Virus record (IMG/VR): IMGVR_UViG_3300027770_000032
Direction: 5' to 3' (one strand)
DNA: 64,000 bases
Source: a virus
Positions within the stretch are counted from its first letter, which is position 1. Every line of letters starts with the position of its first letter. The notes under the pieces were generated by a model, which saw nothing but the letters and a program-made list of their open reading frames with translations, was not told the DNA's origin and did no database searches. Positions 1-64,000 of the stretch are shown here, one piece after another. The position numbers and the translations under genes were made by a program.

Positions 1-915
1 AGTCAGTTGGATCGGACCACGACCTCTCCACTTATAACCATCTCCAGAGGCTTCTGAACCGTTCCCCATCCGATTAGCATACACTTTGTTTGCAATCTTT
101 TCTGGTTTACGAGCATAACCTGCAGTCGAAGCGATCGTAGGAAAATACTTCTTGAAAATTCCGTTGAGTCCCTTATCTGAGTAGTTGAGGTTCTCAGAGA
201 ACACCTTAAACCCACCTGACTCATGAGCACACTGACCGAAGAAGTGTGCCGCTTGATTGTTTGTCAGCTTGAAATAATCTCTTGCTGCCTTATATGTTCC
301 AGGTCCCCATTTACCGTCGGCAACAATGCCGCATTTCGTTTGGAGAGCAGCTAATGGACCAAGACCCGCAGCAATCGGAATTGCCTTTGAAGCAGGAACC
401 GGAGGAGTTGTCTGACGAAGAACTCCAGTGGCCTTCATTGTGGTGGGATCAAAATCCTGAACAGGCGTATATGTTGTGCCACCAGATTTTGACTTCGCAG
501 CAACTAGAAGTTGACGACGATTCCCACCAGCCTTCTTAATCGAAGCGTGAACCCATCCTGAATTCTTATCACCTTTTGTGTAGAACTCAAGAATCACTTG
601 GTCAAATTCAAGATTATCGCCGATCCAATCGGCAACAGTTTTGTTATCAACACCTTTTACTTCAAAGTCAATCGCCTGACCGTTGACATGTTGTGATGTC
701 TTTGAACCACCGACTGCCTTATTCACAAGCGGTGCACGATACGAAGAGTTGATCGTCACAGGACCAAACTTTGCACGAACTGGTTCAAGAATCTTTTCGC
801 AACAGTAACGCATATTCTCAATATGTTCTGGAGTTGGATTATTGCTAAGTCCAAGTTTTTTAGCCGTTGGAGAAACAGTCATTTCTTCTAGAGCAAAATG
901 TTCAGTTAGTTTCAT
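1..915 (-). CDS. Endolysin (3' end outside window): peptidase M15 + PG-binding motif + GH19 glycoside hydrolase
   Basis: Absent from the ORF track. Manually read stop-free frame from ATG at 915 to window start: MKLTEHFALEEM...SSYR...SQHVNGQAIDF...WVHAS (M15 Zn motifs), DGKWGPGT, FFGQCAHESGGF...YANRMGNG...WRGRGPIQLT (GH19). Confidence 0.9.
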   Translation of the reverse strand, partial: MKLTEHFALEEMTVSPTAKKLGLSNNPTPEHIENMRYCCEKILEPVRAKFGPVTINSSYRAPLVNKAVGGSKTSQHVNGQAIDFEVKGVDNKTVADWIGDNLEFDQVILEFYTKGDKNSGWVHASIKKAGGNRRQLLVAAKSKSGGTTYTPVQDFDPTTMKATGVLRQTTPPVPASKAIPIAAGLGPLAALQTKCGIVADGKWGPGTYKAARDYFKLTNNQAAHFFGQCAHESGGFKVFSENLNYSDKGLNGIFKKYFPTIASTAGYARKPEKIANKVYANRMGNGSEASGDGYKWRGRGPIQLT

Positions 916-933
916 TTTTATCGCCTTTTACTA

Positions 934-962
934 TGTACTTTATTTGGGTTTTAGAGTATAAC
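934..962 (+). promoter_or_regulatory. Early-type promoter for DNA polymerase
   Basis: TGTACT-N17-TATAAC, a variant of the recurring TGTACA motif. Confidence 0.6.
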
Positions 963-991
963 TAATAATGCGGCCAGATACTGGAGATCCA

Positions 992-3499
992 ATGAATTTT
1001 TATACCAATGTTACTCGTCATCGAAATCAAATTTTAGTTCGCGGAATATCTGACGGCAAACCTGTCAAGTTTTCTGTGAAATACAAACCTTATTTATTCG
1101 TTCAAGCAAGTGCACAAACCGAACATAAGAACCTGAAAGGTGAATATGTCGGCAAGATGCAATTCGATTCCATGTCTGAAACACGAGAGTTTCTACAAAG
1201 TTACGAAAACGTGGCAGGCATGAACATCTACGGCCTCTCCGATTGGCCTTACATGTATATTTATGACAAGTATAAGGGTGAGATCAAGTATGATCCTGCC
1301 CTCGTTTCAGTTTGTTCGATCGATATCGAGACCAGCATTGAAGGTGGTTTCCCCGACATCGAGAAAGCAGACAATGAAATCACAGCGATTACCATCGGCC
1401 GCAATGGTAGAAAGACTACTTTTGGTTGCGGTGAATATCAGGAGCATCAAGACAATGTACAATATTACAAATGCGCAGACGAATCTGCACTCTTACTCGC
1501 CTTTCTCGAAGTCTGGAACGGATCACTCTATTCGCCTGACGTTGTCACAGGCTGGAACATCGAGTTCTTCGACATTCCGTATCTTGTCAACAGGATTCGA
1601 AAGGTTCTTGGAGATGATCACGCTGAACGTCTCTCTCCCTGGAAAATACTTCGTGAATACAAAGTTAACAGCCGTGGACGAGACTGCATTTGCTATGCCC
1701 CTATCGGCATCGCCGTCCTTGATTACATCAAACTCTACAGGAAGTTTACGTACACAGAGCAGGAATCTTACCGACTTGACTACATCGCTCAAGTTGAACT
1801 CGGCGAAGGAAAGCTTGACTATCGCGATGAAGGTTATACCGACCTCGATGACCTTCGGCTAAGAAACTTTCAACTCTACATCGAATATAACGTTCGAGAT
1901 GTTGAGATCGTTGAGAGACTCGAAGACAAGCTAAAGCTCATCGAGCTGGTCTATGCTTTGGCTTATGACGCTAAGGTAAACTATGAAGATACCATGGCAA
2001 CCGTGAAGCAATGGGACGTGATCACTCACAACTATCTTCTCGATCGAAACATCGTGGTTCCTCTCAACGATAAGAATAAACCCGACCGAGCCTTCGTAGG
2101 CGGATATGTCAAAGATCCAAAGGTCGGCATGAGTAAATGGGTTGTGTCGTTCGATCTAAACTCCCTTTATCCTCACCTTATTATGCAGTACAACATCTCG
2201 CCAGAGACGCTTGTCACTCGCTTAAAAGATAAGGTGTCGATCGACGACCTACTTGTTGGTGGCGCTAGTCAGTTCGGTGGCTATCTTGATAAAACGAACT
2301 GCACTATCGCCGCCAACCTTTGTATCTATACAAAAGAAAAGCGTGGCTTCTTGCCATCGATTATGGATCGTATGTATGACGATCGTACTCGATATAAGAA
2401 GCAGATGATCAAGTGTAAGAAAGAATACGAGAAGACGAAAGAACCCCAGCTCGTCAAAGAAATTGCTCGTCTCGATAACATGCAGATGGCCAAGAAGATT
2501 CAGTTGAACTCGGCTTATGGTGCTCTCGGCAACAAGTGGTTTCGCTGGTTTGACGTGAACAATGCCGAAGCCATTACCACATCTGGTCAGCTCAGCATTC
2601 GTTGGATCGAGAATAAGCTCAACGACTATCTCAACAAACTGTTGAAGACCGAGAACTTTGACTATGTATTGGCTTCCGATACCGATTCAGTGTATGTGAC
2701 TCTCGAATACCTCGTGAAGAATGTATTCGGTGATGATGTTCCTGAAACGAAGAAGGTGATCCAATATATCGACAAGATCTGTAAGGAACGAATTGAACCA
2801 TTCATCGACCGTTCTTATCAAGAGCTTGCCGAATATATGCGTGCATATGATCAGAAGATGCAAATGAAGCGAGAGAACATCGCAGATAAAGGTATCTGGA
2901 AGGCCAAGAAGATGTACATCTTGAATGTATGGAACTCTGAAGGTGTTGAGTATGAGAAGCCGAAGTTGAAGATGACAGGCATCGAAGCAGTTCGATCCTC
3001 GACTCCGACTGCATGTCGTGATGCCATTAAGAAATCTCTCGAGATTATTATGGCTGGATCCGAATCGGATCTTCAGAAATATGTGGCCAACTTTAAGTCA
3101 GAGTTTTCTTCTCTTGGATTTGACGACATTGCTTTTACTCGCGGTGTCAAGGATATCGAGAAATATTGGGTAGGTGGTAGGTTCCAAAGCCAGACACCTA
3201 TTCACGTTCGCGGTTCAGTCGTCTTCAATGAAATGTTGAAGAAGAAGAAACTGACAAATAAATATCAATTGATTACCAGCGGTGAAAAGATTAAGTTCGC
3301 GTATCTCAAAAACCCGAACCCGACACAAGACTACGTGATCGCATGTCCGAATGGTCTACCAAAAGAATTGAAAATGGAAACCTATATCGACTATGCGGTG
3401 CAGTTCGAGAAAGGCTATCTTAGCCCTATCGAGTCTATCACAAATACAATGGGCTGGCAAGCAGAAAAAAGAGCAACACTCGAGGATTGGCTAAACTAA
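992..3499 (+). CDS. gp43: Family B DNA polymerase
   Basis: DIET exonuclease motif, SFDLNSLYP, KIQLNSAYG, ASDTDS. Start 992 has a GGAG RBS; 968 is an alternative start. Confidence 0.97.
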   Translation: MNFYTNVTRHRNQILVRGISDGKPVKFSVKYKPYLFVQASAQTEHKNLKGEYVGKMQFDSMSETREFLQSYENVAGMNIYGLSDWPYMYIYDKYKGEIKYDPALVSVCSIDIETSIEGGFPDIEKADNEITAITIGRNGRKTTFGCGEYQEHQDNVQYYKCADESALLLAFLEVWNGSLYSPDVVTGWNIEFFDIPYLVNRIRKVLGDDHAERLSPWKILREYKVNSRGRDCICYAPIGIAVLDYIKLYRKFTYTEQESYRLDYIAQVELGEGKLDYRDEGYTDLDDLRLRNFQLYIEYNVRDVEIVERLEDKLKLIELVYALAYDAKVNYEDTMATVKQWDVITHNYLLDRNIVVPLNDKNKPDRAFVGGYVKDPKVGMSKWVVSFDLNSLYPHLIMQYNISPETLVTRLKDKVSIDDLLVGGASQFGGYLDKTNCTIAANLCIYTKEKRGFLPSIMDRMYDDRTRYKKQMIKCKKEYEKTKEPQLVKEIARLDNMQMAKKIQLNSAYGALGNKWFRWFDVNNAEAITTSGQLSIRWIENKLNDYLNKLLKTENFDYVLASDTDSVYVTLEYLVKNVFGDDVPETKKVIQYIDKICKERIEPFIDRSYQELAEYMRAYDQKMQMKRENIADKGIWKAKKMYILNVWNSEGVEYEKPKLKMTGIEAVRSSTPTACRDAIKKSLEIIMAGSESDLQKYVANFKSEFSSLGFDDIAFTRGVKDIEKYWVGGRFQSQTPIHVRGSVVFNEMLKKKKLTNKYQLITSGEKIKFAYLKNPNPTQDYVIACPNGLPKELKMETYIDYAVQFEKGYLSPIESITNTMGWQAEKRATLEDWLN

Positions 3500-3729
3500 T
3501 GGCAAACTTAGACATCGATTTAGATTTTGATTTTGGTTTCACGACTTCTTCTGAAGAAGAAATCAAACAAGAAGGTACTGATAAGGCAAGGCACATGTAC
3601 GATGCCATCATGCCTTTACTTACAAACTTAAAGAAAGACGCAGATAAAAACCCGATCATTAACTGGCCTAATCGTGGCGAGAAGATCGATCTCTTCATTA
3701 CTAAACTGAATAAGATACTTGCGAGTTAA
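3499..3729 (+). CDS. Hypothetical protein
   Basis: ATG overlaps the gp43 stop; MANLDIDLDFDFGF... Confidence 0.7.
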   Translation: MANLDIDLDFDFGFTTSSEEEIKQEGTDKARHMYDAIMPLLTNLKKDADKNPIINWPNRGEKIDLFITKLNKILAS

Positions 3730-3741
3730 TAAAAATACTTG

Positions 3742-3770
3742 TGTACAAATAAAGATATATCGTATATACT
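3742..3770 (+). promoter_or_regulatory. Early/middle-type promoter for uvsX
   Basis: TGTACA-N17-TATACT. Confidence 0.7.
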
Positions 3771-3794
3771 GGGACAATCAGACAAGGAGAAGTT

Positions 3795-4865
3795 ATGTCA
3801 GACCTATTAAATAAATTGCGTAAGAATACCACAATCAAAGATTCGGATATCTTATCAGATTCCAAGTTCTTCAATGCCAAGGACATGATCCGCACGACAG
3901 TGCCTGCAATCAACATTGCATTGAGTGGTAAAATTAATGGTGGCTTCGTTCCTGGTCTGACTATTTGGGCAGGTCCATCAAAGCACTTTAAAACTTCGTT
4001 CAGTCTTCTCATGGCGAAGGCATATATGGACACTTATCCTGATGCAGTCATGCTTTTTTATGACTCAGAATTTGGTACTCCTCAAGCTTACTTCGACTCG
4101 TTCGGCATCGACACATCTCGAGTTCTCCATACTCCCATCACAGATGTAGAACAGTTGAAGTTTGATATTATGCAACAGTTTGGTGAGATCAAGCGCGGTG
4201 ATCATGTCATCATCGTAATCGATTCTGTTGGTAACCTTGCATCGAAGAAAGAAGTCGAAGATGCATTGAAGCAAAACTCGGCAGCCGATATGACTCGTGC
4301 AAAACAACTCAAGTCTCTCTTCCGTATGGTAACACCACACCTCAATCTGAAAGATATTCCGCTAGTCGTGGTCAATCACACCTATCAGACTCAAGAGATG
4401 TACTCGAAGGCTGTGGTTTCTGGTGGTACAGGCATCTATTACTCGGCTGATAACATCTTCATCATCGGGCGTCAGCAAGAAAAAGATGGCAAGGAAGTCA
4501 CTGGTTATAACTTCATCATCAACGTCGAGAAGTCACGTTATGTAAAAGAAAAATCAAAGATTCCTATCGAAGTGTCATGGGACAAGGGTATCAGCAAATG
4601 GTCTGGTCTCTTGGATATGGCACTCGAGTCTGGTCATGTCATCAAGCCAAAGGTTGGTTGGTATCAGAAGGTTGATATGGAAACTGGCGAAATCCTTGAC
4701 AAGTCTTATCGTATCGCTGATACCTACAACGTTGGTTTCTGGCATCCTATTTTGATCTGCCCGAAGTTTGTTGACTTCATTGAGAACAAGTATGCTGCAG
4801 CCAACGGTGCTATTATGCAAAGTGAAGACGACGTGGCAGATGTTTATGAGATGGAGGATGAATGA
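3795..4865 (+). CDS. uvsX: RecA-like recombinase
   Basis: GPSKHFKT Walker A, YDSEFG, IDSVGNLAS; AAGGAG RBS. Confidence 0.95.
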   Translation: MSDLLNKLRKNTTIKDSDILSDSKFFNAKDMIRTTVPAINIALSGKINGGFVPGLTIWAGPSKHFKTSFSLLMAKAYMDTYPDAVMLFYDSEFGTPQAYFDSFGIDTSRVLHTPITDVEQLKFDIMQQFGEIKRGDHVIIVIDSVGNLASKKEVEDALKQNSAADMTRAKQLKSLFRMVTPHLNLKDIPLVVVNHTYQTQEMYSKAVVSGGTGIYYSADNIFIIGRQQEKDGKEVTGYNFIINVEKSRYVKEKSKIPIEVSWDKGISKWSGLLDMALESGHVIKPKVGWYQKVDMETGEILDKSYRIADTYNVGFWHPILICPKFVDFIENKYAAANGAIMQSEDDVADVYEMEDE

Positions 4866-6277
4866 GAATTGAACATATCATATTTGGAAATCTTATCGAA
4901 AACGAGGAATACGGTCGTAAGGTCATTCCATTCCTCAAAGAAGAGTACTTTACCGACACTGTAGATCGTAAGATCTTCTCTATCATTCATGAATATGTGG
5001 GAAAGTATAACAACTTTCCTACAAAATCTGCTGTCGAGATCGATCTCAACGATGTCGGTGGTTTGTCTGATGATCAGTTTAAGACTGCAAAAGAAGTTGT
5101 CTCTGGACTTGACAAATCTGAAGATCGTGATGTGGCATGGCTCGTAGATAATACCGAGAAGTTTTGTAAAGACAAGGCTCTATATAATGCTCTGATGCAA
5201 TCGATTCAGATCGTCGATGATAGTAAGAAGGATAGCATATCTGTTGGATCCATTCCTCAGATCTTGACTAATGCTCTCGGTGTTTCTTTCGATAGTCATG
5301 TTGGTCATGACTTCTTGAATGACGCAGCAGAACGCTATGAGTTCTATCATCGGAAAGAAGTTCGAATTGGTTTCGATCTCGATCACTTTAACAAGATTAC
5401 TCAAGGCGGTCTCCCTCGCAAGACACTCAATATTGCTCTTGCTGGCACTGGTGTCGGTAAGTCATTGTTCATGTGTCATGGCGCGGCACATAACTTGATG
5501 GCAGGTCAGAATGTCTTGTATATTACTCTCGAAATGGCAGAAGAAAGAATCGCCGAGCGTATCGATGCCAATCTTCTTGGTGTCACGCTTATCGATCTCA
5601 AAGATCTGCCACAGGCAATCTACTATAAGTTGATCGGAAGAGTCAAGGAACGAGCAAAAGGTAAGCTCATTGTGAAGGAGTATCCAACAGCATGCGCAGG
5701 CGCCGCAAACTTTCGACATCTCTTAAACGAGTTGAAGATCAAGAAGAACTTTATCCCGGACATTATCTACATCGATTATCTCAACATCTGTGCATCTTCG
5801 AGGATCAAACCGGGATCGAACGTGAACTCGTACACCTACATCAAGGCGATCGCCGAGGAACTTCGCGGCCTCGCCGTCGAGTTCAACGTCCCTATTGTTT
5901 CGGCGACTCAGACTAATCGTTCTGGTTTTAGTAGCTCTGATGTTGGTCTCGAAGATACTTCTGAATCGTTCGGTTTGCCGGCAACTGCAGATTTTATGTT
6001 TGCCTTGATTACGAGCGAAGAGTTACGTCAACTTAATCAGATCATGGTCAAACAACTCAAGAACCGTTACGGCGATCCATCGGTGAATAAACGCTTTGTG
6101 ATTGGTGTTGACTACTCGAAGATGAGACTGTATAATGTAGAAGCTTCTGCTCAAGTCGACATCGTGCAAGATGAAGATCGACCAATCTTTGACAATACAA
6201 ACTCTGGTTATCGACTCGAAAATGAATCGAAACCAGTCAGCAAGTTCGAGAAAATCAAATTTGCAGGTTTCAAATGA
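4862..6277 (+). CDS. gp41: Replicative DnaB-like helicase
   Basis: AGTGVGKS, ITLEMAE, IDYLNI, ATQTNR, KNRYGD. Confidence 0.96.
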   Translation: MRIEHIIFGNLIENEEYGRKVIPFLKEEYFTDTVDRKIFSIIHEYVGKYNNFPTKSAVEIDLNDVGGLSDDQFKTAKEVVSGLDKSEDRDVAWLVDNTEKFCKDKALYNALMQSIQIVDDSKKDSISVGSIPQILTNALGVSFDSHVGHDFLNDAAERYEFYHRKEVRIGFDLDHFNKITQGGLPRKTLNIALAGTGVGKSLFMCHGAAHNLMAGQNVLYITLEMAEERIAERIDANLLGVTLIDLKDLPQAIYYKLIGRVKERAKGKLIVKEYPTACAGAANFRHLLNELKIKKNFIPDIIYIDYLNICASSRIKPGSNVNSYTYIKAIAEELRGLAVEFNVPIVSATQTNRSGFSSSDVGLEDTSESFGLPATADFMFALITSEELRQLNQIMVKQLKNRYGDPSVNKRFVIGVDYSKMRLYNVEASAQVDIVQDEDRPIFDNTNSGYRLENESKPVSKFEKIKFAGFK

Positions 6278-6456
6278 TCGATAATCTCAGGAACGGTTGG
6301 ATAATCAATACAGTCAAAAATCCTAAATACAGATGGAAATGCCAGATACTAAAGAATACTTGGTGGATGGTCGAGGAAGGCAATGAGCCTAATTGGTTTC
6401 ATCGCAAGATGCAAGAACTTTGTTTTGGTTTTAAATGGGAGAAGATTGATGGTTAA
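6274..6456 (+). CDS. Hypothetical protein
   Basis: ATGA overlap with gp41. Confidence 0.6.
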   Translation: MIDNLRNGWIINTVKNPKYRWKCQILKNTWWMVEEGNEPNWFHRKMQELCFGFKWEKIDG

Positions 6457-6691
6457 CTACAAGATCGTAAATACTGGAAAGATCGTCAACGTTGGTGGCG
6501 GGTTTGGAGAAATGGGTGGAGATATCCTCGAGACCAAGACAGATCAGATTGTAGTCAAGGGTATGCGTATGTCCAAAGCCAAGGAGATGGTTCGTCACCT
6601 AAACTTTGGCGGTGGGTTTGATGGATCTACTCCAGCATTTTTTTTAGCCGAACGCGAAAAAACTTTAGAATTGACTGTAGAACTTGTATAA
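6449..6691 (+). CDS. Hypothetical protein
   Basis: Start revised to ATG 6449 (GGGAG RBS); HLNFGGGFDGSTPAFF. Confidence 0.65.
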   Translation: MVNYKIVNTGKIVNVGGGFGEMGGDILETKTDQIVVKGMRMSKAKEMVRHLNFGGGFDGSTPAFFLAEREKTLELTVELV

Positions 6692-6694
6692 ATA
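6687..6694 (+). promoter_or_regulatory. T4 late promoter
   Basis: TATAAATA. Confidence 0.7.
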
Positions 6695-6699
6695 GATGT

Positions 6700-6809
6700 A
6701 CACTATGTGGTGCGTGGATATACAGTTCAACTGTGTAAGTTAGGCAAGAGTCTTAATTGACGAATGGAATAGGCAGGGTCACAGGTGGGGTTCCTCCTGC
6801 TACACGCAT
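6700..6809 (+). ncRNA. Candidate structured ncRNA
   Basis: Lies between a late promoter and a terminator with no sizeable ORF; closing stem GTGCGTG/CACGCAT, internal hairpins and a possible pseudoknot. Confidence 0.55.
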
Positions 6810-6810
6810 G

Positions 6811-6841
6811 ATGGGCGGCTTTCGGGTCGCCCATTTTTTTT
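6811..6841 (+). terminator. Rho-independent terminator
   Basis: ATGGGCGGCT-TTCG-GGTCGCCCAT followed by a T run. Confidence 0.9.
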
Positions 6842-6850
6842 GTCTTTTTT

Positions 6851-6915
6851 AAAAATAAACATGTACATTTTATCAAAACTTTGGTAGTATGAATAATAAG
6901 CTAAGGAGATTGTTA
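6851..6915 (+). repeat. Promoter+RBS cassette, copy 1
   Basis: 65 bp identical to 41417-41481: AAAAATAAACA-TGTACA-N17-TAGTAT...TAAGGAG. Confidence 0.9.
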
Positions 6916-7218
6916 ATGACTGCTTTTACAAAAACTAACTTCGAATACCATGGTGGATACCTGCACTACATGACTGCTGCAGGTGAACGCAAGTTTGTTG
7001 CGCGCTTCAAGCATCGTGGTCCAGTTACCAAGGCTAAGTTTCAAGCCGCATTGATTAAGCACTACACAGTCGAAGGTTACTTTGCTCGTCTGGTTGGTCC
7101 TTATAATGCTCAAGGTGAAGCTCCTCTGCAGATCTTGATGAATGACGAGATCTTGCAATTCGATCGTGATGATTTAGGCCGCGGATTCTTTATCTTAGAC
7201 GGTAAAGAACTCCGCTAA
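6916..7218 (+). CDS. Hypothetical early protein
   Basis: TAAGGAG RBS before ATG 6916. Confidence 0.75.
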   Translation: MTAFTKTNFEYHGGYLHYMTAAGERKFVARFKHRGPVTKAKFQAALIKHYTVEGYFARLVGPYNAQGEAPLQILMNDEILQFDRDDLGRGFFILDGKELR

Positions 7219-7226
7219 AATAAACA

Positions 7227-7255
7227 TGTACAATTAATCGATATCGATGTATACC
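7227..7255 (+). promoter_or_regulatory. Early-type promoter
   Basis: AAATAAACA-TGTACA-N17-TATACC. Confidence 0.65.
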
Positions 7256-7277
7256 AGAATCTGAAGGAAATTATATT

Positions 7278-7697
7278 ATGACAATGCATCTTCTCGGCCC
7301 TGCTTACACGACCACTCATCATGGCAAGCGTAAGTCCAAAATGACGACGTCAAAGTACACCAAAATTGGTTTGGCTTGGCTCGAAGATTGTAGATTTTGC
7401 AAGAGCAACGGCTTAAAGCCAAAGACGTTCGAAGAATATCAAGATTACCGTGCAGGTAACTACAAGCCAAAGCTTCGCGGTACACCGATGCCTGATTATG
7501 GCATTTCTGACCATCGCCAAAAGTATCCTTCTCAGAACGAGATCGGTGTAGCTTACACCAAGAACTCAAATTACGAGCAAGAAAAGCTCGCAGTAAGCAG
7601 CAATTATATCATCGGCCAAGCCTATAATAAAGGCGGACTTGTTGTCCTTTCCAAGTCTGAAGCGGCCGATCCGGCAACTGGTAAGAGGCGAGCTTGA
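7278..7697 (+). CDS. Hypothetical protein
   Basis: ORF with AAGGA RBS; C-terminal QAYNKGG motif. Confidence 0.75.
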   Translation: MTMHLLGPAYTTTHHGKRKSKMTTSKYTKIGLAWLEDCRFCKSNGLKPKTFEEYQDYRAGNYKPKLRGTPMPDYGISDHRQKYPSQNEIGVAYTKNSNYEQEKLAVSSNYIIGQAYNKGGLVVLSKSEAADPATGKRRA

Positions 7698-7855
7698 GCT
7701 TCTTGTTCTTCCTCTCATCGTTGCCGTTCTTGGCGATCTTGGGCTTCTTCCTTTGGGTCGGGTTTAAGGTCGCCAAGCATTTTTTTAAATTCGCACTCTA
7801 TGGATTTCTTTTTATTATTTTAATCCTTCTCGCTTTAGGGGGTGTACAAAATTGA
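7694..7855 (+). CDS. Small two-TM membrane protein
   Basis: Manually read 53-aa ORF (TTG start, GAGG RBS) with two hydrophobic segments. Confidence 0.5.
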   Translation: MSFLFFLSSLPFLAILGFFLWVGFKVAKHFFKFALYGFLFIILILLALGGVQN

Positions 7856-7871
7856 ATTTTTGTAGTAAGGT
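7843..7871 (+). promoter_or_regulatory. Early-type promoter
   Basis: TGTACA-N17-TAAGGT; ATG 6 nt downstream. Confidence 0.6.
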
Positions 7872-7877
7872 AAACCT

Positions 7878-8111
7878 ATGATTGACCATACACCAACTTA
7901 TTCCGCCTTTCGTACGCCGCTCGCAATGACTGGTATCGATTTTCATGATCACCATCTAGTCGGTCTGACATGGCCATATATAAACTGCAAAGGCAAACAG
8001 TATCACGTGACGATGCTCGATCGTGGTTGGGTGTGTGACTGTCCCGGTTTTAATTTCTATAATAAGTGTAAGCACATTACACAAGTGCACGAAAAGGTGA
8101 TAGCAGAATGA
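7878..8111 (+). CDS. SWIM zinc-finger protein
   Basis: CDCPGF...CKHI. Confidence 0.75.
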   Translation: MIDHTPTYSAFRTPLAMTGIDFHDHHLVGLTWPYINCKGKQYHVTMLDRGWVCDCPGFNFYNKCKHITQVHEKVIAE

Positions 8112-8509
8112 TTGTTCAAAACGCAGCGACATGCCTGAGTTGTGGAGATTTTATTGTTTCGAAGCATCGTCATGACTTTGTTGAATGCACGTGCGGTGCG
8201 ATCGCAGTCGATGGTGGCCAAGATTATCTTCGACGTGTAGGTGACTTTACGAATGCGACTGATCACTCGTGGTCTTTAGACAGTGATTTATATTTTGATT
8301 GTGCACAAGCAGTGACCGACGCTCTCGATACAGGAAGAAACAATATCGGCGTTGCAAATGCTGTGTTGCGTAAGCTTCGTGAAGCTGGTCGTATTGTTGC
8401 CGATCACGAGCAGCGTATCTTTGCCGAGAATAAGAACCTCGACGAGATTATGGTTGAAGAAGCTGATGGTACTTTTAATCGTTATAGGAAGGTAAATATT
8501 AATGAGTAA
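8108..8509 (+). CDS. Zn-binding hypothetical protein
   Basis: CxxC...HRHDFVECTCG...VDGG. Confidence 0.7.
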   Translation: MIVQNAATCLSCGDFIVSKHRHDFVECTCGAIAVDGGQDYLRRVGDFTNATDHSWSLDSDLYFDCAQAVTDALDTGRNNIGVANAVLRKLREAGRIVADHEQRIFAENKNLDEIMVEEADGTFNRYRKVNINE

Positions 8510-8744
8510 GTATACGATTGATTTAACTTATGAAATGACTGATCAAATTGTTGTCGACCAACTGCGTGATACATGGGATACTTTGCGTCGAGATCTTGGA
8601 TCAAACTCCAGTGTTTTTGTTTGGGGTGATCAAGAGGCTGATGATGTCGAGATCCAAAAACATATCGATGCGCTTGAGATTGTGCTCAAGTGGTATTCAA
8701 CTCCTGATCAGCTAAAAGAAATGGGATTGAAAGACGATGCCTAA
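8502..8744 (+). CDS. Hypothetical protein
   Basis: Coupled ORF. Confidence 0.65.
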   Translation: MSKYTIDLTYEMTDQIVVDQLRDTWDTLRRDLGSNSSVFVWGDQEADDVEIQKHIDALEIVLKWYSTPDQLKEMGLKDDA

Positions 8745-9123
8745 GTATCTTGTAGAAACAATCTCGGTGCACCGTATTCGTTATGTTGTCGAATGTGAGA
8801 GTGCAGAACATGCCAAAGACGTCGTCACGATGAATGAGGCGGAAGAGTTTTCTCAGATGCATATCGACGAGTTAGTCACTTCTGCTCGCGTAATCGATGA
8901 TGCAGAGTATCTTCGTGTATTTGACGAGGACAATGATTATCTTCGTGAATGGTCAGACGAACAAAAGTTTAAGTATGTGCACGAAGTGGTCTATGATACT
9001 CCGAAACCAGATATGAAAGAACTTGATCCTGATCTACGTGACTGGGAATACGATGGGCTTGGTATCAAAGTCTGGAAAGGCACAAATATTCGTTATGAGG
9101 TAGAAAATAATGGAACAGAATAA
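8737..9123 (+). CDS. Hypothetical protein
   Basis: Coupled acidic ORF. Confidence 0.7.
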   Translation: MPKYLVETISVHRIRYVVECESAEHAKDVVTMNEAEEFSQMHIDELVTSARVIDDAEYLRVFDEDNDYLREWSDEQKFKYVHEVVYDTPKPDMKELDPDLRDWEYDGLGIKVWKGTNIRYEVENNGTE

Positions 9124-9373
9124 AGTATATACAATTAAATTGATGTCGGGCGAAGAACTCATTGCTCGTGTCAAGCAAGAAGGCGGAGTCACCGAGCTCA
9201 TCAAGCCTCGTACGGTTGGTATGGGACCTCAAGGTTTTGCGATGATGCCATGGATGATGTCAGCTCCTGATAACAACGTTGTCATCTCTGATACTGTGAT
9301 TGTTGGCGCCACTGAAACAAGTGCACAAGTGTCAACACAATATCTAAAACAAGTGACAGGAATTCAAGTGTAA
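9110..9373 (+). CDS. Hypothetical protein (possible Sm-like fold)
   Basis: IKLMSGEELIA motif typical of small T4-like phage proteins. Confidence 0.65.
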   Translation: MEQNKVYTIKLMSGEELIARVKQEGGVTELIKPRTVGMGPQGFAMMPWMMSAPDNNVVISDTVIVGATETSAQVSTQYLKQVTGIQV

Positions 9374-9789
9374 TGTTAGAATGTTTGATTATGGGCGACT
9401 CGATCGCCGTCGGTACGAAAATGTTTGCGCCAAAGGAATGCGTATCGTATTCGAAAGGCGGATTCAATACGTGGCAATGGAACAAGAAGTGGGGTAAGAC
9501 TCCACTTGAAGCCAAGACAATCGTGATTAGCCTCGGAACAAACGATCATAGCGGCGTGGATACAAAAAAAGAGTTGACAAAAATTAGAACTCGTGTTAAG
9601 GTAGGCAATGTAGTATGGATCATGCCTCCTTGTAATAAAGGCTTTTGCAAACCTAAGGTTAACGCCGCGGTGAAGAGCATTGCTGTCAGTTACGGAGATC
9701 GTATCATCTCTACTTCGTATGTTCAACCTGATAATGTCCATCCATCGTGGCGTGGATATAAAAATCTCGTAAAGAAAGCTGGAATATGA
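9373..9789 (+). CDS. SGNH/GDSL hydrolase-family protein
   Basis: GDSIA, LGTND, DNVHP blocks. Confidence 0.75.
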   Translation: MLECLIMGDSIAVGTKMFAPKECVSYSKGGFNTWQWNKKWGKTPLEAKTIVISLGTNDHSGVDTKKELTKIRTRVKVGNVVWIMPPCNKGFCKPKVNAAVKSIAVSYGDRIISTSYVQPDNVHPSWRGYKNLVKKAGI

Positions 9790-10343
9790 ATGTATTTGTA
9801 TTAGATACTGATCCTGTAAAAGCAGCTCAGCTGCAGTGTGATAAGCACGTAGTGAAGATGATTGTCGAGAGTGCTCAGATGCTTTCGACAGTCCATCGTA
9901 TGCTTGACGGTGAGCAATGTCGTATTCCTTCGAAGTCTGGTAAGACGATGTCGAAGGCATGGACTCTTCCTGACGAACGCGAAGATACATTCTATCGTGC
10001 TGTGCATATGCATCATCCTTGCACGATTTGGACTGCACAAAGCAATAACAACTATACTTGGCACTGGATACACTTTGCTGCTCTCTGTGACGAGTACACG
10101 TATCGCTATGGCAAGGTTCATAGCACAGATACCCTCTTACGAGAAGCACTGAAGCAATTGCCTCGTAACATTCCGATTGGCTACAAGACTCAGTTCCCAT
10201 TGGCTATGGCGGCTTTTCCCGAGTGTATCGATTACAATGACATCGTAGGATCTTATCGTAAGTTCTATCAGACGAAGCAAGATCGCTTCAAGATGGCATG
10301 GACTAAGCGTCCAATTCCAGAATGGTTTGCAATCGCAGCCTAA
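9786..10343 (+). CDS. Pyrimidine-dimer DNA glycosylase-like protein (DenV superfamily)
   Basis: MNVFVLD...DKHVVKMIVESAQML...HPCTIW...YRYGKVH. Confidence 0.75.
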   Translation: MNVFVLDTDPVKAAQLQCDKHVVKMIVESAQMLSTVHRMLDGEQCRIPSKSGKTMSKAWTLPDEREDTFYRAVHMHHPCTIWTAQSNNNYTWHWIHFAALCDEYTYRYGKVHSTDTLLREALKQLPRNIPIGYKTQFPLAMAAFPECIDYNDIVGSYRKFYQTKQDRFKMAWTKRPIPEWFAIAA

Positions 10344-10362
10344 TATAATTAAAATTAATATG

Positions 10363-10398
10363 ACCGCTCTAGTAGAGATACTGGAGCGGTTTTCTTTT
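10363..10398 (+). terminator. Rho-independent terminator
   Basis: ACCGCTCTAGTA-GAGA-TACTGGAGCGGT followed by a T-rich tail. Confidence 0.85.
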
Positions 10399-10402
10399 GT
10401 TT

Positions 10403-10410
10403 TATAAATA
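10403..10410 (+). promoter_or_regulatory. T4 late promoter
   Basis: TATAAATA; ATG 4 nt downstream. Confidence 0.75.
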
Positions 10411-10414
10411 TATC

Positions 10415-11371
10415 ATGACAAATAAAACACCTTATAGACCACTGATTCCTTCTGAGCTATTAAAAGCTGGCAGAGAAGGAAGAATCAATACCTTCTTTGA
10501 TAAGATCAAAGCAGGAGAAGAATTTTTACTTATGAGTGGTAAACTCGTAAAGATTAAAAAAGATTCTGATCTTGAAACTTTAGCGATGTCCGCTTATAAT
10601 TCTGGAAACAAAAAAGCATTGGGCGCAATTAAGTTTACTAGTACCACCGGAATAACATATAAATTTGCAGATTTTGCCAAGTCTGCAGAATTTGGCGGTA
10701 AAGGTGCGGGTTCTGGTACAGTAGCTGAAAATGTCGCGCTTGCAGACATCCAGAAAAAACTAGCAGAAGTTCTTTCTACAGAAAAAACACCTTATATTAA
10801 AGTTAAGATTGGCAATGAAATTGTAAAAATGGCCGAAGTCATTTCGACTCCCGGTACACCAAAAGCAGACTTTCACGTGATCGATGAGAAAGGTAACGAG
10901 GTTGCCTGGATCTCTCATAAAAAAGGAAGAAAAGCCAATGACTTTCAACAATACGGCGGTATGACTGAAATTAATGATGAAGCCGAGGTTCTTCAGTTTG
11001 CTAATGATGTTAAGAAGATTCTTGGTGGAAAAAGATTGCCTATGAAGACGGCTTTTGCTCGTCCGGTGTCAGCAAAGAGTGTAGCGTTAAAAACTTTATA
11101 CGGTAAAGATTATAAAGCGGGTAAAGCAAGCGGCCGACAGAACATTAACGTTCTTTATCAAGGCCCAATGTCATTTGCAAAAGTAGGCGGAAACTATAAG
11201 ATCACGAGCAATCATACAGTAGTGCATGGAGAAATTCCTTCTGGAGACTATGAGTGTTATTACTACTGTCGTCCTGCACAAGATCGCACACAGTTTGGTG
11301 TACCAGGAGCTAGATTTTTTATCGTTGCTAAATTGACTGCAATAAAAAATCGCAACACTTTGATTATTTAG
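10415..11371 (+). CDS. PD-(D/E)xK restriction-endonuclease-like protein
   Basis: E...TPKADF...WISHK active-site-like arrangement. Confidence 0.6.
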   Translation: MTNKTPYRPLIPSELLKAGREGRINTFFDKIKAGEEFLLMSGKLVKIKKDSDLETLAMSAYNSGNKKALGAIKFTSTTGITYKFADFAKSAEFGGKGAGSGTVAENVALADIQKKLAEVLSTEKTPYIKVKIGNEIVKMAEVISTPGTPKADFHVIDEKGNEVAWISHKKGRKANDFQQYGGMTEINDEAEVLQFANDVKKILGGKRLPMKTAFARPVSAKSVALKTLYGKDYKAGKASGRQNINVLYQGPMSFAKVGGNYKITSNHTVVHGEIPSGDYECYYYCRPAQDRTQFGVPGARFFIVAKLTAIKNRNTLII

Positions 11372-11373
11372 CA

Positions 11374-11402
11374 TGTACATTTTATCAAAACTATGGTAGA
11401 GT
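11374..11402 (+). promoter_or_regulatory. Early-type promoter
   Basis: TGTACATTTTATCAAAAC-like spacer followed by TAGAGT. Confidence 0.7.
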
Positions 11403-11407
11403 AAACT

Positions 11408-12013
11408 ATGATAAAGAAACGTTTCAGAGAGTTTGTTGGTTCAGGTACGCTTACGATATTCGATATCGATGAGACGCTGTTCCATACATATGCAAAGGTT
11501 GCTGTTGTGAAAGATGGCAAGGTTGTTCGAATGCTCGACAACCAAGAGTTCAACACTTACAAACGTAAGAAGGGTGAAACCTACGACTTCGGAGAGTTTG
11601 CAAATGCTGAGGTGTTTCGCAAGTCATCTAAACCAATCACTCGAATGGTTGCCAAAACAAAAGCGATCTTTGCTAACTCAAAGAAGAATCCTCATAGTCG
11701 AGTGATTATCTGCACAGCACGAGCTGACTTCGATAATAAGGATATCTTCCTTCAGACGTTCAGAGATCATGGTCTACCTATCGATAATATCCATGTCGAA
11801 CGCGCTGGTAACCTGAAGATAGACTCTTCGGCAGAAGCCAAGAAGATCATTTTTCGGAAGTATATAAATACTAAGAACTACGTAAAGCTTCGGTTGTTTG
11901 ATGATGCTCCGAGCAATCTTCAAGCATTTCTTTCGTTAAAGAAAGAATTTCCTAACATTACGTTCGAAGCTTATTTTGTAAATCCTGATGGATCGGTAAA
12001 AACAGTACGATGA
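11408..12013 (+). CDS. HAD-superfamily phosphatase
   Basis: FDIDETL, CTAR, K, LFDD motifs I-IV. Confidence 0.85.
   Translation: MIKKRFREFVGSGTLTIFDIDETLFHTYAKVAVVKDGKVVRMLDNQEFNTYKRKKGETYDFGEFANAEVFRKSSKPITRMVAKTKAIFANSKKNPHSRVIICTARADFDNKDIFLQTFRDHGLPIDNIHVERAGNLKIDSSAEAKKIIFRKYINTKNYVKLRLFDDAPSNLQAFLSLKKEFPNITFEAYFVNPDGSVKTVR
11863..11870 (+). promoter_or_regulatory. T4 late promoter inside the HAD gene
   Basis: TATAAATA upstream of the 12010 ORF. Confidence 0.55.
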
Positions 12014-13179
12014 CAACCTTTAAAGATTTCCTTGCCGAAGAGCTCGACGAAAGTAAACTTACGCATCTTGAGCATGCTGAAGATCACGTGATTAATGCTG
12101 GTCATGAAGGCTTTTCTCATGCCTATCATAATCTGAAAGATGTGCATGATAAGTTGACTGGTAAGAAGAACGATACCAAAGTGACTATGAAGTATGATGG
12201 TTCTCCTTCTGTAGTATTTGGTCGTCATCCTCAAACCGGTCGATTCTTCGTGGCATCAAAGTCTGCCTTTAATAAGAATCCGAAGATTAACTACACCGAA
12301 GAAGATATTCAAAAGAATCACGGTCATGCTCCGGGTTTGGTAGAAAAACTCAAAGCAGCTTTACAACATCTTCCGAAAGTCACACCGAAGAAAGGTGTTT
12401 TCCAAGGTGATATTATGCATACGCCTAATGATGTGCATGAATCTGATGGTCGCGTGCACTTTACTCCAAATACGATTACGTATTCTGCTGCGAGAGCTTC
12501 AGCGCAAGGCCAAGCTGCTTTAAACGCAAAGATAGGCATTGCCGTTCATACGAAGTATAATGGTAATAATCTCGAAGATATGCAAGCCGAACACGGCGCT
12601 GATTTGAGCGAGTTTGGATTGCATAGAGATGTGCATTTGATTTCTACTGCTCATCGCCTTGATAATATTAAATATACTCCTCAGCAACGAGAAAGATTTG
12701 CAAGGGCGATGGCTGCTGCAGCAAAGGCGAATAAAAAAACAAAGCCTGAAACGTATGAAGCGATCAAAGGCCACGAGGTTCCACTCAAGACTTACATTAA
12801 TCATACTGTTCGTACCGGTACAAGACCGAATGTCGAAGGTTTTATGAATCACTACATCAAGTCGCAACAGAAAAGGGTTGATAGTGTAAAAACCGAAAAA
12901 GCAAAAGCAGCAAAAACTGCCGAGATGGAAACGGCAATTGGTCATGTTCAACGCAATCGTGCGCATTTTGAAAATGTATTAAATCAACATAAGGCGCTGC
13001 AGAAGGCCAAGAACATATTAACGAATACACTTTCAAGTAATTCAGAATTTGATCATAGTATTAATGGAAAGAAAGCAAAGCCTGAAGGCTTTGTGGTAGT
13101 CAGACATAATCGTCCTACTAAGTTTGTTGATCGCGCTGAGTTCTCGGCGGCCAATTTTAATAGAGGTAAACCAGCATGA
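12010..13179 (+). CDS. ATP-dependent RNA-ligase-like covalent nucleotidyltransferase (DUF6267-like)
   Basis: KYDGS (motif I), FFVASK, VFQGD (III), EGFVV (IV), TKFV (V); N-terminus MTTFKDFLAE. Confidence 0.65.
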   Translation: MTTFKDFLAEELDESKLTHLEHAEDHVINAGHEGFSHAYHNLKDVHDKLTGKKNDTKVTMKYDGSPSVVFGRHPQTGRFFVASKSAFNKNPKINYTEEDIQKNHGHAPGLVEKLKAALQHLPKVTPKKGVFQGDIMHTPNDVHESDGRVHFTPNTITYSAARASAQGQAALNAKIGIAVHTKYNGNNLEDMQAEHGADLSEFGLHRDVHLISTAHRLDNIKYTPQQRERFARAMAAAAKANKKTKPETYEAIKGHEVPLKTYINHTVRTGTRPNVEGFMNHYIKSQQKRVDSVKTEKAKAAKTAEMETAIGHVQRNRAHFENVLNQHKALQKAKNILTNTLSSNSEFDHSINGKKAKPEGFVVVRHNRPTKFVDRAEFSAANFNRGKPA

Positions 13180-13787
13180 AGTCAATTCATATTACACAAG
13201 GAAGATTTAATCCTGTTCATGCTGGACATGCGATGGTTGTACAGAATGTAATGAATGCCGCCAAAAAAGAAGGTGCAGATCATAAGATCTTAACGACTGG
13301 ATCTCATGATGCAAAGAAGAATCCTTTGACGCCAGAGCAAAAGGTAAAGCATCTTTCTCGCGCTGTCAAGGGTGCACACGTCGAAGCCATGACAAGAGAG
13401 CATCCTACGCTTCTTCATCAGATGTCAAAACTACACAAAGCTGGTTATACTCACGTTACCATGCATGTCGGATCAGATCGTGTTAAAGAATTTCACGCTC
13501 TGTTGCATAGATACAATGGTGCAGAAGGTAAACACGGTCACTATAACTTTAAAAGTATTAAAGTCAAGGCTGTAGGCGGTGAGCGTACGGAAGGCGGAAG
13601 TGGAATTGAATCTGCTTCTGGTACTACGATGCGTAAGCATGCTGCAGCTGGAGATAAGGAATCATTTCATAAGATGGCTCCATCGGGTATGAGTAAAGCA
13701 CATAAAGATGAATTGTATCATGATGTCCGCAAAGGTATGGGTGTCAACGAATCATTTATTATTCGATTTAAAAACTGGATTAGTTGA
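13176..13787 (+). CDS. HxGH (cytidylyltransferase-like) nucleotidyltransferase
   Basis: GRFNPVHAGH, VGSDR, SASGTTMRK. Confidence 0.85.
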   Translation: MKSIHITQGRFNPVHAGHAMVVQNVMNAAKKEGADHKILTTGSHDAKKNPLTPEQKVKHLSRAVKGAHVEAMTREHPTLLHQMSKLHKAGYTHVTMHVGSDRVKEFHALLHRYNGAEGKHGHYNFKSIKVKAVGGERTEGGSGIESASGTTMRKHAAAGDKESFHKMAPSGMSKAHKDELYHDVRKGMGVNESFIIRFKNWIS

Positions 13788-13806
13788 CTCGTTAAAGTTT
13801 CCTTGT

Positions 13807-13814
13807 TATAAATA
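13807..13814 (+). promoter_or_regulatory. T4 late promoter
   Basis: TATAAATA. Confidence 0.75.
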
Positions 13815-13875
13815 GGTTTGCGGTTAGGCTACGGCAATCCCGTTTGTGTAACAGATAAGCCCAAGGGAAACTCTG

Positions 13876-15918
13876 ATGGAAGATAAGAATAAAAAACCGG
13901 TTGATACTCAACAATTAAAGAAACCAACTGGAAAGTCTGTAACTGGCAAACCGCTTGATGGTATCGAGATCCGTCCTCAGCTTAAGGGTCTCGGAAATCG
14001 CCAGCATAACGAGGATACCGTAGTCCTAACTGACACCTTAGCTGAGAAAAAAGCGTTGACACTTGTTCAACGGCAACGTCGAGCTCGCATCTTAAGAGCC
14101 AAAGAACCAAAGATGCAAAGAGCGAAAGAAGTTTCGCAGCATAAGCTCGCCTCAGAAGATAAGCTGAAGGCTCGAGCAATCAACAAAGCAAGAAACATCG
14201 TCAAGATGAGATTCTCAGCTCGGAAGGGTACACCTTATACCGAGCTTACGACATCTGAAAAGATTCAAGTCGATAGAGTAGTTGATAAGAAAGTTAAGCT
14301 AATTCGAAAATTAGCCGCTCGTCTTTTGCCTTCTCTTCGAAAAGCAGAAGTCAATCGTTTGGCTTCATTTCAATCCGGAGCAAAATTGCAGCATGCGACT
14401 GCAGGTCCGGTCGTCAACGAACAATTCAATAATATTGTCGAGAGTCTTGATAATAAGACTTCGATGCAGCTCGTCGACATTATCGGCGAATCGATCGATG
14501 CTCTCAACGAGAACGACAACTCGATGGGAATCACGCTGAAGAGACTGCTGAATGCAGTTCTTCCAGAAGATGCCGCAACTTCTACTCTTATTCAAAAATC
14601 CGAAAGAACCGGCATACCGTTCTCGACCCTCAGAGAGGTGTTCGAGCGCGGTTCTTTTGCGTGGGAAAATGACGGTAGAACTACGCAAGAACAATTTTCT
14701 TTTGCAAGAGTCAATAGCTATATTGCCAAAGGAAAAGCATGGACACTCGATGCAGATCTTCGCGAAGAGAAACTTATCAATGATAAACTCGATAGCATAT
14801 TCGAATCTGCCTATCATACTGGACTGAGTGCATCGACTGCCAAGGCGCGCGAATCTCACTGGAAAAAGATGGAAAAGTATTCTGACAAAGATGATCGTGC
14901 ATATCAAGATGCACCTGGTGACAAGGCAGCTCGGAAGAAGCCGATGCCGCAATCTGTACATACCAAGAAATATCATGCTATGTACGGAGAAGATGTCAAC
15001 GAAGGTCTTTGGGCTAACATTCATGCCAAGCGCAAGAGAATTGCAGCTGGATCTGGTGAACGCATGCGTAAGCCTGGATCGAAAGGTGCTCCAACGCAGG
15101 CTGGATTGCAATCAGCTCAAGAAGCAACAGAAGATCAAGTAGGTAATCAAATCGCTGATACTGCAAGACATGGTAAAATCAGATATGTCGGCGTAAGAAC
15201 TGCTGCGCACAAAGAAACTGGTACTCAAGAACGTCAAGAAGTTCAGTATATAAAGCGAAATGCTTCGACTATCAAGAAAGAAAAAGACGCCGATCCTCAA
15301 CAGATTCGCTTAGCTCAAGATCAGATTAAAAACAAAGTGATCGACGAGTCGAACAATACACCATATGTCAAGCCTTTTACAGAAAAAGGCAGCACTGAAC
15401 AACGTGGATGGAAAGCTTCGAATAAGCATGGCAATGTCAAGTACTTTGGATTGAACTTTAAAGCTTCTGCGCATAAGCATGCAGGAATCAATGAAGCTGC
15501 CGAAAAGCATCCGATTGTCAAAGAATACGACGCATTAAAAAAGCACGATATTAAAACGCTGCATGGACTTATTAAACAACAAAGCAAAGTAGTTGATACA
15601 TCGGAATTTAAAACAAAAGACCGTGCAATATCACAGTATTTGCGTAATAAACATGGCCACAAAAAAGTAGATGCTGCATTTGGATTTAACGAAGATACTT
15701 CTGCAACTCGCGAAGTTGGTACAAAATCGCTTGTCAAGAAGTATCAGAAAGAAACTCCTGGCCAAGAAAAAGCAGATATCAACGAGATATTCAATACAGC
15801 TTTTGATGAAGATATCGAGCGCAGATCAGATTTTCGAATGGTCAAAGTTCGTACTCCAACCGGATTTGTTTGGAGAAAAGTTAAGAAAGAAGCAGATATT
15901 GAGAGAGACGCAGAATGA
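13876..15918 (+). CDS. Large modular basic protein, putative internal head protein
   Basis: K/H/R-rich modules separated by (I/L/V)xE sites; contains an ARVNSYI module. Confidence 0.7.
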   Translation: MEDKNKKPVDTQQLKKPTGKSVTGKPLDGIEIRPQLKGLGNRQHNEDTVVLTDTLAEKKALTLVQRQRRARILRAKEPKMQRAKEVSQHKLASEDKLKARAINKARNIVKMRFSARKGTPYTELTTSEKIQVDRVVDKKVKLIRKLAARLLPSLRKAEVNRLASFQSGAKLQHATAGPVVNEQFNNIVESLDNKTSMQLVDIIGESIDALNENDNSMGITLKRLLNAVLPEDAATSTLIQKSERTGIPFSTLREVFERGSFAWENDGRTTQEQFSFARVNSYIAKGKAWTLDADLREEKLINDKLDSIFESAYHTGLSASTAKARESHWKKMEKYSDKDDRAYQDAPGDKAARKKPMPQSVHTKKYHAMYGEDVNEGLWANIHAKRKRIAAGSGERMRKPGSKGAPTQAGLQSAQEATEDQVGNQIADTARHGKIRYVGVRTAAHKETGTQERQEVQYIKRNASTIKKEKDADPQQIRLAQDQIKNKVIDESNNTPYVKPFTEKGSTEQRGWKASNKHGNVKYFGLNFKASAHKHAGINEAAEKHPIVKEYDALKKHDIKTLHGLIKQQSKVVDTSEFKTKDRAISQYLRNKHGHKKVDAAFGFNEDTSATREVGTKSLVKKYQKETPGQEKADINEIFNTAFDEDIERRSDFRMVKVRTPTGFVWRKVKKEADIERDAE

Positions 15919-16208
15919 TCGGATTTAAAGAGTTCATCACTGAGCGTGGCGAAGACTCGAAAGGTCATTTCATTGCCACTGAAAAAGGTGCAGGAATGAC
16001 TGTGAAAGGTGTCAAAGCTTTTCGCGCAAAGAATCCTGGATCGAATCTACAAACTGCTGTCACAGGTAAAGTCAAACCCGGATCAAAAGATGCAGGAAGA
16101 CGCAAGTCATTCTGTGCTCGTATGAGTGGTAATAAAGGCCCAATGAAAGACGAGAAAGGCAGACCGACTCGTAAAGCAATGTCATTAAGAAGATGGAAGT
16201 GTAACTAA
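15915..16208 (+). CDS. Small basic protein, putative internal head protein
   Basis: N-terminus MIGFKEFITE; RRKSFCARM...LRRWKC. Confidence 0.7.
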   Translation: MIGFKEFITERGEDSKGHFIATEKGAGMTVKGVKAFRAKNPGSNLQTAVTGKVKPGSKDAGRRKSFCARMSGNKGPMKDEKGRPTRKAMSLRRWKCN

Positions 16209-16645
16209 TGGAAGAGATCACAAACCCTTTAAAGGTCGCGTTTGCAGACACCTATGCGCTTTACGTGAAGGCTCAAAACTATCATTGGAATGTCGAAGGA
16301 CCAATGTTCCCGATGTATCATGAATTCTTTGGTAACATCTACGAAGAAGTCGGCGGTGCCATTGATCCTTTCGCCGAAGAGATTCGAGCCCAAAAATCTT
16401 ATGCTCCAGCTTCGTTCGGAAGGTTCAATGAACTATCAACAATTGAAGATGAATCTCTTATTCAGTTGCTTCCTACAACCATGGTGACTAATCTTTTCGA
16501 AGATAATAATCGAGTTCTTGCTTCTCTTCAACTTGCAAGAGAAGCAGCAGACAAATACAATCAAAACGGTCTCGTTAACTTCCTTGAAGAAAGACTGGAT
16601 CAGCACAACAAACACGCATGGATGCTCCGCGCATCGATGAAATAA
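16208..16645 (+). CDS. dps: Dps/ferritin-like DNA protection protein
   Basis: HWNVEG, HEFFGNIYEE, D.FAEEIR, KHAWML. Confidence 0.9.
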   Translation: MEEITNPLKVAFADTYALYVKAQNYHWNVEGPMFPMYHEFFGNIYEEVGGAIDPFAEEIRAQKSYAPASFGRFNELSTIEDESLIQLLPTTMVTNLFEDNNRVLASLQLAREAADKYNQNGLVNFLEERLDQHNKHAWMLRASMK

Positions 16646-16679
16646 TTTCATAAATAGATTTAAATTTACGGAGCAAAAA

Positions 16680-18914
16680 ATGTTAACGAATAAAATCACA
16701 GGATTCAGTGCTGATCTTCTCAACACAGTAAGAGGCATTCTTGGCGAAGCGAAGAAACATGCTGACGATTGCGAGTGCGAAAAGTGCGAAGCAGAAGAGA
16801 TGGAAGAAGGCCATATGCCTACTGCCGACGAACCGACTGATGCAAACAAGAAAACTGCAGATAAAGTTCGTGCGATGATGGCTAAAGAAAAGAAGCCAAT
16901 GAAAGAAGAAATTCTGGAAATGGTGGAAGAAGCATCAAGTGGTCTTGCAGATAAAGCAAAGAAATCTGGTGTATCTTTGTCAACCTTGAAAAAAGTATAT
17001 GCTCGTGGCATTGCAGCTTGGAATAGCGGCCATCGTCCTGGTACAACTCCACAACAGTGGGCCCATGCTCGTGTGAATTCTTATATTACGAAGGGTAAAG
17101 GCACATATGGCGGTGCTGACAAAGATCTTCATAGCGAAAGCCACGATATGCCATTCGAAGGCCCATATAAAGAAGTCGGCCAGCGCAAAGACGAATACGG
17201 CAATAAAGTAAAGAACGTTGCCAAGTATCTTGCAAAGAAGGCAATGAATAAGCAGAAGAACGAAGAAGTCGAGCAGGTTGATGAGATCTCTTCTGATATG
17301 GCTTATCGCTATCTAAAAGGGAAGCGCGAAAGAGATTACGACATCAGCGCAGATGGTAAATCAAGCACAACAAAGAAACCACAGACTTTTGCTAAGATGA
17401 ACAAAGACGCAAAGAGTTCTATGCGTGCGCTCAGAACAATTGAGAAAGCCAAAAAAGCCAATGAAGAAGCAGAGCATAACAACTGTGGAACTCTCGAATG
17501 CTGCGGCGAATGCGATACAGCCACACAAATCGATGAAACTGCAAAGATTGTTGCTCATCTTCAAAAGCGTTACGGCGATAACATTCGTAAAAGCCATGTT
17601 CGCTCCGCAGCCAACGATTTTGGTGTTGATGCATCGAAGTTAGCGAAGGCAGTACGCACTAAGTTAGGCAAGAATATGCTTGACGAAGAAGATGATGGCT
17701 GGTATACCCATTCTCAGATGCACGGTTCAAAGAAAAGTGAAAAGCACCCAAAGGGTATTTCGGCTGATGAATGGAAATCTGGCATTAGATGGCATCATGG
17801 TAAGAATAAAAGAATTAATATTAAAGAAGAAGTTGAAGAGCTCGACGAGATCTCAAAGGCAACAATGGGCCGTTATATCAATAAAGCCAAAGACTCGATT
17901 GATATCGTTTCTTATAGACAAGGGCACAAAGAAGCCCACGGTAGTTCTGCAGCGGGTGCTGAAAAGAAACTCACAAAGCGTCATAAAGGTATCGAAACTG
18001 CAGTTAAGAAACTGACCAAGGAAGAGCAAGACTTTGTTGATTCGTTGAACAATGAAATATTTGAAAAAACAGATCCTTATGATATTGCTGGTATGATCAA
18101 AAAAGCAAAAGCAAAGAATGATCCAAACCATCCTGCTATGAAGCATGTTGCAGCAATCGAAGATATCAAAAAGCATGGTGGTGCACTATCTGTTCAAGGC
18201 GATCATGTCAGATCTCTTATAAAAGCGTTAGGCGAAGATGCAAATGTTGGTCAGATCGACGAGATCTCTAAGGGCAAGGCTATGAATGCTTTACAATATG
18301 CCGCTTCGGATCCAGATGATGTGCGCGGCTATACTCTTCAAAAGAAGATTGCTAAGAAGTGGCCTAACATGGCAAAACACGCGGCAGATGCTTCATATAC
18401 TGCTGCTTATGGTAGATCGGGTAGAGATATTTTCCAAGATCGTGATAAGTTAGCTGACCGTGCACGTTCTTCTTATCGAATGACCAAGGGCGGTAAGGCA
18501 AACAAGCAGGATCTCAAGGCACGTTTCCGTAAAGAAGAAGTAGAACTTGACGAAGCTCGTGGCCGTCCTAAAAAAGGTGTAGCCAAAGACTTTACGATTC
18601 ATCCGAGAACTAAAGAAAAATTGATGCATAACAATCCTGCAGATATGGCCAGAATTGAAAGACTTCAGAAGAACAAAGTTCTTGCAAAACCAAAAGTCGA
18701 AGCTGACGAACATATCATGAATCAACTTCAAAAAGCGAAGACATCGATGTTAGGTGGATCTAAAATCAACTTTACACACGGTGATTCGAAAGAAGTTTCA
18801 GGTACACATGCTGCAAAGATTTTGTCGAAGTATGCTGGCATGAAACCAACAGAGAAAGAAGCCTTTCAAAAGTTTGTAGGTCATTCTCATGAAAACCTCA
18901 TGAAACACGTATAG
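16680..18914 (+). CDS. Large modular protein, putative internal head polyprotein
   Basis: Repeated EEVEQVDEIS / EEVEELDEIS / QIDEIS / EEVELDEA linkers; CATAAATA late-like box upstream. Confidence 0.75.
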   Translation: MLTNKITGFSADLLNTVRGILGEAKKHADDCECEKCEAEEMEEGHMPTADEPTDANKKTADKVRAMMAKEKKPMKEEILEMVEEASSGLADKAKKSGVSLSTLKKVYARGIAAWNSGHRPGTTPQQWAHARVNSYITKGKGTYGGADKDLHSESHDMPFEGPYKEVGQRKDEYGNKVKNVAKYLAKKAMNKQKNEEVEQVDEISSDMAYRYLKGKRERDYDISADGKSSTTKKPQTFAKMNKDAKSSMRALRTIEKAKKANEEAEHNNCGTLECCGECDTATQIDETAKIVAHLQKRYGDNIRKSHVRSAANDFGVDASKLAKAVRTKLGKNMLDEEDDGWYTHSQMHGSKKSEKHPKGISADEWKSGIRWHHGKNKRINIKEEVEELDEISKATMGRYINKAKDSIDIVSYRQGHKEAHGSSAAGAEKKLTKRHKGIETAVKKLTKEEQDFVDSLNNEIFEKTDPYDIAGMIKKAKAKNDPNHPAMKHVAAIEDIKKHGGALSVQGDHVRSLIKALGEDANVGQIDEISKGKAMNALQYAASDPDDVRGYTLQKKIAKKWPNMAKHAADASYTAAYGRSGRDIFQDRDKLADRARSSYRMTKGGKANKQDLKARFRKEEVELDEARGRPKKGVAKDFTIHPRTKEKLMHNNPADMARIERLQKNKVLAKPKVEADEHIMNQLQKAKTSMLGGSKINFTHGDSKEVSGTHAAKILSKYAGMKPTEKEAFQKFVGHSHENLMKHV

Positions 18915-18921
18915 GTGTAAT

Positions 18922-19137
18922 ATGGCAATTAATGTTGGAAATTTTGTAGTAAAAAATAAAACGGTTGAAACAGAAACTTTACCAGAAGTTGAAGTTGCTA
19001 TTGAAAATGAAGAAGTTGCGCCTTTACCCCAAGTTGTACAAATGGAAGAAGGCACTGTTATTCATAATGGTCAACCAAAAAAGTTTAATAAAAAAATGTC
19101 GGCATACATGATTGATATGCTTACATCCGAAGAATGA
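18922..19137 (+). CDS. Hypothetical protein
   Basis: ORF with AGGT RBS. Confidence 0.6.
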   Translation: MAINVGNFVVKNKTVETETLPEVEVAIENEEVAPLPQVVQMEEGTVIHNGQPKKFNKKMSAYMIDMLTSEE

Positions 19138-19171
19138 TAAATAAGACAAAGAATCTTTAGGAGAAACGAAG

Positions 19172-20032
19172 ATGGCTCAATGGGGCAATACAGACGATGC
19201 TGCAAACTCGGTCCTATGGGCCACAACTGCAGTGAACAAAACACCTAACACGGTAAACCAAACTGCACTGTTCGGTAACACCACTGTCGGCGCATTTACT
19301 GCTGGCGAAGCAGTCGGCCAATTTGGTCTTGATGTAAACGAAGTTTCACTTGCAGTTGCCAACGTGGCAGTCGCACAGTATGTGATTACAAGCGGAGGTT
19401 CAGGTTATGGAGCGAATGCTGCAGTCACTGTTGCTAACACAACAGGCGGAGCAAATACACTTGCTGCTAACTCGACACAGACACTCGGTCGTATTACGGC
19501 AGTGACTGCAAACGCGACAATTCGTGGATATACATCGCGTCCAGCGGTGACAATCGCGGCACCTGCTGCACTTAATATCGTATCGAATACTGCTGGTTTC
19601 AGTAATACAAATGATACATTTCTTGTTGCAACTGCCAACTCTAAGTTTGCTGTCGGAGACAGAATCTATTACTCAGTTCCTACTGCAAATACTCCAATCG
19701 CTCCTCTCTCAGGTAATACGTACTACTACATACAAGCGGCGAATACGACAACAATCAAACTCGCAACTGCTCCAAATGGCGATGCGATTGATCTGACTGA
19801 CACTCGTAACCTTGCATCGCCTGAAACACACACAGTACGAGGTGATACTGCAACGGCTGAAGCTGTTCTCACCGGTTTCGGTGCTATCGACGGCGCAGCA
19901 CACACCGGTTGGGTACTTCGCACAGTCGGAAGTGGCGGTCGTGCAGGCCGCGTTCAGTATGAAACACTCGTTGCAATGGGTGGAAACTTCTCGACTGACG
20001 CATCTGACGACGCAATCTTGCCAGACGCATAA
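19172..20032 (+). CDS. Virion structural protein (decoration/fibre-like)
   Basis: A/T/N/G-rich beta-type composition; MAQWG...ETLVAM; AGGAG RBS. Confidence 0.65.
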   Translation: MAQWGNTDDAANSVLWATTAVNKTPNTVNQTALFGNTTVGAFTAGEAVGQFGLDVNEVSLAVANVAVAQYVITSGGSGYGANAAVTVANTTGGANTLAANSTQTLGRITAVTANATIRGYTSRPAVTIAAPAALNIVSNTAGFSNTNDTFLVATANSKFAVGDRIYYSVPTANTPIAPLSGNTYYYIQAANTTTIKLATAPNGDAIDLTDTRNLASPETHTVRGDTATAEAVLTGFGAIDGAAHTGWVLRTVGSGGRAGRVQYETLVAMGGNFSTDASDDAILPDA

Positions 20033-20041
20033 GGATAATAT

Positions 20042-20293
20042 ATGAGCGATCGTGCCAAGAAAATAACTGAACTGACTTCGATTGGTACGGCTAATACGTC
20101 GATCGCGAGCGGAGATATCTTCATTGTCGAGGATATCTCCGCAAACACGACAGTATCTGCTACATTATCCACACTTCGTAAAGCTATCGTACAAGGCCCA
20201 TATGCAAATAACACTGCCGCAAATACCGGCGGTGTTGCACTCGGTCAACTATACTATACTGCGGCAGGGGATGTGAAAGTAAGAAACGCCTAA
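20042..20293 (+). CDS. Small structural protein
   Basis: KKITELT; YANNTAA..GGVALGQLY. Confidence 0.6.
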   Translation: MSDRAKKITELTSIGTANTSIASGDIFIVEDISANTTVSATLSTLRKAIVQGPYANNTAANTGGVALGQLYYTAAGDVKVRNA

Positions 20294-20682
20294 TGATTGA
20301 AAAACTTGATGATTCGAATTTCTTGATATATGCTGCTAAGTGTTATGATAATCCACAATGTTTTGAGGATCTTGAATTCTACGAAGATCTTGCAAGATTT
20401 AAATATATTAAAAGATTACTGAATCGCTATGAAGAATCCGGAGAATTAAAAGACAGATTGATTGTCAATCATCTTGTTGTTCTATATAATGTATTTGGTA
20501 ACGAAGCTACAAGATTGATATTCTTTAAGTTAGAAGGCTATCATCATATGTTGAAGCCATTTATTATATTATTGGGAAGACTTCCGGAAAAGATATCGAA
20601 TATCGGTGTCGATAATAAGACTATTCTGACTGAAGATATTGTAATGGATGAGAAAATAGTACAGAAATTAAGGAAGATTTAA
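20293..20682 (+). CDS. Conserved T4-like hypothetical protein
   Basis: YDNPQC..EFYEDL.RFKYIKRL...NHLVVLYNVFG. Confidence 0.75.
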   Translation: MIEKLDDSNFLIYAAKCYDNPQCFEDLEFYEDLARFKYIKRLLNRYEESGELKDRLIVNHLVVLYNVFGNEATRLIFFKLEGYHHMLKPFIILLGRLPEKISNIGVDNKTILTEDIVMDEKIVQKLRKI

Positions 20683-21152
20683 TGGCCAATAAAGAAAAGC
20701 AAGAGTATGACTACGAAGGCGATATGGCCATGTCACAACTCAAGTCTATCCTTGCTAACGCTCAGCGTATGCATGATATGCTCGAAGTAGACACAAATCT
20801 TCCTGAATGGGTTCAATCAAAGATCACACTTGCCGAAGATTATATCACTACTGCTGCAAACTATATGCAAGGCGAGATGAGCGAAGACGTAGTTCGAGTA
20901 GGAACTCTTGCTCAACGCACTCAAGCTTATCGTGCAGATAAGGCAAAGAAAGCTGGCACCAATCTAAAGATGGATCCAGATACTGGAACACCAGATCACT
21001 TCACTGCTGCAATGCGCCGCAAAAAAGGTTTACCTGAAGAAGTAGCAACCAATTCGGTAGGTGCTGGCAATGTAGCGGGTTTGCAAGGCGAACCGCCAGT
21101 AAATAAGAAAAAGAAAAACGTCATGTCTTTCAATCGATTTATGAAAAAATAA
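20682..21152 (+). CDS. Putative internal head protein
   Basis: EGDMAMSQL...LPEWVQSKIT module; C-terminus MSFNRFMKK. Confidence 0.6.
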   Translation: MANKEKQEYDYEGDMAMSQLKSILANAQRMHDMLEVDTNLPEWVQSKITLAEDYITTAANYMQGEMSEDVVRVGTLAQRTQAYRADKAKKAGTNLKMDPDTGTPDHFTAAMRRKKGLPEEVATNSVGAGNVAGLQGEPPVNKKKKNVMSFNRFMKK

Positions 21153-21153
21153 T

Positions 21154-21669
21154 ATGTTAGGCATGATTCCTCTTCCGTATAAGCTACTTGCTATTGGAGC
21201 ATTGCTCATTGGAGTATTCTTTTACGGGTATATGAAAGGATCTGCTTATGCTGAAGCTGAATTGGCAAGGTTTGCTGCCAAAGCAAGTGAACAAGTTGCG
21301 GAATTGGAGAGGAAGAATTCTGCAATTTCTACTGAGGTAGTCACTGAATATGTTGATCGTACAAACACAATTAGAGAGAAAGAATATGTATATCTTGATG
21401 CCGCTAAAAACTCTGTTCCTAGTCAGTCTGTTATGTCTAACGGCTGGGTGTTCACGCACGACATTAGTGCCAGTGCCGGTGATGCCGACGCCGCCAGAAG
21501 TTCTGATGCGTCCCCCTCAGCAGTTAAAGACACTGATGCCCTCATCGGAATCATCAGAAACTACGCCATCTGCCAATCAAACTCGGTCCAACTCGTCGAA
21601 CTCCAACGCTGGATAAGTGAGAATAAAATGGCCGTTGATGCCATGGCAAAAGAGAATAAAAAGAAATGA
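21154..21669 (+). CDS. Inner-membrane spanin (Rz-like)
   Basis: N-terminal TM plus coiled coil; embeds a lipoprotein ORF. Confidence 0.75.
   Translation: MLGMIPLPYKLLAIGALLIGVFFYGYMKGSAYAEAELARFAAKASEQVAELERKNSAISTEVVTEYVDRTNTIREKEYVYLDAAKNSVPSQSVMSNGWVFTHDISASAGDADAARSSDASPSAVKDTDALIGIIRNYAICQSNSVQLVELQRWISENKMAVDAMAKENKKK
21386..21616 (+). CDS. Outer-membrane spanin lipoprotein (Rz1-like), embedded in the +1 frame
   Basis: Signal peptide with lipobox LTAG|C followed by a Pro-rich segment; start 21386 or 21398. Confidence 0.75.
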   Translation: MYILMPLKTLFLVSLLCLTAGCSRTTLVPVPVMPTPPEVLMRPPQQLKTLMPSSESSETTPSANQTRSNSSNSNAG

Positions 21670-21881
21670 AAAAGTTTAAAGACGCTCCAGTAGAAGACGA
21701 TTCGAATGACAGTGTCATTACGATCATTGCTAACTCTCTCAATAGAGCGAGTAGTGGTAATAAAGATGATACGCGTGGTCTACTCTTGTTGATCGCTGCT
21801 CTTGGACTTCTTAATCTTTCAAAAGACGGGCTTCCTGCAAGTGTCGCAAGAAAGCTCGCATCAACATCAAACAGAAAATAA
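21666..21881 (+). CDS. Small hydrophobic protein
   Basis: Coupled ORF; LLLLIAALGLL. Confidence 0.6.
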   Translation: MKKFKDAPVEDDSNDSVITIIANSLNRASSGNKDDTRGLLLLIAALGLLNLSKDGLPASVARKLASTSNRK

Positions 21882-21892
21882 CGGAGATTCTT

Positions 21893-22087
21893 ATGTGGAA
21901 TAAAATTAAAAGCTTGATCGCTTGGTTTACGAAAACAGCAGATCTGAATAAAGATGGCAAAATCACAGCGGAAGATCTTGAGCTTGCAAAAGCGGTTGCT
22001 GATAAGACGGCCAAAGAAGCAAACGAAGTTATCAATGCTGTGAGCGATGCTGCTGACAAAATTAAGAAAGTTAGAAAAAAGAAATGA
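21893..22087 (+). CDS. Small EF-hand protein
   Basis: DLNKDGKITAEDL; GGAG RBS. Confidence 0.7.
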   Translation: MWNKIKSLIAWFTKTADLNKDGKITAEDLELAKAVADKTAKEANEVINAVSDAADKIKKVRKKK

Positions 22088-22533
22088 GCTTAATGTCATT
22101 TTTCTCGTCACCACCAATTACGAGCTTCGAACAACTTGAGCTAGAAAAAGGTAAGATTCAGCTGACTATCATGAAGATGGTAACGCTCGTCTTATCATCT
22201 ATTATGTTAGCAGTTGTCGGTATCTTCCTGATTGGCCTCTTTTTGCCAAATGAAATGATCGATAATAACGAGATCTTTAAGATTATTGGTCCAGCATTCT
22301 CAATGATCATCGGCGCCTTTGTCGGTGCTTTTGCTACAATGATGGGCATGAAAGTAGCCGAGTTTGATCCAAATGTCAAGACACAAGAGCTCGGTAAGAC
22401 TGATCATAAGGTTCTTGCAGAAGCTCATGTGATTAACGCACAAGCCGAATCGATTGAAACCGAAAATGAAATTAAGATGATGGCTGCTATCGATAAATAC
22501 AAAGACAGCGACGAGGATTTTGGTCCTTTCTAA
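22084..22533 (+). CDS. Two-TM membrane protein (holin-like candidate)
   Basis: Two hydrophobic helices; lies in the lysis cluster. Confidence 0.55.
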   Translation: MSLMSFFSSPPITSFEQLELEKGKIQLTIMKMVTLVLSSIMLAVVGIFLIGLFLPNEMIDNNEIFKIIGPAFSMIIGAFVGAFATMMGMKVAEFDPNVKTQELGKTDHKVLAEAHVINAQAESIETENEIKMMAAIDKYKDSDEDFGPF

Positions 22534-22567
22534 ATTATGATTTCGTTAACCTAACGGAGTCGAAGAA

Positions 22568-22807
22568 ATGTTTAAAAAAATAAAAGATCTCATTTTTCAG
22601 ACATTCACTGGAAAAGATAATAAGACACTTGATCTTGGTAGAATTCTGTGGGCCAAAGGAGTAATCATCTTCTTTGGTCTGTCGATCTATGACATCTATC
22701 GCGGAGCAACATTCGATGCATCAACATGGGGTATCGGTCTTGGTGCAGTACTTGCCGCCGGCGGTGCAGCTCTTGCACTTAAAGCTAGCACAGAACCAAC
22801 AGAATAA
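22568..22807 (+). CDS. Two-TM membrane protein (holin-like candidate)
   Basis: FTGKDNKTLDLGR followed by two TMs. Confidence 0.55.
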   Translation: MFKKIKDLIFQTFTGKDNKTLDLGRILWAKGVIIFFGLSIYDIYRGATFDASTWGIGLGAVLAAGGAALALKASTEPTE

Positions 22808-23289
22808 TGGCAACTCCAAACGTCAACAAGCTAGTTGAAGATGTATCGTATCTGAGTAGAGATATGGCAGTCGTCAATACGCTTGTTGGCCGTTTGGATA
22901 CCACCATTGATAAGCTGACTGATATTTCAAGCATCGTATCAAATCTTCTTGCTGTTCACGAAACTAAGCTAACTTCTCAAGAAATTATAAGTAAACAACT
23001 ATCAGATTTAGTGGAAGCGCGTAGAGTGGAAACAGACGATAAGATTCAAATCTTACATGAGCGCATCTCTTCTGGTGAACGCGAGTTGAAAGATAATATC
23101 GATGATCAGTACGATGAATTGATGAAAGAAATTAAAGAGATGAGAGCAGAGTCGACTATTCAGCATAATACTCTGAGTGATCGCATCACTACTATGGAAA
23201 AATGGATGTGGGCAGTCATCGGTGGTTCTGCTATTGTGGGTGGCATTATAACTCTCGTTCCGTGGGCATCTATATTTAATATAGGCTAA
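22807..23289 (+). CDS. Coiled-coil protein with C-terminal TM
   Basis: Heptad pattern, EKWMW, then a TM. Confidence 0.65.
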   Translation: MATPNVNKLVEDVSYLSRDMAVVNTLVGRLDTTIDKLTDISSIVSNLLAVHETKLTSQEIISKQLSDLVEARRVETDDKIQILHERISSGERELKDNIDDQYDELMKEIKEMRAESTIQHNTLSDRITTMEKWMWAVIGGSAIVGGIITLVPWASIFNIG

Positions 23290-23306
23290 TTTAGCTAAAA
23301 TAAACA

Positions 23307-23334
23307 TGTACAATAATGACAATCTGTGTATAAT
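23307..23334 (+). promoter_or_regulatory. Early/middle-type promoter for primase
   Basis: AAATAAACA-TGTACA-N16-TATAAT. Confidence 0.7.
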
Positions 23335-23357
23335 GAAGTTAACAGATTGGAGTTGTT

Positions 23358-24377
23358 ATGCTTTGGATAGAACACAAATACATTAGTCTTCTCTCAGGAA
23401 GATTAGAAAGATTTCAGAGAATCAATAGCAATGTCTATCGGTTCCGTTGCCCGATCTGCGGCGACTCTCAAAAGGATCGTCGTAAGTCTCGTGGGCATCT
23501 TCTCGAAAGAGGAGGTAAGATTCGCTTTTATTGTCATAACTGTAGCGCGAGCATGCAGTTTAAGTATTTCATGAAAGAGATCGATCCGACTCTCTATCTC
23601 GAATATGTCAAAGAACAGATCAAAGAATCCGGTAATCAAAAAGACGTCGAGACTTTTGCAGAGAAGATGAAACCTCCAGTCTTTGTCAAGACCACGGCTC
23701 TCTCGAAACTCAAGAAAGTAAGTCAGTTAGATCCTGACCATCCTGTTAAAAAATACATTAACAGTCGACAGATTCCATCCCATCTACATTACAAGTTATT
23801 CTATGCTCCAAAATTTGGCGCGTGGGTAAATAGTATGCTTCCTGATAAAATGAAGATCGGTGAGAAAGACGAACCTCGTCTGATCATACCATTCCTTGAT
23901 CAAGAAAAGAATCTCTTCGGTTTTCAAGGCAGATCGTTTCGAAAAGATGGTGTTCGATATATTACGATCATGCTCGACGAAAGCAAACCAAAAGTATTTG
24001 GACTCGATACGATCGATGAGTCCAAAGATATATATCTATTAGAGGGACCGATCGATTCGATGTTCTTGCCGAATGCCATGGCGGCGGCTGGTGGAGATCT
24101 TTCTGCACAAATCGAACAAACCGGTTTACTTAAAGAGAAAATTGTGGTAGTATTTGATAATGAGCCAAGACATTCAGATACAATCAAAAGAATGCAGAAG
24201 GCCATTGATGCTGGTTATCGTGTAGTCATATGGCCATCAGACATCCAACATAAAGATGTCAATGATATGATTTTAGCTGGCTACACGTCAGAATATATTA
24301 AGGGTGTTTTAGATGAATGTAATTACTCAGGACCAACTGCAAAACTACATTTCGCGATATGGCGAAAAGACCGTTGA
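23358..24377 (+). CDS. gp61: DNA primase
   Basis: CPICGDS..CHNC Zn ribbon, EGPIDS, FDNEPR, KDVND. Confidence 0.95.
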   Translation: MLWIEHKYISLLSGRLERFQRINSNVYRFRCPICGDSQKDRRKSRGHLLERGGKIRFYCHNCSASMQFKYFMKEIDPTLYLEYVKEQIKESGNQKDVETFAEKMKPPVFVKTTALSKLKKVSQLDPDHPVKKYINSRQIPSHLHYKLFYAPKFGAWVNSMLPDKMKIGEKDEPRLIIPFLDQEKNLFGFQGRSFRKDGVRYITIMLDESKPKVFGLDTIDESKDIYLLEGPIDSMFLPNAMAAAGGDLSAQIEQTGLLKEKIVVVFDNEPRHSDTIKRMQKAIDAGYRVVIWPSDIQHKDVNDMILAGYTSEYIKGVLDECNYSGPTAKLHFAIWRKDR

Positions 24378-24591
24378 GGCTATACAGAATCTTCCAGAGC
24401 AAATGCTTACATGGGTAGTTTATAATGCTAACATGGTTCAGACTGCCGTAGAACTAATCATCGATCTTCGTGGTGAAGATTTCTATTATGATTATGTTCA
24501 GGTGATGTCATGTGAACAAGGCGAAGATAACTGGGGTCCTTTGTATTTTGATCCTCACGTATTTAAACTATTAGGAAACGGATATGACTGA
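24313..24591 (+). CDS. Hypothetical protein (start uncertain)
   Basis: ORF track. Confidence 0.5.
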   Translation: MNVITQDQLQNYISRYGEKTVEAIQNLPEQMLTWVVYNANMVQTAVELIIDLRGEDFYYDYVQVMSCEQGEDNWGPLYFDPHVFKLLGNGYD

Positions 24592-24856
24592 GTTAGTAGA
24601 TAACGAGTTTGGAGTCGAGTACGAGCAGATCTCTATTCGGAAGCTTCGAATCTTTCGAGTTGGAAAGCAATGGCTTGTCGAGTATCAACGCGCTGCTCGA
24701 TTGTGGGCTCCATGGGATTACTTCTGGTGGTACAATGATGGTCAGTACGTCGAGTACTACGATGCTCTTGGTAGAGTCAATGATCTGAAGGCGAATGGAT
24801 ATATAAATCTTCCACAGTTCCAAAAGGTGAAAACGTTCGATGTCTCATCTGAGTGA
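24584..24856 (+). CDS. Hypothetical protein
   Basis: Coupled ORF. Confidence 0.6.
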   Translation: MTELVDNEFGVEYEQISIRKLRIFRVGKQWLVEYQRAARLWAPWDYFWWYNDGQYVEYYDALGRVNDLKANGYINLPQFQKVKTFDVSSE

Positions 24857-24986
24857 TAATAACATAAGTTATTTTAAGCACATGTTGAGATCATGGCGCT
24901 GGGGAGCAATACTGTTTATTCATGGTTTATTTCCAAACGTATTCAAGACAAAAGTAAGTGATGAAATGTGTAATCATAAGGATTAA
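24840..24986 (+). CDS. Small protein (DUF6356-like)
   Basis: Manually read: MSHL...SYFKH...FIHGLFPNVF. Confidence 0.5.
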   Translation: MSHLSDNNISYFKHMLRSWRWGAILFIHGLFPNVFKTKVSDEMCNHKD

Positions 24987-24988
24987 TA

Positions 24989-25126
24989 ATGCGTGAACCA
25001 ATCGCGAAGATAGATGAATATGAAATGAAAACGGCGAGTGGCAATATTTGGATTGTTACTCTTCTTGGTGATAAAGCCACGAATGGTAAGCGGTATTGTG
25101 AAGCACACATAAAGGGTAAAAAATGA
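24989..25126 (+). CDS. Small hypothetical protein
   Basis: Manually read 45-aa ORF with AAGGA RBS; ATGA overlap with thyX. Confidence 0.5.
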   Translation: MREPIAKIDEYEMKTASGNIWIVTLLGDKATNGKRYCEAHIKGKK

Positions 25127-25821
25127 GTGAAGTAAATTTAATCGGTCTGACGAAACCGAGTGCCTATACAGAATGTAATACAGCAAATGAATTGGTTGCA
25201 TGGGCAGCAAGAGTATCCAACCCATCGAATCAAAATAACGCAGCAACAGCACCGAAACTGGTTCAATATCTTATTCGCAATCAACACTGGTCACCACTGG
25301 AGATGGTACATGTATCAATGGAAATTAAAACAACTCGTGACATCGCTCGGCAAATACTTCGCCATCGATCCTTTTCCTTCCAAGAATTTTCACAGAGATA
25401 TGCAGACCCGACTCAAGAACTTGGACTCGGCACTCGAGAAGCACGACTACAAGACGCCAAGAATCGACAGAACTCAATTGAAGTAGATGATAAAACAGTT
25501 AATACTGAATGGGAACATATACAGCGCCGTATGATCTATCATGCAAAGAAAGAGTATAACACTGCAATTAAACTTGGCATGGCAAAAGAACAAGCACGAG
25601 CATTGCTTCCAGAAGGATTGACAGAATCGACTATCATCATGGCTGGTTCGCTCCGTTCATGGGTGCATTACTGCCAGTTGCGTATGGATCGTGCGACTCA
25701 GAAAGAACATCGCATTGTTGCCGAGCAATGCTGGGAAATAATTTGTCAGCACTTTCCTGATGTGAAAGCTGCTTTGGATAGTATGGCTGCACAAGCAGAG
25801 TTTGAGAGGAAGTTACCATGA
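25123..25821 (+). CDS. thyX: Flavin-dependent thymidylate synthase
   Basis: HWSPLE, QILRHRSFSFQEFSQRY, QKEHR. Confidence 0.95.
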   Translation: MSEVNLIGLTKPSAYTECNTANELVAWAARVSNPSNQNNAATAPKLVQYLIRNQHWSPLEMVHVSMEIKTTRDIARQILRHRSFSFQEFSQRYADPTQELGLGTREARLQDAKNRQNSIEVDDKTVNTEWEHIQRRMIYHAKKEYNTAIKLGMAKEQARALLPEGLTESTIIMAGSLRSWVHYCQLRMDRATQKEHRIVAEQCWEIICQHFPDVKAALDSMAAQAEFERKLP

Positions 25822-25997
25822 AACATAGTACCGTAGTAAAAGAAACTGAAGATGGTGAGTTATATATAGAACTACCATATGAACTCTTAAAGACATTACA
25901 TTGGGGCGAAGACACAGAATTAGTGTGGTCGTATGGAGAAACTAACTCTTGGATCCTTAAAAAGAAAGAAAATGATGATACTTGTAACGAAACGTGA
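25818..25997 (+). CDS. AbrB/MazE-like small protein
   Basis: Manually read: DGELYIELPYELLKTLHWGEDTELVW. Confidence 0.55.
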   Translation: MKHSTVVKETEDGELYIELPYELLKTLHWGEDTELVWSYGETNSWILKKKENDDTCNET

Positions 25998-28242
25998 TGG
26001 ATCAAAAGAAGCTTTAAATATTAATAAGTTCCATAAAGTAGCGCTGCATGCGTGTGAAGGTTTAAGCGGCGTTTCTGTTTCAGATCTTGAAATCAAAACT
26101 CATATTCAATTTTATGATAAGATTAAGTCTTCTGATATTCAAGAGACTCTGATCAAGGCAGCTGCTGAACTCATTACAGAAGACGAACCGAACTATCAGT
26201 ATGTTGCTGGTCGTCTGATCAACTATAATCTTCGTAAACAAGTATATGGGCAGTATGAGCCTATCTCTTTATGTCAACATTTTGCTAATGTAGTCGAAGA
26301 AGGCTATTATGATGAATCATTGGCTGATGTATATGACGATGCAGAGTGGTTTGAATTAGCAGAATACATCGACCACGACCGTGATAACCTGCTAACCTAT
26401 GCTGCCATGGAACAGTTCCGCGGTAAGTATCTGATCCGCAACCGTGTCACCAACAAATTCTACGAAACGCCTCAGATGGCATTCATGTTGATTGCCATGA
26501 CTCTCTTCCAAAATTACAAAACAGATCGAATGAAATGGGTAAAGGACCTTTATGATGCTATCAGTAAATTTGACATTAGTCTTCCTACTCCTATTATGGC
26601 AGGAGTGCGCTCACCTCAACATCAGTTTAGTTCGTGCGTACTTATCGAAACTGACGACTCACTGGATTCCATAAATGCAACAGCTTCTGCGATTGTTAAG
26701 TACGTTTCACAAAAGGCCGGAATTGGTATTGGCGGCGGTTCTATTAGGGCTATTGGATCTCCTATACGTAATGGTGATGCTTCTCACACTGGTGTTATTC
26801 CTTTTTATAAGCATTTCCAATCGGCTGTTAAATCTTGTAGCCAAGGTGGTGTCCGCGGTGGAGCAGCGACTCTCTATTACCCCCTTTGGCATTACGAAGT
26901 TGAAGATATTCTTGTCCTAAAGAATAACAAGGGCACAGAAGACAATCGAATTCGTCATCTTGATTATGGCGTACAATTTAACAAGGTAATGTATGAAAGA
27001 CTTTTATCTGGAGGTAATATCACCCTCTTCTCGCCTAGTGATGTCCCGGACCTCTATGAAGCCTTTTATAAAAGCACTGAAGACTTTAAAGAACTCTATG
27101 AAAAGTACGAACGTAGTAAGGTTAGAAAGAAAACCATCTCTGCGATTGATCTCTTCTCAACCTTCGTTACCGAGCGAAAAGATACCGGACGAATCTATCT
27201 GATGAACGTCGACCATTGCAATGAGCATGGTTCGTTTACTCAAGCAGCACCAATTAAGATGAGCAATCTTTGTTGTGAGATTACATTACCAACTACACCA
27301 TTAAAGGATATTCACGATGAGTCAGGCGAAATCAGCCTTTGCACGCTTGCAGCAATCAATTGGGGAAAGATTAAGAAACCAGCAGATTTCGAAAAGCCAT
27401 GCACCCTTGCAGTACGCGCTTTGGATGCCTTACTGGATTATCAGGACTATCCTGTTCGAGCCGCTGCTATTGGTACTCGGAATCGCCGGCCTTTGGGTAT
27501 TGGCATCATTAATTTTGCTTATTGGTTGGCTCGCAACGACACTAATTATTCTCATCCAAACCTTGATCTGGTCCATGAGTATGCTGAAGCATGGAGTTAC
27601 TATCTTATTAAAGCCTCTGTCGATCTTGCTGAAGAAGTAGGTTCTTGCCCTCTTGATCATCAAACAAAGTATGCGTATGGTACTATGCCAATCGATACAT
27701 ATAAGAAAGAAGTTGATGAACTTGTAGAGCCAAACTATAAGATGCCATGGAGTATACTTGCAAGTCGAGCATTATCATCTGGTATTCGTAACTCGACTCT
27801 GATGGCTCTCATGCCAGCCGAGACTTCTGCTCAGATCAGTAACTCAACCAACGGTATTGAACCACCACGTGCACTCATCTCGATCAAGCAATCAAAAGAT
27901 GGTGTACTCAAGCAAGTTGTTCCTGAGTTAAAAAGATTAAAGAATAAATATGAGTTACTATGGGATCAAAAGTCTCCAGAAGGTTATCTGAAGATTATGG
28001 CAGTCCTACAGAAATTTATCGATCAAGCAATCTCAGTCAATACTTCTTATAATCCTCGTCATTACGAAGATGAAAAGATTCCAATGTCTGAGATGATCAA
28101 ACATATTCTGATGCACTACAAGTATGGCGGTAAGACACTCTACTACTTCAACACCTTTGACGGAGCTGGTGAGATGGAAGAACTTAAACCACTCGCACAA
28201 GGTCAACTCGAAGACGAGGATTGTGATTCTTGTAAAATATGA
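25972..28242 (+). CDS. nrdA: Class Ia ribonucleotide reductase alpha subunit
   Basis: ATP cone VTKRDG, SSCVL, SNLCCEI, TLYY, C-terminal CDSCKI. Confidence 0.97.
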   Translation: MMILVTKRDGSKEALNINKFHKVALHACEGLSGVSVSDLEIKTHIQFYDKIKSSDIQETLIKAAAELITEDEPNYQYVAGRLINYNLRKQVYGQYEPISLCQHFANVVEEGYYDESLADVYDDAEWFELAEYIDHDRDNLLTYAAMEQFRGKYLIRNRVTNKFYETPQMAFMLIAMTLFQNYKTDRMKWVKDLYDAISKFDISLPTPIMAGVRSPQHQFSSCVLIETDDSLDSINATASAIVKYVSQKAGIGIGGGSIRAIGSPIRNGDASHTGVIPFYKHFQSAVKSCSQGGVRGGAATLYYPLWHYEVEDILVLKNNKGTEDNRIRHLDYGVQFNKVMYERLLSGGNITLFSPSDVPDLYEAFYKSTEDFKELYEKYERSKVRKKTISAIDLFSTFVTERKDTGRIYLMNVDHCNEHGSFTQAAPIKMSNLCCEITLPTTPLKDIHDESGEISLCTLAAINWGKIKKPADFEKPCTLAVRALDALLDYQDYPVRAAAIGTRNRRPLGIGIINFAYWLARNDTNYSHPNLDLVHEYAEAWSYYLIKASVDLAEEVGSCPLDHQTKYAYGTMPIDTYKKEVDELVEPNYKMPWSILASRALSSGIRNSTLMALMPAETSAQISNSTNGIEPPRALISIKQSKDGVLKQVVPELKRLKNKYELLWDQKSPEGYLKIMAVLQKFIDQAISVNTSYNPRHYEDEKIPMSEMIKHILMHYKYGGKTLYYFNTFDGAGEMEELKPLAQGQLEDEDCDSCKI

Positions 28243-29015
28243 AATATAAAACTATCTTCATTAGTGATGTTCACTTAGGAACAAAAGATTGCAAAGCCGA
28301 TCTTTTGAATAACTTTCTTAAGCACAACACGTGTGATACTTTATATTTGGTTGGTGATATCATTGATGCATGGAAAATACAACAAAATCGTTTAAAATGG
28401 AAACAGTCACATACCAATGTAGTCAGAAGAATTTTAGGATTTGCTAAACACGGTACTCGTGTAGTCTATGTTGCCGGCAATCACGATGAATTTCTTCGCC
28501 CGATGATTCCGTATGGTGTAAGTTTTGGTAAGATTGAAATATGTAATCAGATATGCCATGAAGGTGTTGATGGTAAAAAATACATGGTTGTTCATGGTGA
28601 TCTTTTTGATGGCATTACTCGTCTTGCACCTTGGTTAAGTTTTCTTGGCGACAGAGCATATGATTTTGTACTTAATTTAAATAGTCGGTTTAATTGGATT
28701 CGCCATAGACTTGGATTTGGCTATTGGTCTCTAAGTAAGTGGTTAAAGTATAAAGTCAAGAGAGCCATCGACTTTATGTTTCAGTTTGAAAAAAATGTTA
28801 CTGCATATGCTAAAAGAAAAGGATATGATGGAGTAATTTGCGGTCATATACACAATGCAGAAATCAAAGATATCGATGGCAGCATGTATATGAACGATGG
28901 CGATTGGGTAGAATCATGTACTGCACTTGTCGAACATCGAGATGGCAGGTGGGAAATCGTAACATGGCAGGAAATTAAAAATGAAAATAAAAAAATTAAT
29001 TTTAAAAATGTATGA
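28239..29015 (+). CDS. Metallophosphoesterase (LpxH-like)
   Basis: SDVHLG, GDIID, GNHD, HGD, GHIH, NDGDW. Confidence 0.85.
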   Translation: MKYKTIFISDVHLGTKDCKADLLNNFLKHNTCDTLYLVGDIIDAWKIQQNRLKWKQSHTNVVRRILGFAKHGTRVVYVAGNHDEFLRPMIPYGVSFGKIEICNQICHEGVDGKKYMVVHGDLFDGITRLAPWLSFLGDRAYDFVLNLNSRFNWIRHRLGFGYWSLSKWLKYKVKRAIDFMFQFEKNVTAYAKRKGYDGVICGHIHNAEIKDIDGSMYMNDGDWVESCTALVEHRDGRWEIVTWQEIKNENKKINFKNV

Positions 29016-29112
29016 AGCGATACTCAAAAAAGATACTCAAACTGAAAAGAAACTTTGGTTTCAAGCTTTAAAAAAATCGCTTAAACATAAAAAAACTCAT
29101 ACTATAAAATAA
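28981..29112 (+). CDS. Small basic protein
   Basis: Manually read 43-aa Lys-rich ORF. Confidence 0.4.
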   Translation: MKIKKLILKMYEAILKKDTQTEKKLWFQALKKSLKHKKTHTIK

Positions 29113-29117
29113 AGTGG

Positions 29118-29146
29118 TGTACAGAAAGTAGCAAATGCAGTATATT
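29118..29146 (+). promoter_or_regulatory. Early/middle-type promoter
   Basis: TGTACA-N17-TATATT. Confidence 0.6.
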
Positions 29147-29161
29147 AAAATAGATAACGAT

Positions 29162-29323
29162 ATGTGGGACGATCTTAGCAAAATTTGGTTTGTTCATAAG
29201 CATGAAACAAATCCAAACTCGACTGCTGTAAAACTTACGATTGAAGACACCAAAACAGGTGAAATTCAAACGCGAACTGTTCCTCAAAACCAAATTGAGT
29301 GGCTCGAACCGAAGGACTTTTAA
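29162..29323 (+). CDS. Hypothetical protein
   Basis: Start revised to lie downstream of the promoter. Confidence 0.5.
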   Translation: MWDDLSKIWFVHKHETNPNSTAVKLTIEDTKTGEIQTRTVPQNQIEWLEPKDF

Positions 29324-29868
29324 TGCTATATACGGGATCGGGAAATATACCTCATCATATCTATTGTTGGGTAGATTCTTCGTTCATTCGTAAAGATGCC
29401 AAACCAAATACGTTCGAACCGTGTGTATGGTTTGCACTTCATGCCAAAGCTGGACATTCTTGGGGTTGTCATGTCATGTTGGAATGTGGAGCAGTTTGGC
29501 GTGGAGTTCCTCCTCATGCCTTGGCATTTTCTCCAAATCCTGAGAAAACTTGGCATCTTGAAGATACACAGATATGGGATTGCTATGGCGATCAGTTTTC
29601 TGTTTTAATATATAGTTATCTACATAGCCAACAAGCAGAAATTCGAAAGAGCGGCCTTTTTGGTCGTTATCTTTTTACAGTGGTTCCAATGCATGATGGA
29701 TATTCACAAGATCCTTCTCAATCGAAGGAATTTATGTTTATTCAATTAGATAATGGCAGACTAACTATTATGCCTACCAATGAACTTCGATTCCATGATA
29801 AATCATATACCGAAGGCGATTGGCCGAAAGATATTAAACTAAACACCAGTACTTGGAGAGTTGAATGA
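29323..29868 (+). CDS. Hypothetical protein
   Basis: AAGGA RBS; QIWDCY, LDNGRL motifs. Confidence 0.7.
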   Translation: MLYTGSGNIPHHIYCWVDSSFIRKDAKPNTFEPCVWFALHAKAGHSWGCHVMLECGAVWRGVPPHALAFSPNPEKTWHLEDTQIWDCYGDQFSVLIYSYLHSQQAEIRKSGLFGRYLFTVVPMHDGYSQDPSQSKEFMFIQLDNGRLTIMPTNELRFHDKSYTEGDWPKDIKLNTSTWRVE

Positions 29869-30938
29869 CCGTTTTTTCAAACGAAATGTTTGATGCTACA
29901 GAACAGAATTGTTTCTTCGGAAAACAAGTAAACATTGCTCGTTACGATAAGCAACGTTATAACATCTTCGAGAAGCTGACAGATAAGCAACTTGGATTCT
30001 TTTGGAGACCAGAAGAAGTTGATCTGTCAAGAGACGGTAAAGACTTTAAAGGGTTAACCGACCATGAAAAGCACATCTTCACAAGCAATCTCAAAAGACA
30101 GATTCTTCTTGACTCTGTTCAAGGACGTGCGCCTAGCTTGGCGTTTCTACCAATTTGTTCGCTCCCCGAACTCGAAACCTGGATCCAAACATGGACATTT
30201 TCCGAAACGATTCATAGTCGATCCTACACTCATATCATTCGAAACGTTTATTCAGATCCGTCAAGGGTATTTGACGAGATGCTCGACATTCAAGAAATAG
30301 CAGACTGTGCTTATGATATTAGCAAATACTATGATAACTTAATTAGTTTTAATGTCAGATGGAATGGTGATGTTGCACATTACGACCATAAGAAAGCCTT
30401 ATGGCTTTGTCTGAATGCTGTGAATGCTTTAGAAGGAGTAAGGTTCTATGTCTCGTTTGCGTGTAGCTGGGCTTTCGCCGAAGTTAAGAAAATGGAGGGT
30501 AACGCCAAGATCATCAAGCTCATCGCGCGGGACGAGAACGTTCACCTTGCCTCGACACAACAGCTCCTCAAAATTCTACCGAAAGAGGATCCAGACTTTG
30601 CTCGCATACAAGAAGAGACACGAGATGAGTGTATCGGCATGTTTTATCGCGTGGTCGACCAAGAGAAAAGTTGGGCATCTTACCTTTTCCAGAATGGTTC
30701 TATGATTGGTCTGAATGAAGAACTTCTTTGTAATTATGTCGACCATATTGCTGCAAAACGAATGGGTGCTATCGGCTTGAATGGCAAACCTGGAGCGAAT
30801 CCTTTGCCATGGACACAGAAGTGGATTTCAGGTTCTGATGTTCAAGTTGCCCCGCAAGAAACAGAAATTACTAGCTATGTGATTGGTGGAGTGAAAAAAG
30901 ATGTTGATGAAAACACGTTCAAAGGATTTACGTTATAA
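29865..30938 (+). CDS. nrdB: Ribonucleotide reductase beta subunit
   Basis: FFWRPEE, ETIHSRSY, LEGVRFY, RDENVH, VAPQETE. Confidence 0.97.
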   Translation: MTVFSNEMFDATEQNCFFGKQVNIARYDKQRYNIFEKLTDKQLGFFWRPEEVDLSRDGKDFKGLTDHEKHIFTSNLKRQILLDSVQGRAPSLAFLPICSLPELETWIQTWTFSETIHSRSYTHIIRNVYSDPSRVFDEMLDIQEIADCAYDISKYYDNLISFNVRWNGDVAHYDHKKALWLCLNAVNALEGVRFYVSFACSWAFAEVKKMEGNAKIIKLIARDENVHLASTQQLLKILPKEDPDFARIQEETRDECIGMFYRVVDQEKSWASYLFQNGSMIGLNEELLCNYVDHIAAKRMGAIGLNGKPGANPLPWTQKWISGSDVQVAPQETEITSYVIGGVKKDVDENTFKGFTL

Positions 30939-31075
30939 TGGATTGGATTACTTGCCCTTCGTGTGACGAAGAATTTAAAATAATTACTGAGAGTACAACT
31001 CTACCTGAATATTGCCCATACTGTTCCGCAGAGCTTGATCTTGAAGATCCATTCGACGAAGAATATGAAGAATAA
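30938..31075 (+). CDS. Small Zn-ribbon protein
   Basis: Manually read: CPSC...CPYC with an acidic tail. Confidence 0.65.
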   Translation: MDWITCPSCDEEFKIITESTTLPEYCPYCSAELDLEDPFDEEYEE

Positions 31076-31105
31076 ATAGATCTTTCTCCTAATGGAATGT
31101 GATCT

Positions 31106-31525
31106 ATGTGGTTATACGAAGACAAAGAATTTATTGATGTCGAAGATTATTATGGTTTCATATATGTTATTGAAAACTTAATCAACGGCCGAAAATATAT
31201 TGGTCGCAAGTATCTGACTAAGGCCGGATACAAAACTGTCAAAGGCAAACGAAAGAAGCTCCGCGTAGAGTCCGATTGGCGAGACTACTACGGATCTTCG
31301 ACTTCCCTCAAAGAAGATATTGATCTCTACGGAAAAGATAACTTTCGTAGAACGATCTTAAGACTCTGTAAGGGTCGCGGAGAATGTAATTACTTTGAAA
31401 CGAAATATATATTTGATAACGATGCCATTTTAGATCCTCAGTATTATAATACTTGGGTGTCTTGTAAAATTCAAGCAAGCCACGTAAAGGCTTTACTTTT
31501 CAACCCTGAACAGGAGAATTTATGA
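31106..31525 (+). CDS. GIY-YIG family endonuclease
   Basis: GFIY...YIGRK...WRDYYGSS. Confidence 0.8.
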   Translation: MWLYEDKEFIDVEDYYGFIYVIENLINGRKYIGRKYLTKAGYKTVKGKRKKLRVESDWRDYYGSSTSLKEDIDLYGKDNFRRTILRLCKGRGECNYFETKYIFDNDAILDPQYYNTWVSCKIQASHVKALLFNPEQENL

Positions 31526-31526
31526 G

Positions 31527-31916
31527 GTGGGTAAGGTACTCGAACATAAGCATTTGATTGTAAGAGCAGAGCTCAAGAATCCTCCACAATGCACAGAAGC
31601 CATTGAAACGTGGATGAAAAAGCTCGTCAATCAAATTGATATGAAAATTTTAATGGGACCATATGCGGTGTATTCTGATATGGTTGGTAACCGTGGTTTG
31701 ACTGCCGTGACTATTATTGAGACGAGTCATATCGCTCTACATGTTTGGGATGAGTGTGAACCTGCGCTTGCTCAACTCGATGTATACACGTGCAGCGCTT
31801 TGAATACTAATGATGTCTTCGAAGCCATGAAAGAATGGGATCCTACTCAAGTCGAATATAAGTATATCGACAGAGAACATGAACTGTGTACATTAATTGA
31901 GAAACGTGTTATATAA
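31527..31916 (+). CDS. speD: S-adenosylmethionine decarboxylase
   Basis: HKHLIV, IETSHIALHVW (self-cleavage serine), LDVYTC. Confidence 0.8.
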   Translation: MGKVLEHKHLIVRAELKNPPQCTEAIETWMKKLVNQIDMKILMGPYAVYSDMVGNRGLTAVTIIETSHIALHVWDECEPALAQLDVYTCSALNTNDVFEAMKEWDPTQVEYKYIDREHELCTLIEKRVI

Positions 31917-31917
31917 T
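31887..31917 (+). promoter_or_regulatory. Early/middle-type promoter
   Basis: TGTACA-N17-TATATAAT. Confidence 0.55.
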
Positions 31918-31948
31918 AGTATATGAACAATAAAAATGAGGTATTATA

Positions 31949-32218
31949 ATGGGTAAAAAGAGAACACGTAAGACAGTTACTTCGAAAGGACAGCGTCGTA
32001 ATATCGTCGCCGGCGTAAAAGAAGTTCGTCAAGCGCGAAGTGAAGGAGAAGTTGCTTATAATAAACTCGAAGCGTGGCGCAAAGGACAGAATCCATGGAT
32101 TACTGTTCCTGGTCCAAGCACAAAGTGTCGCTTGATGAAAGTCAAAGCAAATGCCGTTTGGGGCAATCCAAAAAATCGTTCAACCGGTATTTACAGCAAA
32201 GTAACAAACGATGGTTAA
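31949..32218 (+). CDS. Basic hypothetical protein
   Basis: GAGG RBS; AWRKGQNPWIT. Confidence 0.7.
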   Translation: MGKKRTRKTVTSKGQRRNIVAGVKEVRQARSEGEVAYNKLEAWRKGQNPWITVPGPSTKCRLMKVKANAVWGNPKNRSTGIYSKVTNDG

Positions 32219-32465
32219 GAATGTATTGATCTATACGAAAGAAAATTGCCCTTATTGTACACAAGCAAAAAACTTGTTTACAAATAAAGGACAACAGTAT
32301 ATAGAGAAGAAGATAGGAAAAGATCTTACACGCGAAGAGTTTATGGAAAACTTTCCAGATGTAAGAACAGTTCCTTTTATTATTATTGACACAGAAAAGG
32401 TAGGTGGTTATGACAAACTCATTGAATGGTACGACAGACCAGAACGAAGCTTCTTGGCGGAATGA
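32211..32465 (+). CDS. nrdC: Glutaredoxin
   Basis: CPYC, TVP, GGY. Confidence 0.9.
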   Translation: MVKNVLIYTKENCPYCTQAKNLFTNKGQQYIEKKIGKDLTREEFMENFPDVRTVPFIIIDTEKVGGYDKLIEWYDRPERSFLAE

Positions 32466-32715
32466 ATACCTCAAAGGTATTCTTCAAACTGGAATCGCAA
32501 ATGTTACCTTCGTAAAGAAGGATGGCACAGAACGAGTTCTTCGTTGCACTCTGTCTCCGACACAACTTCCGGAACAGACTGATCTTGAAAAAGCTTTTAA
32601 ACAACAAAAGACTCCAAATCCAGATGTACTCGCTGTATGGGATCTCGAAAATAAGGGATGGCGTTCATTCCGTTACGACTCGATTCTCGGCTTTAGTATA
32701 GTACACGTCGAGTGA
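32410..32715 (+). CDS. SH3-like/WYL-related conserved T4-like protein
   Basis: FVKKDGTERVLRCTL...WDLENKGWRSFR. Confidence 0.7.
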   Translation: MTNSLNGTTDQNEASWRNEYLKGILQTGIANVTFVKKDGTERVLRCTLSPTQLPEQTDLEKAFKQQKTPNPDVLAVWDLENKGWRSFRYDSILGFSIVHVE

Positions 32716-33056
32716 TCTACATGGTCGATATTGATCAGACTATCTGTCTGACTCCTTTTATGGATGGAAAGCATCGATATGAACTTTCCATCCCATTTAG
32801 GCAGCGTATTGAAGAGATAAATAAACTATACGATCAAGGCCACACTATTAAGTATTGGACTGCTCGTGGTTCAGGATCGGGCATCGACTGGACTGAACTC
32901 ACTACACAACAACTAAATGATTGGGACTGCAAGTTTCACGAAGTTCGAGTCGGAAAACCGTCATACGATATATGGATCGATGACAAGGCTATCAGTGATA
33001 AGGATTTCTTTGCAATTGCAGACCGATCGATCTTTCCAGGATTTGAAGATGAATAA
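32712..33056 (+). CDS. Small HAD phosphatase (capsule-biosynthesis type)
   Basis: VDIDQT, WTARG, GKP, IDDKA. Confidence 0.8.
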   Translation: MIYMVDIDQTICLTPFMDGKHRYELSIPFRQRIEEINKLYDQGHTIKYWTARGSGSGIDWTELTTQQLNDWDCKFHEVRVGKPSYDIWIDDKAISDKDFFAIADRSIFPGFEDE

Positions 33057-34038
33057 TCAAGAACGAATTGAATTGAATGAACTGAATAAGGAATCGAATG
33101 GCGGAACAGAACTTACCACTCGAAATCTCTTCCATCGACTATCAAGTGATGAACTCGATGGTGTCCAAATTATCACTGCTCGCGTCCGCGACCTCGATCC
33201 TGACCGAATTAAGATCTATCATTTACATGATCTCGCCGGTGATCCGGAAGCTGCACATCTTCAAGATCCGACTTCTCGAGCTCGCTTTCAAAAGTTGGTC
33301 TTCAGCTCGAACTGGCAGTATCAACAGTATCGTGACTATCTTGGAATTCCATATAGCAATCATTCAACAGTTATCGAAACAGGCATCGAGCCTATTCCAC
33401 TCGTTGACAAACCAAAGGACAAGATACGCCTCATTTATACATCCACACCTCATCGTGGATTGGAGATTTTGGTTCCTGTCTTTTGTGCTCTTGCCGAAAA
33501 ATACCCCAATATTGAACTAGACGTGTTTTCTTCGTTCGGTATCTATGGTCCTGGATGGCAGGGACGCGACGAAGCGTACAAGCCTATCTTCGATCGGATG
33601 AAGGAGCACCCACAGATCAACTACCATGGATGGGCAGATCAAGAGACTGTTCGAGCTGCATATCAACGCGCACACATCTTTGCATATCCTTGTATCTGGC
33701 CTGAAACTTCTTGTCGTTCTTTGATTGAAGCGATGTCAGCTGGTTGTCTTGCGGTACATCCTAACTTCTCGGCACTGGCTGACACGTCGGGTGGGTTGAC
33801 TGTCCAGTATGATGGAGATCATGAGGATCAAAATCTCCATGCTAATATCTTTGCACATACTCTCATGTATGCCATCGAAAATGTTCAGAACAACGACATT
33901 ACTAATATGATGTCATTCGTCAAAGCATACGCAGACACTCGCTTCGGTTGGGATTCTGTCATTCCCAAGTGGAAGGGACTCATCGCTTCGTTAAAGGAAC
34001 AACACCGTGATATTGGCCAAGGCACCACTCAGAGTTAG
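33049..34038 (+). CDS. GT-B glycosyltransferase (GT4-like)
   Basis: GGTE, YTSTPHRGL, ETSCRSLIEAMSAG. Confidence 0.85.
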   Translation: MNNQERIELNELNKESNGGTELTTRNLFHRLSSDELDGVQIITARVRDLDPDRIKIYHLHDLAGDPEAAHLQDPTSRARFQKLVFSSNWQYQQYRDYLGIPYSNHSTVIETGIEPIPLVDKPKDKIRLIYTSTPHRGLEILVPVFCALAEKYPNIELDVFSSFGIYGPGWQGRDEAYKPIFDRMKEHPQINYHGWADQETVRAAYQRAHIFAYPCIWPETSCRSLIEAMSAGCLAVHPNFSALADTSGGLTVQYDGDHEDQNLHANIFAHTLMYAIENVQNNDITNMMSFVKAYADTRFGWDSVIPKWKGLIASLKEQHRDIGQGTTQS

Positions 34039-34957
34039 TTTTTTCGGTGGGGGTAGCGATATCCCCACGCACTTTGCAACATGGGGTGGAGCAACCATCT
34101 CAACGGCTATCGACAATTATGTCTATGTAGCAGTTATGCATACACCACACGACCACATTAAAGTGTCTTACTCAAAGCTTGAGTGCGTCACAGACGTCGA
34201 AGATATTCAGAACGAAATCGTTCGTAACGCGCTCAAGTTCTTCGGTATCAAATCCAACATCGAAATCACATCATTCGCAGACATTCCCACGATCGGTAAC
34301 GGTCTTGGTGGATCGTCTGCCTTTACTTGTGCCTTGATCAAGGCTTTGTCTGCCTATCTTGGTTATGAATACGTCAATCCATATGGCCTTGCGAAAACTG
34401 CTTGTCATATCGAGATTGACTTATGTGGTTGGAAGATCGGTATGCAAGATCAGTTTGCATCTGCATTTGGTGGTATGAATTACATTGAGTATGCTAATGA
34501 ACTTGGTAATGGTCGTGTAGATGTCAAGCGGCTTGATTCGAATAGTATCGAAAACTATATGATTTTGATTCCAACTAATATCGAACATCATGCAGCAAAG
34601 ATTCTTGATAAGATCAACTTTGAAGCCAAGACATTCGTTATTCGCCAACTCGCAGATATGGCAAAGATGCAGAGTACACAACGCGTGAATATCAACGAAT
34701 ATGGTGGATTATTAAACTCTGCGTGGATGTTAAAGAAACAGATGACTGAAGGCATCTCTTCAGAAGAGATAGATAGTATGTATGATCGATGCCAATCTGC
34801 AGGAGCACTCGGATCTAAACTGCTTGGTGCAGGAGGAGGCGGATACATGTTAGCACTCACAGATTCAAAGAGCGCAATTCGCCAAGAATTCTCAGATAGA
34901 ATATGCCTAGATGTAGGCATCTCACATGAAGGAGCAAAAGTTGTTTATAGAGACTGA
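34007..34957 (+). CDS. GHMP sugar kinase (HddA heptose-7-P kinase-like)
   Basis: APLRVSFFGGGSD, GLGGSS, GMQDQ, KLLGAGGGG. Confidence 0.85.
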   Translation: MILAKAPLRVSFFGGGSDIPTHFATWGGATISTAIDNYVYVAVMHTPHDHIKVSYSKLECVTDVEDIQNEIVRNALKFFGIKSNIEITSFADIPTIGNGLGGSSAFTCALIKALSAYLGYEYVNPYGLAKTACHIEIDLCGWKIGMQDQFASAFGGMNYIEYANELGNGRVDVKRLDSNSIENYMILIPTNIEHHAAKILDKINFEAKTFVIRQLADMAKMQSTQRVNINEYGGLLNSAWMLKKQMTEGISSEEIDSMYDRCQSAGALGSKLLGAGGGGYMLALTDSKSAIRQEFSDRICLDVGISHEGAKVVYRD

Positions 34958-35525
34958 TATCATACTTGATCACCTCGGCCTGATTAATATCGGCTTTGCT
35001 AGCATTGATCAAGAAGAATTTAAGAAAGCCGCCGAACTTATTTGGATGACCAGCATTTCCAATAATCGAAATAACATCTATACGATTGGTAATGGTGCTT
35101 CTGCTTCGATCGCTCAACATTGGGCATGTGACTATACCAAAGGTTGCAAGCAAGGTGGATTACGACCACGGGTCATCTCGCTAGCAGCAAATATTCCACT
35201 CATGACTGCCATCTCCAATGATATCAGCTATGACGATGTCTATTCGTTTCAACTCGAAGCGCTTGGTCAAGAAGACGATGTACTCGTAGCCATCTCTTCG
35301 AGTGGCAATTCTCCAAATGTTGTGAAGGCAATTGAGACTGCTAAGTCTTTGAATATGAAGACTATTGCATTGTCAGGATTTAAATCAGATAATAAATGTA
35401 CTCAACTTGCAGATATTTCTTTGCACGTTGACATTCAAGAATACGAAGCAGCAGAAGACGTCCATCAAGCCATTATGCATATGATTGCTAAATATATTCG
35501 AAACAGAAATAAGGTAACTATATAA
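34926..35525 (+). CDS. gmhA: Phosphoheptose isomerase (SIS domain)
   Basis: GNGASA, TAISND, ISSSGNSPNV, EDVH. Confidence 0.85.
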   Translation: MKEQKLFIETDIILDHLGLINIGFASIDQEEFKKAAELIWMTSISNNRNNIYTIGNGASASIAQHWACDYTKGCKQGGLRPRVISLAANIPLMTAISNDISYDDVYSFQLEALGQEDDVLVAISSSGNSPNVVKAIETAKSLNMKTIALSGFKSDNKCTQLADISLHVDIQEYEAAEDVHQAIMHMIAKYIRNRNKVTI

Positions 35526-36280
35526 TGTCAGAGCAACCAGTATCAATTCATCAAATTCAGGCTCAATTCGGCACAGACAGTGCAAACTACGAAGTACTCA
35601 CCGATGCAGCTATTCGATCAAAAGGAGTAGAAGGCGCAGCGGTTGAAGTTGGTGTTCGCCTCGGCGGAGGTTTAAAGTTTATCATCGACGGTCTTGTTGA
35701 GAGTGATCAAACTCCTGCAAAACCGGTCTTTGGTATCGATCCGTACGGTAACATCGAATACTATCGCGATGAGATCTTTAAGGAAGGGCGTTGCGACTAT
35801 AACAATGAAATGCGCGACATCTGCATGATCAATATGTATCTGTATTGTCGTCAGAAGAATGTGAATTTCTACATGTTCAATCTTGAAGATACAGAGTTCT
35901 TTAATCGCTATGCAGACGGTGTTCCTATCTATGCAGAGAATAAGAGTATTCTCAATAAATACAGCGTAGTTCACTTCGATGGTCCTCATACGCTCGAAGC
36001 GCTTGATACCGAGATTGCGTTTTTCCTTGAACGATCAGATCCTGGAGCTGTCTTCGTCTTTGATGACGTAGAGATGTACGAACATGATGCGATCCACGAT
36101 CAGTTGCTCGAGTATGGTATGGAAACGGCAATGGAAACTCCTCGTAAGTGGTCTTATGTGAAGAAGGAACATGTCGATAAAAAGTGGACACCGGTCGTTG
36201 GAACTCCTGGATGGGAACCAGATGCAACACAATATACTCCTAAAGCTGGGCCAATTTTTAATTATAAAATCGACCTATGA
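35525..36280 (+). CDS. Class I SAM methyltransferase (TylF/Methyltransf_24-like)
   Basis: EVGVRLGG, GIDPY, VHFDGPH, VFDD. Confidence 0.75.
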   Translation: MSEQPVSIHQIQAQFGTDSANYEVLTDAAIRSKGVEGAAVEVGVRLGGGLKFIIDGLVESDQTPAKPVFGIDPYGNIEYYRDEIFKEGRCDYNNEMRDICMINMYLYCRQKNVNFYMFNLEDTEFFNRYADGVPIYAENKSILNKYSVVHFDGPHTLEALDTEIAFFLERSDPGAVFVFDDVEMYEHDAIHDQLLEYGMETAMETPRKWSYVKKEHVDKKWTPVVGTPGWEPDATQYTPKAGPIFNYKIDL

Positions 36281-36289
36281 AAATAAACA

Positions 36290-36318
36290 TGTACAAATTA
36301 TCGAAACTGTAGTAGATT
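36290..36318 (+). promoter_or_regulatory. Early-type promoter
   Basis: AAATAAACA-TGTACA-N17-TAGATT. Confidence 0.7.
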
Positions 36319-36351
36319 GAATAATGCAAGAAGAAACTATAGGAGATAAGT

Positions 36352-37446
36352 GTGGTCATTAAGGTGAAAGCGAAACCAAAACAGATCTCTCGGTCGGCGA
36401 TCAAGTCGATCGATGACAAAGCCTATGGATCCGAGCCTGTAGTAATCTCAGGATTTTCTAATGCCTTGAATTGGTATAATTACATGGCATCTGATGATCA
36501 GTCACGCGACTGGTTCTTCACTTATGCCAAGCGTAGCTATACAAAGAATGAGCTTGCTCTCTTGCGCAAGTTACCAAAGTGGAGGATTTCGAAAACTCTT
36601 GGCAATATCGCTCGTATTCTCTTGAATGGTAATGAACTTCCAAAAGAGAATATGGACTACTTCGATAATGGTGTAAAAGATTTGCTAAAGCTTGCAAGTC
36701 AGATTGTCGAAGAAGACGAAGAAGCTGTCGCTGTCAAGGCTGTCGTTGATATTCAAGCCCGCGTTCGCGATAAGGCGCAGATGATCATTACCAATATCGA
36801 AGAAGAACTCGACCTTGTGATGGAAGGCAAGGCATTCTCGATGTACACCTTTTGTCAAGCGAACGAACTGAATGCTCAGATCTTAAACATCATATCAGAC
36901 TATTATCGTCCTCAGTATACTGAGATCATGTCGAATGACGAGCAAGTTCAAGAAGCATTTGGTAAACGTCTGAAGTTTTGGATTAACTTTTGGCAGAGTT
37001 TCTTCTCTGACATCGAACGTTATGTCAATAACAAGAAAGTGACAAAAGTTCGTAAGCCCCGTGAGAAGAAGGCGAAGTCTGCAGTTGATCTGGTCAAGAA
37101 CCTTAAATACCAGAAGGAAGAGCCTTCACTCAAGATTGTCTCTGTTCATCCAACAGAGTTAGTAGGATGTACGCAGCTATGGACTTACAATACCAAGTAT
37201 AAGAAACTCAGTCGCTATGACTCAGTTGGTCCAGCTGGAATCCAAGTAAAAGGCACTACGCTGATTGGATATGATGTTGAAACCTCTATGAGTAAAGGCT
37301 TACGCAAACCAGAAGCTTCGATACAAGCATTGCTTGGTGCTGGTAAAGTCAGCCTACGTAAGCTGATGGACGAGATCAAGACCGTGGAATCAAAGCCAAA
37401 TGGCAGAATCAATCAAGACACTATTCTACTAAGGGTGATTAAATGA
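36352..37446 (+). CDS. Conserved T4-like hypothetical protein
   Basis: GTG start with AGGAG; ALNWYNY, YNTKYKKL, NGRIN. Confidence 0.75.
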   Translation: MVIKVKAKPKQISRSAIKSIDDKAYGSEPVVISGFSNALNWYNYMASDDQSRDWFFTYAKRSYTKNELALLRKLPKWRISKTLGNIARILLNGNELPKENMDYFDNGVKDLLKLASQIVEEDEEAVAVKAVVDIQARVRDKAQMIITNIEEELDLVMEGKAFSMYTFCQANELNAQILNIISDYYRPQYTEIMSNDEQVQEAFGKRLKFWINFWQSFFSDIERYVNNKKVTKVRKPREKKAKSAVDLVKNLKYQKEEPSLKIVSVHPTELVGCTQLWTYNTKYKKLSRYDSVGPAGIQVKGTTLIGYDVETSMSKGLRKPEASIQALLGAGKVSLRKLMDEIKTVESKPNGRINQDTILLRVIK

Positions 37447-37793
37447 CGGACAACGTAATCGTATTTCCAGGCTTTCGTCGAGAAGATGCACCACCTCAGA
37501 ACTTGGACGAAATTCATGATAAGGTGACTCAGACTCGAAAAGATCATGTGACGGCTGTGATGAATGATATGATTCCTGATATAATTAATATGTTCGGAGC
37601 GTATGGCGTAGATATCAATGACGATAAATATGTAAAAGATGTTGCCTTAGTCATGGAAAGCATCAAAGCATTGTTACATCGGCAGTATAATCTCGAGCAT
37701 CCATTTCATAATATGTCTGACACCATATTTGAATTTAGATACAATGAAGATAATAGTATTGAATACACATATAATTTACCAGATGAAGAGTGA
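37443..37793 (+). CDS. Hypothetical protein
   Basis: DNVIVFPG. Confidence 0.7.
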   Translation: MTDNVIVFPGFRREDAPPQNLDEIHDKVTQTRKDHVTAVMNDMIPDIINMFGAYGVDINDDKYVKDVALVMESIKALLHRQYNLEHPFHNMSDTIFEFRYNEDNSIEYTYNLPDEE

Positions 37794-37802
37794 GAAATTG
37801 AA

Positions 37803-38654
37803 ATGATTATTATGGACCTTTCGCAGGTTATGATTTCCAATCTGATGATACAACTTGGAAACCACACGAATGCAAATATTGAAGAAGATCTTTTACGTCA
37901 TATGGTTCTCAATTCTGTGAGAGCTTATAACGTGAAGTTTAAGAATGAGTTCGGCGAGATGATTATTGCGTGCGATGCCGGTAATAATTGGCGCCGACAA
38001 ATCTTTCCTTACTACAAGGCCAATCGTCGGAAGAATCGCGAAAAGTCTGAGATCAACTGGACTTCTGTATTCGAGTCTCTGAATAAAGTTCGTGATGAAC
38101 TCAAGGATTACTTTCCTTATCGAGTACTTCGTGTTGATGGAGCCGAAGCTGATGATATCATCGGCACGCTTGCACAAACCTATGGCAATACCAACGAGAA
38201 GATCTTAATTCTTTCTGGTGACAAGGACTTTGTTCAACTTCAAGCTTACATGAACGTGCAGCAGTTTGATCCTGTACAAAAGAAGTGGCGCAAGACAAAC
38301 GATGTCGATAAGTTCATAAAAGAACATATCATTCGCGGCGATGCTGGTGACGGTGTTCCTAACTTCTTGTCAGCTGATGATACGTTCGTTGTCGGCGCAA
38401 GACAGAAACCTATTAGTCAGAAAAAATTAGATCAATGGCTCGATGCAGATCCGAAAGAATTCTGCGACGAGAAGATGCTGCGCGGCTATCTTCGCAATCA
38501 GCAGCTCGTTGATCTCAACTTCATTCCTCCTGATATTAAGAAGGAAGTGCTCGTGCAGTACGAGCAGCAAGCTGGTAAAGGAAGAGACAAACTCTTCAAC
38601 TACTTTATCGAACGTCGTCTCAAACTCCTATTAGAAAGCGTCAACGAGTTTTAA
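37803..38654 (+). CDS. rnh: RNase H / 5'-3' exonuclease
   Basis: YYKANR, EADDIIG, SGDKDFVQL, GDAGDGVPN. Confidence 0.93.
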   Translation: MIIMDLSQVMISNLMIQLGNHTNANIEEDLLRHMVLNSVRAYNVKFKNEFGEMIIACDAGNNWRRQIFPYYKANRRKNREKSEINWTSVFESLNKVRDELKDYFPYRVLRVDGAEADDIIGTLAQTYGNTNEKILILSGDKDFVQLQAYMNVQQFDPVQKKWRKTNDVDKFIKEHIIRGDAGDGVPNFLSADDTFVVGARQKPISQKKLDQWLDADPKEFCDEKMLRGYLRNQQLVDLNFIPPDIKKEVLVQYEQQAGKGRDKLFNYFIERRLKLLLESVNEF

Positions 38655-38655
38655 T

Positions 38656-39084
38656 ATGCAAAGAACATTAGCGATAGCAGAGATCCTTGATTTGGTCAAG
38701 GAAGCAAAAGATGTACCAACAAAGGTTTCTATCTTACGACAATATGACAATGAAACACTTCGGTATATCCTTGAATTGGCATTCCATCCTAACGTAGGAT
38801 GGTGGCTACCAGAAGGAGCTCCTCCTTATAAGCCGAGCGAAGTACTCGACACTGAAGGAAGGCTCTATAAAGAGGCTCGTACGATTCCTCTTTACCTTGC
38901 CGGCAATCGTCCTGACATTAAACAAGTTCAGCGCGAAATGCTTTTCATCGGTCTTCTCGAATCTCTTCATCCAAAAGATGCCGATCTTCTGATTGCCGTC
39001 AAAGATAAAAAAGTCGAAGGACTTGATGCCGCAACAATTAACGAAGCTTTTCCAGGGTTAATTCCAAATGAGCAACACGGTTAA
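38656..39084 (+). CDS. Conserved T4-like hypothetical protein
   Basis: LPEGAPPY, REMLFIGLLESLHP. Confidence 0.75.
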   Translation: MQRTLAIAEILDLVKEAKDVPTKVSILRQYDNETLRYILELAFHPNVGWWLPEGAPPYKPSEVLDTEGRLYKEARTIPLYLAGNRPDIKQVQREMLFIGLLESLHPKDADLLIAVKDKKVEGLDAATINEAFPGLIPNEQHG

Positions 39085-39235
39085 GCGCTTTCGAAAATAT
39101 AATGAAGAATTTGACGATTCAAAAAACACCTCATACGATAATCGCCAGCGTCTTACTGAGAAGAGGCTTCGTGCTGCCCTGCGTTCTAAAACAAAAAGTA
39201 CCCTCTTAGATCTGATAGAAGATGAAGATTATTAA
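39068..39235 (+). CDS. Small hypothetical protein
   Basis: Manually read 55-aa ORF filling the gap. Confidence 0.5.
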   Translation: MSNTVKRFRKYNEEFDDSKNTSYDNRQRLTEKRLRAALRSKTKSTLLDLIEDEDY

Positions 39236-39534
39236 TGCCTATCTATGAATTTAGAGTAAAAGAAACAGGAGAAACTTTTGATGAGTTTCTCACCTATAAT
39301 CAAAAGCTCGAGTTTCTTGAAGAGAATCCTGATCTTGAAGAGGTTATTGGTGCACCGCGTTTCATATCAGGAATCGCAGGCGTGACTCATAAAAATGACT
39401 CAGGCTTTAACGATCTTCTGAATAGAATCGGTAATGCTAACCCGCACTCGCCACTCGGTCAACAGCACGCTGACAAAGGTATTAAAAGTACGAAGATTAG
39501 AGAGGCAGTGAATAAAGCTCGCAATAAAAAATAA
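39235..39534 (+). CDS. FmdB-like regulatory protein (Cys-less)
   Basis: MPIYEF N-terminus, upstream of phoH. Confidence 0.6.
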   Translation: MPIYEFRVKETGETFDEFLTYNQKLEFLEENPDLEEVIGAPRFISGIAGVTHKNDSGFNDLLNRIGNANPHSPLGQQHADKGIKSTKIREAVNKARNKK

Positions 39535-39543
39535 GGACAGCTA

Positions 39544-40293
39544 GTGGAAACACAACATAGACTTACGAAGAGAGAAAAAAGAATCGCCAGACAAAATGGT
39601 GACACTCAAGAAGGACTAACATTTAAGACTCAAAACTTTAATTTAAAAAATATTAATCCACTCACAGAAAATCAGCGTATTGCATTTGATGCTTTTGATG
39701 ATGGAAAACACTTGATGTTACATGGTATGGCTGGTACCGGCAAAACCTTCCTCGCTCTTTCGAAATCTATTGACGCACTGATGTCAAATAAAGGTGTACA
39801 AAATAAGATTTATATTGTAAGATCGGTAGTACCAACACGAGATATGGGTTTTCTTCCTGGCAATCAGAAAGAAAAGATGAAAGTTTATGAGGCACCTTAC
39901 TATGCTATCTGTACTGAACTGTTTGATCGGTCTGATGCGTATGAGATCCTCAAACAAAAGAATGCGATTGAGTTTATCTCGACATCATTTATTCGCGGTA
40001 TTACCATGAATAACTGTTATGTGATTGTAGATGAAGTCAATAATATGACATTCCATGAACTTGATTCTGTGATCACTCGTATTGGTAAAGGTTGTAGAGT
40101 ATTGTTCTGTGGCGACTTTCGTCAGTCAGATCTTACGAAAGAACAAGAACGTAACGGACTGAAGGATTTCATGAAAATCATCAGTAAGTTAAATGACTTT
40201 GTGCATGTTGATTTTCTCGAACAAGATATTGTTCGTTCGAAACTAGTGAAGGAATATATAATTGCTCGACAAAAACTCGGTCTCCAACCGTAA
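39544..40293 (+). CDS. phoH: PhoH-like ATPase
   Basis: GMAGTGKT, GFLPG, RGIT, DEVNN, GDFRQSD. Confidence 0.93.
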   Translation: METQHRLTKREKRIARQNGDTQEGLTFKTQNFNLKNINPLTENQRIAFDAFDDGKHLMLHGMAGTGKTFLALSKSIDALMSNKGVQNKIYIVRSVVPTRDMGFLPGNQKEKMKVYEAPYYAICTELFDRSDAYEILKQKNAIEFISTSFIRGITMNNCYVIVDEVNNMTFHELDSVITRIGKGCRVLFCGDFRQSDLTKEQERNGLKDFMKIISKLNDFVHVDFLEQDIVRSKLVKEYIIARQKLGLQP

Positions 40294-40951
40294 AGAATTC
40301 GAATACGAATTACTAGAATTTGCTGAACTGCAAAGGATAGATGGTCCGACGCGTCTCTATGAGACTCCAGAAGGAAAGAGATATCCGTCTGTCACTGCCG
40401 TTCTCGGTAAGATGACAGATAAGAGCGCGCTTGAAGCTTGGAAGAAAAGAGTCGGTGAGGACGAAGCAGCTCGAGTTTCGGCCCGAGCTTCCACTCGCGG
40501 AACGAACATCCATACGATGTGTGAGAACTATGTATTAGGCAGCGATATCGATACGTCGATGCCTCATAACATGATGATGTTTAATCAGATTAAGAAGGTT
40601 CTGGATGAGAAGGTAGACATGGTTCGTGCTACCGAATGTACTCTTTTCTCTGATCATCTCAAGTTAGCAGGATCTTGCGATCTGATAGCAGACTACGACG
40701 GTCGTCTGTCGATCATCGACTACAAGACGTCTGCGAAGCTGAAGCGAAAAGATTGGATCGAAGATTATTTTCTTCAAACGAGTCTCTACTCTTATATGCT
40801 ATGGGAGATGACAGGTATCTTAGTGAAGGATATCGTCATTATCATTGGAGTCGATGATTCCCTTGAGTCTCAAGTCTTTGTTGAACGACCTCAACGATAC
40901 CTTGAGAAAGCGGTGGATCTGGTTCGATCTTACCATCAAATGTACGGATAA
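40262..40951 (+). CDS. Cas4/RecB-like PD-(D/E)xK exonuclease
   Basis: YPSVT, RGTNIH, GSCD, IDYKTS, Q...Y. Confidence 0.85.
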   Translation: MLDKNSVSNRKEFEYELLEFAELQRIDGPTRLYETPEGKRYPSVTAVLGKMTDKSALEAWKKRVGEDEAARVSARASTRGTNIHTMCENYVLGSDIDTSMPHNMMMFNQIKKVLDEKVDMVRATECTLFSDHLKLAGSCDLIADYDGRLSIIDYKTSAKLKRKDWIEDYFLQTSLYSYMLWEMTGILVKDIVIIIGVDDSLESQVFVERPQRYLEKAVDLVRSYHQMYG

Positions 40952-40952
40952 G

Positions 40953-40980
40953 AAAATGCGGCTTCGGCCGCATTTTTTTT
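40953..40980 (+). terminator. Rho-independent terminator
   Basis: AAAATGCGGC-TTCG-GCCGCATTTT followed by a T run. Confidence 0.9.
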
Positions 40981-40991
40981 GACAATAAACA

Positions 40992-41020
40992 TGTACATTA
41001 TTTCGAAAACAATGTAAGGT
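40992..41020 (+). promoter_or_regulatory. Early-type promoter
   Basis: AATAAACA-TGTACA-N17-TAAGGT. Confidence 0.7.
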
Positions 41021-41050
41021 GGACCTATAATAAAGAAGGAAAAATATATT

Positions 41051-41254
41051 ATGATGAATTTACATAACCACATTGCTGGCCTCGATGATCCATTCGATTA
41101 TGTCTATGAAGGTATCTCAGGAACTCACGGTGTTGAGATTCGCGACTATCTGACTGAGATGTACAGCGAAGTTGCAATTGATCACCACTTGCATCCTGAC
41201 GATGACTTCGAAAAGATCATCGAATATATGCTTGATATTTTGGAGGAAGTATGA
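41051..41254 (+). CDS. Acidic hypothetical protein
   Basis: AAGGA RBS. Confidence 0.65.
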   Translation: MMNLHNHIAGLDDPFDYVYEGISGTHGVEIRDYLTEMYSEVAIDHHLHPDDDFEKIIEYMLDILEEV

Positions 41255-41424
41255 CTGTATCACCTGTCATAGGTTACTTCGGTAGAGACACTGTTCAGCG
41301 AGCAATCGCTGAATACTTTTCCAAGCATGGCATCACAGAAGATGTTCGTGACTATCTGATGGTTCTCGAAGACGAAAAGCCCGATGATTTTTTTCAGCTA
41401 GTATGTGATTTTATCGAAAAATAA
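41251..41424 (+). CDS. Small hypothetical protein
   Basis: Manually read 57 aa; GGAGG RBS. Confidence 0.65.
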   Translation: MTVSPVIGYFGRDTVQRAIAEYFSKHGITEDVRDYLMVLEDEKPDDFFQLVCDFIEK

Positions 41425-41481
41425 ACATGTACATTTTATCAAAACTTTGGTAGTATGAATAATAAGCTAAGGAGATTGTTA
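41417..41481 (+). repeat. Promoter+RBS cassette, copy 2
   Basis: Identical to 6851-6915. Confidence 0.9.
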
Positions 41482-41609
41482 TGGAAAATGTTGAATTTGA
41501 TAAGTCCCTCTGGGAAGGTTACGAAGAATGGCTTGACCGCCAGACACTCAGCGATTGGTTTGATCAACAAGCCGAACGCGAATCTTATGAACGTTCGTTG
41601 GAGATATAA
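41481..41609 (+). CDS. Small acidic early protein
   Basis: Manually read 42 aa (MENVEFDKSLWEGYEEWL...) after the TAAGGAG RBS. Confidence 0.65.
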   Translation: MENVEFDKSLWEGYEEWLDRQTLSDWFDQQAERESYERSLEI

Positions 41610-41610
41610 T

Positions 41611-41757
41611 ATGAACTATATTACACTGTTTATCGGACTGCTCATCCTCATTCTGATTCCTGAATATGCTAGCATATTTCAGGTTGTAATTCAGAGCTTC
41701 ATTGGTCTCGGAATCTTTGCCATCGGTGCAATTAATTTAATCGAAACTGCAAATTAA
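41611..41757 (+). CDS. Small two-TM membrane protein
   Basis: GGAG RBS; MNYITLFIGLLILILIP... Confidence 0.6.
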   Translation: MNYITLFIGLLILILIPEYASIFQVVIQSFIGLGIFAIGAINLIETAN

Positions 41758-41810
41758 ACATGTACATTTTATCAAAACTTTGGTAGTATGAATAATAAGC
41801 TAAGGAGATT
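41755..41810 (+). repeat. Promoter+RBS cassette, copy 3
   Basis: 56 bp identical to copies 1 and 2. Confidence 0.9.
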
Positions 41811-42005
41811 ATGATGAATCAAGTTACTCGAGATATTGCTGAAGGCCTCCAAATTTCTTTGGAACAAGCATTGCAGGTTCAGACTTGTATGGAATGTGAT
41901 GGCTTTGACTTCGTCGGATGTTCAACACGTCAGTTGATCAGCACTGCAAAGCGTATTACACGTGATATTGCATTCTTTGATGAATGCTGCTTAAAAGCAT
42001 CTTAA
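41811..42005 (+). CDS. Hypothetical early protein
   Basis: Follows the cassette RBS. Confidence 0.65.
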   Translation: MMNQVTRDIAEGLQISLEQALQVQTCMECDGFDFVGCSTRQLISTAKRITRDIAFFDECCLKAS

Positions 42006-42008
42006 TTT

Positions 42009-42048
42009 AAAAATAAACATGTACATTTTATCAAAATCTTGGTAGAAT
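42009..42048 (+). promoter_or_regulatory. Early-type promoter (degenerate cassette copy)
   Basis: AAAAATAAACA-TGTACA-N17-TAGAAT. Confidence 0.75.
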
Positions 42049-42081
42049 GGTTATACCAAATCGAAAAAAGGAAAATATATT

Positions 42082-43029
42082 ATGGCTCATATGATTGAAT
42101 TTCTCGACGGCAAGGCTTCGATGGCTTATGCAGGCGAAACACCTTGGCATCACCTCGGCACGAAGGTCTCAAACGACCTCACTCCGAATCAGATGCTGAA
42201 GGCAGCAAACCTCGACTGGAAGGTCAATCCAGTTCCTGCTTTCGCCGAAATCGGTGGTAAGCAAGTCGACATCGGTCACTCCGCTCTGGTTCGTGACGTC
42301 GACAACAAGATCCTCGACGTGATCACAAACGATTGGGTTCCTAACCAGAACGAATCGGCCTTCGAATTCTTCAATGATTTCGTTGCAGCCGGTGAGATGG
42401 AAATGCACACCGCTGGTTCGCTTCGTGATGGTCAACTTGTTTGGGCCTTGGCGAAGGTAAAGGATTCCTTCGAGTTGTTCAAGGGCGATCGCGTCGATTC
42501 CTACCTTCTTTTCACAAATCCACATAAGTATGGTTGGTCGATCGATGTTCGCTTCACTCCAGTTCGCGTCGTTTGCAATAACACTCTCACTCTCTCGCTC
42601 AACAGCCAGTCGAGCAAGATTGTCAAGGTTAGCCATCGTCGCGAGTTTGACGGTGACGTTGTGAAGGAAACACTCGGTGTCGCCAAGGAAAAGCTTGCCA
42701 AGTACAAGGAAATGGCTGCTTATCTTGGTTCGAAGCGTTACACTGACGAGAACATCGTCGAGTATTTCCAACGTGTGTTCCCTGTCACTGGTACGAAGAA
42801 AGATCTCAGCAAAAATGCTGGTATCGCTCTCGAAATCATGGACCAACAGCCTGGCGCCGAGTATGGCGAAGGTAGCTGGTGGCAGGCTTTCAACGCAGTC
42901 ACCTTCATGACCGACCACATGATCGGTCGCAATGCAGATAATCGTATGACTTCTGCTTGGTACGGTTCGAACAAGAATCTCAAGACGAAGGCGTTGGAAA
43001 CTGCGGTGGAGTTTGCAGATGCTGCCTAA
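42082..43029 (+). CDS. DUF932-family protein
   Basis: MAH...PWHHLG, TAGSL, TPVRVVCNNTL, WQAFNAVT. Confidence 0.85.
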   Translation: MAHMIEFLDGKASMAYAGETPWHHLGTKVSNDLTPNQMLKAANLDWKVNPVPAFAEIGGKQVDIGHSALVRDVDNKILDVITNDWVPNQNESAFEFFNDFVAAGEMEMHTAGSLRDGQLVWALAKVKDSFELFKGDRVDSYLLFTNPHKYGWSIDVRFTPVRVVCNNTLTLSLNSQSSKIVKVSHRREFDGDVVKETLGVAKEKLAKYKEMAAYLGSKRYTDENIVEYFQRVFPVTGTKKDLSKNAGIALEIMDQQPGAEYGEGSWWQAFNAVTFMTDHMIGRNADNRMTSAWYGSNKNLKTKALETAVEFADAA

Positions 43030-43033
43030 CGTG

Positions 43034-43067
43034 ATTGGGAGAGCTTCGGTTCTCCCAATTATAAATA
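43034..43067 (+). promoter_or_regulatory. UUCG hairpin directly followed by a late promoter
   Basis: ATTGGGAGAGC-TTCG-GTTCTCCCAAT then TATAAATA (43060-43067). Confidence 0.7.
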
Positions 43068-43072
43068 CGTTT

Positions 43073-43252
43073 ATGGTAGAAAACGGTACTTACTTTGTCG
43101 GAATAGCATTGGAAATCGAGGATGAAGAGATCATCTTTCCGGTCAAATTTCATACGAAGAATTATAAAGAAGCTCTTACACTCACTCGATGCATCACCGC
43201 AGGTGATCCAAAAAAACGAGTCATGTTTGCTGATATTAATGAAAGGTTCTAA
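43073..43252 (+). CDS. Hypothetical protein
   Basis: ATG 5 nt after TATAAATA. Confidence 0.55.
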   Translation: MVENGTYFVGIALEIEDEEIIFPVKFHTKNYKEALTLTRCITAGDPKKRVMFADINERF

Positions 43253-43253
43253 T

Positions 43254-43598
43254 ATGAAAAAGATTCTTACAACTATAGTTACCGCGAGTATGCTCATCTC
43301 TGTTCCAGCATATGCCGAACGTCGTCACGATAGTTCGAGAGACAGAGATCATAGTCAGCAAGAAAGCCGTAAAGGCAAAGGTTGTGGATGGCTCTGCGGA
43401 GCGATACTCGGCGGACTTGTGGTAGGAGTACTTGCTTCAAAAGAACGTATGCCTGAAGAAGATAACTATCAAGTCTATCGCGATACTCGTTATTATCCAC
43501 CAGATTATCGATATGATAGACGCTACTGCGTTCGCGAACAGATTACCGAATGGCGCTATGGTCGCCGATATGTTTATTGGGAAACCACTTGTAATTAA
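43254..43598 (+). CDS. Exported/membrane hypothetical protein
   Basis: Signal peptide (AYA), glycine-zipper-like TM, Arg/Tyr-rich tail. Confidence 0.65.
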   Translation: MKKILTTIVTASMLISVPAYAERRHDSSRDRDHSQQESRKGKGCGWLCGAILGGLVVGVLASKERMPEEDNYQVYRDTRYYPPDYRYDRRYCVREQITEWRYGRRYVYWETTCN

Positions 43599-43607
43599 GG
43601 AAAAAAT

Positions 43608-44045
43608 ATGAAGAATTTTATCGCATTCGCACTGCTCTTGATGGCAACTCCTGTCATCGCACAGAAGACACCTGTCGGTGTAACCTATGACGCAAAGATT
43701 ATCCGCGCGATTGATGGTGATACCATCGTCATTGCCGCTCCATACCTTCCAGCTCCTTTGAAGCCTGAACTTGGCGTTCGTATCTTTGGTGTTGATACAC
43801 CTGAAAAAAGCTTTCGTGCTAAATGTGAGAGCGAAAAAGTACGAGGCGAACAGGCTTCTGTTTTTGTCAAAGATGTGATTGCTGCTACAAAGAAGCATCA
43901 GGTTGTTCTGTATGATTGGGACAAGTTCGGTGGTCGTGTTCTTGGAGATATCCTCCTTGATGGCATGAGCCTTCGCGATCTGTTGATCAAGAACAGTTTT
44001 GCTCGTGCATACTTCGGAGATGCAAAGCAATCTTGGTGCAATTAA
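43608..44045 (+). CDS. Thermonuclease (SNase) with signal peptide
   Basis: IDGDT, VRIFGVDTPE, DKFGGRVLG. Confidence 0.88.
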   Translation: MKNFIAFALLLMATPVIAQKTPVGVTYDAKIIRAIDGDTIVIAAPYLPAPLKPELGVRIFGVDTPEKSFRAKCESEKVRGEQASVFVKDVIAATKKHQVVLYDWDKFGGRVLGDILLDGMSLRDLLIKNSFARAYFGDAKQSWCN

Positions 44046-44048
44046 ACA

Positions 44049-44077
44049 TGTACAATTAAGCCAAAACATTGTATATA
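44049..44077 (+). promoter_or_regulatory. Early-type promoter for tmRNA
   Basis: TGTACA-N17-TATATA. Confidence 0.6.
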
Positions 44078-44086
44078 TAGAATATC

Positions 44087-44342
44087 AGTTGTTGACAATC
44101 AACAATAAAGGCGGAAAGACCGGGGTTCGACTCCCCGCACCTCCACCATCTATATTGTTCAAACAGTATAGTTGATGGGGGTGAACATGGAATTCGATTT
44201 TCGTGTAATAGGGCGGTTCGAGACTGATTGCTTGGCAAAGTGCCACAAAACATAAATGCTAACGATAACGATAGCTTTGCAGATATCCGCCTAGCGGCAT
44301 GATCTACACGGGTATGGCTCCACCTTGGAACAGAACGGGCCA
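44087..44342 (+). ncRNA. ssrA: Two-piece (circularly permuted) tmRNA
   Basis: T-arm CGGGG-TTCGACT-CCCCG, then CACCTCC-A-CCA (ends 44148), an intervening hairpin, then GGGGGTG (44177) with a G3.U70 pair; tag ORF 44258-44302 ANDNDSFADIRLAA*. Outer ends are approximate. Confidence 0.92.
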
Positions 44343-44398
44343 CTTGCTACCAGTTGAATTGCTGGTGCTACGAGTCGCCAGAAAACCGCTGGTGGTAG

Positions 44399-44406
44399 TA
44401 TAAATA
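44399..44406 (+). promoter_or_regulatory. T4 late promoter
   Basis: TATAAATA. Confidence 0.7.
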
Positions 44407-44410
44407 AAAT

Positions 44411-44650
44411 ATGACGGAGGTTAATCCCTCCATTGACTCTTACAAAAACTTCAAGTCTTAGATGGCTAGAAAGCGGCATCATTCGGATGTCACCGACGAA
44501 AACACTAATGATTTTGCATTTCCAGTAAGAGGGAAATGGATGGAAGATACTTCGTTATTCTCTTGTGTATCTTCTTATAGCGACAGAAAACTATATGGCT
44601 GAGATGCCTGCAAAGTAGTCTCTGTTTGCCAAGGTCATTGAGACTAAGAG
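44411..44650 (+). ncRNA. Candidate structured leader/ncRNA upstream of the cell wall hydrolase
   Basis: Long-range stem AGTCTTAGATGGC/GTCATTGAGACT enclosing about 5 hairpins and ending next to the GAGG RBS. Confidence 0.5.
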
Positions 44651-44657
44651 GACAAAC

Positions 44658-45236
44658 ATGAAACTTTTCGAAAACAGAAAAGATTTCCCGTACCTACGCT
44701 GGGCCGAAGGCTTTGTCATAGGTATTATCGCAGTCACAGGTGTGGCTTTGGCTACTCCAACTAAACAACCAGTGGTTCAAATCGTAAAAGTTCCAGTGGT
44801 AAAGATTATTGAAAAAAAAGTTATCGTAAATAAACCAGTCTATCTGAGCAGATACGATAAAAAACAAATCAAATGCATGGCCGAGAATACGTATTTCGAA
44901 GCAGGCCATGAGCCAACTAAAGGCAAAATCGCGGTGAACAATGTAGTATTGAATCGCGTAAAAGATAAAAGATTCCCAAAGACACCATGTGCGGTTATCA
45001 ATCAGAGAACTGCGCGCGTATGCCAATTTTCATGGAAGTGTGAGGGAGGAAAGCGAATAGCTGATATGACAGCATATCGTAAGGCGACAACCGTTGCCGA
45101 AAACGTATATCTGGGTAACTACAGTGACGTTACAAGAGGTGCAAAATTCTATCACGCAGACTATGTAAGCCCATCATGGGGCAGAGTCTTTGATCGTACG
45201 ACTAAAATTGGTGCACACATTTTTTATAGAGGATAA
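44658..45236 (+). CDS. SleB-like cell wall hydrolase with N-terminal TM
   Basis: CMAENTYFEA, VVLNRV, CQFSW, FYHADYV, IGAHIFY. Confidence 0.9.
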   Translation: MKLFENRKDFPYLRWAEGFVIGIIAVTGVALATPTKQPVVQIVKVPVVKIIEKKVIVNKPVYLSRYDKKQIKCMAENTYFEAGHEPTKGKIAVNNVVLNRVKDKRFPKTPCAVINQRTARVCQFSWKCEGGKRIADMTAYRKATTVAENVYLGNYSDVTRGAKFYHADYVSPSWGRVFDRTTKIGAHIFYRG

Positions 45237-45243
45237 TTATATT

Positions 45244-45489
45244 ATGATGGACGACGTCATCTCAACCAAAGCATTGACTTCTGAAAAGTTCATTAAAGAA
45301 ATTGAACGATTGGTTATCAATTATAATTTAGACTATATGGATGCCGTCGTCCACTATTGCGAAAAGAATAACATCGAACTCGAGGCTGCTGCGAGTATTA
45401 TTCGTAGCAACATTCGTATTAAGGCAAAGCTTCAAGACGAAGCAGAAGAACTCAACTTCATGCCAAAGCGGGCAAAGTTACCAGTATGA
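45244..45489 (+). CDS. gp33: Late transcription coactivator
   Basis: YMDAVVHYCE...EAEELNF; synteny with gp59 and gp32. Confidence 0.85.
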   Translation: MMDDVISTKALTSEKFIKEIERLVINYNLDYMDAVVHYCEKNNIELEAAASIIRSNIRIKAKLQDEAEELNFMPKRAKLPV

Positions 45490-46061
45490 CTCCGTTCGAG
45501 AGCTACACCACATTCCTCGCCCTCAAAAATCACTTCACAACAGACAGCTACGACTATATCAAATACAACGGCAAGATCGGAGCCAAGCCTTCGAGCTTTG
45601 ACGTACGTAAAGATAAGTATCAATTCTACAAGCTGTCAAAACACAAAGATCCTCTCAAATATCTGGTCGCCAACTTTATTGATGGCGATCTGAAATGGAT
45701 CGGTGATCTGTTTGATGATAACTCAGAGAAAGTGTACAACGAATGGTTGAAGAGACAACAATCTCTTTCTTATATTTTTGAAGAAGATGTAAAAAAACTA
45801 TGTACAAATTTCAATGATTGTGTTATTGTAAAGAATGGGCAACATCCCTTCTTACTGAAAAAATATCTTCGTCGCGAGATTTCTATCGAGACGGTGATTA
45901 TCCTCAATGATATTTTCGGGTTCTTCGGTCATTGGAACAAGAAAATTGAGGATGGTGTCCTATGGCCCAGCATCCACAAGAAGCTGCTAAAGTATAAACC
46001 GTTCTTTCATTATGATGCATTTCGGTGCAGAAAAATTGTCAAGGACGTCTTTACTTCATGA
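45486..46061 (+). CDS. gp59: Helicase loader
   Basis: LALKNHF..DYIKYNGK, KYKPF. Confidence 0.88.
   Translation: MTPFESYTTFLALKNHFTTDSYDYIKYNGKIGAKPSSFDVRKDKYQFYKLSKHKDPLKYLVANFIDGDLKWIGDLFDDNSEKVYNEWLKRQQSLSYIFEEDVKKLCTNFNDCVIVKNGQHPFLLKKYLRREISIETVIILNDIFGFFGHWNKKIEDGVLWPSIHKKLLKYKPFFHYDAFRCRKIVKDVFTS
45801..45829 (+). promoter_or_regulatory. Early/middle-type promoter for gp32
   Basis: TGTACA-N17-TATTGT inside gp59. Confidence 0.55.
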
Positions 46062-46137
46062 TAAATACAGTTGCAGTTCGCTGCAATCGAAATACATCGA
46101 AACATACCGTAAAAAACCGACATATAGGAGATTAATT

Positions 46138-47037
46138 ATGTCATTTGCAGACCTCAAGCGTTCTTCCAATTCCTCGTTCGAGAAACTCACGAAAGAACTT
46201 GCTAAACAAAATACCACCTATACAGATCCCGATGAGGGCAAATATTGGAAGCATACCGTCGATAAGGCTGGTAACGGCTACGCTGTCATTCGCTTCCTTC
46301 CTGCGCCGAAGAACGAAGACATTCCCTTCGTTCGCATCTGGGACCATGGATTCCAAGGTCCAACTGGGCTTTGGTATATCGAGCGGTCGTTAACGACCAT
46401 CGGTAAAGACGATCCCGTATCGGAACATAACAGCGTTCTTTGGAACACTGGTCTTGACTCTGATAAGGAGATCGCACGCAAGCAGAAGCGCCGCTTGGCA
46501 TACCACAGCAACATCTATGTTGTGAAGGATCCAGGCAATCCTGCAAACGAAGGCAAAGTCTTCTTGTACAAATATGGCAAGAAGATCTTTGACAAGCTGA
46601 ACGATCTGATGAACCCGCAGTTCGAAGATGAGAAGCCAGTAAATCCTTTCGATCTTTGGTCAGGTGCTAACTTCAAGCTCAAAATTCGTAAGGTTGAGGG
46701 TTACCCCAACTACGATAAGTCTGAATTCGATACTCCCGCACCACTGTTCGATGATGACGCCGAGCTTGAGCGGGTCTACAATGAAGAGCGTTCGCTCACT
46801 GAAATTGTAGATCTGAAGCAGTTCAAGTCCTATGAAGATCTCAAGACTCGTTTGAATACAGTCCTTGCACTCTCTGCGGAGCCTGCAAAGATTCGTGGTG
46901 TTGATCTGGATGAAAATGAATATCGTGCACCTGCACCGACATTCAAGGAGGCGGAAGCAGTATCTGCTCCTACCTCCACAGTCAGTGATGATGACGATGA
47001 TCTTGATTTCTTCAAACGGCTTGCCGAAGAAGATTGA
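46138..47037 (+). CDS. gp32: Single-stranded DNA-binding protein
   Basis: GNGYAVIRFLPA, GKKIFDK, NYDKSEF, acidic tail; AGGAG RBS. Confidence 0.95.
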   Translation: MSFADLKRSSNSSFEKLTKELAKQNTTYTDPDEGKYWKHTVDKAGNGYAVIRFLPAPKNEDIPFVRIWDHGFQGPTGLWYIERSLTTIGKDDPVSEHNSVLWNTGLDSDKEIARKQKRRLAYHSNIYVVKDPGNPANEGKVFLYKYGKKIFDKLNDLMNPQFEDEKPVNPFDLWSGANFKLKIRKVEGYPNYDKSEFDTPAPLFDDDAELERVYNEERSLTEIVDLKQFKSYEDLKTRLNTVLALSAEPAKIRGVDLDENEYRAPAPTFKEAEAVSAPTSTVSDDDDDLDFFKRLAEED

Positions 47038-47046
47038 TAAGGTGGG

Positions 47047-47074
47047 AAAGGGCGGCTTCGGTCGCCCTTTTTTT
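47047..47074. terminator. Probably bidirectional terminator
   Basis: AAAGGGCGGC-TTCG-GTCGCCCTTT-TTTT between convergent genes. Confidence 0.9.
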
Positions 47075-49250
47075 ATACTGTTGCCGCTTGTTTATAATCG
47101 ATCGGCGCAAATCCCATACGAGTTAAGTAATATTGAATGCTGGCGTTATCTCCAGTCGACTCAGCGATTTGCATTTGAGAAGAACTCGCAGAAGCCTTTG
47201 TATCTGTTGAACTCGACTTTATCGTAGCAGCTGCAGATTCTATAATTTTTGAATCGACAATCGCATTTGTTTTTTCTCTTGCTGCTTTTCCTATATCACT
47301 TGACATTGTGCTATTAAAGCTATTTTGAAGTTGTGATCCAGTAGTAATACTCATAGGTCCTAAAGCAGCACTTAGAATATTTCCAACTGCCTTGATCGCG
47401 CCCTCCGTTAAATCAACGCCGGCTCCAATCGCTTGTTCCAAAGCGCTATCTCCGGTTCCTCCTAATGGCGCTCCTCCCACTGCTCCTTTACCATATGGTT
47501 TTTGCGGGTTATATCTTCTTATCTGCAATCCATTTTTAGCATTGTTATCTAAAAAATATCTCTTAACTTTATTGCTAGTGTTACCGGCTATGAGCTCGAC
47601 TTTATTTCCTTGTCTTACGCCTGTTGCGATACCTACATGGCCACCACCAACATCTGGGCCTAAACCACGAGTTTGAATAACAATGTCGCCTTCTTGAACA
47701 GAAGATACTGGAACATTATCTCCCCATTTTTGAAAGCTATTGGCTACATTAGTTGCGCCTTTTAATCCAGCTTGAGCGAGCGTAGAGTTTACAAATGCCG
47801 AGCACCATTTTTCATTTCGCGGATCTAATCCGACTCCACCTTGTCTTAAATAGTTGCCTATTTGTGATTCGCCAATACCAACTTGGCTAGCAGCCAGTCG
47901 TGTAGCTTTACTCAATGATTCATTAGAAGTTGCGCTAGGAGAAGATCCACCCGTTTGAGTTGCTTGTGCCGGCGCCGTAGATTTTGTACCATTAGCTGGT
48001 GCCGTAGTAGCTGGAGTAGCTGCAGGAGTTGCAGAAGAATTCGCAGGAGTTGCAGAAGCAGGCGCTGCAGAAGAAGGAGTTGTAGCTGCAGAAGAAGAAG
48101 GCGTTACAGCGGTTGCAGAAGAAGCGCGAGTAGCATCAGAACCCGAAGATCCTGTTGCTCCACCAGAAGCGCCGGACTTTGAAGAAGATTTAGGTCCTGG
48201 AAAAGCAGTTAAAATTTCTTCTGGTGAATTCGGCCCGCTTGAAGCTTTGTTACCGGAAGCAACAGATTGTTTTGGACCTGAAAATGATGTGGAATCTTCT
48301 GATTGATCGCTGGTTTGTTGCATTTTACCAGCAGGTTGTGTTACGTCTTTTGCAGAAGAACCAGTTTCAGTCGATGATTTTTCTGCTGCCCTTGACTCTG
48401 GAGTTCCTACAATATTGCGTAGGCCGTCATTAAAAACTCCAGCTATTCCTGATGCAAAATCATAAACGCCTTTTGCAAAGCTTACAATAGCATTAAAAGT
48501 TTCTTTTACCGGATCGAGTTGAGATATAAAAAGAGCTCCAGCAGCAACGGCTGCACCTAATAATATACCACTGGATTCTTTATTTGCTTTTTCTACTTCA
48601 GCATCGACTTTTTCTTGTTCTAAATTAGGTGTAGCATCTGATTTCGTTGCACCTTGTTCTATCGATTGTTCTTTTGCAGACGCATTCTGTGAATTAGATA
48701 ATGCCATATCATTGGCTAGTCTTTGCTTTAAATATCCATCAATGACAGATAGCTTCTCTATCATCTGAACGATAGGAGAATTAATTTTTATACTTGGCGC
48801 AGGAAGTTGACCTCCTCCAGAAGTAGCTTTTATTTTTTGTTTTCCGGCTTGTCCGGTTGCTCCCATTCCTGCAAAGACTTGTCCAGCAGCAGCTTTCTTC
48901 GCCCAACTTTCGTAAAGCTTTTCTTCTTCGGTCGTACCTTCTATAATACCTTGATAAGCAGCTTCAATCAGTTTACTAAAGGCAGGATTGGCAGCGTCTT
49001 TAGTTTTCTTGTCGATCCATACGTTGCTATTCAGATCCCATACGTATTCTGTTTTACCGAGTTTTATAACAGGTCGAGAAGGATCAATACGAACACGCTT
49101 CTTCTTGCCTTCAGAAAGAGAATTCTCAGATTGAAGATTATTCAGAAGCTTAAGTAAGCCTTCGGGCGCTTTTATTTTTGTCTTTTGATCTACCCATCCA
49201 TCACCAGTTTTAATGAAGGTTTGGCCGCCAATCGTAACCGGTTCAGCCAT
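47073..49250 (-). CDS. Tail/baseplate protein with a CHAP/NlpC-like amidase domain
   Basis: WCSAFVN...GHVG...GNT; Ser/Ala/Thr linker. Confidence 0.7.
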   Translation of the reverse strand: MAEPVTIGGQTFIKTGDGWVDQKTKIKAPEGLLKLLNNLQSENSLSEGKKKRVRIDPSRPVIKLGKTEYVWDLNSNVWIDKKTKDAANPAFSKLIEAAYQGIIEGTTEEEKLYESWAKKAAAGQVFAGMGATGQAGKQKIKATSGGGQLPAPSIKINSPIVQMIEKLSVIDGYLKQRLANDMALSNSQNASAKEQSIEQGATKSDATPNLEQEKVDAEVEKANKESSGILLGAAVAAGALFISQLDPVKETFNAIVSFAKGVYDFASGIAGVFNDGLRNIVGTPESRAAEKSSTETGSSAKDVTQPAGKMQQTSDQSEDSTSFSGPKQSVASGNKASSGPNSPEEILTAFPGPKSSSKSGASGGATGSSGSDATRASSATAVTPSSSAATTPSSAAPASATPANSSATPAATPATTAPANGTKSTAPAQATQTGGSSPSATSNESLSKATRLAASQVGIGESQIGNYLRQGGVGLDPRNEKWCSAFVNSTLAQAGLKGATNVANSFQKWGDNVPVSSVQEGDIVIQTRGLGPDVGGGHVGIATGVRQGNKVELIAGNTSNKVKRYFLDNNAKNGLQIRRYNPQKPYGKGAVGGAPLGGTGDSALEQAIGAGVDLTEGAIKAVGNILSAALGPMSITTGSQLQNSFNSTMSSDIGKAAREKTNAIVDSKIIESAAATIKSSSTDTKASASSSQMQIAESTGDNASIQYYLTRMGFAPIDYKQAATV

Positions 49251-51493
49251 TATGCAATTACCAATTTTTGATGTTGCATATATTTTTCCATAAGCAAGCT
49301 ATCGCTTGGGTAATTCGGATCAAAGTGATCTCGCTTACTATCGTTTGAAGATCCGGGTTTTCCAATAGGAGATATACTTGCAGATGCTGGTTCGGTTGCT
49401 GCTTTAGTAGAATCTAATTTCCCTAAATCAACAGTGTTTTGTAATTCTGTAGATATTTTAGAAATTTTGGCAGCTGCCGCAGATTCTGATTTTACAGGAG
49501 TTTGCATATTATTATTAAATTTATTAGATAACTGCGAACCGGTTGTAAGACTCATCTCTCCAAGACTAGCTTGAAGCACTTTACCGGCGCTTTCAATTGC
49601 ACCTTTACCTAAATCAGCAAGAGAACCCATAACACCGGCTGATTGTTGCGAACTTGCTCCTTGCGAATCATAAGAAGAAGCCGAATATTTTCCACCTGTA
49701 TAATCTGCCATCCATTTTGCTTGATATGCTTGTGGAGTCATACCATTGTTTACAGCAAGAGCTTTTGCCGACATCTTTCCTTGTATATTGCCGGTATACC
49801 AGGCAAGTGGAACTTTTGAAACATCGCCGCCGGCTTTTTGTAATATCTCTTCAATGTATTTTGCTGCAACAGCATCTTGAATAGGAGGAGGAGCAAGATA
49901 AGCACTACTATATTCTGTTCCTATATTATACTTTTTGGTTAATCCTCTCCAAGATTCATTTGTAAAGGCATAAGCGCCAGATGCAGTTTGACCTGGCATA
50001 CCATTAGGGTGTGGAATACCATAATTGCCACCAGACTCGCGTGTTCTGATAGTAGCAAGGATTTTTTCTACATCCGCAGGAATTGAAGGAAGATTTTCCA
50101 TTTGAGCTGCAGAAGCTGTCGGTGCACCCGCAATATTGCCTGAACTTGATACTGGGGTTGCATCAGGTGTTGCGGCTGTAGATACAGGCGATGCATTTGC
50201 TTTCTCGGCATCAGTTGCTTCTTGTGCTCTTGCCTCAGCGGTTTCTGAGAATTCTACCCAAATTTGATATAAATCCCACAGCAACCATGCAGCAAAACCC
50301 GCTGCAATTAGCTTTGTTACTATCGCTGAGACGGCTGCGACAGGTATACCTACACCGGTAGAAGCTACAGCAGCTTCAGCAGCAGTAGTTGCAGCCGCAG
50401 TTGCTGCGACAGCAGCGATTTCAGCAAGAAGCCTTTGCTGGGCTTTTTTTTCTAAATATCTTAAAAAGAGATTCCACAATCTATTTTTGCCGTATGCTGA
50501 AAAAGCAAAACGTATAAAAGCTTTCTCTGCAAACCATGCACTAAATCTTGCAGCTTGTCTTGCGACAAATCCAGACACAGCACCGGCCGCCGCTTTTATG
50601 CCTTTATATGCAAATTTAATAGCGGTGACAGGAGCTATAGCTACTGCTGCGAGTGGAAAATTACTGACTATCGATGAAAGCAGTCCTTGACCACCTTCTC
50701 TTTGTCCTGTTTTTTCATTAAATGTCCCATAAGCATCTTCATATATTTTCCCGCCAATTAATCCGAGAAGTGCTCCTCTCCACCCAAATGTACTTCCTAT
50801 TGCAGCTCCTGCGATTGCTGTTGTGCCCATTGCTGCCGCAAAATTTTGAACGAAACCAATGATAGGAGATATCTTATCAGTAAAAGCAGACCAATTCGAT
50901 TTTAGTTCTTCTAATTGTGATGTGTCTAAATTTCCAAGGGCGGCGAGGCCAAGCGTACCAAGCAAACCTGCCCCGATTAAAAGTTTTCCAACAGTTCCAG
51001 CTCTTTCTTTGGCGTTATCCTTTATCGCGTCGAGTTTTTCTCCTAAATTACTAAATGGGTTTTGAAATGAGCTTCCGCCAGATTCGATCGAAGCTTCTTT
51101 TTCTGCCTGCGCTTGTTGTTGAAATGCTCTTCTTTCAAACTGAAGTTGTTGCTCAAGAGTTTTTTCAATCGAAGAAAGATAGTTGACTGCTACTAATAAC
51201 AGTTTTTCTGTAGGCATATTTGGATTGACTGCCGGACGTGCAGATTTTTTAGGAGAAGCGGGAATCGTGCCCGAACCAGACACTTTCGACTTTCCGGCTT
51301 GACCTGCCATACCAACACCGTTAATAACAGTTACTGGTGCAGGAGAAAGAGCTCCTTCGAGAGCTCCTCCTACCGCTTCTCCAACGCCGCGCACGGCATT
51401 GCCAGCAGCTTCTACTACTTTTCCTGCTAGACCGAAAGTACCTTCGATGGTCGATTTTACTGCAGCAGAAACCGGTGTTTCAAATAACGCCAT
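49250..51493 (-). CDS. Tail/baseplate hub protein with a lysozyme/transglycosylase-like domain
   Basis: IRTRESGGNY...ASGAYAF...QDAVA; hydrophobic segments. Confidence 0.7.
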   Translation of the reverse strand: MALFETPVSAAVKSTIEGTFGLAGKVVEAAGNAVRGVGEAVGGALEGALSPAPVTVINGVGMAGQAGKSKVSGSGTIPASPKKSARPAVNPNMPTEKLLLVAVNYLSSIEKTLEQQLQFERRAFQQQAQAEKEASIESGGSSFQNPFSNLGEKLDAIKDNAKERAGTVGKLLIGAGLLGTLGLAALGNLDTSQLEELKSNWSAFTDKISPIIGFVQNFAAAMGTTAIAGAAIGSTFGWRGALLGLIGGKIYEDAYGTFNEKTGQREGGQGLLSSIVSNFPLAAVAIAPVTAIKFAYKGIKAAAGAVSGFVARQAARFSAWFAEKAFIRFAFSAYGKNRLWNLFLRYLEKKAQQRLLAEIAAVAATAAATTAAEAAVASTGVGIPVAAVSAIVTKLIAAGFAAWLLWDLYQIWVEFSETAEARAQEATDAEKANASPVSTAATPDATPVSSSGNIAGAPTASAAQMENLPSIPADVEKILATIRTRESGGNYGIPHPNGMPGQTASGAYAFTNESWRGLTKKYNIGTEYSSAYLAPPPIQDAVAAKYIEEILQKAGGDVSKVPLAWYTGNIQGKMSAKALAVNNGMTPQAYQAKWMADYTGGKYSASSYDSQGASSQQSAGVMGSLADLGKGAIESAGKVLQASLGEMSLTTGSQLSNKFNNNMQTPVKSESAAAAKISKISTELQNTVDLGKLDSTKAATEPASASISPIGKPGSSNDSKRDHFDPNYPSDSLLMEKYMQHQKLVIA

Positions 51494-51675
51494 TACTTTC
51501 TTCTACTCTCTATTTCTTGTCTCTGTTCTTCAAGATGAGCCATTAACAAATCAACGTAGAGATCTCTTTCATAAGGTATTAAATTTTCAATCTCAGTGAT
51601 CGAATATTTGTGATGTTGAGCCAAAGCAAAGATCATGCTATAGTAGTTCTGAAGCGAGTTATGACTCAGCGCCAC
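51493..51675 (-). CDS. gp51: Baseplate hub assembly protein
   Basis: FALAQHHKYSITEIENLIPYERDLYV. Confidence 0.8.
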   Translation of the reverse strand: MALSHNSLQNYYSMIFALAQHHKYSITEIENLIPYERDLYVDLLMAHLEEQRQEIESRRK

Positions 51676-52376
51676 ATAAAAAAATCTTTGAGATTCGTTA
51701 ACTCGATACTCCTATCATTACCAAGTTCATTTGTGTATTCAATCTTATGATATAACTTCGGCATCTTCTCAAAGAATTGCCGAATTAAATCGAAAGAATT
51801 GACTGGCAATTGATCGAGAAACTCTTCGAGTTCTTTGTCTGTATATTCAGAAGCAGGATAGATTTCATCTTCTGTTACGATCGTATCAATACAATTGATG
51901 ATAAAGAATGTCATGAGATCAACTTCATTATCAAACTGTGTGATTTTATCAGTGATGCTCGAGCTTGGATACTTCATAATCATTGCAATATTATCAGACA
52001 GTTTGATAGTCGAATCAACACCTTCAGGCATTTCGACCTCAATTGTATCGAGGTTTAATTCAAAGTCATAGACTTTATCATCTTCGTTATCGCGATATGA
52101 TAGCTTAACAATGTTGTTGACAGATTTGGCGCGAAGCTTTAAGAACAAGTATTCAAGATCGAAAGTCGTCAGCTTATCAACATCAAAATCTTCGTCTTGC
52201 ACACAGAGTCTTAAGATCTGCTTGATAGCCCTGATCACATCAGTGTCTTCTCCGCCTTGTTGAGAGATGAGTAAGATCTTTTCTTCTTTCACCAAGAATG
52301 GTCGAAAGAGAATCTTTTTCTTTGAAGAGGGAATCGTCACGTCAAAGAGTGGTTGGTCGATTTTTGGCAAAGGCAT
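51666..52376 (-). CDS. gp26: Baseplate hub subunit
   Basis: MPLPKI, FRPFLVKEEK, LRAKSV. Confidence 0.88.
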   Translation of the reverse strand: MPLPKIDQPLFDVTIPSSKKKILFRPFLVKEEKILLISQQGGEDTDVIRAIKQILRLCVQDEDFDVDKLTTFDLEYLFLKLRAKSVNNIVKLSYRDNEDDKVYDFELNLDTIEVEMPEGVDSTIKLSDNIAMIMKYPSSSITDKITQFDNEVDLMTFFIINCIDTIVTEDEIYPASEYTDKELEEFLDQLPVNSFDLIRQFFEKMPKLYHKIEYTNELGNDRSIELTNLKDFFMWR

Positions 52377-52399
52377 TATATATTCTCCTAAATTATAAA

Positions 52400-53701
52400 T
52401 TATGATTCGACAGTTGTTATTTGATTTCCAAGAGTGTCATATCGTTTCGGAAACCCGGCGAGTTCAACGCCGCGGTTAGAAAATGTGTCTGGCGGAAGAG
52501 GAGGTGGCGAACCTCTTGATCTAAATCCATCGCCGATGATTGTAGTTTCATTTGATAGATCTGTCAGTTCGAGGCCGCGAGCACCTGTTGGATCGAGAGT
52601 AGCAAGATCAACAACACCTCCAGCACCCATTCCTTGAACCGCATACGGACCAGTCGCAGTTACTTTAATTTCATCATTAATCGATTGGCTTTTTTTATTC
52701 TTCGATTTCGATCTTTCAATTCGAAGATCAGTAAAAGAAAAAGTTATGTTTAATTTCATTAAAGTATTTTCTTCGCTCCATGACATATTCATACTTTGTA
52801 TGCCGGTAGGAAAAACATCATATATATGATATTCCATCACAGCATTTTGTGACCGATCATATACAAATACATTTACATTCGGACACGCATACGTATCTTT
52901 GTAAGCGATCTCATATGGTCTTCGCATACCACCAATTTTATTATTATTCATATTCGCGCCACCAAAAGAGTCGCGATTGACAATTAAATTTAACCATTCT
53001 TCAAAGAATTCTACAACCAGCGCGTCTTTATCGACGATGAACTGAAGAGTAAAATCTCCGACATTTACGCCATACGCAACATTTTCAACTGGGCCAAATC
53101 CATATCTTCTAATGTTTTGTTCTTGTAATAGATTAATAGAAGGAAGAACAACGTTATCACATCTCATTGTCAGAATCGAATCGAGATTTCCGGCTGGAAA
53201 CTTTTTTATTGCCCATGGCATCGGAGCAAAAACTGTTAAGAAGCTGTGTGTAGGAAGTATACTATCTGCACCAGAAACTTCGGCTCGGAATCGACCGATA
53301 TTAAATATGCTTTTAGTACGTTCACCCGTATCAAACGCAGAATTTTTAGTTTCAATTTCTTGTTTTGTATTAGTATTGATACCTTTAGCTACTTGTGTTT
53401 TTGCCACAGGCTTAGGTTTCGCGGTTGCTCCTTGTGCACCACCTCTGCTTGTTGCGCCTTGAGAGCCCCGCGCGCCTTGCGGATTATCACGAGCCTCAAT
53501 CCTGTCAAATAATTCTTGATAAGCACGCTCAGTTGATCCTACTTTGGCTCTTCCTCCAGTATTTCCGCCTTTTACCTGACTCGACTGAACAAATGCACTG
53601 ATAGGTTTTCCAGATACAGACTCAACTAGTGGACTAAAAAAAGTTAAAAGTCTCCCGGCGGCGGTATTTTGTTTGGTTCTTCCTTCAGCTTTGTTTGACA
53701 T
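52400..53701 (-). CDS. gp54: Baseplate-tail tube initiator-like protein
   Basis: Tube-fold C-terminal half (FFEEW...DVFPT...FSF); synteny. Confidence 0.6.
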   Translation of the reverse strand: MSNKAEGRTKQNTAAGRLLTFFSPLVESVSGKPISAFVQSSQVKGGNTGGRAKVGSTERAYQELFDRIEARDNPQGARGSQGATSRGGAQGATAKPKPVAKTQVAKGINTNTKQEIETKNSAFDTGERTKSIFNIGRFRAEVSGADSILPTHSFLTVFAPMPWAIKKFPAGNLDSILTMRCDNVVLPSINLLQEQNIRRYGFGPVENVAYGVNVGDFTLQFIVDKDALVVEFFEEWLNLIVNRDSFGGANMNNNKIGGMRRPYEIAYKDTYACPNVNVFVYDRSQNAVMEYHIYDVFPTGIQSMNMSWSEENTLMKLNITFSFTDLRIERSKSKNKKSQSINDEIKVTATGPYAVQGMGAGGVVDLATLDPTGARGLELTDLSNETTIIGDGFRSRGSPPPLPPDTFSNRGVELAGFPKRYDTLGNQITTVES

Positions 53702-54300
53702 TACTTAGTAACTCCCAGCATTCTTTTGGTATCCATCCAAACTTGATTCTTCTTTGCTTTGACGAAGCGTTCTGTTGGTAGGAATAAGGCGATATCCCAT
53801 TCTGAAGGATAAACGTACATAAACTTTGATTGTACATGTGAAGCCAAATAATGCTTAATGCATGGAGCATACCATCTTAGCTTTGCTGCTTGAGTCATCA
53901 GTTCGTAGCTGAGTTTAAGCTTTGTTGACTCGTCGTAACGAGTGTTGTTTGCAAAGTCATATAACCCATCCATCAACTTCGCTCTTAGCTGCAAAGGAAG
54001 ATAGTGTAGATTCAATCCCATGAATCCACCCTTGACTTTCTTATATGGAAAGATCAAAGGAAATCTATCGTAATATGGAAGCTCTTCTTTATGTTTCGGA
54101 TCGTAGTAGAACATGTACATTGAGCCGAGAAGAGGTTGAGTAGTCATACGACTCACGTCACCCTTCATCATCTCACGCTCATTAATACGACTCATCTTAC
54201 CTGCAGTATCTCGAAACCAAGCACGCGCAGAGTTTGTACGTGCAGGAATCTGTCCTGAACGAACACCTTGTGTGATGATGGTATCAAATACGGTTGCCAT
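53701..54300 (-). CDS. gp2: DNA end protector
   Basis: YDPKHKEELPYYDRFPL, GLNLHYL, CIKHYL. Confidence 0.9.
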   Translation of the reverse strand: MATVFDTIITQGVRSGQIPARTNSARAWFRDTAGKMSRINEREMMKGDVSRMTTQPLLGSMYMFYYDPKHKEELPYYDRFPLIFPYKKVKGGFMGLNLHYLPLQLRAKLMDGLYDFANNTRYDESTKLKLSYELMTQAAKLRWYAPCIKHYLASHVQSKFMYVYPSEWDIALFLPTERFVKAKKNQVWMDTKRMLGVTK

Positions 54301-54740
54301 TAAAACTTAATTCCTAGTTCTTTTTCAGTAAGTATGTCGAACTTCCAACCACGATCGTTGCAGTATACCGCTGCAGCTCTCCACTTGGCTTCATTGACAC
54401 CCCATGTCATGACTTCATTAATATAACGCTTATTAGGCTTATTTATCACCACTGGAGGCCGCGTCTGCGCATGAGGTTTTATTTCAACGACAATCGTATC
54501 GATTTTACCTTCTGGTGATTTCTTCTTTACGATGAAGTCTGGAAAGTATCGATGTACGCGATTGTCGAGAGGAGAGCGATAAGGAATGACTAACTCTTCG
54601 CTCCCCCATTGCACGACATTCGGATGAGAATCTAAGTACATCATGAACTTGAGTTCCCATCGACTACGATATACGATATTGTTCGAGTCTCCGAGATATT
54701 TCTTTATATCCTTTGGTCGAAACTTTCCTTGATAAGCCAT
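54300..54740 (-). CDS. gp4: Head completion nuclease
   Basis: MAYQGKF...YRSRWE..HRYFPDF..EIKP; start revised to 54740. Confidence 0.9.
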   Translation of the reverse strand: MAYQGKFRPKDIKKYLGDSNNIVYRSRWELKFMMYLDSHPNVVQWGSEELVIPYRSPLDNRVHRYFPDFIVKKKSPEGKIDTIVVEIKPHAQTRPPVVINKPNKRYINEVMTWGVNEAKWRAAAVYCNDRGWKFDILTEKELGIKF

Positions 54741-54745
54741 AAATC

Positions 54746-54757
54746 TATTTATAAATA
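54746..54757. promoter_or_regulatory. Overlapping divergent late promoters
   Basis: Palindrome TATTTATAAATA gives TATAAATA on both strands, between gp4 and gp48. Confidence 0.8.
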
Positions 54758-54789
54758 AGCTGATAGCCTTTTTAAATTTGAGAGACGAT

Positions 54790-56088
54790 ATGGCAAGAGA
54801 CGGATTTTTAGTAAGCTTAGATGACTTTAAAAAAGGTTCGGGAGGACTTCTAAATAATATTGCTAAAAAGATTACGAATAAGCTTGAAGATAAACTCGAG
54901 AATGCCGTCGAAGATCTTTTTGCCAAAGCGTTAAAGAAGGTAGGATTTTCTGATGCAACTGCAGCTAAACTTTCTGCAAGATTCGGCGATTCTTTAACTG
55001 CCGGCCTTGAAGACAAGTATTTCCAAACATTTACAAGTGAAATGAAACGAGCATCTTGCGCCGACATTCGTAACAATTTTAATCCACAAAATGGTAATAT
55101 CATAGGCGCTTCGGCTTTTGCCGAAACATATGTTGATGCTATTCAAAGAGCTTCGAATAAAATTACTCTTGCCGACGGCAAGGAAAGCTTAGATACGCTG
55201 CAGTTTCCTGATCATATCAGTGAAAATTATTATATGTCATTTAAGTTTAAACAATACCAACGTCCTTCTCCTCATACAAAAGGAGATCTCAAGTTTGTAC
55301 AAGCATTTGCTCTTCCTCTTCCGAAAGGAATAAGAGAAAGCTTCGAAATCAACGTTGATCAAAGCCCGCAAGGTTTAAAAGGCGGAATTGCAGATGCGAT
55401 GCAAAACTTTATAAGCTCACCCGGTGGTAAGGAACGAACACAAGCTATAACAAATTCGGTAGCGGCGCTTGCTTTTAGTGCGATGGTTCAATCAACAGGA
55501 GATATAGGAGCTCTCGGAGCTCAAGCGATTGGCGCTGTTCCAAATCCTCACATACAAGCTTTATTTAGCGGAGTCCCACTCCGTACTCACAGATTTGAGT
55601 GGACGTTTGCTCCTCGTAATCCAGAAGAAAGTCAACAGTTAATGAATCTGTTGAAAGCAATGAAAGCATATGCTTTGCCATCATATAGCAGCTTAGGAAC
55701 TGCGGCGCTCGCATATCCTTTCTTATGTCAACCAGAATTAAGAATTATGAAAGGTGAACCTGGATTAATTCAATTTTTCCCGTGTCTTATTCAATCAATC
55801 GATCTAAATTATTCTCCGCAAGGAATTCCTGCATTCTTTGAAGGCACGAGTCATCCGGCATTTATTGAATGTTCAATTTCAATGCTTGAAACACAGATTC
55901 AAACTTCGCGCGACTATGGTAGAGAAGGCGGAGATCGGCTCAGTGAAACTTGGGAAACTTTCAAGAAACAAATACAAAAAGGCATTGATGCTGCGGGACT
56001 TGATTTTAATATTGATAAAACAATAGCTGACACCACGGGTTACGTAGAAGGTGCTCTTAGCAATAAAGAAGAAAAGAAACCTCAATAA
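54790..56088 (+). CDS. gp48: Baseplate tail tube cap
   Basis: NPHIQALFSGV.LRTHRFEW.FAPRN.EES. Confidence 0.75.
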   Translation: MARDGFLVSLDDFKKGSGGLLNNIAKKITNKLEDKLENAVEDLFAKALKKVGFSDATAAKLSARFGDSLTAGLEDKYFQTFTSEMKRASCADIRNNFNPQNGNIIGASAFAETYVDAIQRASNKITLADGKESLDTLQFPDHISENYYMSFKFKQYQRPSPHTKGDLKFVQAFALPLPKGIRESFEINVDQSPQGLKGGIADAMQNFISSPGGKERTQAITNSVAALAFSAMVQSTGDIGALGAQAIGAVPNPHIQALFSGVPLRTHRFEWTFAPRNPEESQQLMNLLKAMKAYALPSYSSLGTAALAYPFLCQPELRIMKGEPGLIQFFPCLIQSIDLNYSPQGIPAFFEGTSHPAFIECSISMLETQIQTSRDYGREGGDRLSETWETFKKQIQKGIDAAGLDFNIDKTIADTTGYVEGALSNKEEKKPQ

Positions 56089-56930
56089 TGGCAAGATATT
56101 TCGATCGATTTCCAATTGTAGACTACGACGGAAACGTTGCCAAGAATATCTTGGCACGCGTCGACTTTACTGACAAAACGAAGAAAGAAATCTATTCTAC
56201 TTTTCAGTTTACACTCGAAGAAGGCTTCGAGAGACCAGATATTTTGTCTTATAACTATTACGGATCTTCGAAATTTGATTGGATGATCTATCTTACGAAC
56301 AACATCGTTGATCCTTACTACGACTATTATAAGTCGATAGAAGATTTTAAAAGTTATATTGAAACAAAGTATGGTTCAAATTCGAATGCTCGAGCGATTA
56401 CTCTTTTCTATCGATTAAACTGGCATGAAGACGAAAGAATTATTACTCTTCAACAATACGATTCTCTTCTTGCGAATGAAACTACAAATACTCAAAAGTA
56501 TTGGAAGCCAAAGCTTACGAACACTGGTGCAGTGATCGGTTACGAAAGAATCAAAGAAGATTGGATAGTATCTACAAACAAAATACTATCGTTGACTCTT
56601 ACTGCTTCTCCAACACAATTCGAAGTCGGAGACAAAATATCTCAGACGAGTACTGGGGCTGGTGCGACTATCGACTATATTGATCTTGAAAATAATAGCT
56701 TAACCGTAAAGCACGTGAATGGAACGTTTGCAGTCAATGAAGCAGAAGGAATACAAGCAATTACTCTGATAAAGCAAAATATTTCTGATGCAGAAACAGA
56801 ATATTGGTATGCTGTAAATGCATATGATGATGAGAAAGAAACAAACGAACTCAAGCGAAATATATTTGTTCTCAAGTCTTCTTATCTTGCCGAAACAGAA
56901 AAACAATTTATACAACAATTGAGTTTGTAA
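56088..56930 (+). CDS. gp53: Baseplate wedge protein
   Basis: YFDRFP, RPDILSYNYYG, NELKRNI. Confidence 0.85.
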   Translation: MARYFDRFPIVDYDGNVAKNILARVDFTDKTKKEIYSTFQFTLEEGFERPDILSYNYYGSSKFDWMIYLTNNIVDPYYDYYKSIEDFKSYIETKYGSNSNARAITLFYRLNWHEDERIITLQQYDSLLANETTNTQKYWKPKLTNTGAVIGYERIKEDWIVSTNKILSLTLTASPTQFEVGDKISQTSTGAGATIDYIDLENNSLTVKHVNGTFAVNEAEGIQAITLIKQNISDAETEYWYAVNAYDDEKETNELKRNIFVLKSSYLAETEKQFIQQLSL

Positions 56931-56931
56931 T

Positions 56932-58230
56932 ATGATTTCTCAAATTAGAGACGGACAGTTTAAACTTAACGCGTTTTTCATGATTGATAACACAGCAAAA
57001 ACTGACGATTGTGGTAAAGTTGTTGATTTGACTCCTGTCTGTGTACAAGCAAACATATATGAATCTATACTCGAACCTGCTGTTCGTGCACAATTTGAAT
57101 TCTATGAGGCGAAGGGCGCAGGAGATAAATTTGTTTTTACAGATAAGAAAATTATCATTGATTTTACAACAGATGAAGACAATTTAAAATCGTCTATTCG
57201 ATATGAACTTTATGTTATTAATAAACCAGTTACTTTTAATTCTCCCGATGATAAAGCATTAATTTATAAAGTGGAGTGTGTTACATATGAAGCCTGGAAA
57301 GCTTCGACTATTAAAAACACGCCGCTCGTTAGAAAAAATATTGAGTGCGAGAATATGGTAAAAGCGTATCTTAACTTGGTGAAATCAAACAAACCTTTCT
57401 TTGCAGAAAAAACACGTGGATTGCACGCATTTAACTTTACTGAAAAGACTCCATTCGAGTGTATTGATCAAATTAGATTAGAGCACGCAATGTCTCAAGA
57501 ATTTAACGGTCATTGTTTTTACTTCTTTGAAAACAAGTATGGATTTGTTTTTAAAAGTATGGAAGCACTAATCAAAGAAGGCATAAAAAATATCGGCGAT
57601 AAGTGTTTTACACAATCTACTTTAACCAACTTAAATGTAACCGGGGCAAAGTGGAGAAATATTTTAACTACTAAAATTATTCAAAGCGGCAACGAAGGAA
57701 TTTTAAGATTAATTGGAGGTGGAAGATCGACGTGTCAACTACAAAATAGTGTCACTGGAGATATCATTTCTTTTCAAGCTGATCCAAAAAATTTACAATT
57801 CGAAACACTAAACGAAGGATCTGCATCTACAAATCTTAAAGCTCAGGTTGAAAAAACTGAAGATGGAAATGAAGGAGCTCCTCGAGCGATTCCTTTTGAT
57901 CCGACTATTGGAAATGCAGAAAGAGCCGAAAAGTTTAATCATATGCCTTATTATATGAGTCATTTTTTAACAGTGGTTATGCAAATCACTATTTATGGAG
58001 ATTCGGCCATTACTGTTGGGGACGTGATTCACTGTCAATTACCCGAAGCGGCCGGCCTTACAAGAGGAGAAGAAAATCCTGTAAATGAAGATAGCGCTAT
58101 CACGACAGGTAATTATGTTGTAACTAAATGTCGTCATATGCTGACTTTCAACGAAAAAGCAGAATATGCACAGGGGTTAGAGCTCGTAAAAGATGGCATC
58201 GGTGGATTGCCAAAAACACATACAGTTTAG
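56932..58230 (+). CDS. Baseplate hub (gp27-like)
   Basis: NIYESI, YFFENK, GNYVV..CRH; lies directly before gp5. Confidence 0.65.
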   Translation: MISQIRDGQFKLNAFFMIDNTAKTDDCGKVVDLTPVCVQANIYESILEPAVRAQFEFYEAKGAGDKFVFTDKKIIIDFTTDEDNLKSSIRYELYVINKPVTFNSPDDKALIYKVECVTYEAWKASTIKNTPLVRKNIECENMVKAYLNLVKSNKPFFAEKTRGLHAFNFTEKTPFECIDQIRLEHAMSQEFNGHCFYFFENKYGFVFKSMEALIKEGIKNIGDKCFTQSTLTNLNVTGAKWRNILTTKIIQSGNEGILRLIGGGRSTCQLQNSVTGDIISFQADPKNLQFETLNEGSASTNLKAQVEKTEDGNEGAPRAIPFDPTIGNAERAEKFNHMPYYMSHFLTVVMQITIYGDSAITVGDVIHCQLPEAAGLTRGEENPVNEDSAITTGNYVVTKCRHMLTFNEKAEYAQGLELVKDGIGGLPKTHTV

Positions 58231-58240
58231 AGGATGATAA

Positions 58241-59050
58241 ATGCAAGTTCCAAGATTTTTTGAAGGTATAGTAGCAGAAGATCCGACGACAGATCTCGGT
58301 TTAGAAGCTGATAAACCACAAACTGGCAGAGTTTTAGTAAGAGAACTTTTAGGTCACTCTAATCAAGTGAATTCTGAAGATTTATTGCCGTCATATATTA
58401 TGATGCCAACTACGAGCGCCGGAGTTTCTGGAATTGGATTAAGTCCGACTGGTCTCTTAAAGGGATCTCGAGTGATGTGTATGAAGCTTCCAAATCAACA
58501 GTCAGCATATATTCTTGGTGTGTTAAACTATGCACCAGAAGATAATCATAGCGTATCTTCTTATGCTCGAGGTCAAGGCGAACCAGAACTGAAAACTCGT
58601 AATCGTATTAAAACCGATGACGGGTTTGATGTTGAACCAGCATCAAAGTATAAAGCAAAGTATCCTTACAATAGTACGATGACTACTCGAAGTGGGCATA
58701 TCCTTGAGTTTGACGATACTCCTGGATCAGAGCGTGTTCAAGTTTATCATAAGTCTGGATCTTATTTAGAGATCTTACCAGATGGTACGATTGTCACAAA
58801 GTCAGTAAACGATTATATTCAGTTGGCAGCTGGTAATATGACAATCTTCAATGCTGGTTCCGAAAGATCTGATCAAAACATCGAGATCGTTTGTAATCAG
58901 GGTAAGATTACGATCACTGCTCAGTCTGATGTTGACATCTTTGCAAATGAAGGCAATGTAGGAATCTTTGCAAATAATGGCAGTGTACAGGTTGTATCAA
59001 AATCTGGCGTAGTAGATATTCAAGCTGCACTTGTTGGAATCAATGCATGA
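58241..59050 (+). CDS. gp5: Baseplate spike (gp5) lacking the lysozyme domain
   Basis: OB-fold N-terminus, YPYN..TRSGH.LEFDDTPG.ER...HKSG, beta-helix repeats. Confidence 0.85.
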   Translation: MQVPRFFEGIVAEDPTTDLGLEADKPQTGRVLVRELLGHSNQVNSEDLLPSYIMMPTTSAGVSGIGLSPTGLLKGSRVMCMKLPNQQSAYILGVLNYAPEDNHSVSSYARGQGEPELKTRNRIKTDDGFDVEPASKYKAKYPYNSTMTTRSGHILEFDDTPGSERVQVYHKSGSYLEILPDGTIVTKSVNDYIQLAAGNMTIFNAGSERSDQNIEIVCNQGKITITAQSDVDIFANEGNVGIFANNGSVQVVSKSGVVDIQAALVGINA

Positions 59051-60381
59051 AACCAATCGTCTATGTTCCTGATGTTCCTAATTTAGAATGTGGTTCTAAC
59101 GGGCAAATATCTTTCCGTCAAATGGAAGACTATTTCGTAGGCATTGCAAAGATCACGAGTCAACTCAAGTTACAAGCGAAGTTTATTCAAGATGACTGCG
59201 GTAAAGAATTGCTTGGTGCCGTTCTCAATATGGAAAAGCTGGTCGACGATATTACTGGCATTCTGATGACAGACGTCTTTAAAAAGATTAAGTCAAGAGA
59301 ACAAGAGATGAAGTATAAGGTTCGAGAGTTTTTGAAAGAGATCGACGTCTTCTTTCAAAAGAAAATCGTAGAAGCTTTGCTGAAAATTGTTGATATTCTT
59401 GGAATTCCAAATCCACTTGAGATTCCAATTCCGTTCATTACTGCTGTGACTCTCTTAGATGAAGCCGGTAATCCGATTAGTTATCAACCAGTCGTCAAGG
59501 ATTTTTTTACAAAAGAAGGCAAAGTCAAGATCAAAGCCGCCATGGCAGAAGACATCGAATCGATTCGAGCATTTTTTGGAGATGGAAAATACGACGGCAC
59601 ATTTGGAATTAAAAGTCCAGAACACGAGGCCGAAGAATTCTGGCAGAAAGCTTTGGCATGGATGAAAGAACTGCTGAGCGATTTTATTGGTGCATGTATC
59701 AATGCAATCATCGGATTGCTTACTAAGCTTCCGCCTCCACTTGGAACACTTATTAAACAGCTTGGAGTATTTATCGATCCGACGAAGCCTATTAAAGAGC
59801 AATTAAAACTGAAGTATGAAGATTTTAAGAAACGCATTAAGAAGGCAAAAGAAGACGTCTTATCTGGGAAAGCAGAGAAAGACTTGGGCGAAGAACTGCT
59901 TCAGGAACTCATAGACTTTGTCTTGAACTTGCCGATCCCGCTCTTCGGAACCTTAGGCAATTTAATTGGTTTCGATAACGAACAACGTAAAAAGAAAGAA
60001 ACAATTCACTCGAAAGAAGAATTGTGGCATCGAATTGAAGATGCATTTGAAGAAGCTATGGAAAAGATTAAGAGGTTCTTTCAGACAGATTTTATTGCCA
60101 AGATACATGATATCATACTCAAAGCTCCAGGTTGGATTCTGCAACAATTTCCAATCGTCGGCAAAATCCTCGACACAATCAAACTGATTATTGATATATG
60201 TCGCGGTAAAGTATCGATTTGCATGGTTTTAAATATCATTTTAAAACCAATATTTGGAATTCCAGATTTAATTTTAAAATTAATTCCTGATTGTATTGAG
60301 GTACGTCGAACAAAGTATGGGCTCGAACCGAATCCTGACACGTTGCCGAAGTGGGCTCAGCCTACTTCTGTCACCGTGTGA
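59047..60381 (+). CDS. Hypothetical baseplate-region protein
   Basis: Long coupled ORF. Confidence 0.7.
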   Translation: MKPIVYVPDVPNLECGSNGQISFRQMEDYFVGIAKITSQLKLQAKFIQDDCGKELLGAVLNMEKLVDDITGILMTDVFKKIKSREQEMKYKVREFLKEIDVFFQKKIVEALLKIVDILGIPNPLEIPIPFITAVTLLDEAGNPISYQPVVKDFFTKEGKVKIKAAMAEDIESIRAFFGDGKYDGTFGIKSPEHEAEEFWQKALAWMKELLSDFIGACINAIIGLLTKLPPPLGTLIKQLGVFIDPTKPIKEQLKLKYEDFKKRIKKAKEDVLSGKAEKDLGEELLQELIDFVLNLPIPLFGTLGNLIGFDNEQRKKKETIHSKEELWHRIEDAFEEAMEKIKRFFQTDFIAKIHDIILKAPGWILQQFPIVGKILDTIKLIIDICRGKVSICMVLNIILKPIFGIPDLILKLIPDCIEVRRTKYGLEPNPDTLPKWAQPTSVTV

Positions 60382-60397
60382 AGTGGATTAAGCTGAC

Positions 60398-60982
60398 ATG
60401 TTAGATCAATATTCAGTATCAGAAAATGGATATTTCTTTACGGATGTCAGCGCACCGACTGTTTCTGATACTTCTTACGGGGATTTAAGTCCGCCAGTCG
60501 CAATACGATTTACTGTACAAGAACCTGGAGTCACTACGTTTGATACCGATGTAGTCGACGATTGGTATTTGCCAATATTTGTAAACGAAGCAAATTGTAT
60601 TGATGATTTCTTTTTGTGCGCGGTTTTTGTTTTTGTAGAAGCTGATGATATTGCGGTCGATAATTGGTATCCTTTTCGATCTGAGAGTTATAATCCTACA
60701 GCTGGAACTGGAAGGGTTATTGCATATGAAGATGCTGAAGTCATTTTGAATAATTTTGTGTATGATGCAAACGATAAGCTTATTTCGTATATTGAAACAA
60801 ACAAAGCTACATCAGCTATGATACAGTATAGCTTTACTCGGTCGGCTGGTCCAGGATTAGACGCAATTGGTGGCAACGAAGATTATCAAACCTTTGCTTT
60901 TACAGGACAAGTTATTCTTCTCTCTGATGATGTTCCGAATGCTTCTATTGAAAACTACGAAGTAATACAAACAGTCGTATAA
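60398..60982 (+). CDS. Hypothetical structural protein
   Basis: Acidic beta-rich ORF. Confidence 0.65.
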   Translation: MLDQYSVSENGYFFTDVSAPTVSDTSYGDLSPPVAIRFTVQEPGVTTFDTDVVDDWYLPIFVNEANCIDDFFLCAVFVFVEADDIAVDNWYPFRSESYNPTAGTGRVIAYEDAEVILNNFVYDANDKLISYIETNKATSAMIQYSFTRSAGPGLDAIGGNEDYQTFAFTGQVILLSDDVPNASIENYEVIQTVV

Positions 60983-60986
60983 TCAT

Positions 60987-60994
60987 TATAAATA
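60987..60994 (+). promoter_or_regulatory. T4 late promoter
   Basis: TATAAATA before gp25. Confidence 0.75.
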
Positions 60995-61011
60995 AGATAA
61001 AGTAGGGTAAT

Positions 61012-61440
61012 ATGGTAGACAGAATAGACGCACTCACGACAAGGAAAACAACACAGCGTGATCCTGTGTTTACTGACTTCTATAATAATTTCAATATTCA
61101 TCCTCAGAATAAGAGACTTGCTCTTCATACCGACGAACAAGCGGTGAGAAGATCGATGCGAAATATCTTACAGACCAATACCAAAGAACGTTTGTTTAAT
61201 CCAGAATTTGGTGGAGGGCTTCGTCGATTCTTATTCGAAGATATCTCTGTCATGACATCTGATCTCATCAAAGATGCAGTGTTCGATTCGATTACCAAAT
61301 ATGAACAACGCGCTCGAATCATTGACGTCTTGGTAGTATCAAACGAGTTTGCGCATTCTTATGAAGTATCAGTCTATTATGAGATAATAAATAATGCTAA
61401 CCCGCAGACACTTCAACTCACCCTTTATAGAGTAAGATAA
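61012..61440 (+). CDS. gp25: Baseplate wedge subunit
   Basis: NILQT..ERLFNPEFG, YEQR. Confidence 0.9.
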   Translation: MVDRIDALTTRKTTQRDPVFTDFYNNFNIHPQNKRLALHTDEQAVRRSMRNILQTNTKERLFNPEFGGGLRRFLFEDISVMTSDLIKDAVFDSITKYEQRARIIDVLVVSNEFAHSYEVSVYYEIINNANPQTLQLTLYRVR

Positions 61441-63317
61441 TGGCAGATTCAAGCATCGTCCTTACACAGTTAGACTTCGATTCCTATAAGGATTCGTTAA
61501 AAACATTTCTGAAATCACAAGATCGATTTAAAGATTACGACTTCGACGGAAGCAACCTTTCGGTTCTTCTTGATGTGCTTTCGTATAACACATATCAAAA
61601 CGCGTTCTATCTCAACATGATCAGCAACGAGATGTTTCTCGATTCTGCGAAGTTACGCGACAGCGTCATTTCTCATGCCAAAGAATTAAACTATCTTCCG
61701 AGATCGTTTCGATCTTCGTCGGCTGTCATTCAATTGGTGATTACTTCGACAGATGCGGCAAAGAGATCGATCGTGATTCCAAAAGGTACATCGTTTACTT
61801 CGCGTGTCGATGATTTTACTTATAACTTTAGTACTACTGAAAACTATGTGATTACTAACCGAACTCCATCGGGATCAAACTTTGTATATGAGAGCGAACC
61901 GATTCGAATATACGAAGGTAGCTATTTGAGTGATACTTACACAGTCAATTATAGTAATCCGCTTGTCTATAAAATTAGTAATAAGCGTGTCGATCTTGAA
62001 AGTGTATTAGTCACAGTCTTTGAAGATAACGGCACGTCTGTTCAGACTTATAAGAGAGCGACATCTCTTTTTGGTCACGATGAAAATGCAAAAGTCTTCT
62101 TCTTACAGCCAGGAATTGGTGACACATACGAAGTCGTCTTTGGTGACGGAGTCGTTGGAAGAAAGCCAAAGAACAACTCTGCGTGTATCATTGAATATCG
62201 ATCATGCAACGGCGAACTTCCGAACGGCGCATTCAGGTTTATTAATACAGCGCGTATCGATAACGAAACAAATGTTGTCATTGAAACTATTACTGCATCC
62301 GCGGATGGTGCAGTTGCAGAAGATCTCAGCTCAATTAAGTACAACGCTCCTCGTGCATTCACTACACAAGAACGTGCTGTGACTTCTGAAGACTATGAGA
62401 ACTTGCTGAAAGCAAACTTTCCTGAAATCAATGCGGTGGTTGCATATGGTGGAGAAGATGCATCTCCTCCGCAATACGGCCGAATTTTCTTATCGATCGA
62501 TCTCGACGAAGTTGATGGTCTTCCAAAGATTAAAGAAGCAGAATATAAAAGATTCTTAAGATCTCGCTCTTCTGTGGCGATTGAGCCAATCTTTGTTTCT
62601 CCGGATTACACGTATCTATATGTCAATACAAATATCAAGTACAATATTAACCTCACAGGTTTAAATCCGGAAGATATTCGTACTTTGGTAATTGACTCGA
62701 TTCTGAATCACGCTTCTATCAATCTGAATAACTTTGGTCGTACTCTTCGCTACTCGAAATTTATTCGTGACGTCGATACTGCAGAAACAAGCATTATTAG
62801 TAACGAAACAAAGATAGAACTTGTGAAGTATCTGACGCCAGTATTAAGTACGACTGTCACTGGAAGTGCCACAACTACTTCTGGTTCTCTCGTATCATTG
62901 GCAACTTCAGGTGTCGTATCATCTGGTCAAAATGTAACGATCGACTTTAAAAATGCTTTGCAGAATGATATTCCAGGCAAAGGTTCAGAGTATCTTACCG
63001 GTGATATTCATGTCGTAAGCTCTTCGACATTCACATATAATGGTTTGCCAAATTGTCGTCTTGAAGATGACGGCGACGGCATCATGCGTATCGTCAATAC
63101 TTCTGGAACAAATAACAGAACTATTCTCTCCGTTGGAACTGTCGACTATGATACTGGTGTTATTCGAATCAATAACTTTAATATCACGAATTACACCGGC
63201 ACTTCTCTTAAAATCTATGCTAAACCACGTACGCTTGATATCACTTCAACTCAGAACGTGATACTCAATATTCTTGAAAATGACGTCGACGTCTCAATTG
63301 AACAGATCAGAGAATAA
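61440..63317 (+). CDS. gp6: Baseplate wedge subunit
   Basis: LDFD...DYDFDGSNLS.LLDVLSYNT, QERAVTSEDY, GTVDYDTG. Confidence 0.93.
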   Translation: MADSSIVLTQLDFDSYKDSLKTFLKSQDRFKDYDFDGSNLSVLLDVLSYNTYQNAFYLNMISNEMFLDSAKLRDSVISHAKELNYLPRSFRSSSAVIQLVITSTDAAKRSIVIPKGTSFTSRVDDFTYNFSTTENYVITNRTPSGSNFVYESEPIRIYEGSYLSDTYTVNYSNPLVYKISNKRVDLESVLVTVFEDNGTSVQTYKRATSLFGHDENAKVFFLQPGIGDTYEVVFGDGVVGRKPKNNSACIIEYRSCNGELPNGAFRFINTARIDNETNVVIETITASADGAVAEDLSSIKYNAPRAFTTQERAVTSEDYENLLKANFPEINAVVAYGGEDASPPQYGRIFLSIDLDEVDGLPKIKEAEYKRFLRSRSSVAIEPIFVSPDYTYLYVNTNIKYNINLTGLNPEDIRTLVIDSILNHASINLNNFGRTLRYSKFIRDVDTAETSIISNETKIELVKYLTPVLSTTVTGSATTTSGSLVSLATSGVVSSGQNVTIDFKNALQNDIPGKGSEYLTGDIHVVSSSTFTYNGLPNCRLEDDGDGIMRIVNTSGTNNRTILSVGTVDYDTGVIRINNFNITNYTGTSLKIYAKPRTLDITSTQNVILNILENDVDVSIEQIRE

Positions 63318-64000
63318 TGAAGAATATCGAAAAAAGAATATCTCCGTTAATTCAGAGTCAATTTCCTTCTTTTTATCAAGAAGAAGGTGAGAACTTTATT
63401 GCGTTTGTGAAAGCCTACTATGAATGGCTTGAAAATTCTGGAACATATGTTAACTATTCTGGCAATACTGTTACTCAGTATATCGCTTCGAATAATGATA
63501 TTATAGAAGTCACTGCTGATCAACTTGCTAACTCAACATATATGTCGAGTATCACACGATATCAACCAATTGATGCAAATCCGCTTTACCATGCTCGAAG
63601 GCTGCCAGACTATCGCGACATTGATAGTACGACAGATGATTTTATCGTTCACTTCAAAGAGAAGTATCTAAAGAACATTCAGTTCGATACCGCCACGAAT
63701 AAGAAACTTCTTGTCAAAAACTCTCTCGATTTGTATCGTGCCAAGGGCACTGAGCGCGCAGTCGATCTCTTCTTTAAACTTGTATATGGTACGGCAGCAG
63801 AAGTTCGATATCCTGCAGAGAAGATCTTTCGCTTATCAGACGGAGTGTACGAAAAACCAGAATATCTTGAAATGGGATATTCGATCTATAACATTGATTA
63901 TGTCGGTAAGCAAGTTGTTGGCCAACTTTCAGGAGCCAAAGCCTTCGTCGAGAAGTACATTCGGAGAAGAGTCGGAAAAGGCTTCGTCAACCTACTTTAT
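63317..64000 (+). CDS. gp7: Baseplate wedge initiator (partial, runs off the window)
   Basis: Manually read MKNIEKRISPLIQSQFPSFYQEEG..FVKAYYEWLE...YRAKGT. Confidence 0.75.
   Translation, partial: MKNIEKRISPLIQSQFPSFYQEEGENFIAFVKAYYEWLENSGTYVNYSGNTVTQYIASNNDIIEVTADQLANSTYMSSITRYQPIDANPLYHARRLPDYRDIDSTTDDFIVHFKEKYLKNIQFDTATNKKLLVKNSLDLYRAKGTERAVDLFFKLVYGTAAEVRYPAEKIFRLSDGVYEKPEYLEMGYSIYNIDYVGKQVVGQLSGAKAFVEKYIRRRVGKGFVNLLY

What the first reader, a model, noticed from the sequence alone, without database searches (positions are those of the whole stretch)
6687..6841. Orphan late-promoter-to-terminator unit: candidate novel pseudoknotted ncRNA
Seen: TATAAATA (6687), about 110 nt with no sizeable ORF, then a strong UUCG terminator. 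The predicted fold has P1 GTGCGTG(6710)/CACGCAT(6803), a hairpin TATACAGT/ACTGTGTA (6719-6737) and an imperfect hairpin at 6738-6758. Crossing stems GGAAT(6766)/GTTCC(6790) and GCAGG(6773)/CCTGC(6796) would form an H-type pseudoknot. It is GC-richer than the flanking intergenic DNA. Inference: a stand-alone structured late RNA (ribozyme, sponge, or packaging/regulatory RNA) that I do not recognise.
Basis: partly seen in the sequence, partly recalled or inferred. Interest (0 to 1): 0.7.

Follow-up and report, generated by a model that had tools for sequence, protein, structure and literature searches.

The report
New late structured RNA of T4-like phages
Just after the helicase gene, this uncultured T4-like phage carries a small gene for a folded RNA of about 140 bases that hundreds of related uncultured phages keep almost unchanged in its core, that matches no described RNA family, and whose job is still unknown.

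Summary
Window 6687-6841 is a self-contained unit: an exact T4-type late promoter, about 110 nt with no conserved ORF, and a strong terminator.

It belongs to an RNA family I found in 171 loci (44 distinct cores) of uncultured T4-like phage contigs. I found it in none of 185,579 prokaryote genomes and in none of five cultured relatives. No Rfam family or paper matches it.

Covariation supports a four-way junction (P1-P4): 98% of cells are paired and 20 of 29 pairs change on both sides. Its "imperfect hairpin" (6738-6758) is not conserved; a short P3 (6750-52/6759-61) takes its place.

The pseudoknot stem GGAA/UUCC cannot be tested. All 58 distinct sequences carry it unchanged, and the proposed fifth pair is not kept.

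About 24 nucleotides never vary: GGCAAG, GGAA, AGGUGGGGUUCCU and one G-C pair. Tests argue against a riboswitch, an anti-Shine-Dalgarno small RNA and rRNA antisense.

My best guess is that the invariant junction and loop nucleotides form a compact core that binds a partner in trans late in infection.

This scan had already found the same family on other DNA (e1-5836780 and first-reader notes e1-5896620, e1-5896633; probably e1-5827831 and e1-5882521). A conserved small protein family usually lies just upstream.

The parts
6687..6694 (+). T4-type late promoter TATAAATA. The stop codon of the upstream small ORF lies inside it.
   Evidence: Exact match. 147 of 157 family loci with full flanks have an exact TATAAATA upstream. 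The sequence upstream of it diverges completely between relatives.
6699..6709 (+). 5' leader. The transcription start is inferred at about 6699-6701.
   Evidence: The four bases after the promoter vary, and invariance starts at 6699 in the window-type relatives. The start position is inferred from T4 late-promoter geometry (own knowledge). Leader length and sequence differ between subtypes.
6710..6716 (+). P1, 5' strand (GUGCGUG); pairs with 6803-6809
   Evidence: All 7 pairs change on both sides in relatives; 99% of cells are paired.
6719..6737 (+). P2 hairpin (6719-25 / 6731-37, loop 6726-30)
   Evidence: All 7 pairs change on both sides; 98.7% of cells are paired.
6743..6748 (+). Invariant GGCAAG in the J2/3 joining strand
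   Evidence: Identical in every aligned member. It was a fixed anchor in scans 21 and 59 but free in scans 16, 28 and 29.
6750..6761 (+). P3, a short variable hairpin (GUC 6750-52 / GAC 6759-61; a fourth pair 6749/6762 in most relatives)
   Evidence: All 4 pairs change on both sides; 93% of cells are paired. In other subtypes it is replaced by GNRA- or UUCG-capped or longer hairpins.
6766..6769 (+). Invariant GGAA in J3/4. It could pair with UUCC at 6791-94 (candidate pseudoknot).
   Evidence: 58 of 58 distinct sequences are identical, including those from a scan that left these bases free. The next base (6770) varies among U, A, G and C.
6772..6777 (+). P4, 5' strand (GGCAGG); pairs with 6796-6801 (CCUGCU)
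   Evidence: At least 12 complementary strand combinations occur. Five of the six pairs covary across the family; only G6777-C6796 is fixed.
6778..6782 (+). Variable 5' part of the P4 loop. In some subtypes an extra hairpin (P4a) is inserted here.
6783..6795 (+). Invariant 13-nt loop core AGGUGGGGUUCCU
   Evidence: Identical in all members. GGGG and UUCC stayed unchanged when scans left GUUCC or UUCC free. AGGUGGG was fixed in every scan, so its invariance is partly by construction.
6796..6801 (+). P4, 3' strand (CCUGCU)
   Evidence: See P4. U6798 is C in a large clade whose partner is G. C6797 is U in L254, where the partner is A. G6799 is A in L262, where the partner is U.
6803..6809 (+). 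P1, 3' strand (CACGCAU)
6810..6841 (+). Intrinsic terminator (stem-loop 6810-6835, T-run to 6841)
   Evidence: Relatives carry unrelated terminator stems at the same place. 144 of 157 loci have a hairpin plus T-run.
6449..6691 (+). Context: a small conserved protein (80 aa from the likely start at 6449) with the C-terminal motif hLNxGGGFDGWTPxF. It usually lies immediately upstream of the RNA.
   Evidence: The RNA followed it in 4 of 4 sampled gp41-linked members.

Best explanation
Shown: 6687-6841 is a stand-alone RNA gene. It belongs to an undescribed family so far seen only in uncultured T4-like phage contigs. A late promoter gives a transcript of about 140 nt that ends at its own terminator and folds into a four-way junction (P1-P4). 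The helices act as scaffolding and change freely by compensatory substitution. About 24 nucleotides outside them, or at their edge, never change: GGCAAG in J2/3, GGAA in J3/4, AGGUGGGGUUCCU in the 3' half of the P4 loop, and the G-C pair that closes P4.

Inferred (about 40-45%): these purine-rich invariant strands pack into one compact tertiary core, possibly through a GGAA:UUCC pseudoknot. That core is the working part. It binds a partner in trans late in infection, either a host or phage protein or a small ligand. On this reading the RNA is not a base-pairing regulator or a cis switch.
For: Discrete gene:
- Conservation starts at the promoter and ends at the terminator. The flanks and the terminator stem differ between relatives.
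- 147 of 157 loci have an exact TATAAATA upstream, and 144 of 157 have a terminator.

RNA-level structure:
- 98.2% of cells are paired.
- 20 of 29 pairs change on both sides.
- 0 of 500 shuffles reach the observed values, and sliding the partners destroys the signal.
- G-U intermediates appear on the + strand only.

Functional core:
- GGCAAG, GGAA and AGGUGGGGUUCCU are identical in 58 distinct sequences whose helices differ at almost every pair.
- GGAA and UUCC stayed identical in a scan that left them free.

Not cis-regulatory:
- The terminator's 5' arm is no more complementary to the RNA's 3' part than shuffled arms are (mean z +0.35, 57 members).
- Downstream genes have their own promoters.
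- One lineage has the RNA convergent with gp41.

Phage-only distribution:
- 0 hits in 185,579 prokaryote genomes.
- Absent from five cultured relatives.
Against: - No partner has been identified.
- No transcript data exist, because no cultured phage carries the RNA.
- The alignments used for pair counts were fitted to the model, which inflates the share of paired cells.
- The invariance of AGGUGGG is partly built into my search patterns, so more divergent members may have been missed.
- Invariant single strands fit a catalytic core or a long seed for an unknown RNA target equally well.
- The pseudoknot has no covariation support, and its 2-nt and 1-nt linkers are awkward for a classical H-type knot.
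Confidence: 0.45

Rival explanations
1. RNA partner of the adjacent small protein, or part of an anti-toxin or RNA-damage module. The 80-aa hLNxGGGFDGWTPxF protein encoded just upstream would bind the RNA, or act with it against a host RNA-targeting toxin.
For: - The small protein is homologous across RNA subtypes that share little else.
- Its last codons overlap the RNA's promoter.
- All 4 sampled gp41-linked members (37-64% identical to the window protein) were followed by the RNA.
- A distant member forms an overlapping gene pair with a HicA toxin gene (PF07927, 52.6 bits), next to T4-type RNA ligase 1.
- The predicted fold is three strands plus a helix (pLDDT 79).
Against: - The two are separable. 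L257, L258 and L259/L260 have the protein but no RNA.
- L046/L098 and the L141 lineage have the RNA with no such ORF beside it.
- The protein family (849 clusters at 50% identity) looks much more diverse than the RNA family found so far.
- No RNA-binding or HicB-like fold was recovered (best Z 3.6).
- The protein probably belongs to the earlier gp41 operon, whereas the RNA is late (inference).
Confidence: 0.12
2. Trans-acting base-pairing small RNA. An exposed seed would pair with host or phage RNAs: either the C/U-rich UUCCUCC (anti-Shine-Dalgarno-like) or the G-rich GGUGGGG. The G-rich seed could, for example, pair with mRNA ribosome-binding sites, or with the CUCCACC 3' end of tRNA-Ala or tmRNA.
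For: - The invariant single-stranded 13-mer is long enough to be a seed.
- cmscan gave a weak match (15 bits, E = 1.1) to the alphaproteobacterial anti-SD sRNA MmgR/suhB.
- GGUGGGG is complementary, with one G-U pair, to the CUCCACC acceptor end typical of tRNA-Ala and tmRNA. This rests on my own knowledge and was not tested.
Against: - CCUCC is not invariant. Its last C pairs in P4 and becomes U when its partner becomes A in L254, so it is a structural pair and not a seed.
- The 15 bits are far below the gathering score of 41.
- No complementary site exists in the 64-kb window (GGAGGAAC occurs at chance level).
- 8-9-mer matches to E. coli 16S, 23S and 5S rRNA, in sense or antisense, are about as many as chance predicts.
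- A seed does not explain the invariant GGCAAG and GGAA or the conserved four-way architecture.
Confidence: 0.15
3. Self-cleaving or otherwise catalytic RNA (a new ribozyme class).
For: - The helices are compact and covary, while junction and loop nucleotides are strictly invariant. This is the usual signature of small ribozymes.
- Many small ribozymes occur in phage DNA (own knowledge).
Against: - No match to any Rfam ribozyme model, even at E <= 10.
- A unit with its own promoter and terminator is unusual for self-cleaving ribozymes (own knowledge).
- Nothing here tests catalysis.
Confidence: 0.1
4. Riboswitch or cis-acting leader. The four-way junction would be an aptamer that controls the terminator and so controls read-through into the downstream gene.
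For: - The layout resembles an aptamer, and a terminator begins 0-3 nt after P1 in most members.
- Four-way-junction aptamers exist, such as SAM-I (own knowledge).
Against: - No antiterminator is apparent. The terminator arms are unrelated between subtypes, while the RNA 3' part is constant, and complementarity is not above that of shuffled arms (mean z +0.35).
- Downstream genes differ between subtypes and have their own sigma-70-like or late promoter right after the terminator.
- In L113 about 20 nt separate P1 from the terminator.
Confidence: 0.06
5. Structured 3' end of the uvsX-gp41 operon, acting as an mRNA stabiliser, or a DNA-level element such as an origin or a packaging signal.
For: - In nearly all loci it lies just downstream of uvsX-gp41.
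- Read-through from that operon would end at the same terminator (inference).
Against: - Its own late promoter is conserved in 147 of 157 loci.
- The L141 lineage has it on the opposite strand to gp41.
- 24 invariant unpaired nucleotides are not needed for a stabiliser hairpin.
- G-U-containing covariation is strand-specific, which argues against double-stranded DNA recognition.
Confidence: 0.05

Closest known systems
Orphan structured RNA motifs of T4-like phages found by comparative genomics
   Same: A phage-borne, metagenome-rich RNA defined by covariation, with invariant loop and junction nucleotides and unknown biochemistry.
   Different: No Rfam model matches this RNA, not even weakly. 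manA and wcaG lie upstream of genes as presumed cis-regulators (own knowledge). This RNA is a free-standing unit with its own late promoter and terminator.
Four-way-junction riboswitch aptamers followed by a terminator (e.g. SAM-I)
   Same: A closing helix P1, three further helices, conserved junction strands, a possible loop-to-junction pseudoknot, and a terminator right after P1.
   Different: It has no antiterminator, regulates no consistent downstream gene and has no sequence match. It works like an aptamer at most in architecture.
MmgR/suhB (RF00519) and other alphaproteobacterial sRNAs with anti-Shine-Dalgarno motifs
   Same: A UUCCUCC stretch a few bases before an intrinsic terminator. 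The host is possibly an alphaproteobacterium (inferred from the two-piece tmRNA in the window).
   Different: It scores 15 bits against a 41-bit threshold. The CC of the motif is base-paired in P4 and covaries. The architecture differs.
T4 stable RNAs C and D (species 1 and 2), small phage RNAs of unknown function (own knowledge)
   Same: Small, stable, structured RNAs of unknown role encoded by T4-type phages.
   Different: The T4 RNAs lie in the tRNA cluster and are processed from its transcript (own knowledge). This RNA has its own late promoter and terminator and lies next to gp41. I had no reference sequence to compare.

Membership tests
Any Rfam 15 family | Score at or above the family's gathering threshold | tested here: not met
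   The whole-window scan found only the tmRNA at 44045-44344. A permissive scan of 6600-6920 gave 19.4 bits at best, and those matches rest largely on the terminator.
tRNA / tmRNA | Cloverleaf or tRNA-like domain recognised by ARAGORN | tested here: not met
   ARAGORN finds only the tmRNA at 44053-44393. P2 has 7 bp and P4 has an 18-nt loop that lacks the T-loop consensus (my reading of the sequence).
T4-type late transcription unit | TATAAATA element at a fixed short distance upstream of the transcribed, conserved sequence | tested here: met
   Exact at 6687-6694, and exact in 147 of 157 family loci. Transcription itself was not observed.
Intrinsically terminated stand-alone RNA gene | G+C-rich hairpin plus a T-run directly after the conserved RNA, with no conserved ORF | tested here: met
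   (144 of 157 loci).
Transcription-terminating riboswitch | Mutually exclusive antiterminator pairing between the aptamer's 3' part and the terminator's 5' arm | tested here: not met
   Duplex energies do not beat those of shuffled arms (mean z +0.35, n = 57). The terminator stems are unrelated between subtypes.
Transcription-terminating riboswitch | A consistent downstream gene in the same transcription unit | tested here: not met
   Downstream ORFs are not homologous between subtypes. A separate promoter follows the terminator.
   Stem GGCAGG/CCUGCU is supported by covariation. Stem GGAA/UUCC never varies (58 of 58), and the fifth pair is lost in 5 sequences. The linkers are 2 nt and 1 nt.
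Anti-Shine-Dalgarno sRNA (MmgR-like) | An invariant, accessible CCUCC seed | tested here: not met
   The motif reads CCUCU in L254, with a compensating change in P4. Two of its Cs are paired in P4 in all members.
Antisense or mimic of ribosomal RNA | Extended identity or complementarity to conserved rRNA segments | tested here: not met
   Only 8-9-mers against E. coli 16S, 23S and 5S, about the number expected by chance. The host's own rRNA was not available.

The most novel reading that the evidence does not exclude
The invariant core (GGCAAG, GGAA, AGGUGGGGUUCCU) on a freely covarying four-way scaffold is a new class of natural aptamer or ribozyme. T4-like phages would deploy it in trans late in infection. 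It might sequester a small signalling molecule or a host RNA-targeting defence protein, or capture the CCA ends of tRNA or tmRNA through its GGU motif.
Probability: 0.2. Interest if true: 0.85.

Novelty: new member of a known kind. Interest (0 to 1): 0.6.

Why it matters
Phage-encoded structured RNAs with their own promoters are rare, and few are understood. Its fold is firmly supported, and its sequence core is as invariant as those of riboswitches and ribozymes.

It is therefore a well-defined candidate for a new RNA function in late phage development. It is small enough for direct biochemistry: in-line probing, pull-downs and structure determination.

Its usual neighbour, a large uncharacterised family of small proteins with one member paired with a HicA toxin, gives a second handle on a possible link to RNA-targeting host defences.

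Tried and rejected
- **Known RNA families.** Rfam at gathering and at E <= 10, and ARAGORN, gave nothing.
- **Cultured phages.** BLASTN of the unit found no real match. The CM search of the whole genomes of Melnitz-2, DLP_6, P-TIM68, DSL-LC02 and S-SRM01 gave only a 17.9-bit hit, which I treat as noise.
- **Nearest held virus record (G001).** No hit, but that record is only 35% complete.
- **Prokaryote genomes.** The core pattern gave 0 hits.
- **Literature.** Full-text searches for the core sequence and for descriptions of such an RNA found nothing relevant.
- **rRNA mimic or antisense.** This lead came from earlier notes on other phage RNAs. Matches were at chance level.
- **Anti-SD mimic.** Rejected, because CCUCC covaries as part of P4.
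- **Alternative local hairpin (CAGG.GG/CC.CCUG) competing with P4.** Its A-U pair is broken in 20 of 58 sequences, while the same base covaries with its P4 partner.
Not conserved.
- **Antiterminator.** None found.
- **Target sites in the window.** None found.
- **Coding potential.** The only in-frame short ORFs are not conserved, and substitutions and 1-nt indels follow the helices rather than codons.
- **Small protein.** No Pfam or PHROG function, no cultured-phage homologue by tblastn, no solved-structure match (Foldseek E >= 1.4; VIA Z <= 3.6), and the ESM Atlas returned only unnamed viral clusters.
- **G-quadruplex.** Considered and set aside by reasoning only, because two of the G-runs are in P4 and a loop of zero length would be needed.

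Full report
**What is in the window**

- An exact TATAAATA lies at 6687-6694.
- About 110 nt follow in which the longest ORFs are 31 and 49 aa.
- A terminator spans 6810-6835: 11 pairs, a four-base loop and a T-run.
- The window comes from a T4-like phage. UvsX (3795-4865) and the gp41-type helicase (4862-6277) lie just upstream.
- TATAAATA occurs 9 times in the window against 3.0 expected.
- The unit is G+C-richer (0.48) than the window (0.41) and the spacer behind it (0.21).
- The single-sequence fold is moderately better than shuffles (-49.3 kcal/mol, z = -2.66). That alone would not be convincing.

**The unit is a conserved, discrete element**

- Loci fetched through the downstream ORF carry the same unit at 86-99% identity.
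- In the flanked alignment, sequence upstream of the promoter is unalignable and TATAAATA is exact.
- The next four bases vary. From 6699 onwards the sequence is invariant in the close relatives. This fits a start about six bases after the promoter (T4 late-promoter geometry, own knowledge).
- The terminator stem is replaced by unrelated stems (GGGCGGC-type or GGAGGGGAG-type), so the terminator is kept as a function and not as a sequence.
- A sigma-70-like promoter for the next gene follows the terminator.

**Family size and range**

Most of those contigs carry the RNA.
- Gapped patterns and two covariance models (R1, R2) added divergent subtypes.
- In all, 171 fetched loci carry the core, with 44 distinct core sequences.
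- 147 of the 157 loci with full flanks have an exact TATAAATA upstream, and 144 of 157 have a hairpin plus T-run downstream.
- The core pattern is absent from 185,579 prokaryote genomes.
- R2 finds nothing credible in five cultured relatives whose gp41 is about 58-63% identical.
- No Rfam family, tRNA model or paper matches.

**Structure**

I counted pairs on the model-fitted alignment of 59 sequences (A4).
- P1, P2, P3 and P4 are paired in 98% of cells.
- 20 of 29 pairs change on both sides.
- No shuffle reaches the observed values.
- Sliding the partners by one to three columns collapses pairing to 33-55% (the 40-sequence set gave the same picture).
- Caveat: a model-fitted alignment leans towards the model.

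Raw sequences show the same thing for P4, independently of the alignment. At least twelve complementary strand combinations occur, for example GGCAGG/CCUGCU, GACGGG/CCCGUC, GUCGGG/CCUGAC, GUCGAG/CUCGAC and AGUAGG/CCUACU. Five of the six P4 pairs covary.

G-U intermediates on the + strand show that the constraint acts on RNA.

In window coordinates the fold is:

| Element | Coordinates |
|---|---|
| P1 | 6710-16 / 6803-09 |
| P2 | 6719-25 / 6731-37 |
| P3 | 6750-52 / 6759-61 |
| P4 | 6772-77 / 6796-6801 |

Some subtypes insert a further hairpin into the P4 loop just before the invariant 13-mer.

- P1, the first hairpin and GCAGG/CCTGC are right.
- The hairpin at 6738-6758 shows no covariation and is mostly gapped outside the window's own subtype.
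- GGAAT/GTTCC: four pairs (GGAA/UUCC) are possible in every member, but both sides are invariant in 58 of 58 distinct sequences. This includes members found by a scan that left these bases free.
- The fifth position (6770) is U, A, G or C, so that pair is not kept.
- The pseudoknot is therefore untested. By my reasoning, linkers of 2 nt and 1 nt do not allow the classical coaxial H-type arrangement, and only a side-by-side packing would fit.
- A competing local hairpin that the MFE fold prefers is not supported. Where U6798 becomes C, it follows its P4 partner and breaks the local pair.

**What it is not**

- *Riboswitch.* The terminator arms show no complementarity to the RNA's 3' part beyond shuffled controls (mean z +0.35 over 57 members). 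The downstream genes are unrelated between subtypes and have their own promoters.
- *Anti-Shine-Dalgarno sRNA.* The weak MmgR/suhB match is 15 bits against a threshold of 41. The second C of CCUCC changes to U together with its P4 partner in L254.
- *rRNA mimic or antisense.* This lead came from earlier scan notes on other phage RNAs. Only chance-level 8-9-mers were found against E. coli rRNAs.
- *3' UTR.* In the L141 lineage the RNA is convergent with gp41.
- No complementary target lies in the 64-kb window.

**Context**

- In nearly every subtype the RNA lies just downstream of uvsX-gp41.
- Between gp41 and the RNA there is usually a small protein, with its likely start at 6449 in the window. 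Its stop codon lies inside the RNA's promoter.
- It belongs to a large unnamed family with the motif hLNxGGGFDGWTPxF: 998 clusters at 90% identity and 849 at 50%.
- The family has no Pfam domain. I found no homologue in cultured phages by tblastn and no structural match. The predicted fold is three strands plus a helix, followed by the conserved tail, which is modelled with lower confidence (pLDDT 79 overall, 65-69 over residues 51-70).
- Four of four sampled gp41-linked members carry the RNA behind them.
- The two are separable, though: some loci have the protein without the RNA (L257, L258, L259/260), and some have the RNA without the protein beside it (L046/L098, L141 type).
- One distant member forms an overlapping pair with a HicA toxin gene next to RNA ligase 1. 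This hints that the protein family may deal with RNA-targeting toxins. It is a hint and nothing more.

**Mechanism**

*Shown:* a late-promoter-driven, terminator-bounded gene for a four-way-junction RNA.

*Inferred:* because the helices vary freely while about 24 junction and loop nucleotides never do, the working part is a tertiary core built from GGCAAG, GGAA and AGGUGGGGUUCCU. I think it most likely binds a partner in trans late in infection (about 0.45).

The rivals are:
- an RNP with the neighbouring protein (0.12);
- a base-pairing sRNA (0.15);
- a ribozyme (0.10);
- a riboswitch (0.06);
- an mRNA 3' end or a DNA-level element (0.05).

**Novelty**

Judged against public resources, this is an undescribed RNA family. 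It adds a member to the known kind "orphan structured phage RNAs".

This scan had met the same family before on other genomes:
- e1-5836780 matches the L034 subtype by sequence.
- The first-reader notes e1-5896620 and e1-5896633 describe the L067 subtype.
- e1-5827831 and e1-5882521 describe a late four-helix RNA downstream of gp41 and are probably the same family.

All of them left the function open.
- the corrected P3;
- near-complete covariation of P4;
- rejection of the anti-SD, rRNA and riboswitch readings;
- the linked small-protein family.

Noticed in passing
window 6449-6691 (+): This is a small protein (80 aa from the likely start at 6449; the ORF listing starts it at 6383) of a large unnamed family with the C-terminal motif hLNxGGGFDGWTPxF. 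The family has 849 clusters at 50% identity, no Pfam domain and no structural match. It usually lies between gp41 and the RNA.
   Followed up: partly
L259:2001-2499 (also L260): A distant member of that small-protein family overlaps by 14 nt with a HicA toxin gene (PF07927, 52.6 bits). The pair lies directly after T4-type RNA ligase 1 and an AAA ATPase, so the arrangement looks like an antitoxin-toxin pair inside a phage.
   Followed up: partly
window 6862-6890 (+): A sigma-70-like promoter (TGTACA, 17 nt, TAGTAT) lies right after the RNA's terminator and is conserved in relatives as ATGTACA/GTTTACA...TATAAG. The next gene probably starts at 6916 (SD AAGGAGA, MTAFTKTN), not at 6889.
   Followed up: partly
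window 44045-44393 (+): A phage-encoded two-piece (permuted) tmRNA: RF04321 at 98.9 bits, and ARAGORN gives the tag ANDNDSFADIRLAA. A TATAAATA follows it at 44399. Another first-reader entry already notes it.
   Followed up: no
L141, L182, L183, L201, L212, L216, L234: In this lineage the RNA is convergent with gp41, and two unrelated small ORFs lie between them. The RNA also carries a long P3 and an extra hairpin in the P4 loop.
   Followed up: partly
L255:3762-5246: In a close relative of the window's RNA subtype, T4-type RNA ligase 1 and an AAA_33 (kinase-like) gene lie about 0.9 kb downstream of the RNA. The window itself has no such genes within about 9 kb downstream.
   Followed up: partly
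window 12010-13787 (+): DUF6267 (340 bits) is followed by a cytidylyltransferase-like gene. The same pair appears downstream of the RNA in L251; L259 shows DUF6267 only.
   Followed up: no

Follow-up and report, generated by a model that had tools for sequence, protein, structure and literature searches.

What does a T4-like phage do with five overlapping sugar genes in the middle of its nucleotide-metabolism genes, and to which acceptor does the sugar go? The window, that is, the whole stretch of 64,000 nucleotides analysed here (IMG/VR record IMGVR_UViG_3300027770_000032), comes from an uncultured T4-like phage. A sequence-only reading had described at 32712..36280 a heptose operon whose product is transferred onto phage DNA, virion proteins or a host receptor. 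The five overlapping open reading frames, for a HAD phosphatase, a glycosyltransferase (GT), a kinase, a SIS isomerase and a methyltransferase, are indeed present, all on the plus strand. Their setting is also as described, with genes for nucleotide metabolism and replication (ThyX, NrdA, NrdB, glutaredoxin, RNase H, PhoH) around the cassette. We find that these genes most likely supply a lineage-conserved GT with an activated seven-carbon sugar, which is methylated in some cases. With a probability of about 0.55 we regard the cassette as the phage's supply line for a nucleotide-activated heptose, arranged around a GT of the lineage core and serving an acceptor which is more probably not DNA. 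The relevant features of the window are:

1..915, minus strand: M15/GH19 lysin, N-terminal part; synteny anchor for an off-window 137-aa nucleotidyltransferase
13176..13787, plus strand: CTP_transf_like (HxGH) protein (PF01467, 3e-6)
32211..32465, plus strand: glutaredoxin (nrdC-like), upstream anchor of the slot; CPYC motif, slot annotated glutaredoxin in phiM12 and Cr30
32404..32715, plus strand: WYL_2 (DUF2693) small protein preceding the GT (PF10902, 3.6e-14); a DUF2693 gene also precedes the phiM12 GT
32712..33056, plus strand: predicted minimal HAD sugar-phosphate phosphatase, 114 aa (phrog_1238, TIGR01689, PDB 9iqw)
33049..34038, plus strand: GT4-type (retaining) GT-B glycosyltransferase, 329 aa from the ATG (PF00534/PF13692, AlphaFold model)
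34007..34957, plus strand: HddA-like GHMP sugar kinase, 316 aa (PF00288 and PF08544, NF049969, PDB 3k85/4usk/4n3o)
34926..35525, plus strand: GmhA-like SIS isomerase, 199 aa (TIGR00441, PDB GmhA chains)
35525..36280, plus strand: accessory class-I SAM sugar-O-methyltransferase-like enzyme, 251 aa (PF13578, Foldseek)
36352..37446, plus strand: conserved 364-aa protein encoded after the GT or the cassette in every lineage (phrog_11903, 2e-79; synteny)

Gene integrity, selection and synteny can be observed directly. All five cassette genes are intact and under purifying selection (dN/dS 0.03-0.25) of a strength that matches NrdB and RNase H, and the catalytic and binding motifs of the enzymes are all invariant across 68-78 orthologues. 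The same gene order is found on 80 IMG/VR loci with kinase identities of 82-100%, and on these loci HAD, GT, kinase and SIS stand together in order wherever the contig covers them. Given this shared order and the low dN/dS values, the arrangement of the cassette is not due to chance. The methyltransferase is missing from 27 of the 59 related loci on contigs which span the slot from the SIS gene to the 364-aa gene. The cassette genes are located in the early/middle replication region; the late-promoter motif TATAAATA occurs nine times in the window (three expected) and is absent from 13807 to 43060 in the window motif scan.

The GT sits in a conserved slot composed of glutaredoxin, WYL_2, GT, 364-aa protein and RNase H, and it holds this slot in the cultured phages Cr30 and phiM12 as well. 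In phiM12 glutaredoxin is followed by DUF2693, the GT, genes for a 388-aa and a 120-aa protein, and rnh, with no sugar genes among them. DLP6 likewise has the GT without phage sugar genes. In Cr30 the glutaredoxin gene is followed by genes for an epimerase, the GT, the kinase, the isomerase and a 365-aa protein. The 364-aa protein, for which an Atlas search gave no usable match, has syntenic counterparts of 365-388 aa in Cr30 and phiM12. Orthologues of the GT with 38-47% identity are encoded by DLP6, Cr30, phiM12/M7/M19/N3 and RHph_I1_18. The GT is thus a core gene of the phage lineage and the sugar-making genes are add-ons. The annotated heptose genes of the cultured Caulobacter phage Cr30, the Synechococcus phage SynMITS9220M01 and the P-SSM2 sugar cluster are comparable: their GT, kinase and isomerase are orthologues arranged in the same way, and the HAD family is shared. 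The window lineage, however, has in addition a HAD that stands alone and, in some members, the O-methyltransferase, whereas Cr30 has an SDR epimerase instead and in the cyanophage the HAD is fused to a nucleotidyltransferase.

Families and folds were assigned directly by profile and structure comparison. The GT reading frame spans 32917-34038; its true start is likely the ATG at 33049, which overlaps the HAD stop. It matches PF00534/PF13692 (about 3e-7), and its AlphaFold model (pLDDT 91.9; VIA) reaches Z 25-27 to the GT4 GT-B enzymes HepE, SPS, SenB, MshA, PimA and BshA. Across 36 sequences, E219-x7-E227 does not vary. The GT retains the Arg/Gly and EX7E features that are conserved in GT4 enzymes, which we take to mark the use of an NDP-sugar.

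The kinase has both GHMP domains (PF00288, PF08544) with motifs invariant in 76-78 of 78 orthologues. Among NCBIfam models HddA fits it best (NF049969, 1.8e-33), although the score of 116 bits falls short of the cut-off of 600, and its best PDB chains are of the HddA/WcbL type (3k85, 4usk, 4n3o; about 1e-28). The SIS protein matches gmhA TIGR00441 (4e-34; 118 bits, cut-off 209), and its best 15 PDB chains are all GmhA or DiaA. H65, D69, E177, H185, SSSGxS and ND are invariant in 74/74 orthologues; Asp and Glu replace the Glu65 and Gln172 of E. coli-type GmhA, positions which presumably serve metal binding and catalysis. Since the curated NCBIfam matches (gmhA, HddA, rfaE_dom_II) are all under their cut-offs, we infer the substrates from the nearest families.

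The GTG start of the HAD gene overlaps the WYL_2 stop. The protein has no match in a Pfam search and is related to phrog_1238 (7e-26) and PDB 9iqw (5e-11); its nearest curated family is the capsule biosynthesis phosphatase TIGR01689, a weak match (0.0008). Of 69 orthologues, 68-69 retain DxDxT, T50, K82 and DD90-91. The sequence-only reading had assigned a GmhB-type HAD next to GmhA and HddA on the way to heptose-1-P. The GmhA-like, HddA-like and HAD steps are supported, but the GmhB identity is wrong, as this is a 114-aa minimal family similar to TIGR01689/9iqw. For the methyltransferase, said to be TylF-like, the fold agrees and the TylF Pfam model does not. The protein scores 26.0 bits against PF13578 (cut-off 26.3), and the best Foldseek matches of its model (pLDDT 89.9) are the sugar O-methyltransferases MeT1, SpnH, MycF, NovP and CalS11.

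We suggest that the pathway could proceed in the following steps. Sedoheptulose-7-P would be converted to D-glycero-D-manno-heptose-7-P by the GmhA-like isomerase. Then the HddA-like kinase, proposed to be the anomeric kinase of the heptose phosphate, and the minimal HAD, predicted to take the 7-phosphate off the heptose intermediate, would yield heptose-1-P, in either order. A small RfaE-domain-II/TagD-like nucleotidyltransferase encoded outside the window could form an NDP-heptose, whose nucleotide is left general here, and the retaining GT4 enzyme would transfer the sugar to a putative acceptor. Finally, in about half of the slot-spanning related contigs, this window included, the O-methyltransferase-like enzyme might methylate the sugar. 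The GDP-D-glycero-alpha-D-manno-heptose pathway of capsules and S-layer glycans (GmhA, HddA/WcbL, GmhB, HddC) shares the GmhA-like isomerase, the HddA-like kinase and a HAD phosphatase. It differs in that the cassette HAD is minimal (114 aa) and not GmhB, no HddC-type NTP_transferase is present, the likely partner has a cytidylyltransferase fold, and the scores are below the equivalog cut-offs. With the ADP-heptose pathway (HldE, GmhB, HldD) the cassette has in common that the candidate nucleotidyltransferase best matches HldE domain II. Domain I of HldE is of the PfkB type, whereas the cassette kinase is of the GHMP type, and the nucleotidyltransferase is off-window.

The nucleotidyl-transfer step deserves a closer look. 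That the operon has no HddC-type transferase was rightly noted, and a PF00483 gene is absent from five related contigs and the complete Cr30 genome as well. The suggestion that this step may be encoded elsewhere in the genome is borne out to the extent that close relatives carry a 137-aa candidate upstream of the region corresponding to the window. Positions 2-6909 are about 90% identical to contigs whose nucleotidyltransferase gene stops 1.3-1.5 kb upstream of window base 1, in the order nucleotidyltransferase (CT), dCMP deaminase, Hsp20, lysin, gp43. In the relative G002 the protein stands alone, matches rfaE_dom_II (3.8e-18, below cut-off and nearly tied with TagD) and shares 45% identity with the fused domain described next and 50% with a Cr30 gene. 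Fusions provide a link to the cassette enzymes: in SynMITS9220M01 the gene after GmhA is a HAD, 46% identical to the window HAD, fused to CTP_transf_like (rfaE_dom_II 3.9e-16), and PF01467 is joined to the HAD family in 13 of the 16 longer HAD homologues. In the megaphage LR756511 a RfaE-domain-II/TagD-like nucleotidyltransferase follows the kinase within 200 bases. The link is not exclusive. The nucleotidyltransferase family occurs in 129 phage records as compared to 12 with the kinase, and G016, a relative with a 100%-complete genome, carries it at 68% identity although kinase, GT and HAD are all missing; it may thus serve another pathway. The HxGH gene at 13176, which had been offered for this step, is not supported. 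It shows only weak NMN-adenylyltransferase-like NCBIfam matches and none to rfaE_dom_II, shares 22% identity (E = 0.006) with the cytidylyltransferase domain linked to the cassette, and lies behind late-promoter motifs in a module of its own together with DUF6267 and DUF5824 genes. The 13176 gene therefore probably does not supply the missing activation, and the 137-aa protein is the better candidate.

It is possible, though in our view unlikely, that the cassette does not yield a heptose bound to a polymer and that the GT makes a small-molecule glycoside, or that the enzymes process another ketose phosphate, in an auxiliary metabolic role. Several of the GT4 enzymes closest in structure use small acceptors (sucrose-phosphate synthase, MshA, BshA, SenB, GlgM), and the GT of phiM12 and DLP6 would have to function without phage sugar genes. 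The sub-threshold curated scores and the altered SIS positions, conserved in 74/74 orthologues and in Cr30, point the same way. However, heptose enzymes outscore other GHMP and SIS families by 10-18 orders of magnitude for kinase and isomerase, and the cyanophage version adds an SDR annotated as heptose 6-epimerase, for which Pfam supports the generic epimerase family only.

Somewhat less likely still is DNA hypermodification, in which the GT would add the (methyl-)heptose to a pyrimidine hydroxylated by an off-window enzyme, for example a TET/JBP-type dioxygenase. Glucosyl-hmC in T4, arabosyl-5hoC in RB69 and base J are the models for such a reaction. Cr30 and DLP6, both with the orthologous GT, encode Tet_JBP proteins (77 and 70 bits, cut-off 34.9), and the cassette lies amid early nucleotide-metabolism genes. 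The 89%-complete relative G007, however, has Tet_JBP without GT and kinase, so the two are not coupled. The window has ThyX as its thymidylate gene, and among the ORFs tested with Pfam neither a ThyA homologue nor Tet_JBP nor a C5-methylase was found. A base hydroxylase or hydroxymethylase, for which the sequence-only reading had looked to the rest of the genome, was found neither in the window nor in G002: 150 ORFs of this 75%-complete relative (about 25% unseen) gave no ThyA homologue, DNA methylase (Pfam) or Tet_JBP, and the other related contigs tested gave no ThyA homologue, Tet_JBP or C5 methylase. The complete phage phiM12 has the GT and neither Tet_JBP nor a C5 methylase; its ThyA, like that of Cr30, has PCH and P(F/Y)NIA motifs, which we read as canonical. 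The GT gave no sequence match to the T-even DNA glycosyltransferases at E = 1e-3, and none of these is among the 20 records matched. As judged from its title, the Cr30 paper describes a transducing phage.

The toolkit logic is nevertheless shared: according to PMC13326640, arabinosyl-5hoC of RB69/DLP3 involves the same succession of isomerase, HAD, anomeric kinase, nucleotidyltransferase and GT-B, and the DNA-arabinosylation cluster of phage HY126 carries a homologue of the window HAD. Hep- and di-Hep-5hmC are reported in a 2023 preprint for a metagenomic cluster of HAD-APH, cytidylyltransferase and GT-B (bioRxiv 10.1101/2023.12.21.572611). The kinase of the window is GHMP and not APH-type. 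Since heptosyl-5hmC DNA is already on record, and given the gene searches above, the earlier proposal of a new DNA hypermodification is weakened, and DNA appears a less likely acceptor than a non-DNA glycoconjugate (a glycan of the host envelope or a protein of the phage).

Some phosphatases of the capsule-biosynthesis family act after sugar transfer, and a retaining phosphorylase belongs to CAZy GT4. Least credible is nonetheless that the phage dispenses with its own nucleotidyl transfer, either by borrowing a promiscuous host sugar-1-P nucleotidyltransferase or by a phosphorylase-like GT-B acting on heptose-1-P or heptose-1,7-bisphosphate with the HAD trimming the 7-phosphate after transfer: the lack of PF00483 in the genomes named above, the capsule-type nearest family of the HAD and a cytidylyltransferase-like gene that is far from the cassette and also present in a complete phage without it are consistent with this, but the HAD-cytidylyltransferase fusions, the adjoining genes of LR756511, the nucleotidyltransferases of Cr30 and G002 and the GT4 features retained by the GT argue for a phage-encoded activation.

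The window carries genes typical of T4-like myoviruses (gp43 polymerase, UvsX, gp41, gp61, gp59, gp32 and baseplate genes). Its polymerase is about 50% identical to cyanomyovirus polymerases, and no named phage gave a near-identical DNA match to the window. Our reading of the open reading frames confirms the run of overlapping genes which the sequence-only reading had described as an operon for heptose biosynthesis and transfer. The five reading frames lie on the same strand at 32712-36280, in this order:

HAD protein, 114 aa
Glycosyltransferase, 329 aa, likely start at the ATG at 33049
GHMP kinase, 316 aa
SIS protein, 199 aa
Methyltransferase-like protein, 251 aa

Upstream of this cassette are found ThyX, NrdA, an LpxH-like metallophosphoesterase, NrdB, a SegE-like homing endonuclease, an AdoMet-decarboxylase-like gene, glutaredoxin and a WYL_2 protein. 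Downstream follow a conserved 364-aa protein, for which the Atlas search gave no usable match, RNase H and PhoH. Three of the upstream genes deserve a remark. The SegE-type GIY-YIG homing endonuclease (PF19835, 9e-35) at 31106-31525 is inserted between nrdB and the S-adenosylmethionine-decarboxylase-like gene. The latter, at 31527-31916, matches PF02675 with 2.6e-14 and TIGR03330 below the cut-off; it lies between the homing endonuclease and glutaredoxin and is kept in relatives. The metallophosphoesterase at 28239-29015, between NrdA and NrdB, has as its top NCBIfam model LpxH (UDP-2,3-diacylglucosamine diphosphatase), with 3.6e-13 and below the cut-off. Its role may be that of a pyrophosphatase acting on nucleotides or nucleotide sugars.

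The cassette is well conserved. The kinase was found at 82-100% identity on 80 IMG/VR loci, and on these loci HAD, glycosyltransferase, kinase and SIS genes keep the same order wherever the contig reaches. Compared with nine relatives, the cassette genes have dN/dS values of 0.03-0.25, which is the same range as for NrdB and RNase H. The four genes and their accessory methyltransferase (see below) are thus best regarded, as far as sequence comparison can tell, as a functional and conserved unit. The motif TATAAATA occurs nine times in the window versus three times expected, with several instances directly upstream of tail or baseplate genes. Since the motif is absent between 13807 and 43060, the stretch which contains the cassette, an early or middle expression of the cassette is suggested. 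Such a timing would fit a role in DNA modification and a role at the host envelope alike.

PDB sequence searches with the glycosyltransferase and the methyltransferase returned nothing significant, and we therefore turned to fold searches. The model of the glycosyltransferase (pLDDT 91.9) is that of a GT-B enzyme, with two Rossmann domains predicted close to GT4 structures: HepE, SPS, SenB, MshA, PimA and BshA align with Z scores of 25-27 over 280-293 residues. An EX7E motif in the C-terminal domain defines the retaining GT-B glycosyltransferases of the GT4 type; in our protein the two glutamates are E219 and E227, and neither varies across the 36 members of the family that were aligned. The fold matches are generic GT4 entries, and a study on arabinosylated phage DNA gives the same PDB entries for the arabinosyltransferases of RB69 and DLP3 (PMC13326640). 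The alpha- and beta-glucosyltransferases of T4 were absent from the best 50 VIA-align matches and from the Foldseek matches listed, which leaves room for a relation.

The glycosyltransferase family is large: at E = 0.001 it counts 2,389 members, and among the matches listed the contigs measure up to about 204 kb. Full-length orthologues (93-96% coverage, 38-47% identity) are present in Stenotrophomonas phage DLP6, Caulobacter phage Cr30, the Sinorhizobium phages phiM12, M7, M19 and N3 and Rhizobium phage RHph_I1_18; a shorter match is found in Ochrobactrum phage vB_OspM_OC (74% coverage, 43% identity). The search at E = 1e-3 matched 20 phage records, none of them from a T-even phage. In phiM12 the gene order is glutaredoxin, DUF2693 (WYL_2), glycosyltransferase, a 388-aa gene, a 120-aa gene and rnh, that is, the frame of the window without any sugar-making gene. 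Cr30 has glutaredoxin, an SDR epimerase, glycosyltransferase, kinase, isomerase and then a 365-aa gene. From these two gene orders we infer that the glycosyltransferase is the ancient part and that in some lineages the sugar genes were added around it.

The assignment of the sugar genes to heptose biosynthesis holds at the level of the nearest family, namely a GmhA-like isomerase, an HddA-like kinase and a HAD protein; the HAD is not of the GmhB type, and no HddC-type gene was found among the scanned reading frames. The top curated model of the kinase is HddA (NF049969, 1.8e-33), with 116 bits versus an equivalog cut-off of 600. In the PDB sequence search its closest chains are 3k85, 4usk/4usm and 4n3o, heptose kinases of the HddA/WcbL type, with about 1e-28; fucokinase follows as the next GHMP family with 4.5e-10. 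For the SIS protein the top model is gmhA (TIGR00441, 4e-34; 118 bits versus a cut-off of 209). GmhA chains in the PDB match with 1e-18 to 3e-24, and the strong matches are all GmhA or its paralogue DiaA. At the four positions which we take to make up the metal-binding and catalytic residues in E. coli GmhA, both histidines are retained, and Glu is replaced by Asp and Gln by Glu. This pattern is invariant in all 74 orthologues and is common to Cr30.

The HAD protein had been taken for a GmhB-type phosphatase, an assignment we do not uphold. With only 114 aa it has no Pfam match and no match to a GmhB model in NCBIfam at E = 0.01; instead it is assigned to phrog_1238, weakly to TIGR01689 and to PDB entry 9iqw ("capsule biosynthesis protein", 5e-11), for which no citing papers were found. 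Its motif set DxDxT/T/K/DD is intact. In phage annotation the phrog_1238 family is often labelled "phosphoheptose isomerase", for example P-SSM2 PSSM2_311 (L250:4989-5333). This label looks like a propagated error because the family has HAD motifs and no SIS domain.

The last gene had been called a TylF-like methyltransferase. This description agrees with the predicted fold, but not with the TylF Pfam model PF05711, which gave no match and is carried by only two of the 120 listed homologues. The model (pLDDT 89.9) is a class-I SAM fold closest to sugar O-methyltransferases, as the best Foldseek matches are MeT1 (7.6e-9), SpnH, MycF, NovP and CalS11, which all belong to this group. The family alignment displays an ExGxRxGG motif and invariant Asp residues. 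The sole Pfam match, PF13578, scores 26.0 bits versus a cut-off of 26.3 and is thus 0.3 bits short. Of 59 loci spanning from the SIS gene to the 364-aa gene, 32 contain the methyltransferase and 27 lack it; it is an accessory gene of the cassette.

How the sugar would be activated is less obvious. An HddC-type NTP_transferase (PF00483) was found neither in the scanned open reading frames of the window nor in five related contigs, the longest of which measures 128.8 kb and is 75% complete, nor in the complete Cr30 genome. The HxGH gene at 13176, put forward earlier as a possible source of this step, has only weak NMNAT-like matches, is 22% identical to the cassette-linked domain and belongs to a separate module; we reject it as the activating enzyme. 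This DUF6267/DUF5824 module lies behind late-promoter motifs. It extends over 12010-18914 and comprises a DUF6267 protein (389 aa), a CTP_transf_like protein (203 aa) and two DUF5824 proteins (680 and 744 aa), with TATAAATA motifs nearby at 10403, 11863 and 13807. The PHROGs families phrog_455 and phrog_3041 are fused forms of domains from this module.

A better candidate comes from related phages. In cyanophage SynMITS9220M01 the gene after GmhA encodes a HAD domain (46% identical to ours, E = 1e-24) fused to a cytidylyltransferase-fold domain with rfaE_dom_II and TagD as best models. Such fusions make up 13 of the 16 longer homologues of the window HAD. The related 128.8-kb contig G002 (75% complete) encodes a stand-alone protein of 137 aa with similarity to TIGR02199 (rfaE_dom_II; 3.8e-18, 65.7 bits versus a cut-off of 181.5) and TagD (9e-16). 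This protein shares 45% identity with the fused domain and 50% with a Cr30 gene that carries the annotation TagD. In the megaphage LR756511 a nucleotidyltransferase of this type follows the kinase within 200 bases. The window itself does not encode the 137-aa protein. Contigs that align to window 2-6909 with about 90% identity place the end of its gene 1.3-1.5 kb ahead of window base 1, in the order nucleotidyltransferase, dCMP deaminase, Hsp20, lysin and gp43. The family occurs in 129 phage records versus 12 for the kinase, and the complete 171.6-kb contig G016 has the nucleotidyltransferase without kinase, glycosyltransferase or HAD, so that an exclusive pairing with the cassette is rejected. 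We give about even odds that the 137-aa protein is the activating enzyme of the pathway.

Compared with the pathway to GDP-D-glycero-alpha-D-manno-heptose, the window has a minimal HAD in place of GmhB and no HddC-type gene among its scanned reading frames. The cassette pathway is read here as a variant of the known heptose routes. It pairs a GHMP kinase with a minimal HAD and, probably, an enzyme of the cytidylyltransferase fold, in place of GmhB and HddC, and this pairing is unlike either textbook heptose pathway. Cassettes of this kind already carry annotations in Cr30 and in cyanophages; a paper characterising them was not found in the Creative-Commons part of PubMed Central or in bioRxiv, and the phiM9 paper does not mention glycosylation or DNA modification.

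Which molecule receives the sugar? Glycosylation of virion proteins is plausible in this lineage because G002 encodes two prolyl-hydroxylase-type 2OG oxygenases and a PF11397 glycosyltransferase near its collagen-repeat fibres. The sequence-only reading had put forward a new hypermodification of DNA or of the virion as a candidate; our data neither support nor exclude a modification of phage DNA by the cassette, and heptosyl-DNA as such already has a precedent. According to a 2023 preprint, a HAD-APH enzyme, a cytidylyltransferase and a GT-B enzyme from a metagenomic phage cluster attach either a single heptose or two heptoses to 5hmC in E. coli (bioRxiv 10.1101/2023.12.21.572611). Also in favour of DNA, our HAD is homologous to the HAD which E. 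coli phage HY126 encodes in its arabinose-5-P isomerase cluster; PMC13326640 counts this phage among those with arabinosylated 5-hydroxycytosine. Further, Cr30 and DLP6 encode Tet_JBP proteins which are annotated as "SNF2 DNA repair":

Cr30, KF301602 59353-60681 (L198:4354-5682), Tet_JBP (PF12851), 77 bits versus a cut-off of 34.9
DLP6, KU682439 27179-28525 (L199:4180-5526), Tet_JBP (PF12851), 70 bits versus a cut-off of 34.9

Both proteins have the HxD and distal His motifs, and relatives are present in another 41 viral contigs; their identities range from 33 to 46%, or from 39 to 46% among the 40 longer matches. A consistent co-occurrence of Tet_JBP and glycosyltransferase is rejected, as phiM12 has only the glycosyltransferase and the contig G007 (89% complete) only Tet_JBP.

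Against DNA stands that no enzyme which would provide a hydroxylated base was found in the scanned reading frames of the window or in G002. The window encodes ThyX, and its scanned open reading frames include neither a ThyA homologue nor a methylase with TET/JBP for making a hydroxylated pyrimidine. A Pfam scan of 150 open reading frames of the 75% complete G002 found ThyX, dCMP deaminase and NrdAB, and no ThyA homologue or DNA methylase; family searches of this contig for Tet_JBP and C5 methylase were negative as well. The ThyA proteins of Cr30 and phiM12 carry the PCH and P(F/Y)NIA motifs, which we take to mark true thymidylate synthases and not hydroxymethylases. The complete phiM12 genome, with its orthologous and syntenic glycosyltransferase, has neither Tet_JBP nor C5 methylase.

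It is nevertheless conceivable that phage DNA is the substrate of the core GT4 enzyme, which would attach the sugar to a base hydroxylated without a ThyA homologue, for example by a base-J-like TET/JBP dioxygenase as in Cr30 and DLP6. The sugar would then be heptose in the cassette-bearing lineages, O-methylated where the methyltransferase is present. We consider this unlikely, with a chance of roughly one in ten; if true, this would be the first case of a methyl-heptosyl base in the DNA of a natural T4-like phage. Whatever the acceptor, T4-like phages that infect Caulobacter, Sinorhizobium, Rhizobium and Stenotrophomonas have the same glycosyltransferase at a constant position, and it is found in more than 2,000 metagenomic proteins, and in the version of the window the phage would supply its own heptose and, optionally, a methyltransferase. 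If the target is DNA, this would be a new natural hypermodification; if the sugar goes to the virion or the host envelope instead, phages and hosts in lakes would share a widespread layer of surface biology that has gone unstudied. With Cr30 and its host Caulobacter crescentus, a tractable laboratory system exists in which the target could be tested directly.

Some further observations concern G002. Between its collagen-repeat tail-fibre genes and the neck genes, at about 106.3-113.8 kb (L188:6354-13756), lies a gene cluster. It encodes two 2OG-FeII_Oxy_3 (prolyl-hydroxylase-type) proteins, DUF6065, a PF11397 GlcNAc glycosyltransferase, a fatty-acid desaturase and DUF6445, and may be a system which hydroxylates and glycosylates virion proteins. 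A few kb upstream of the polymerase, at 1353-3416 (L183), the contig encodes a 687-aa protein with a CHASE2 sensor and adenylate/guanylate cyclase domains, and a beta-ketoacyl synthase gene is found at 18656-19765.
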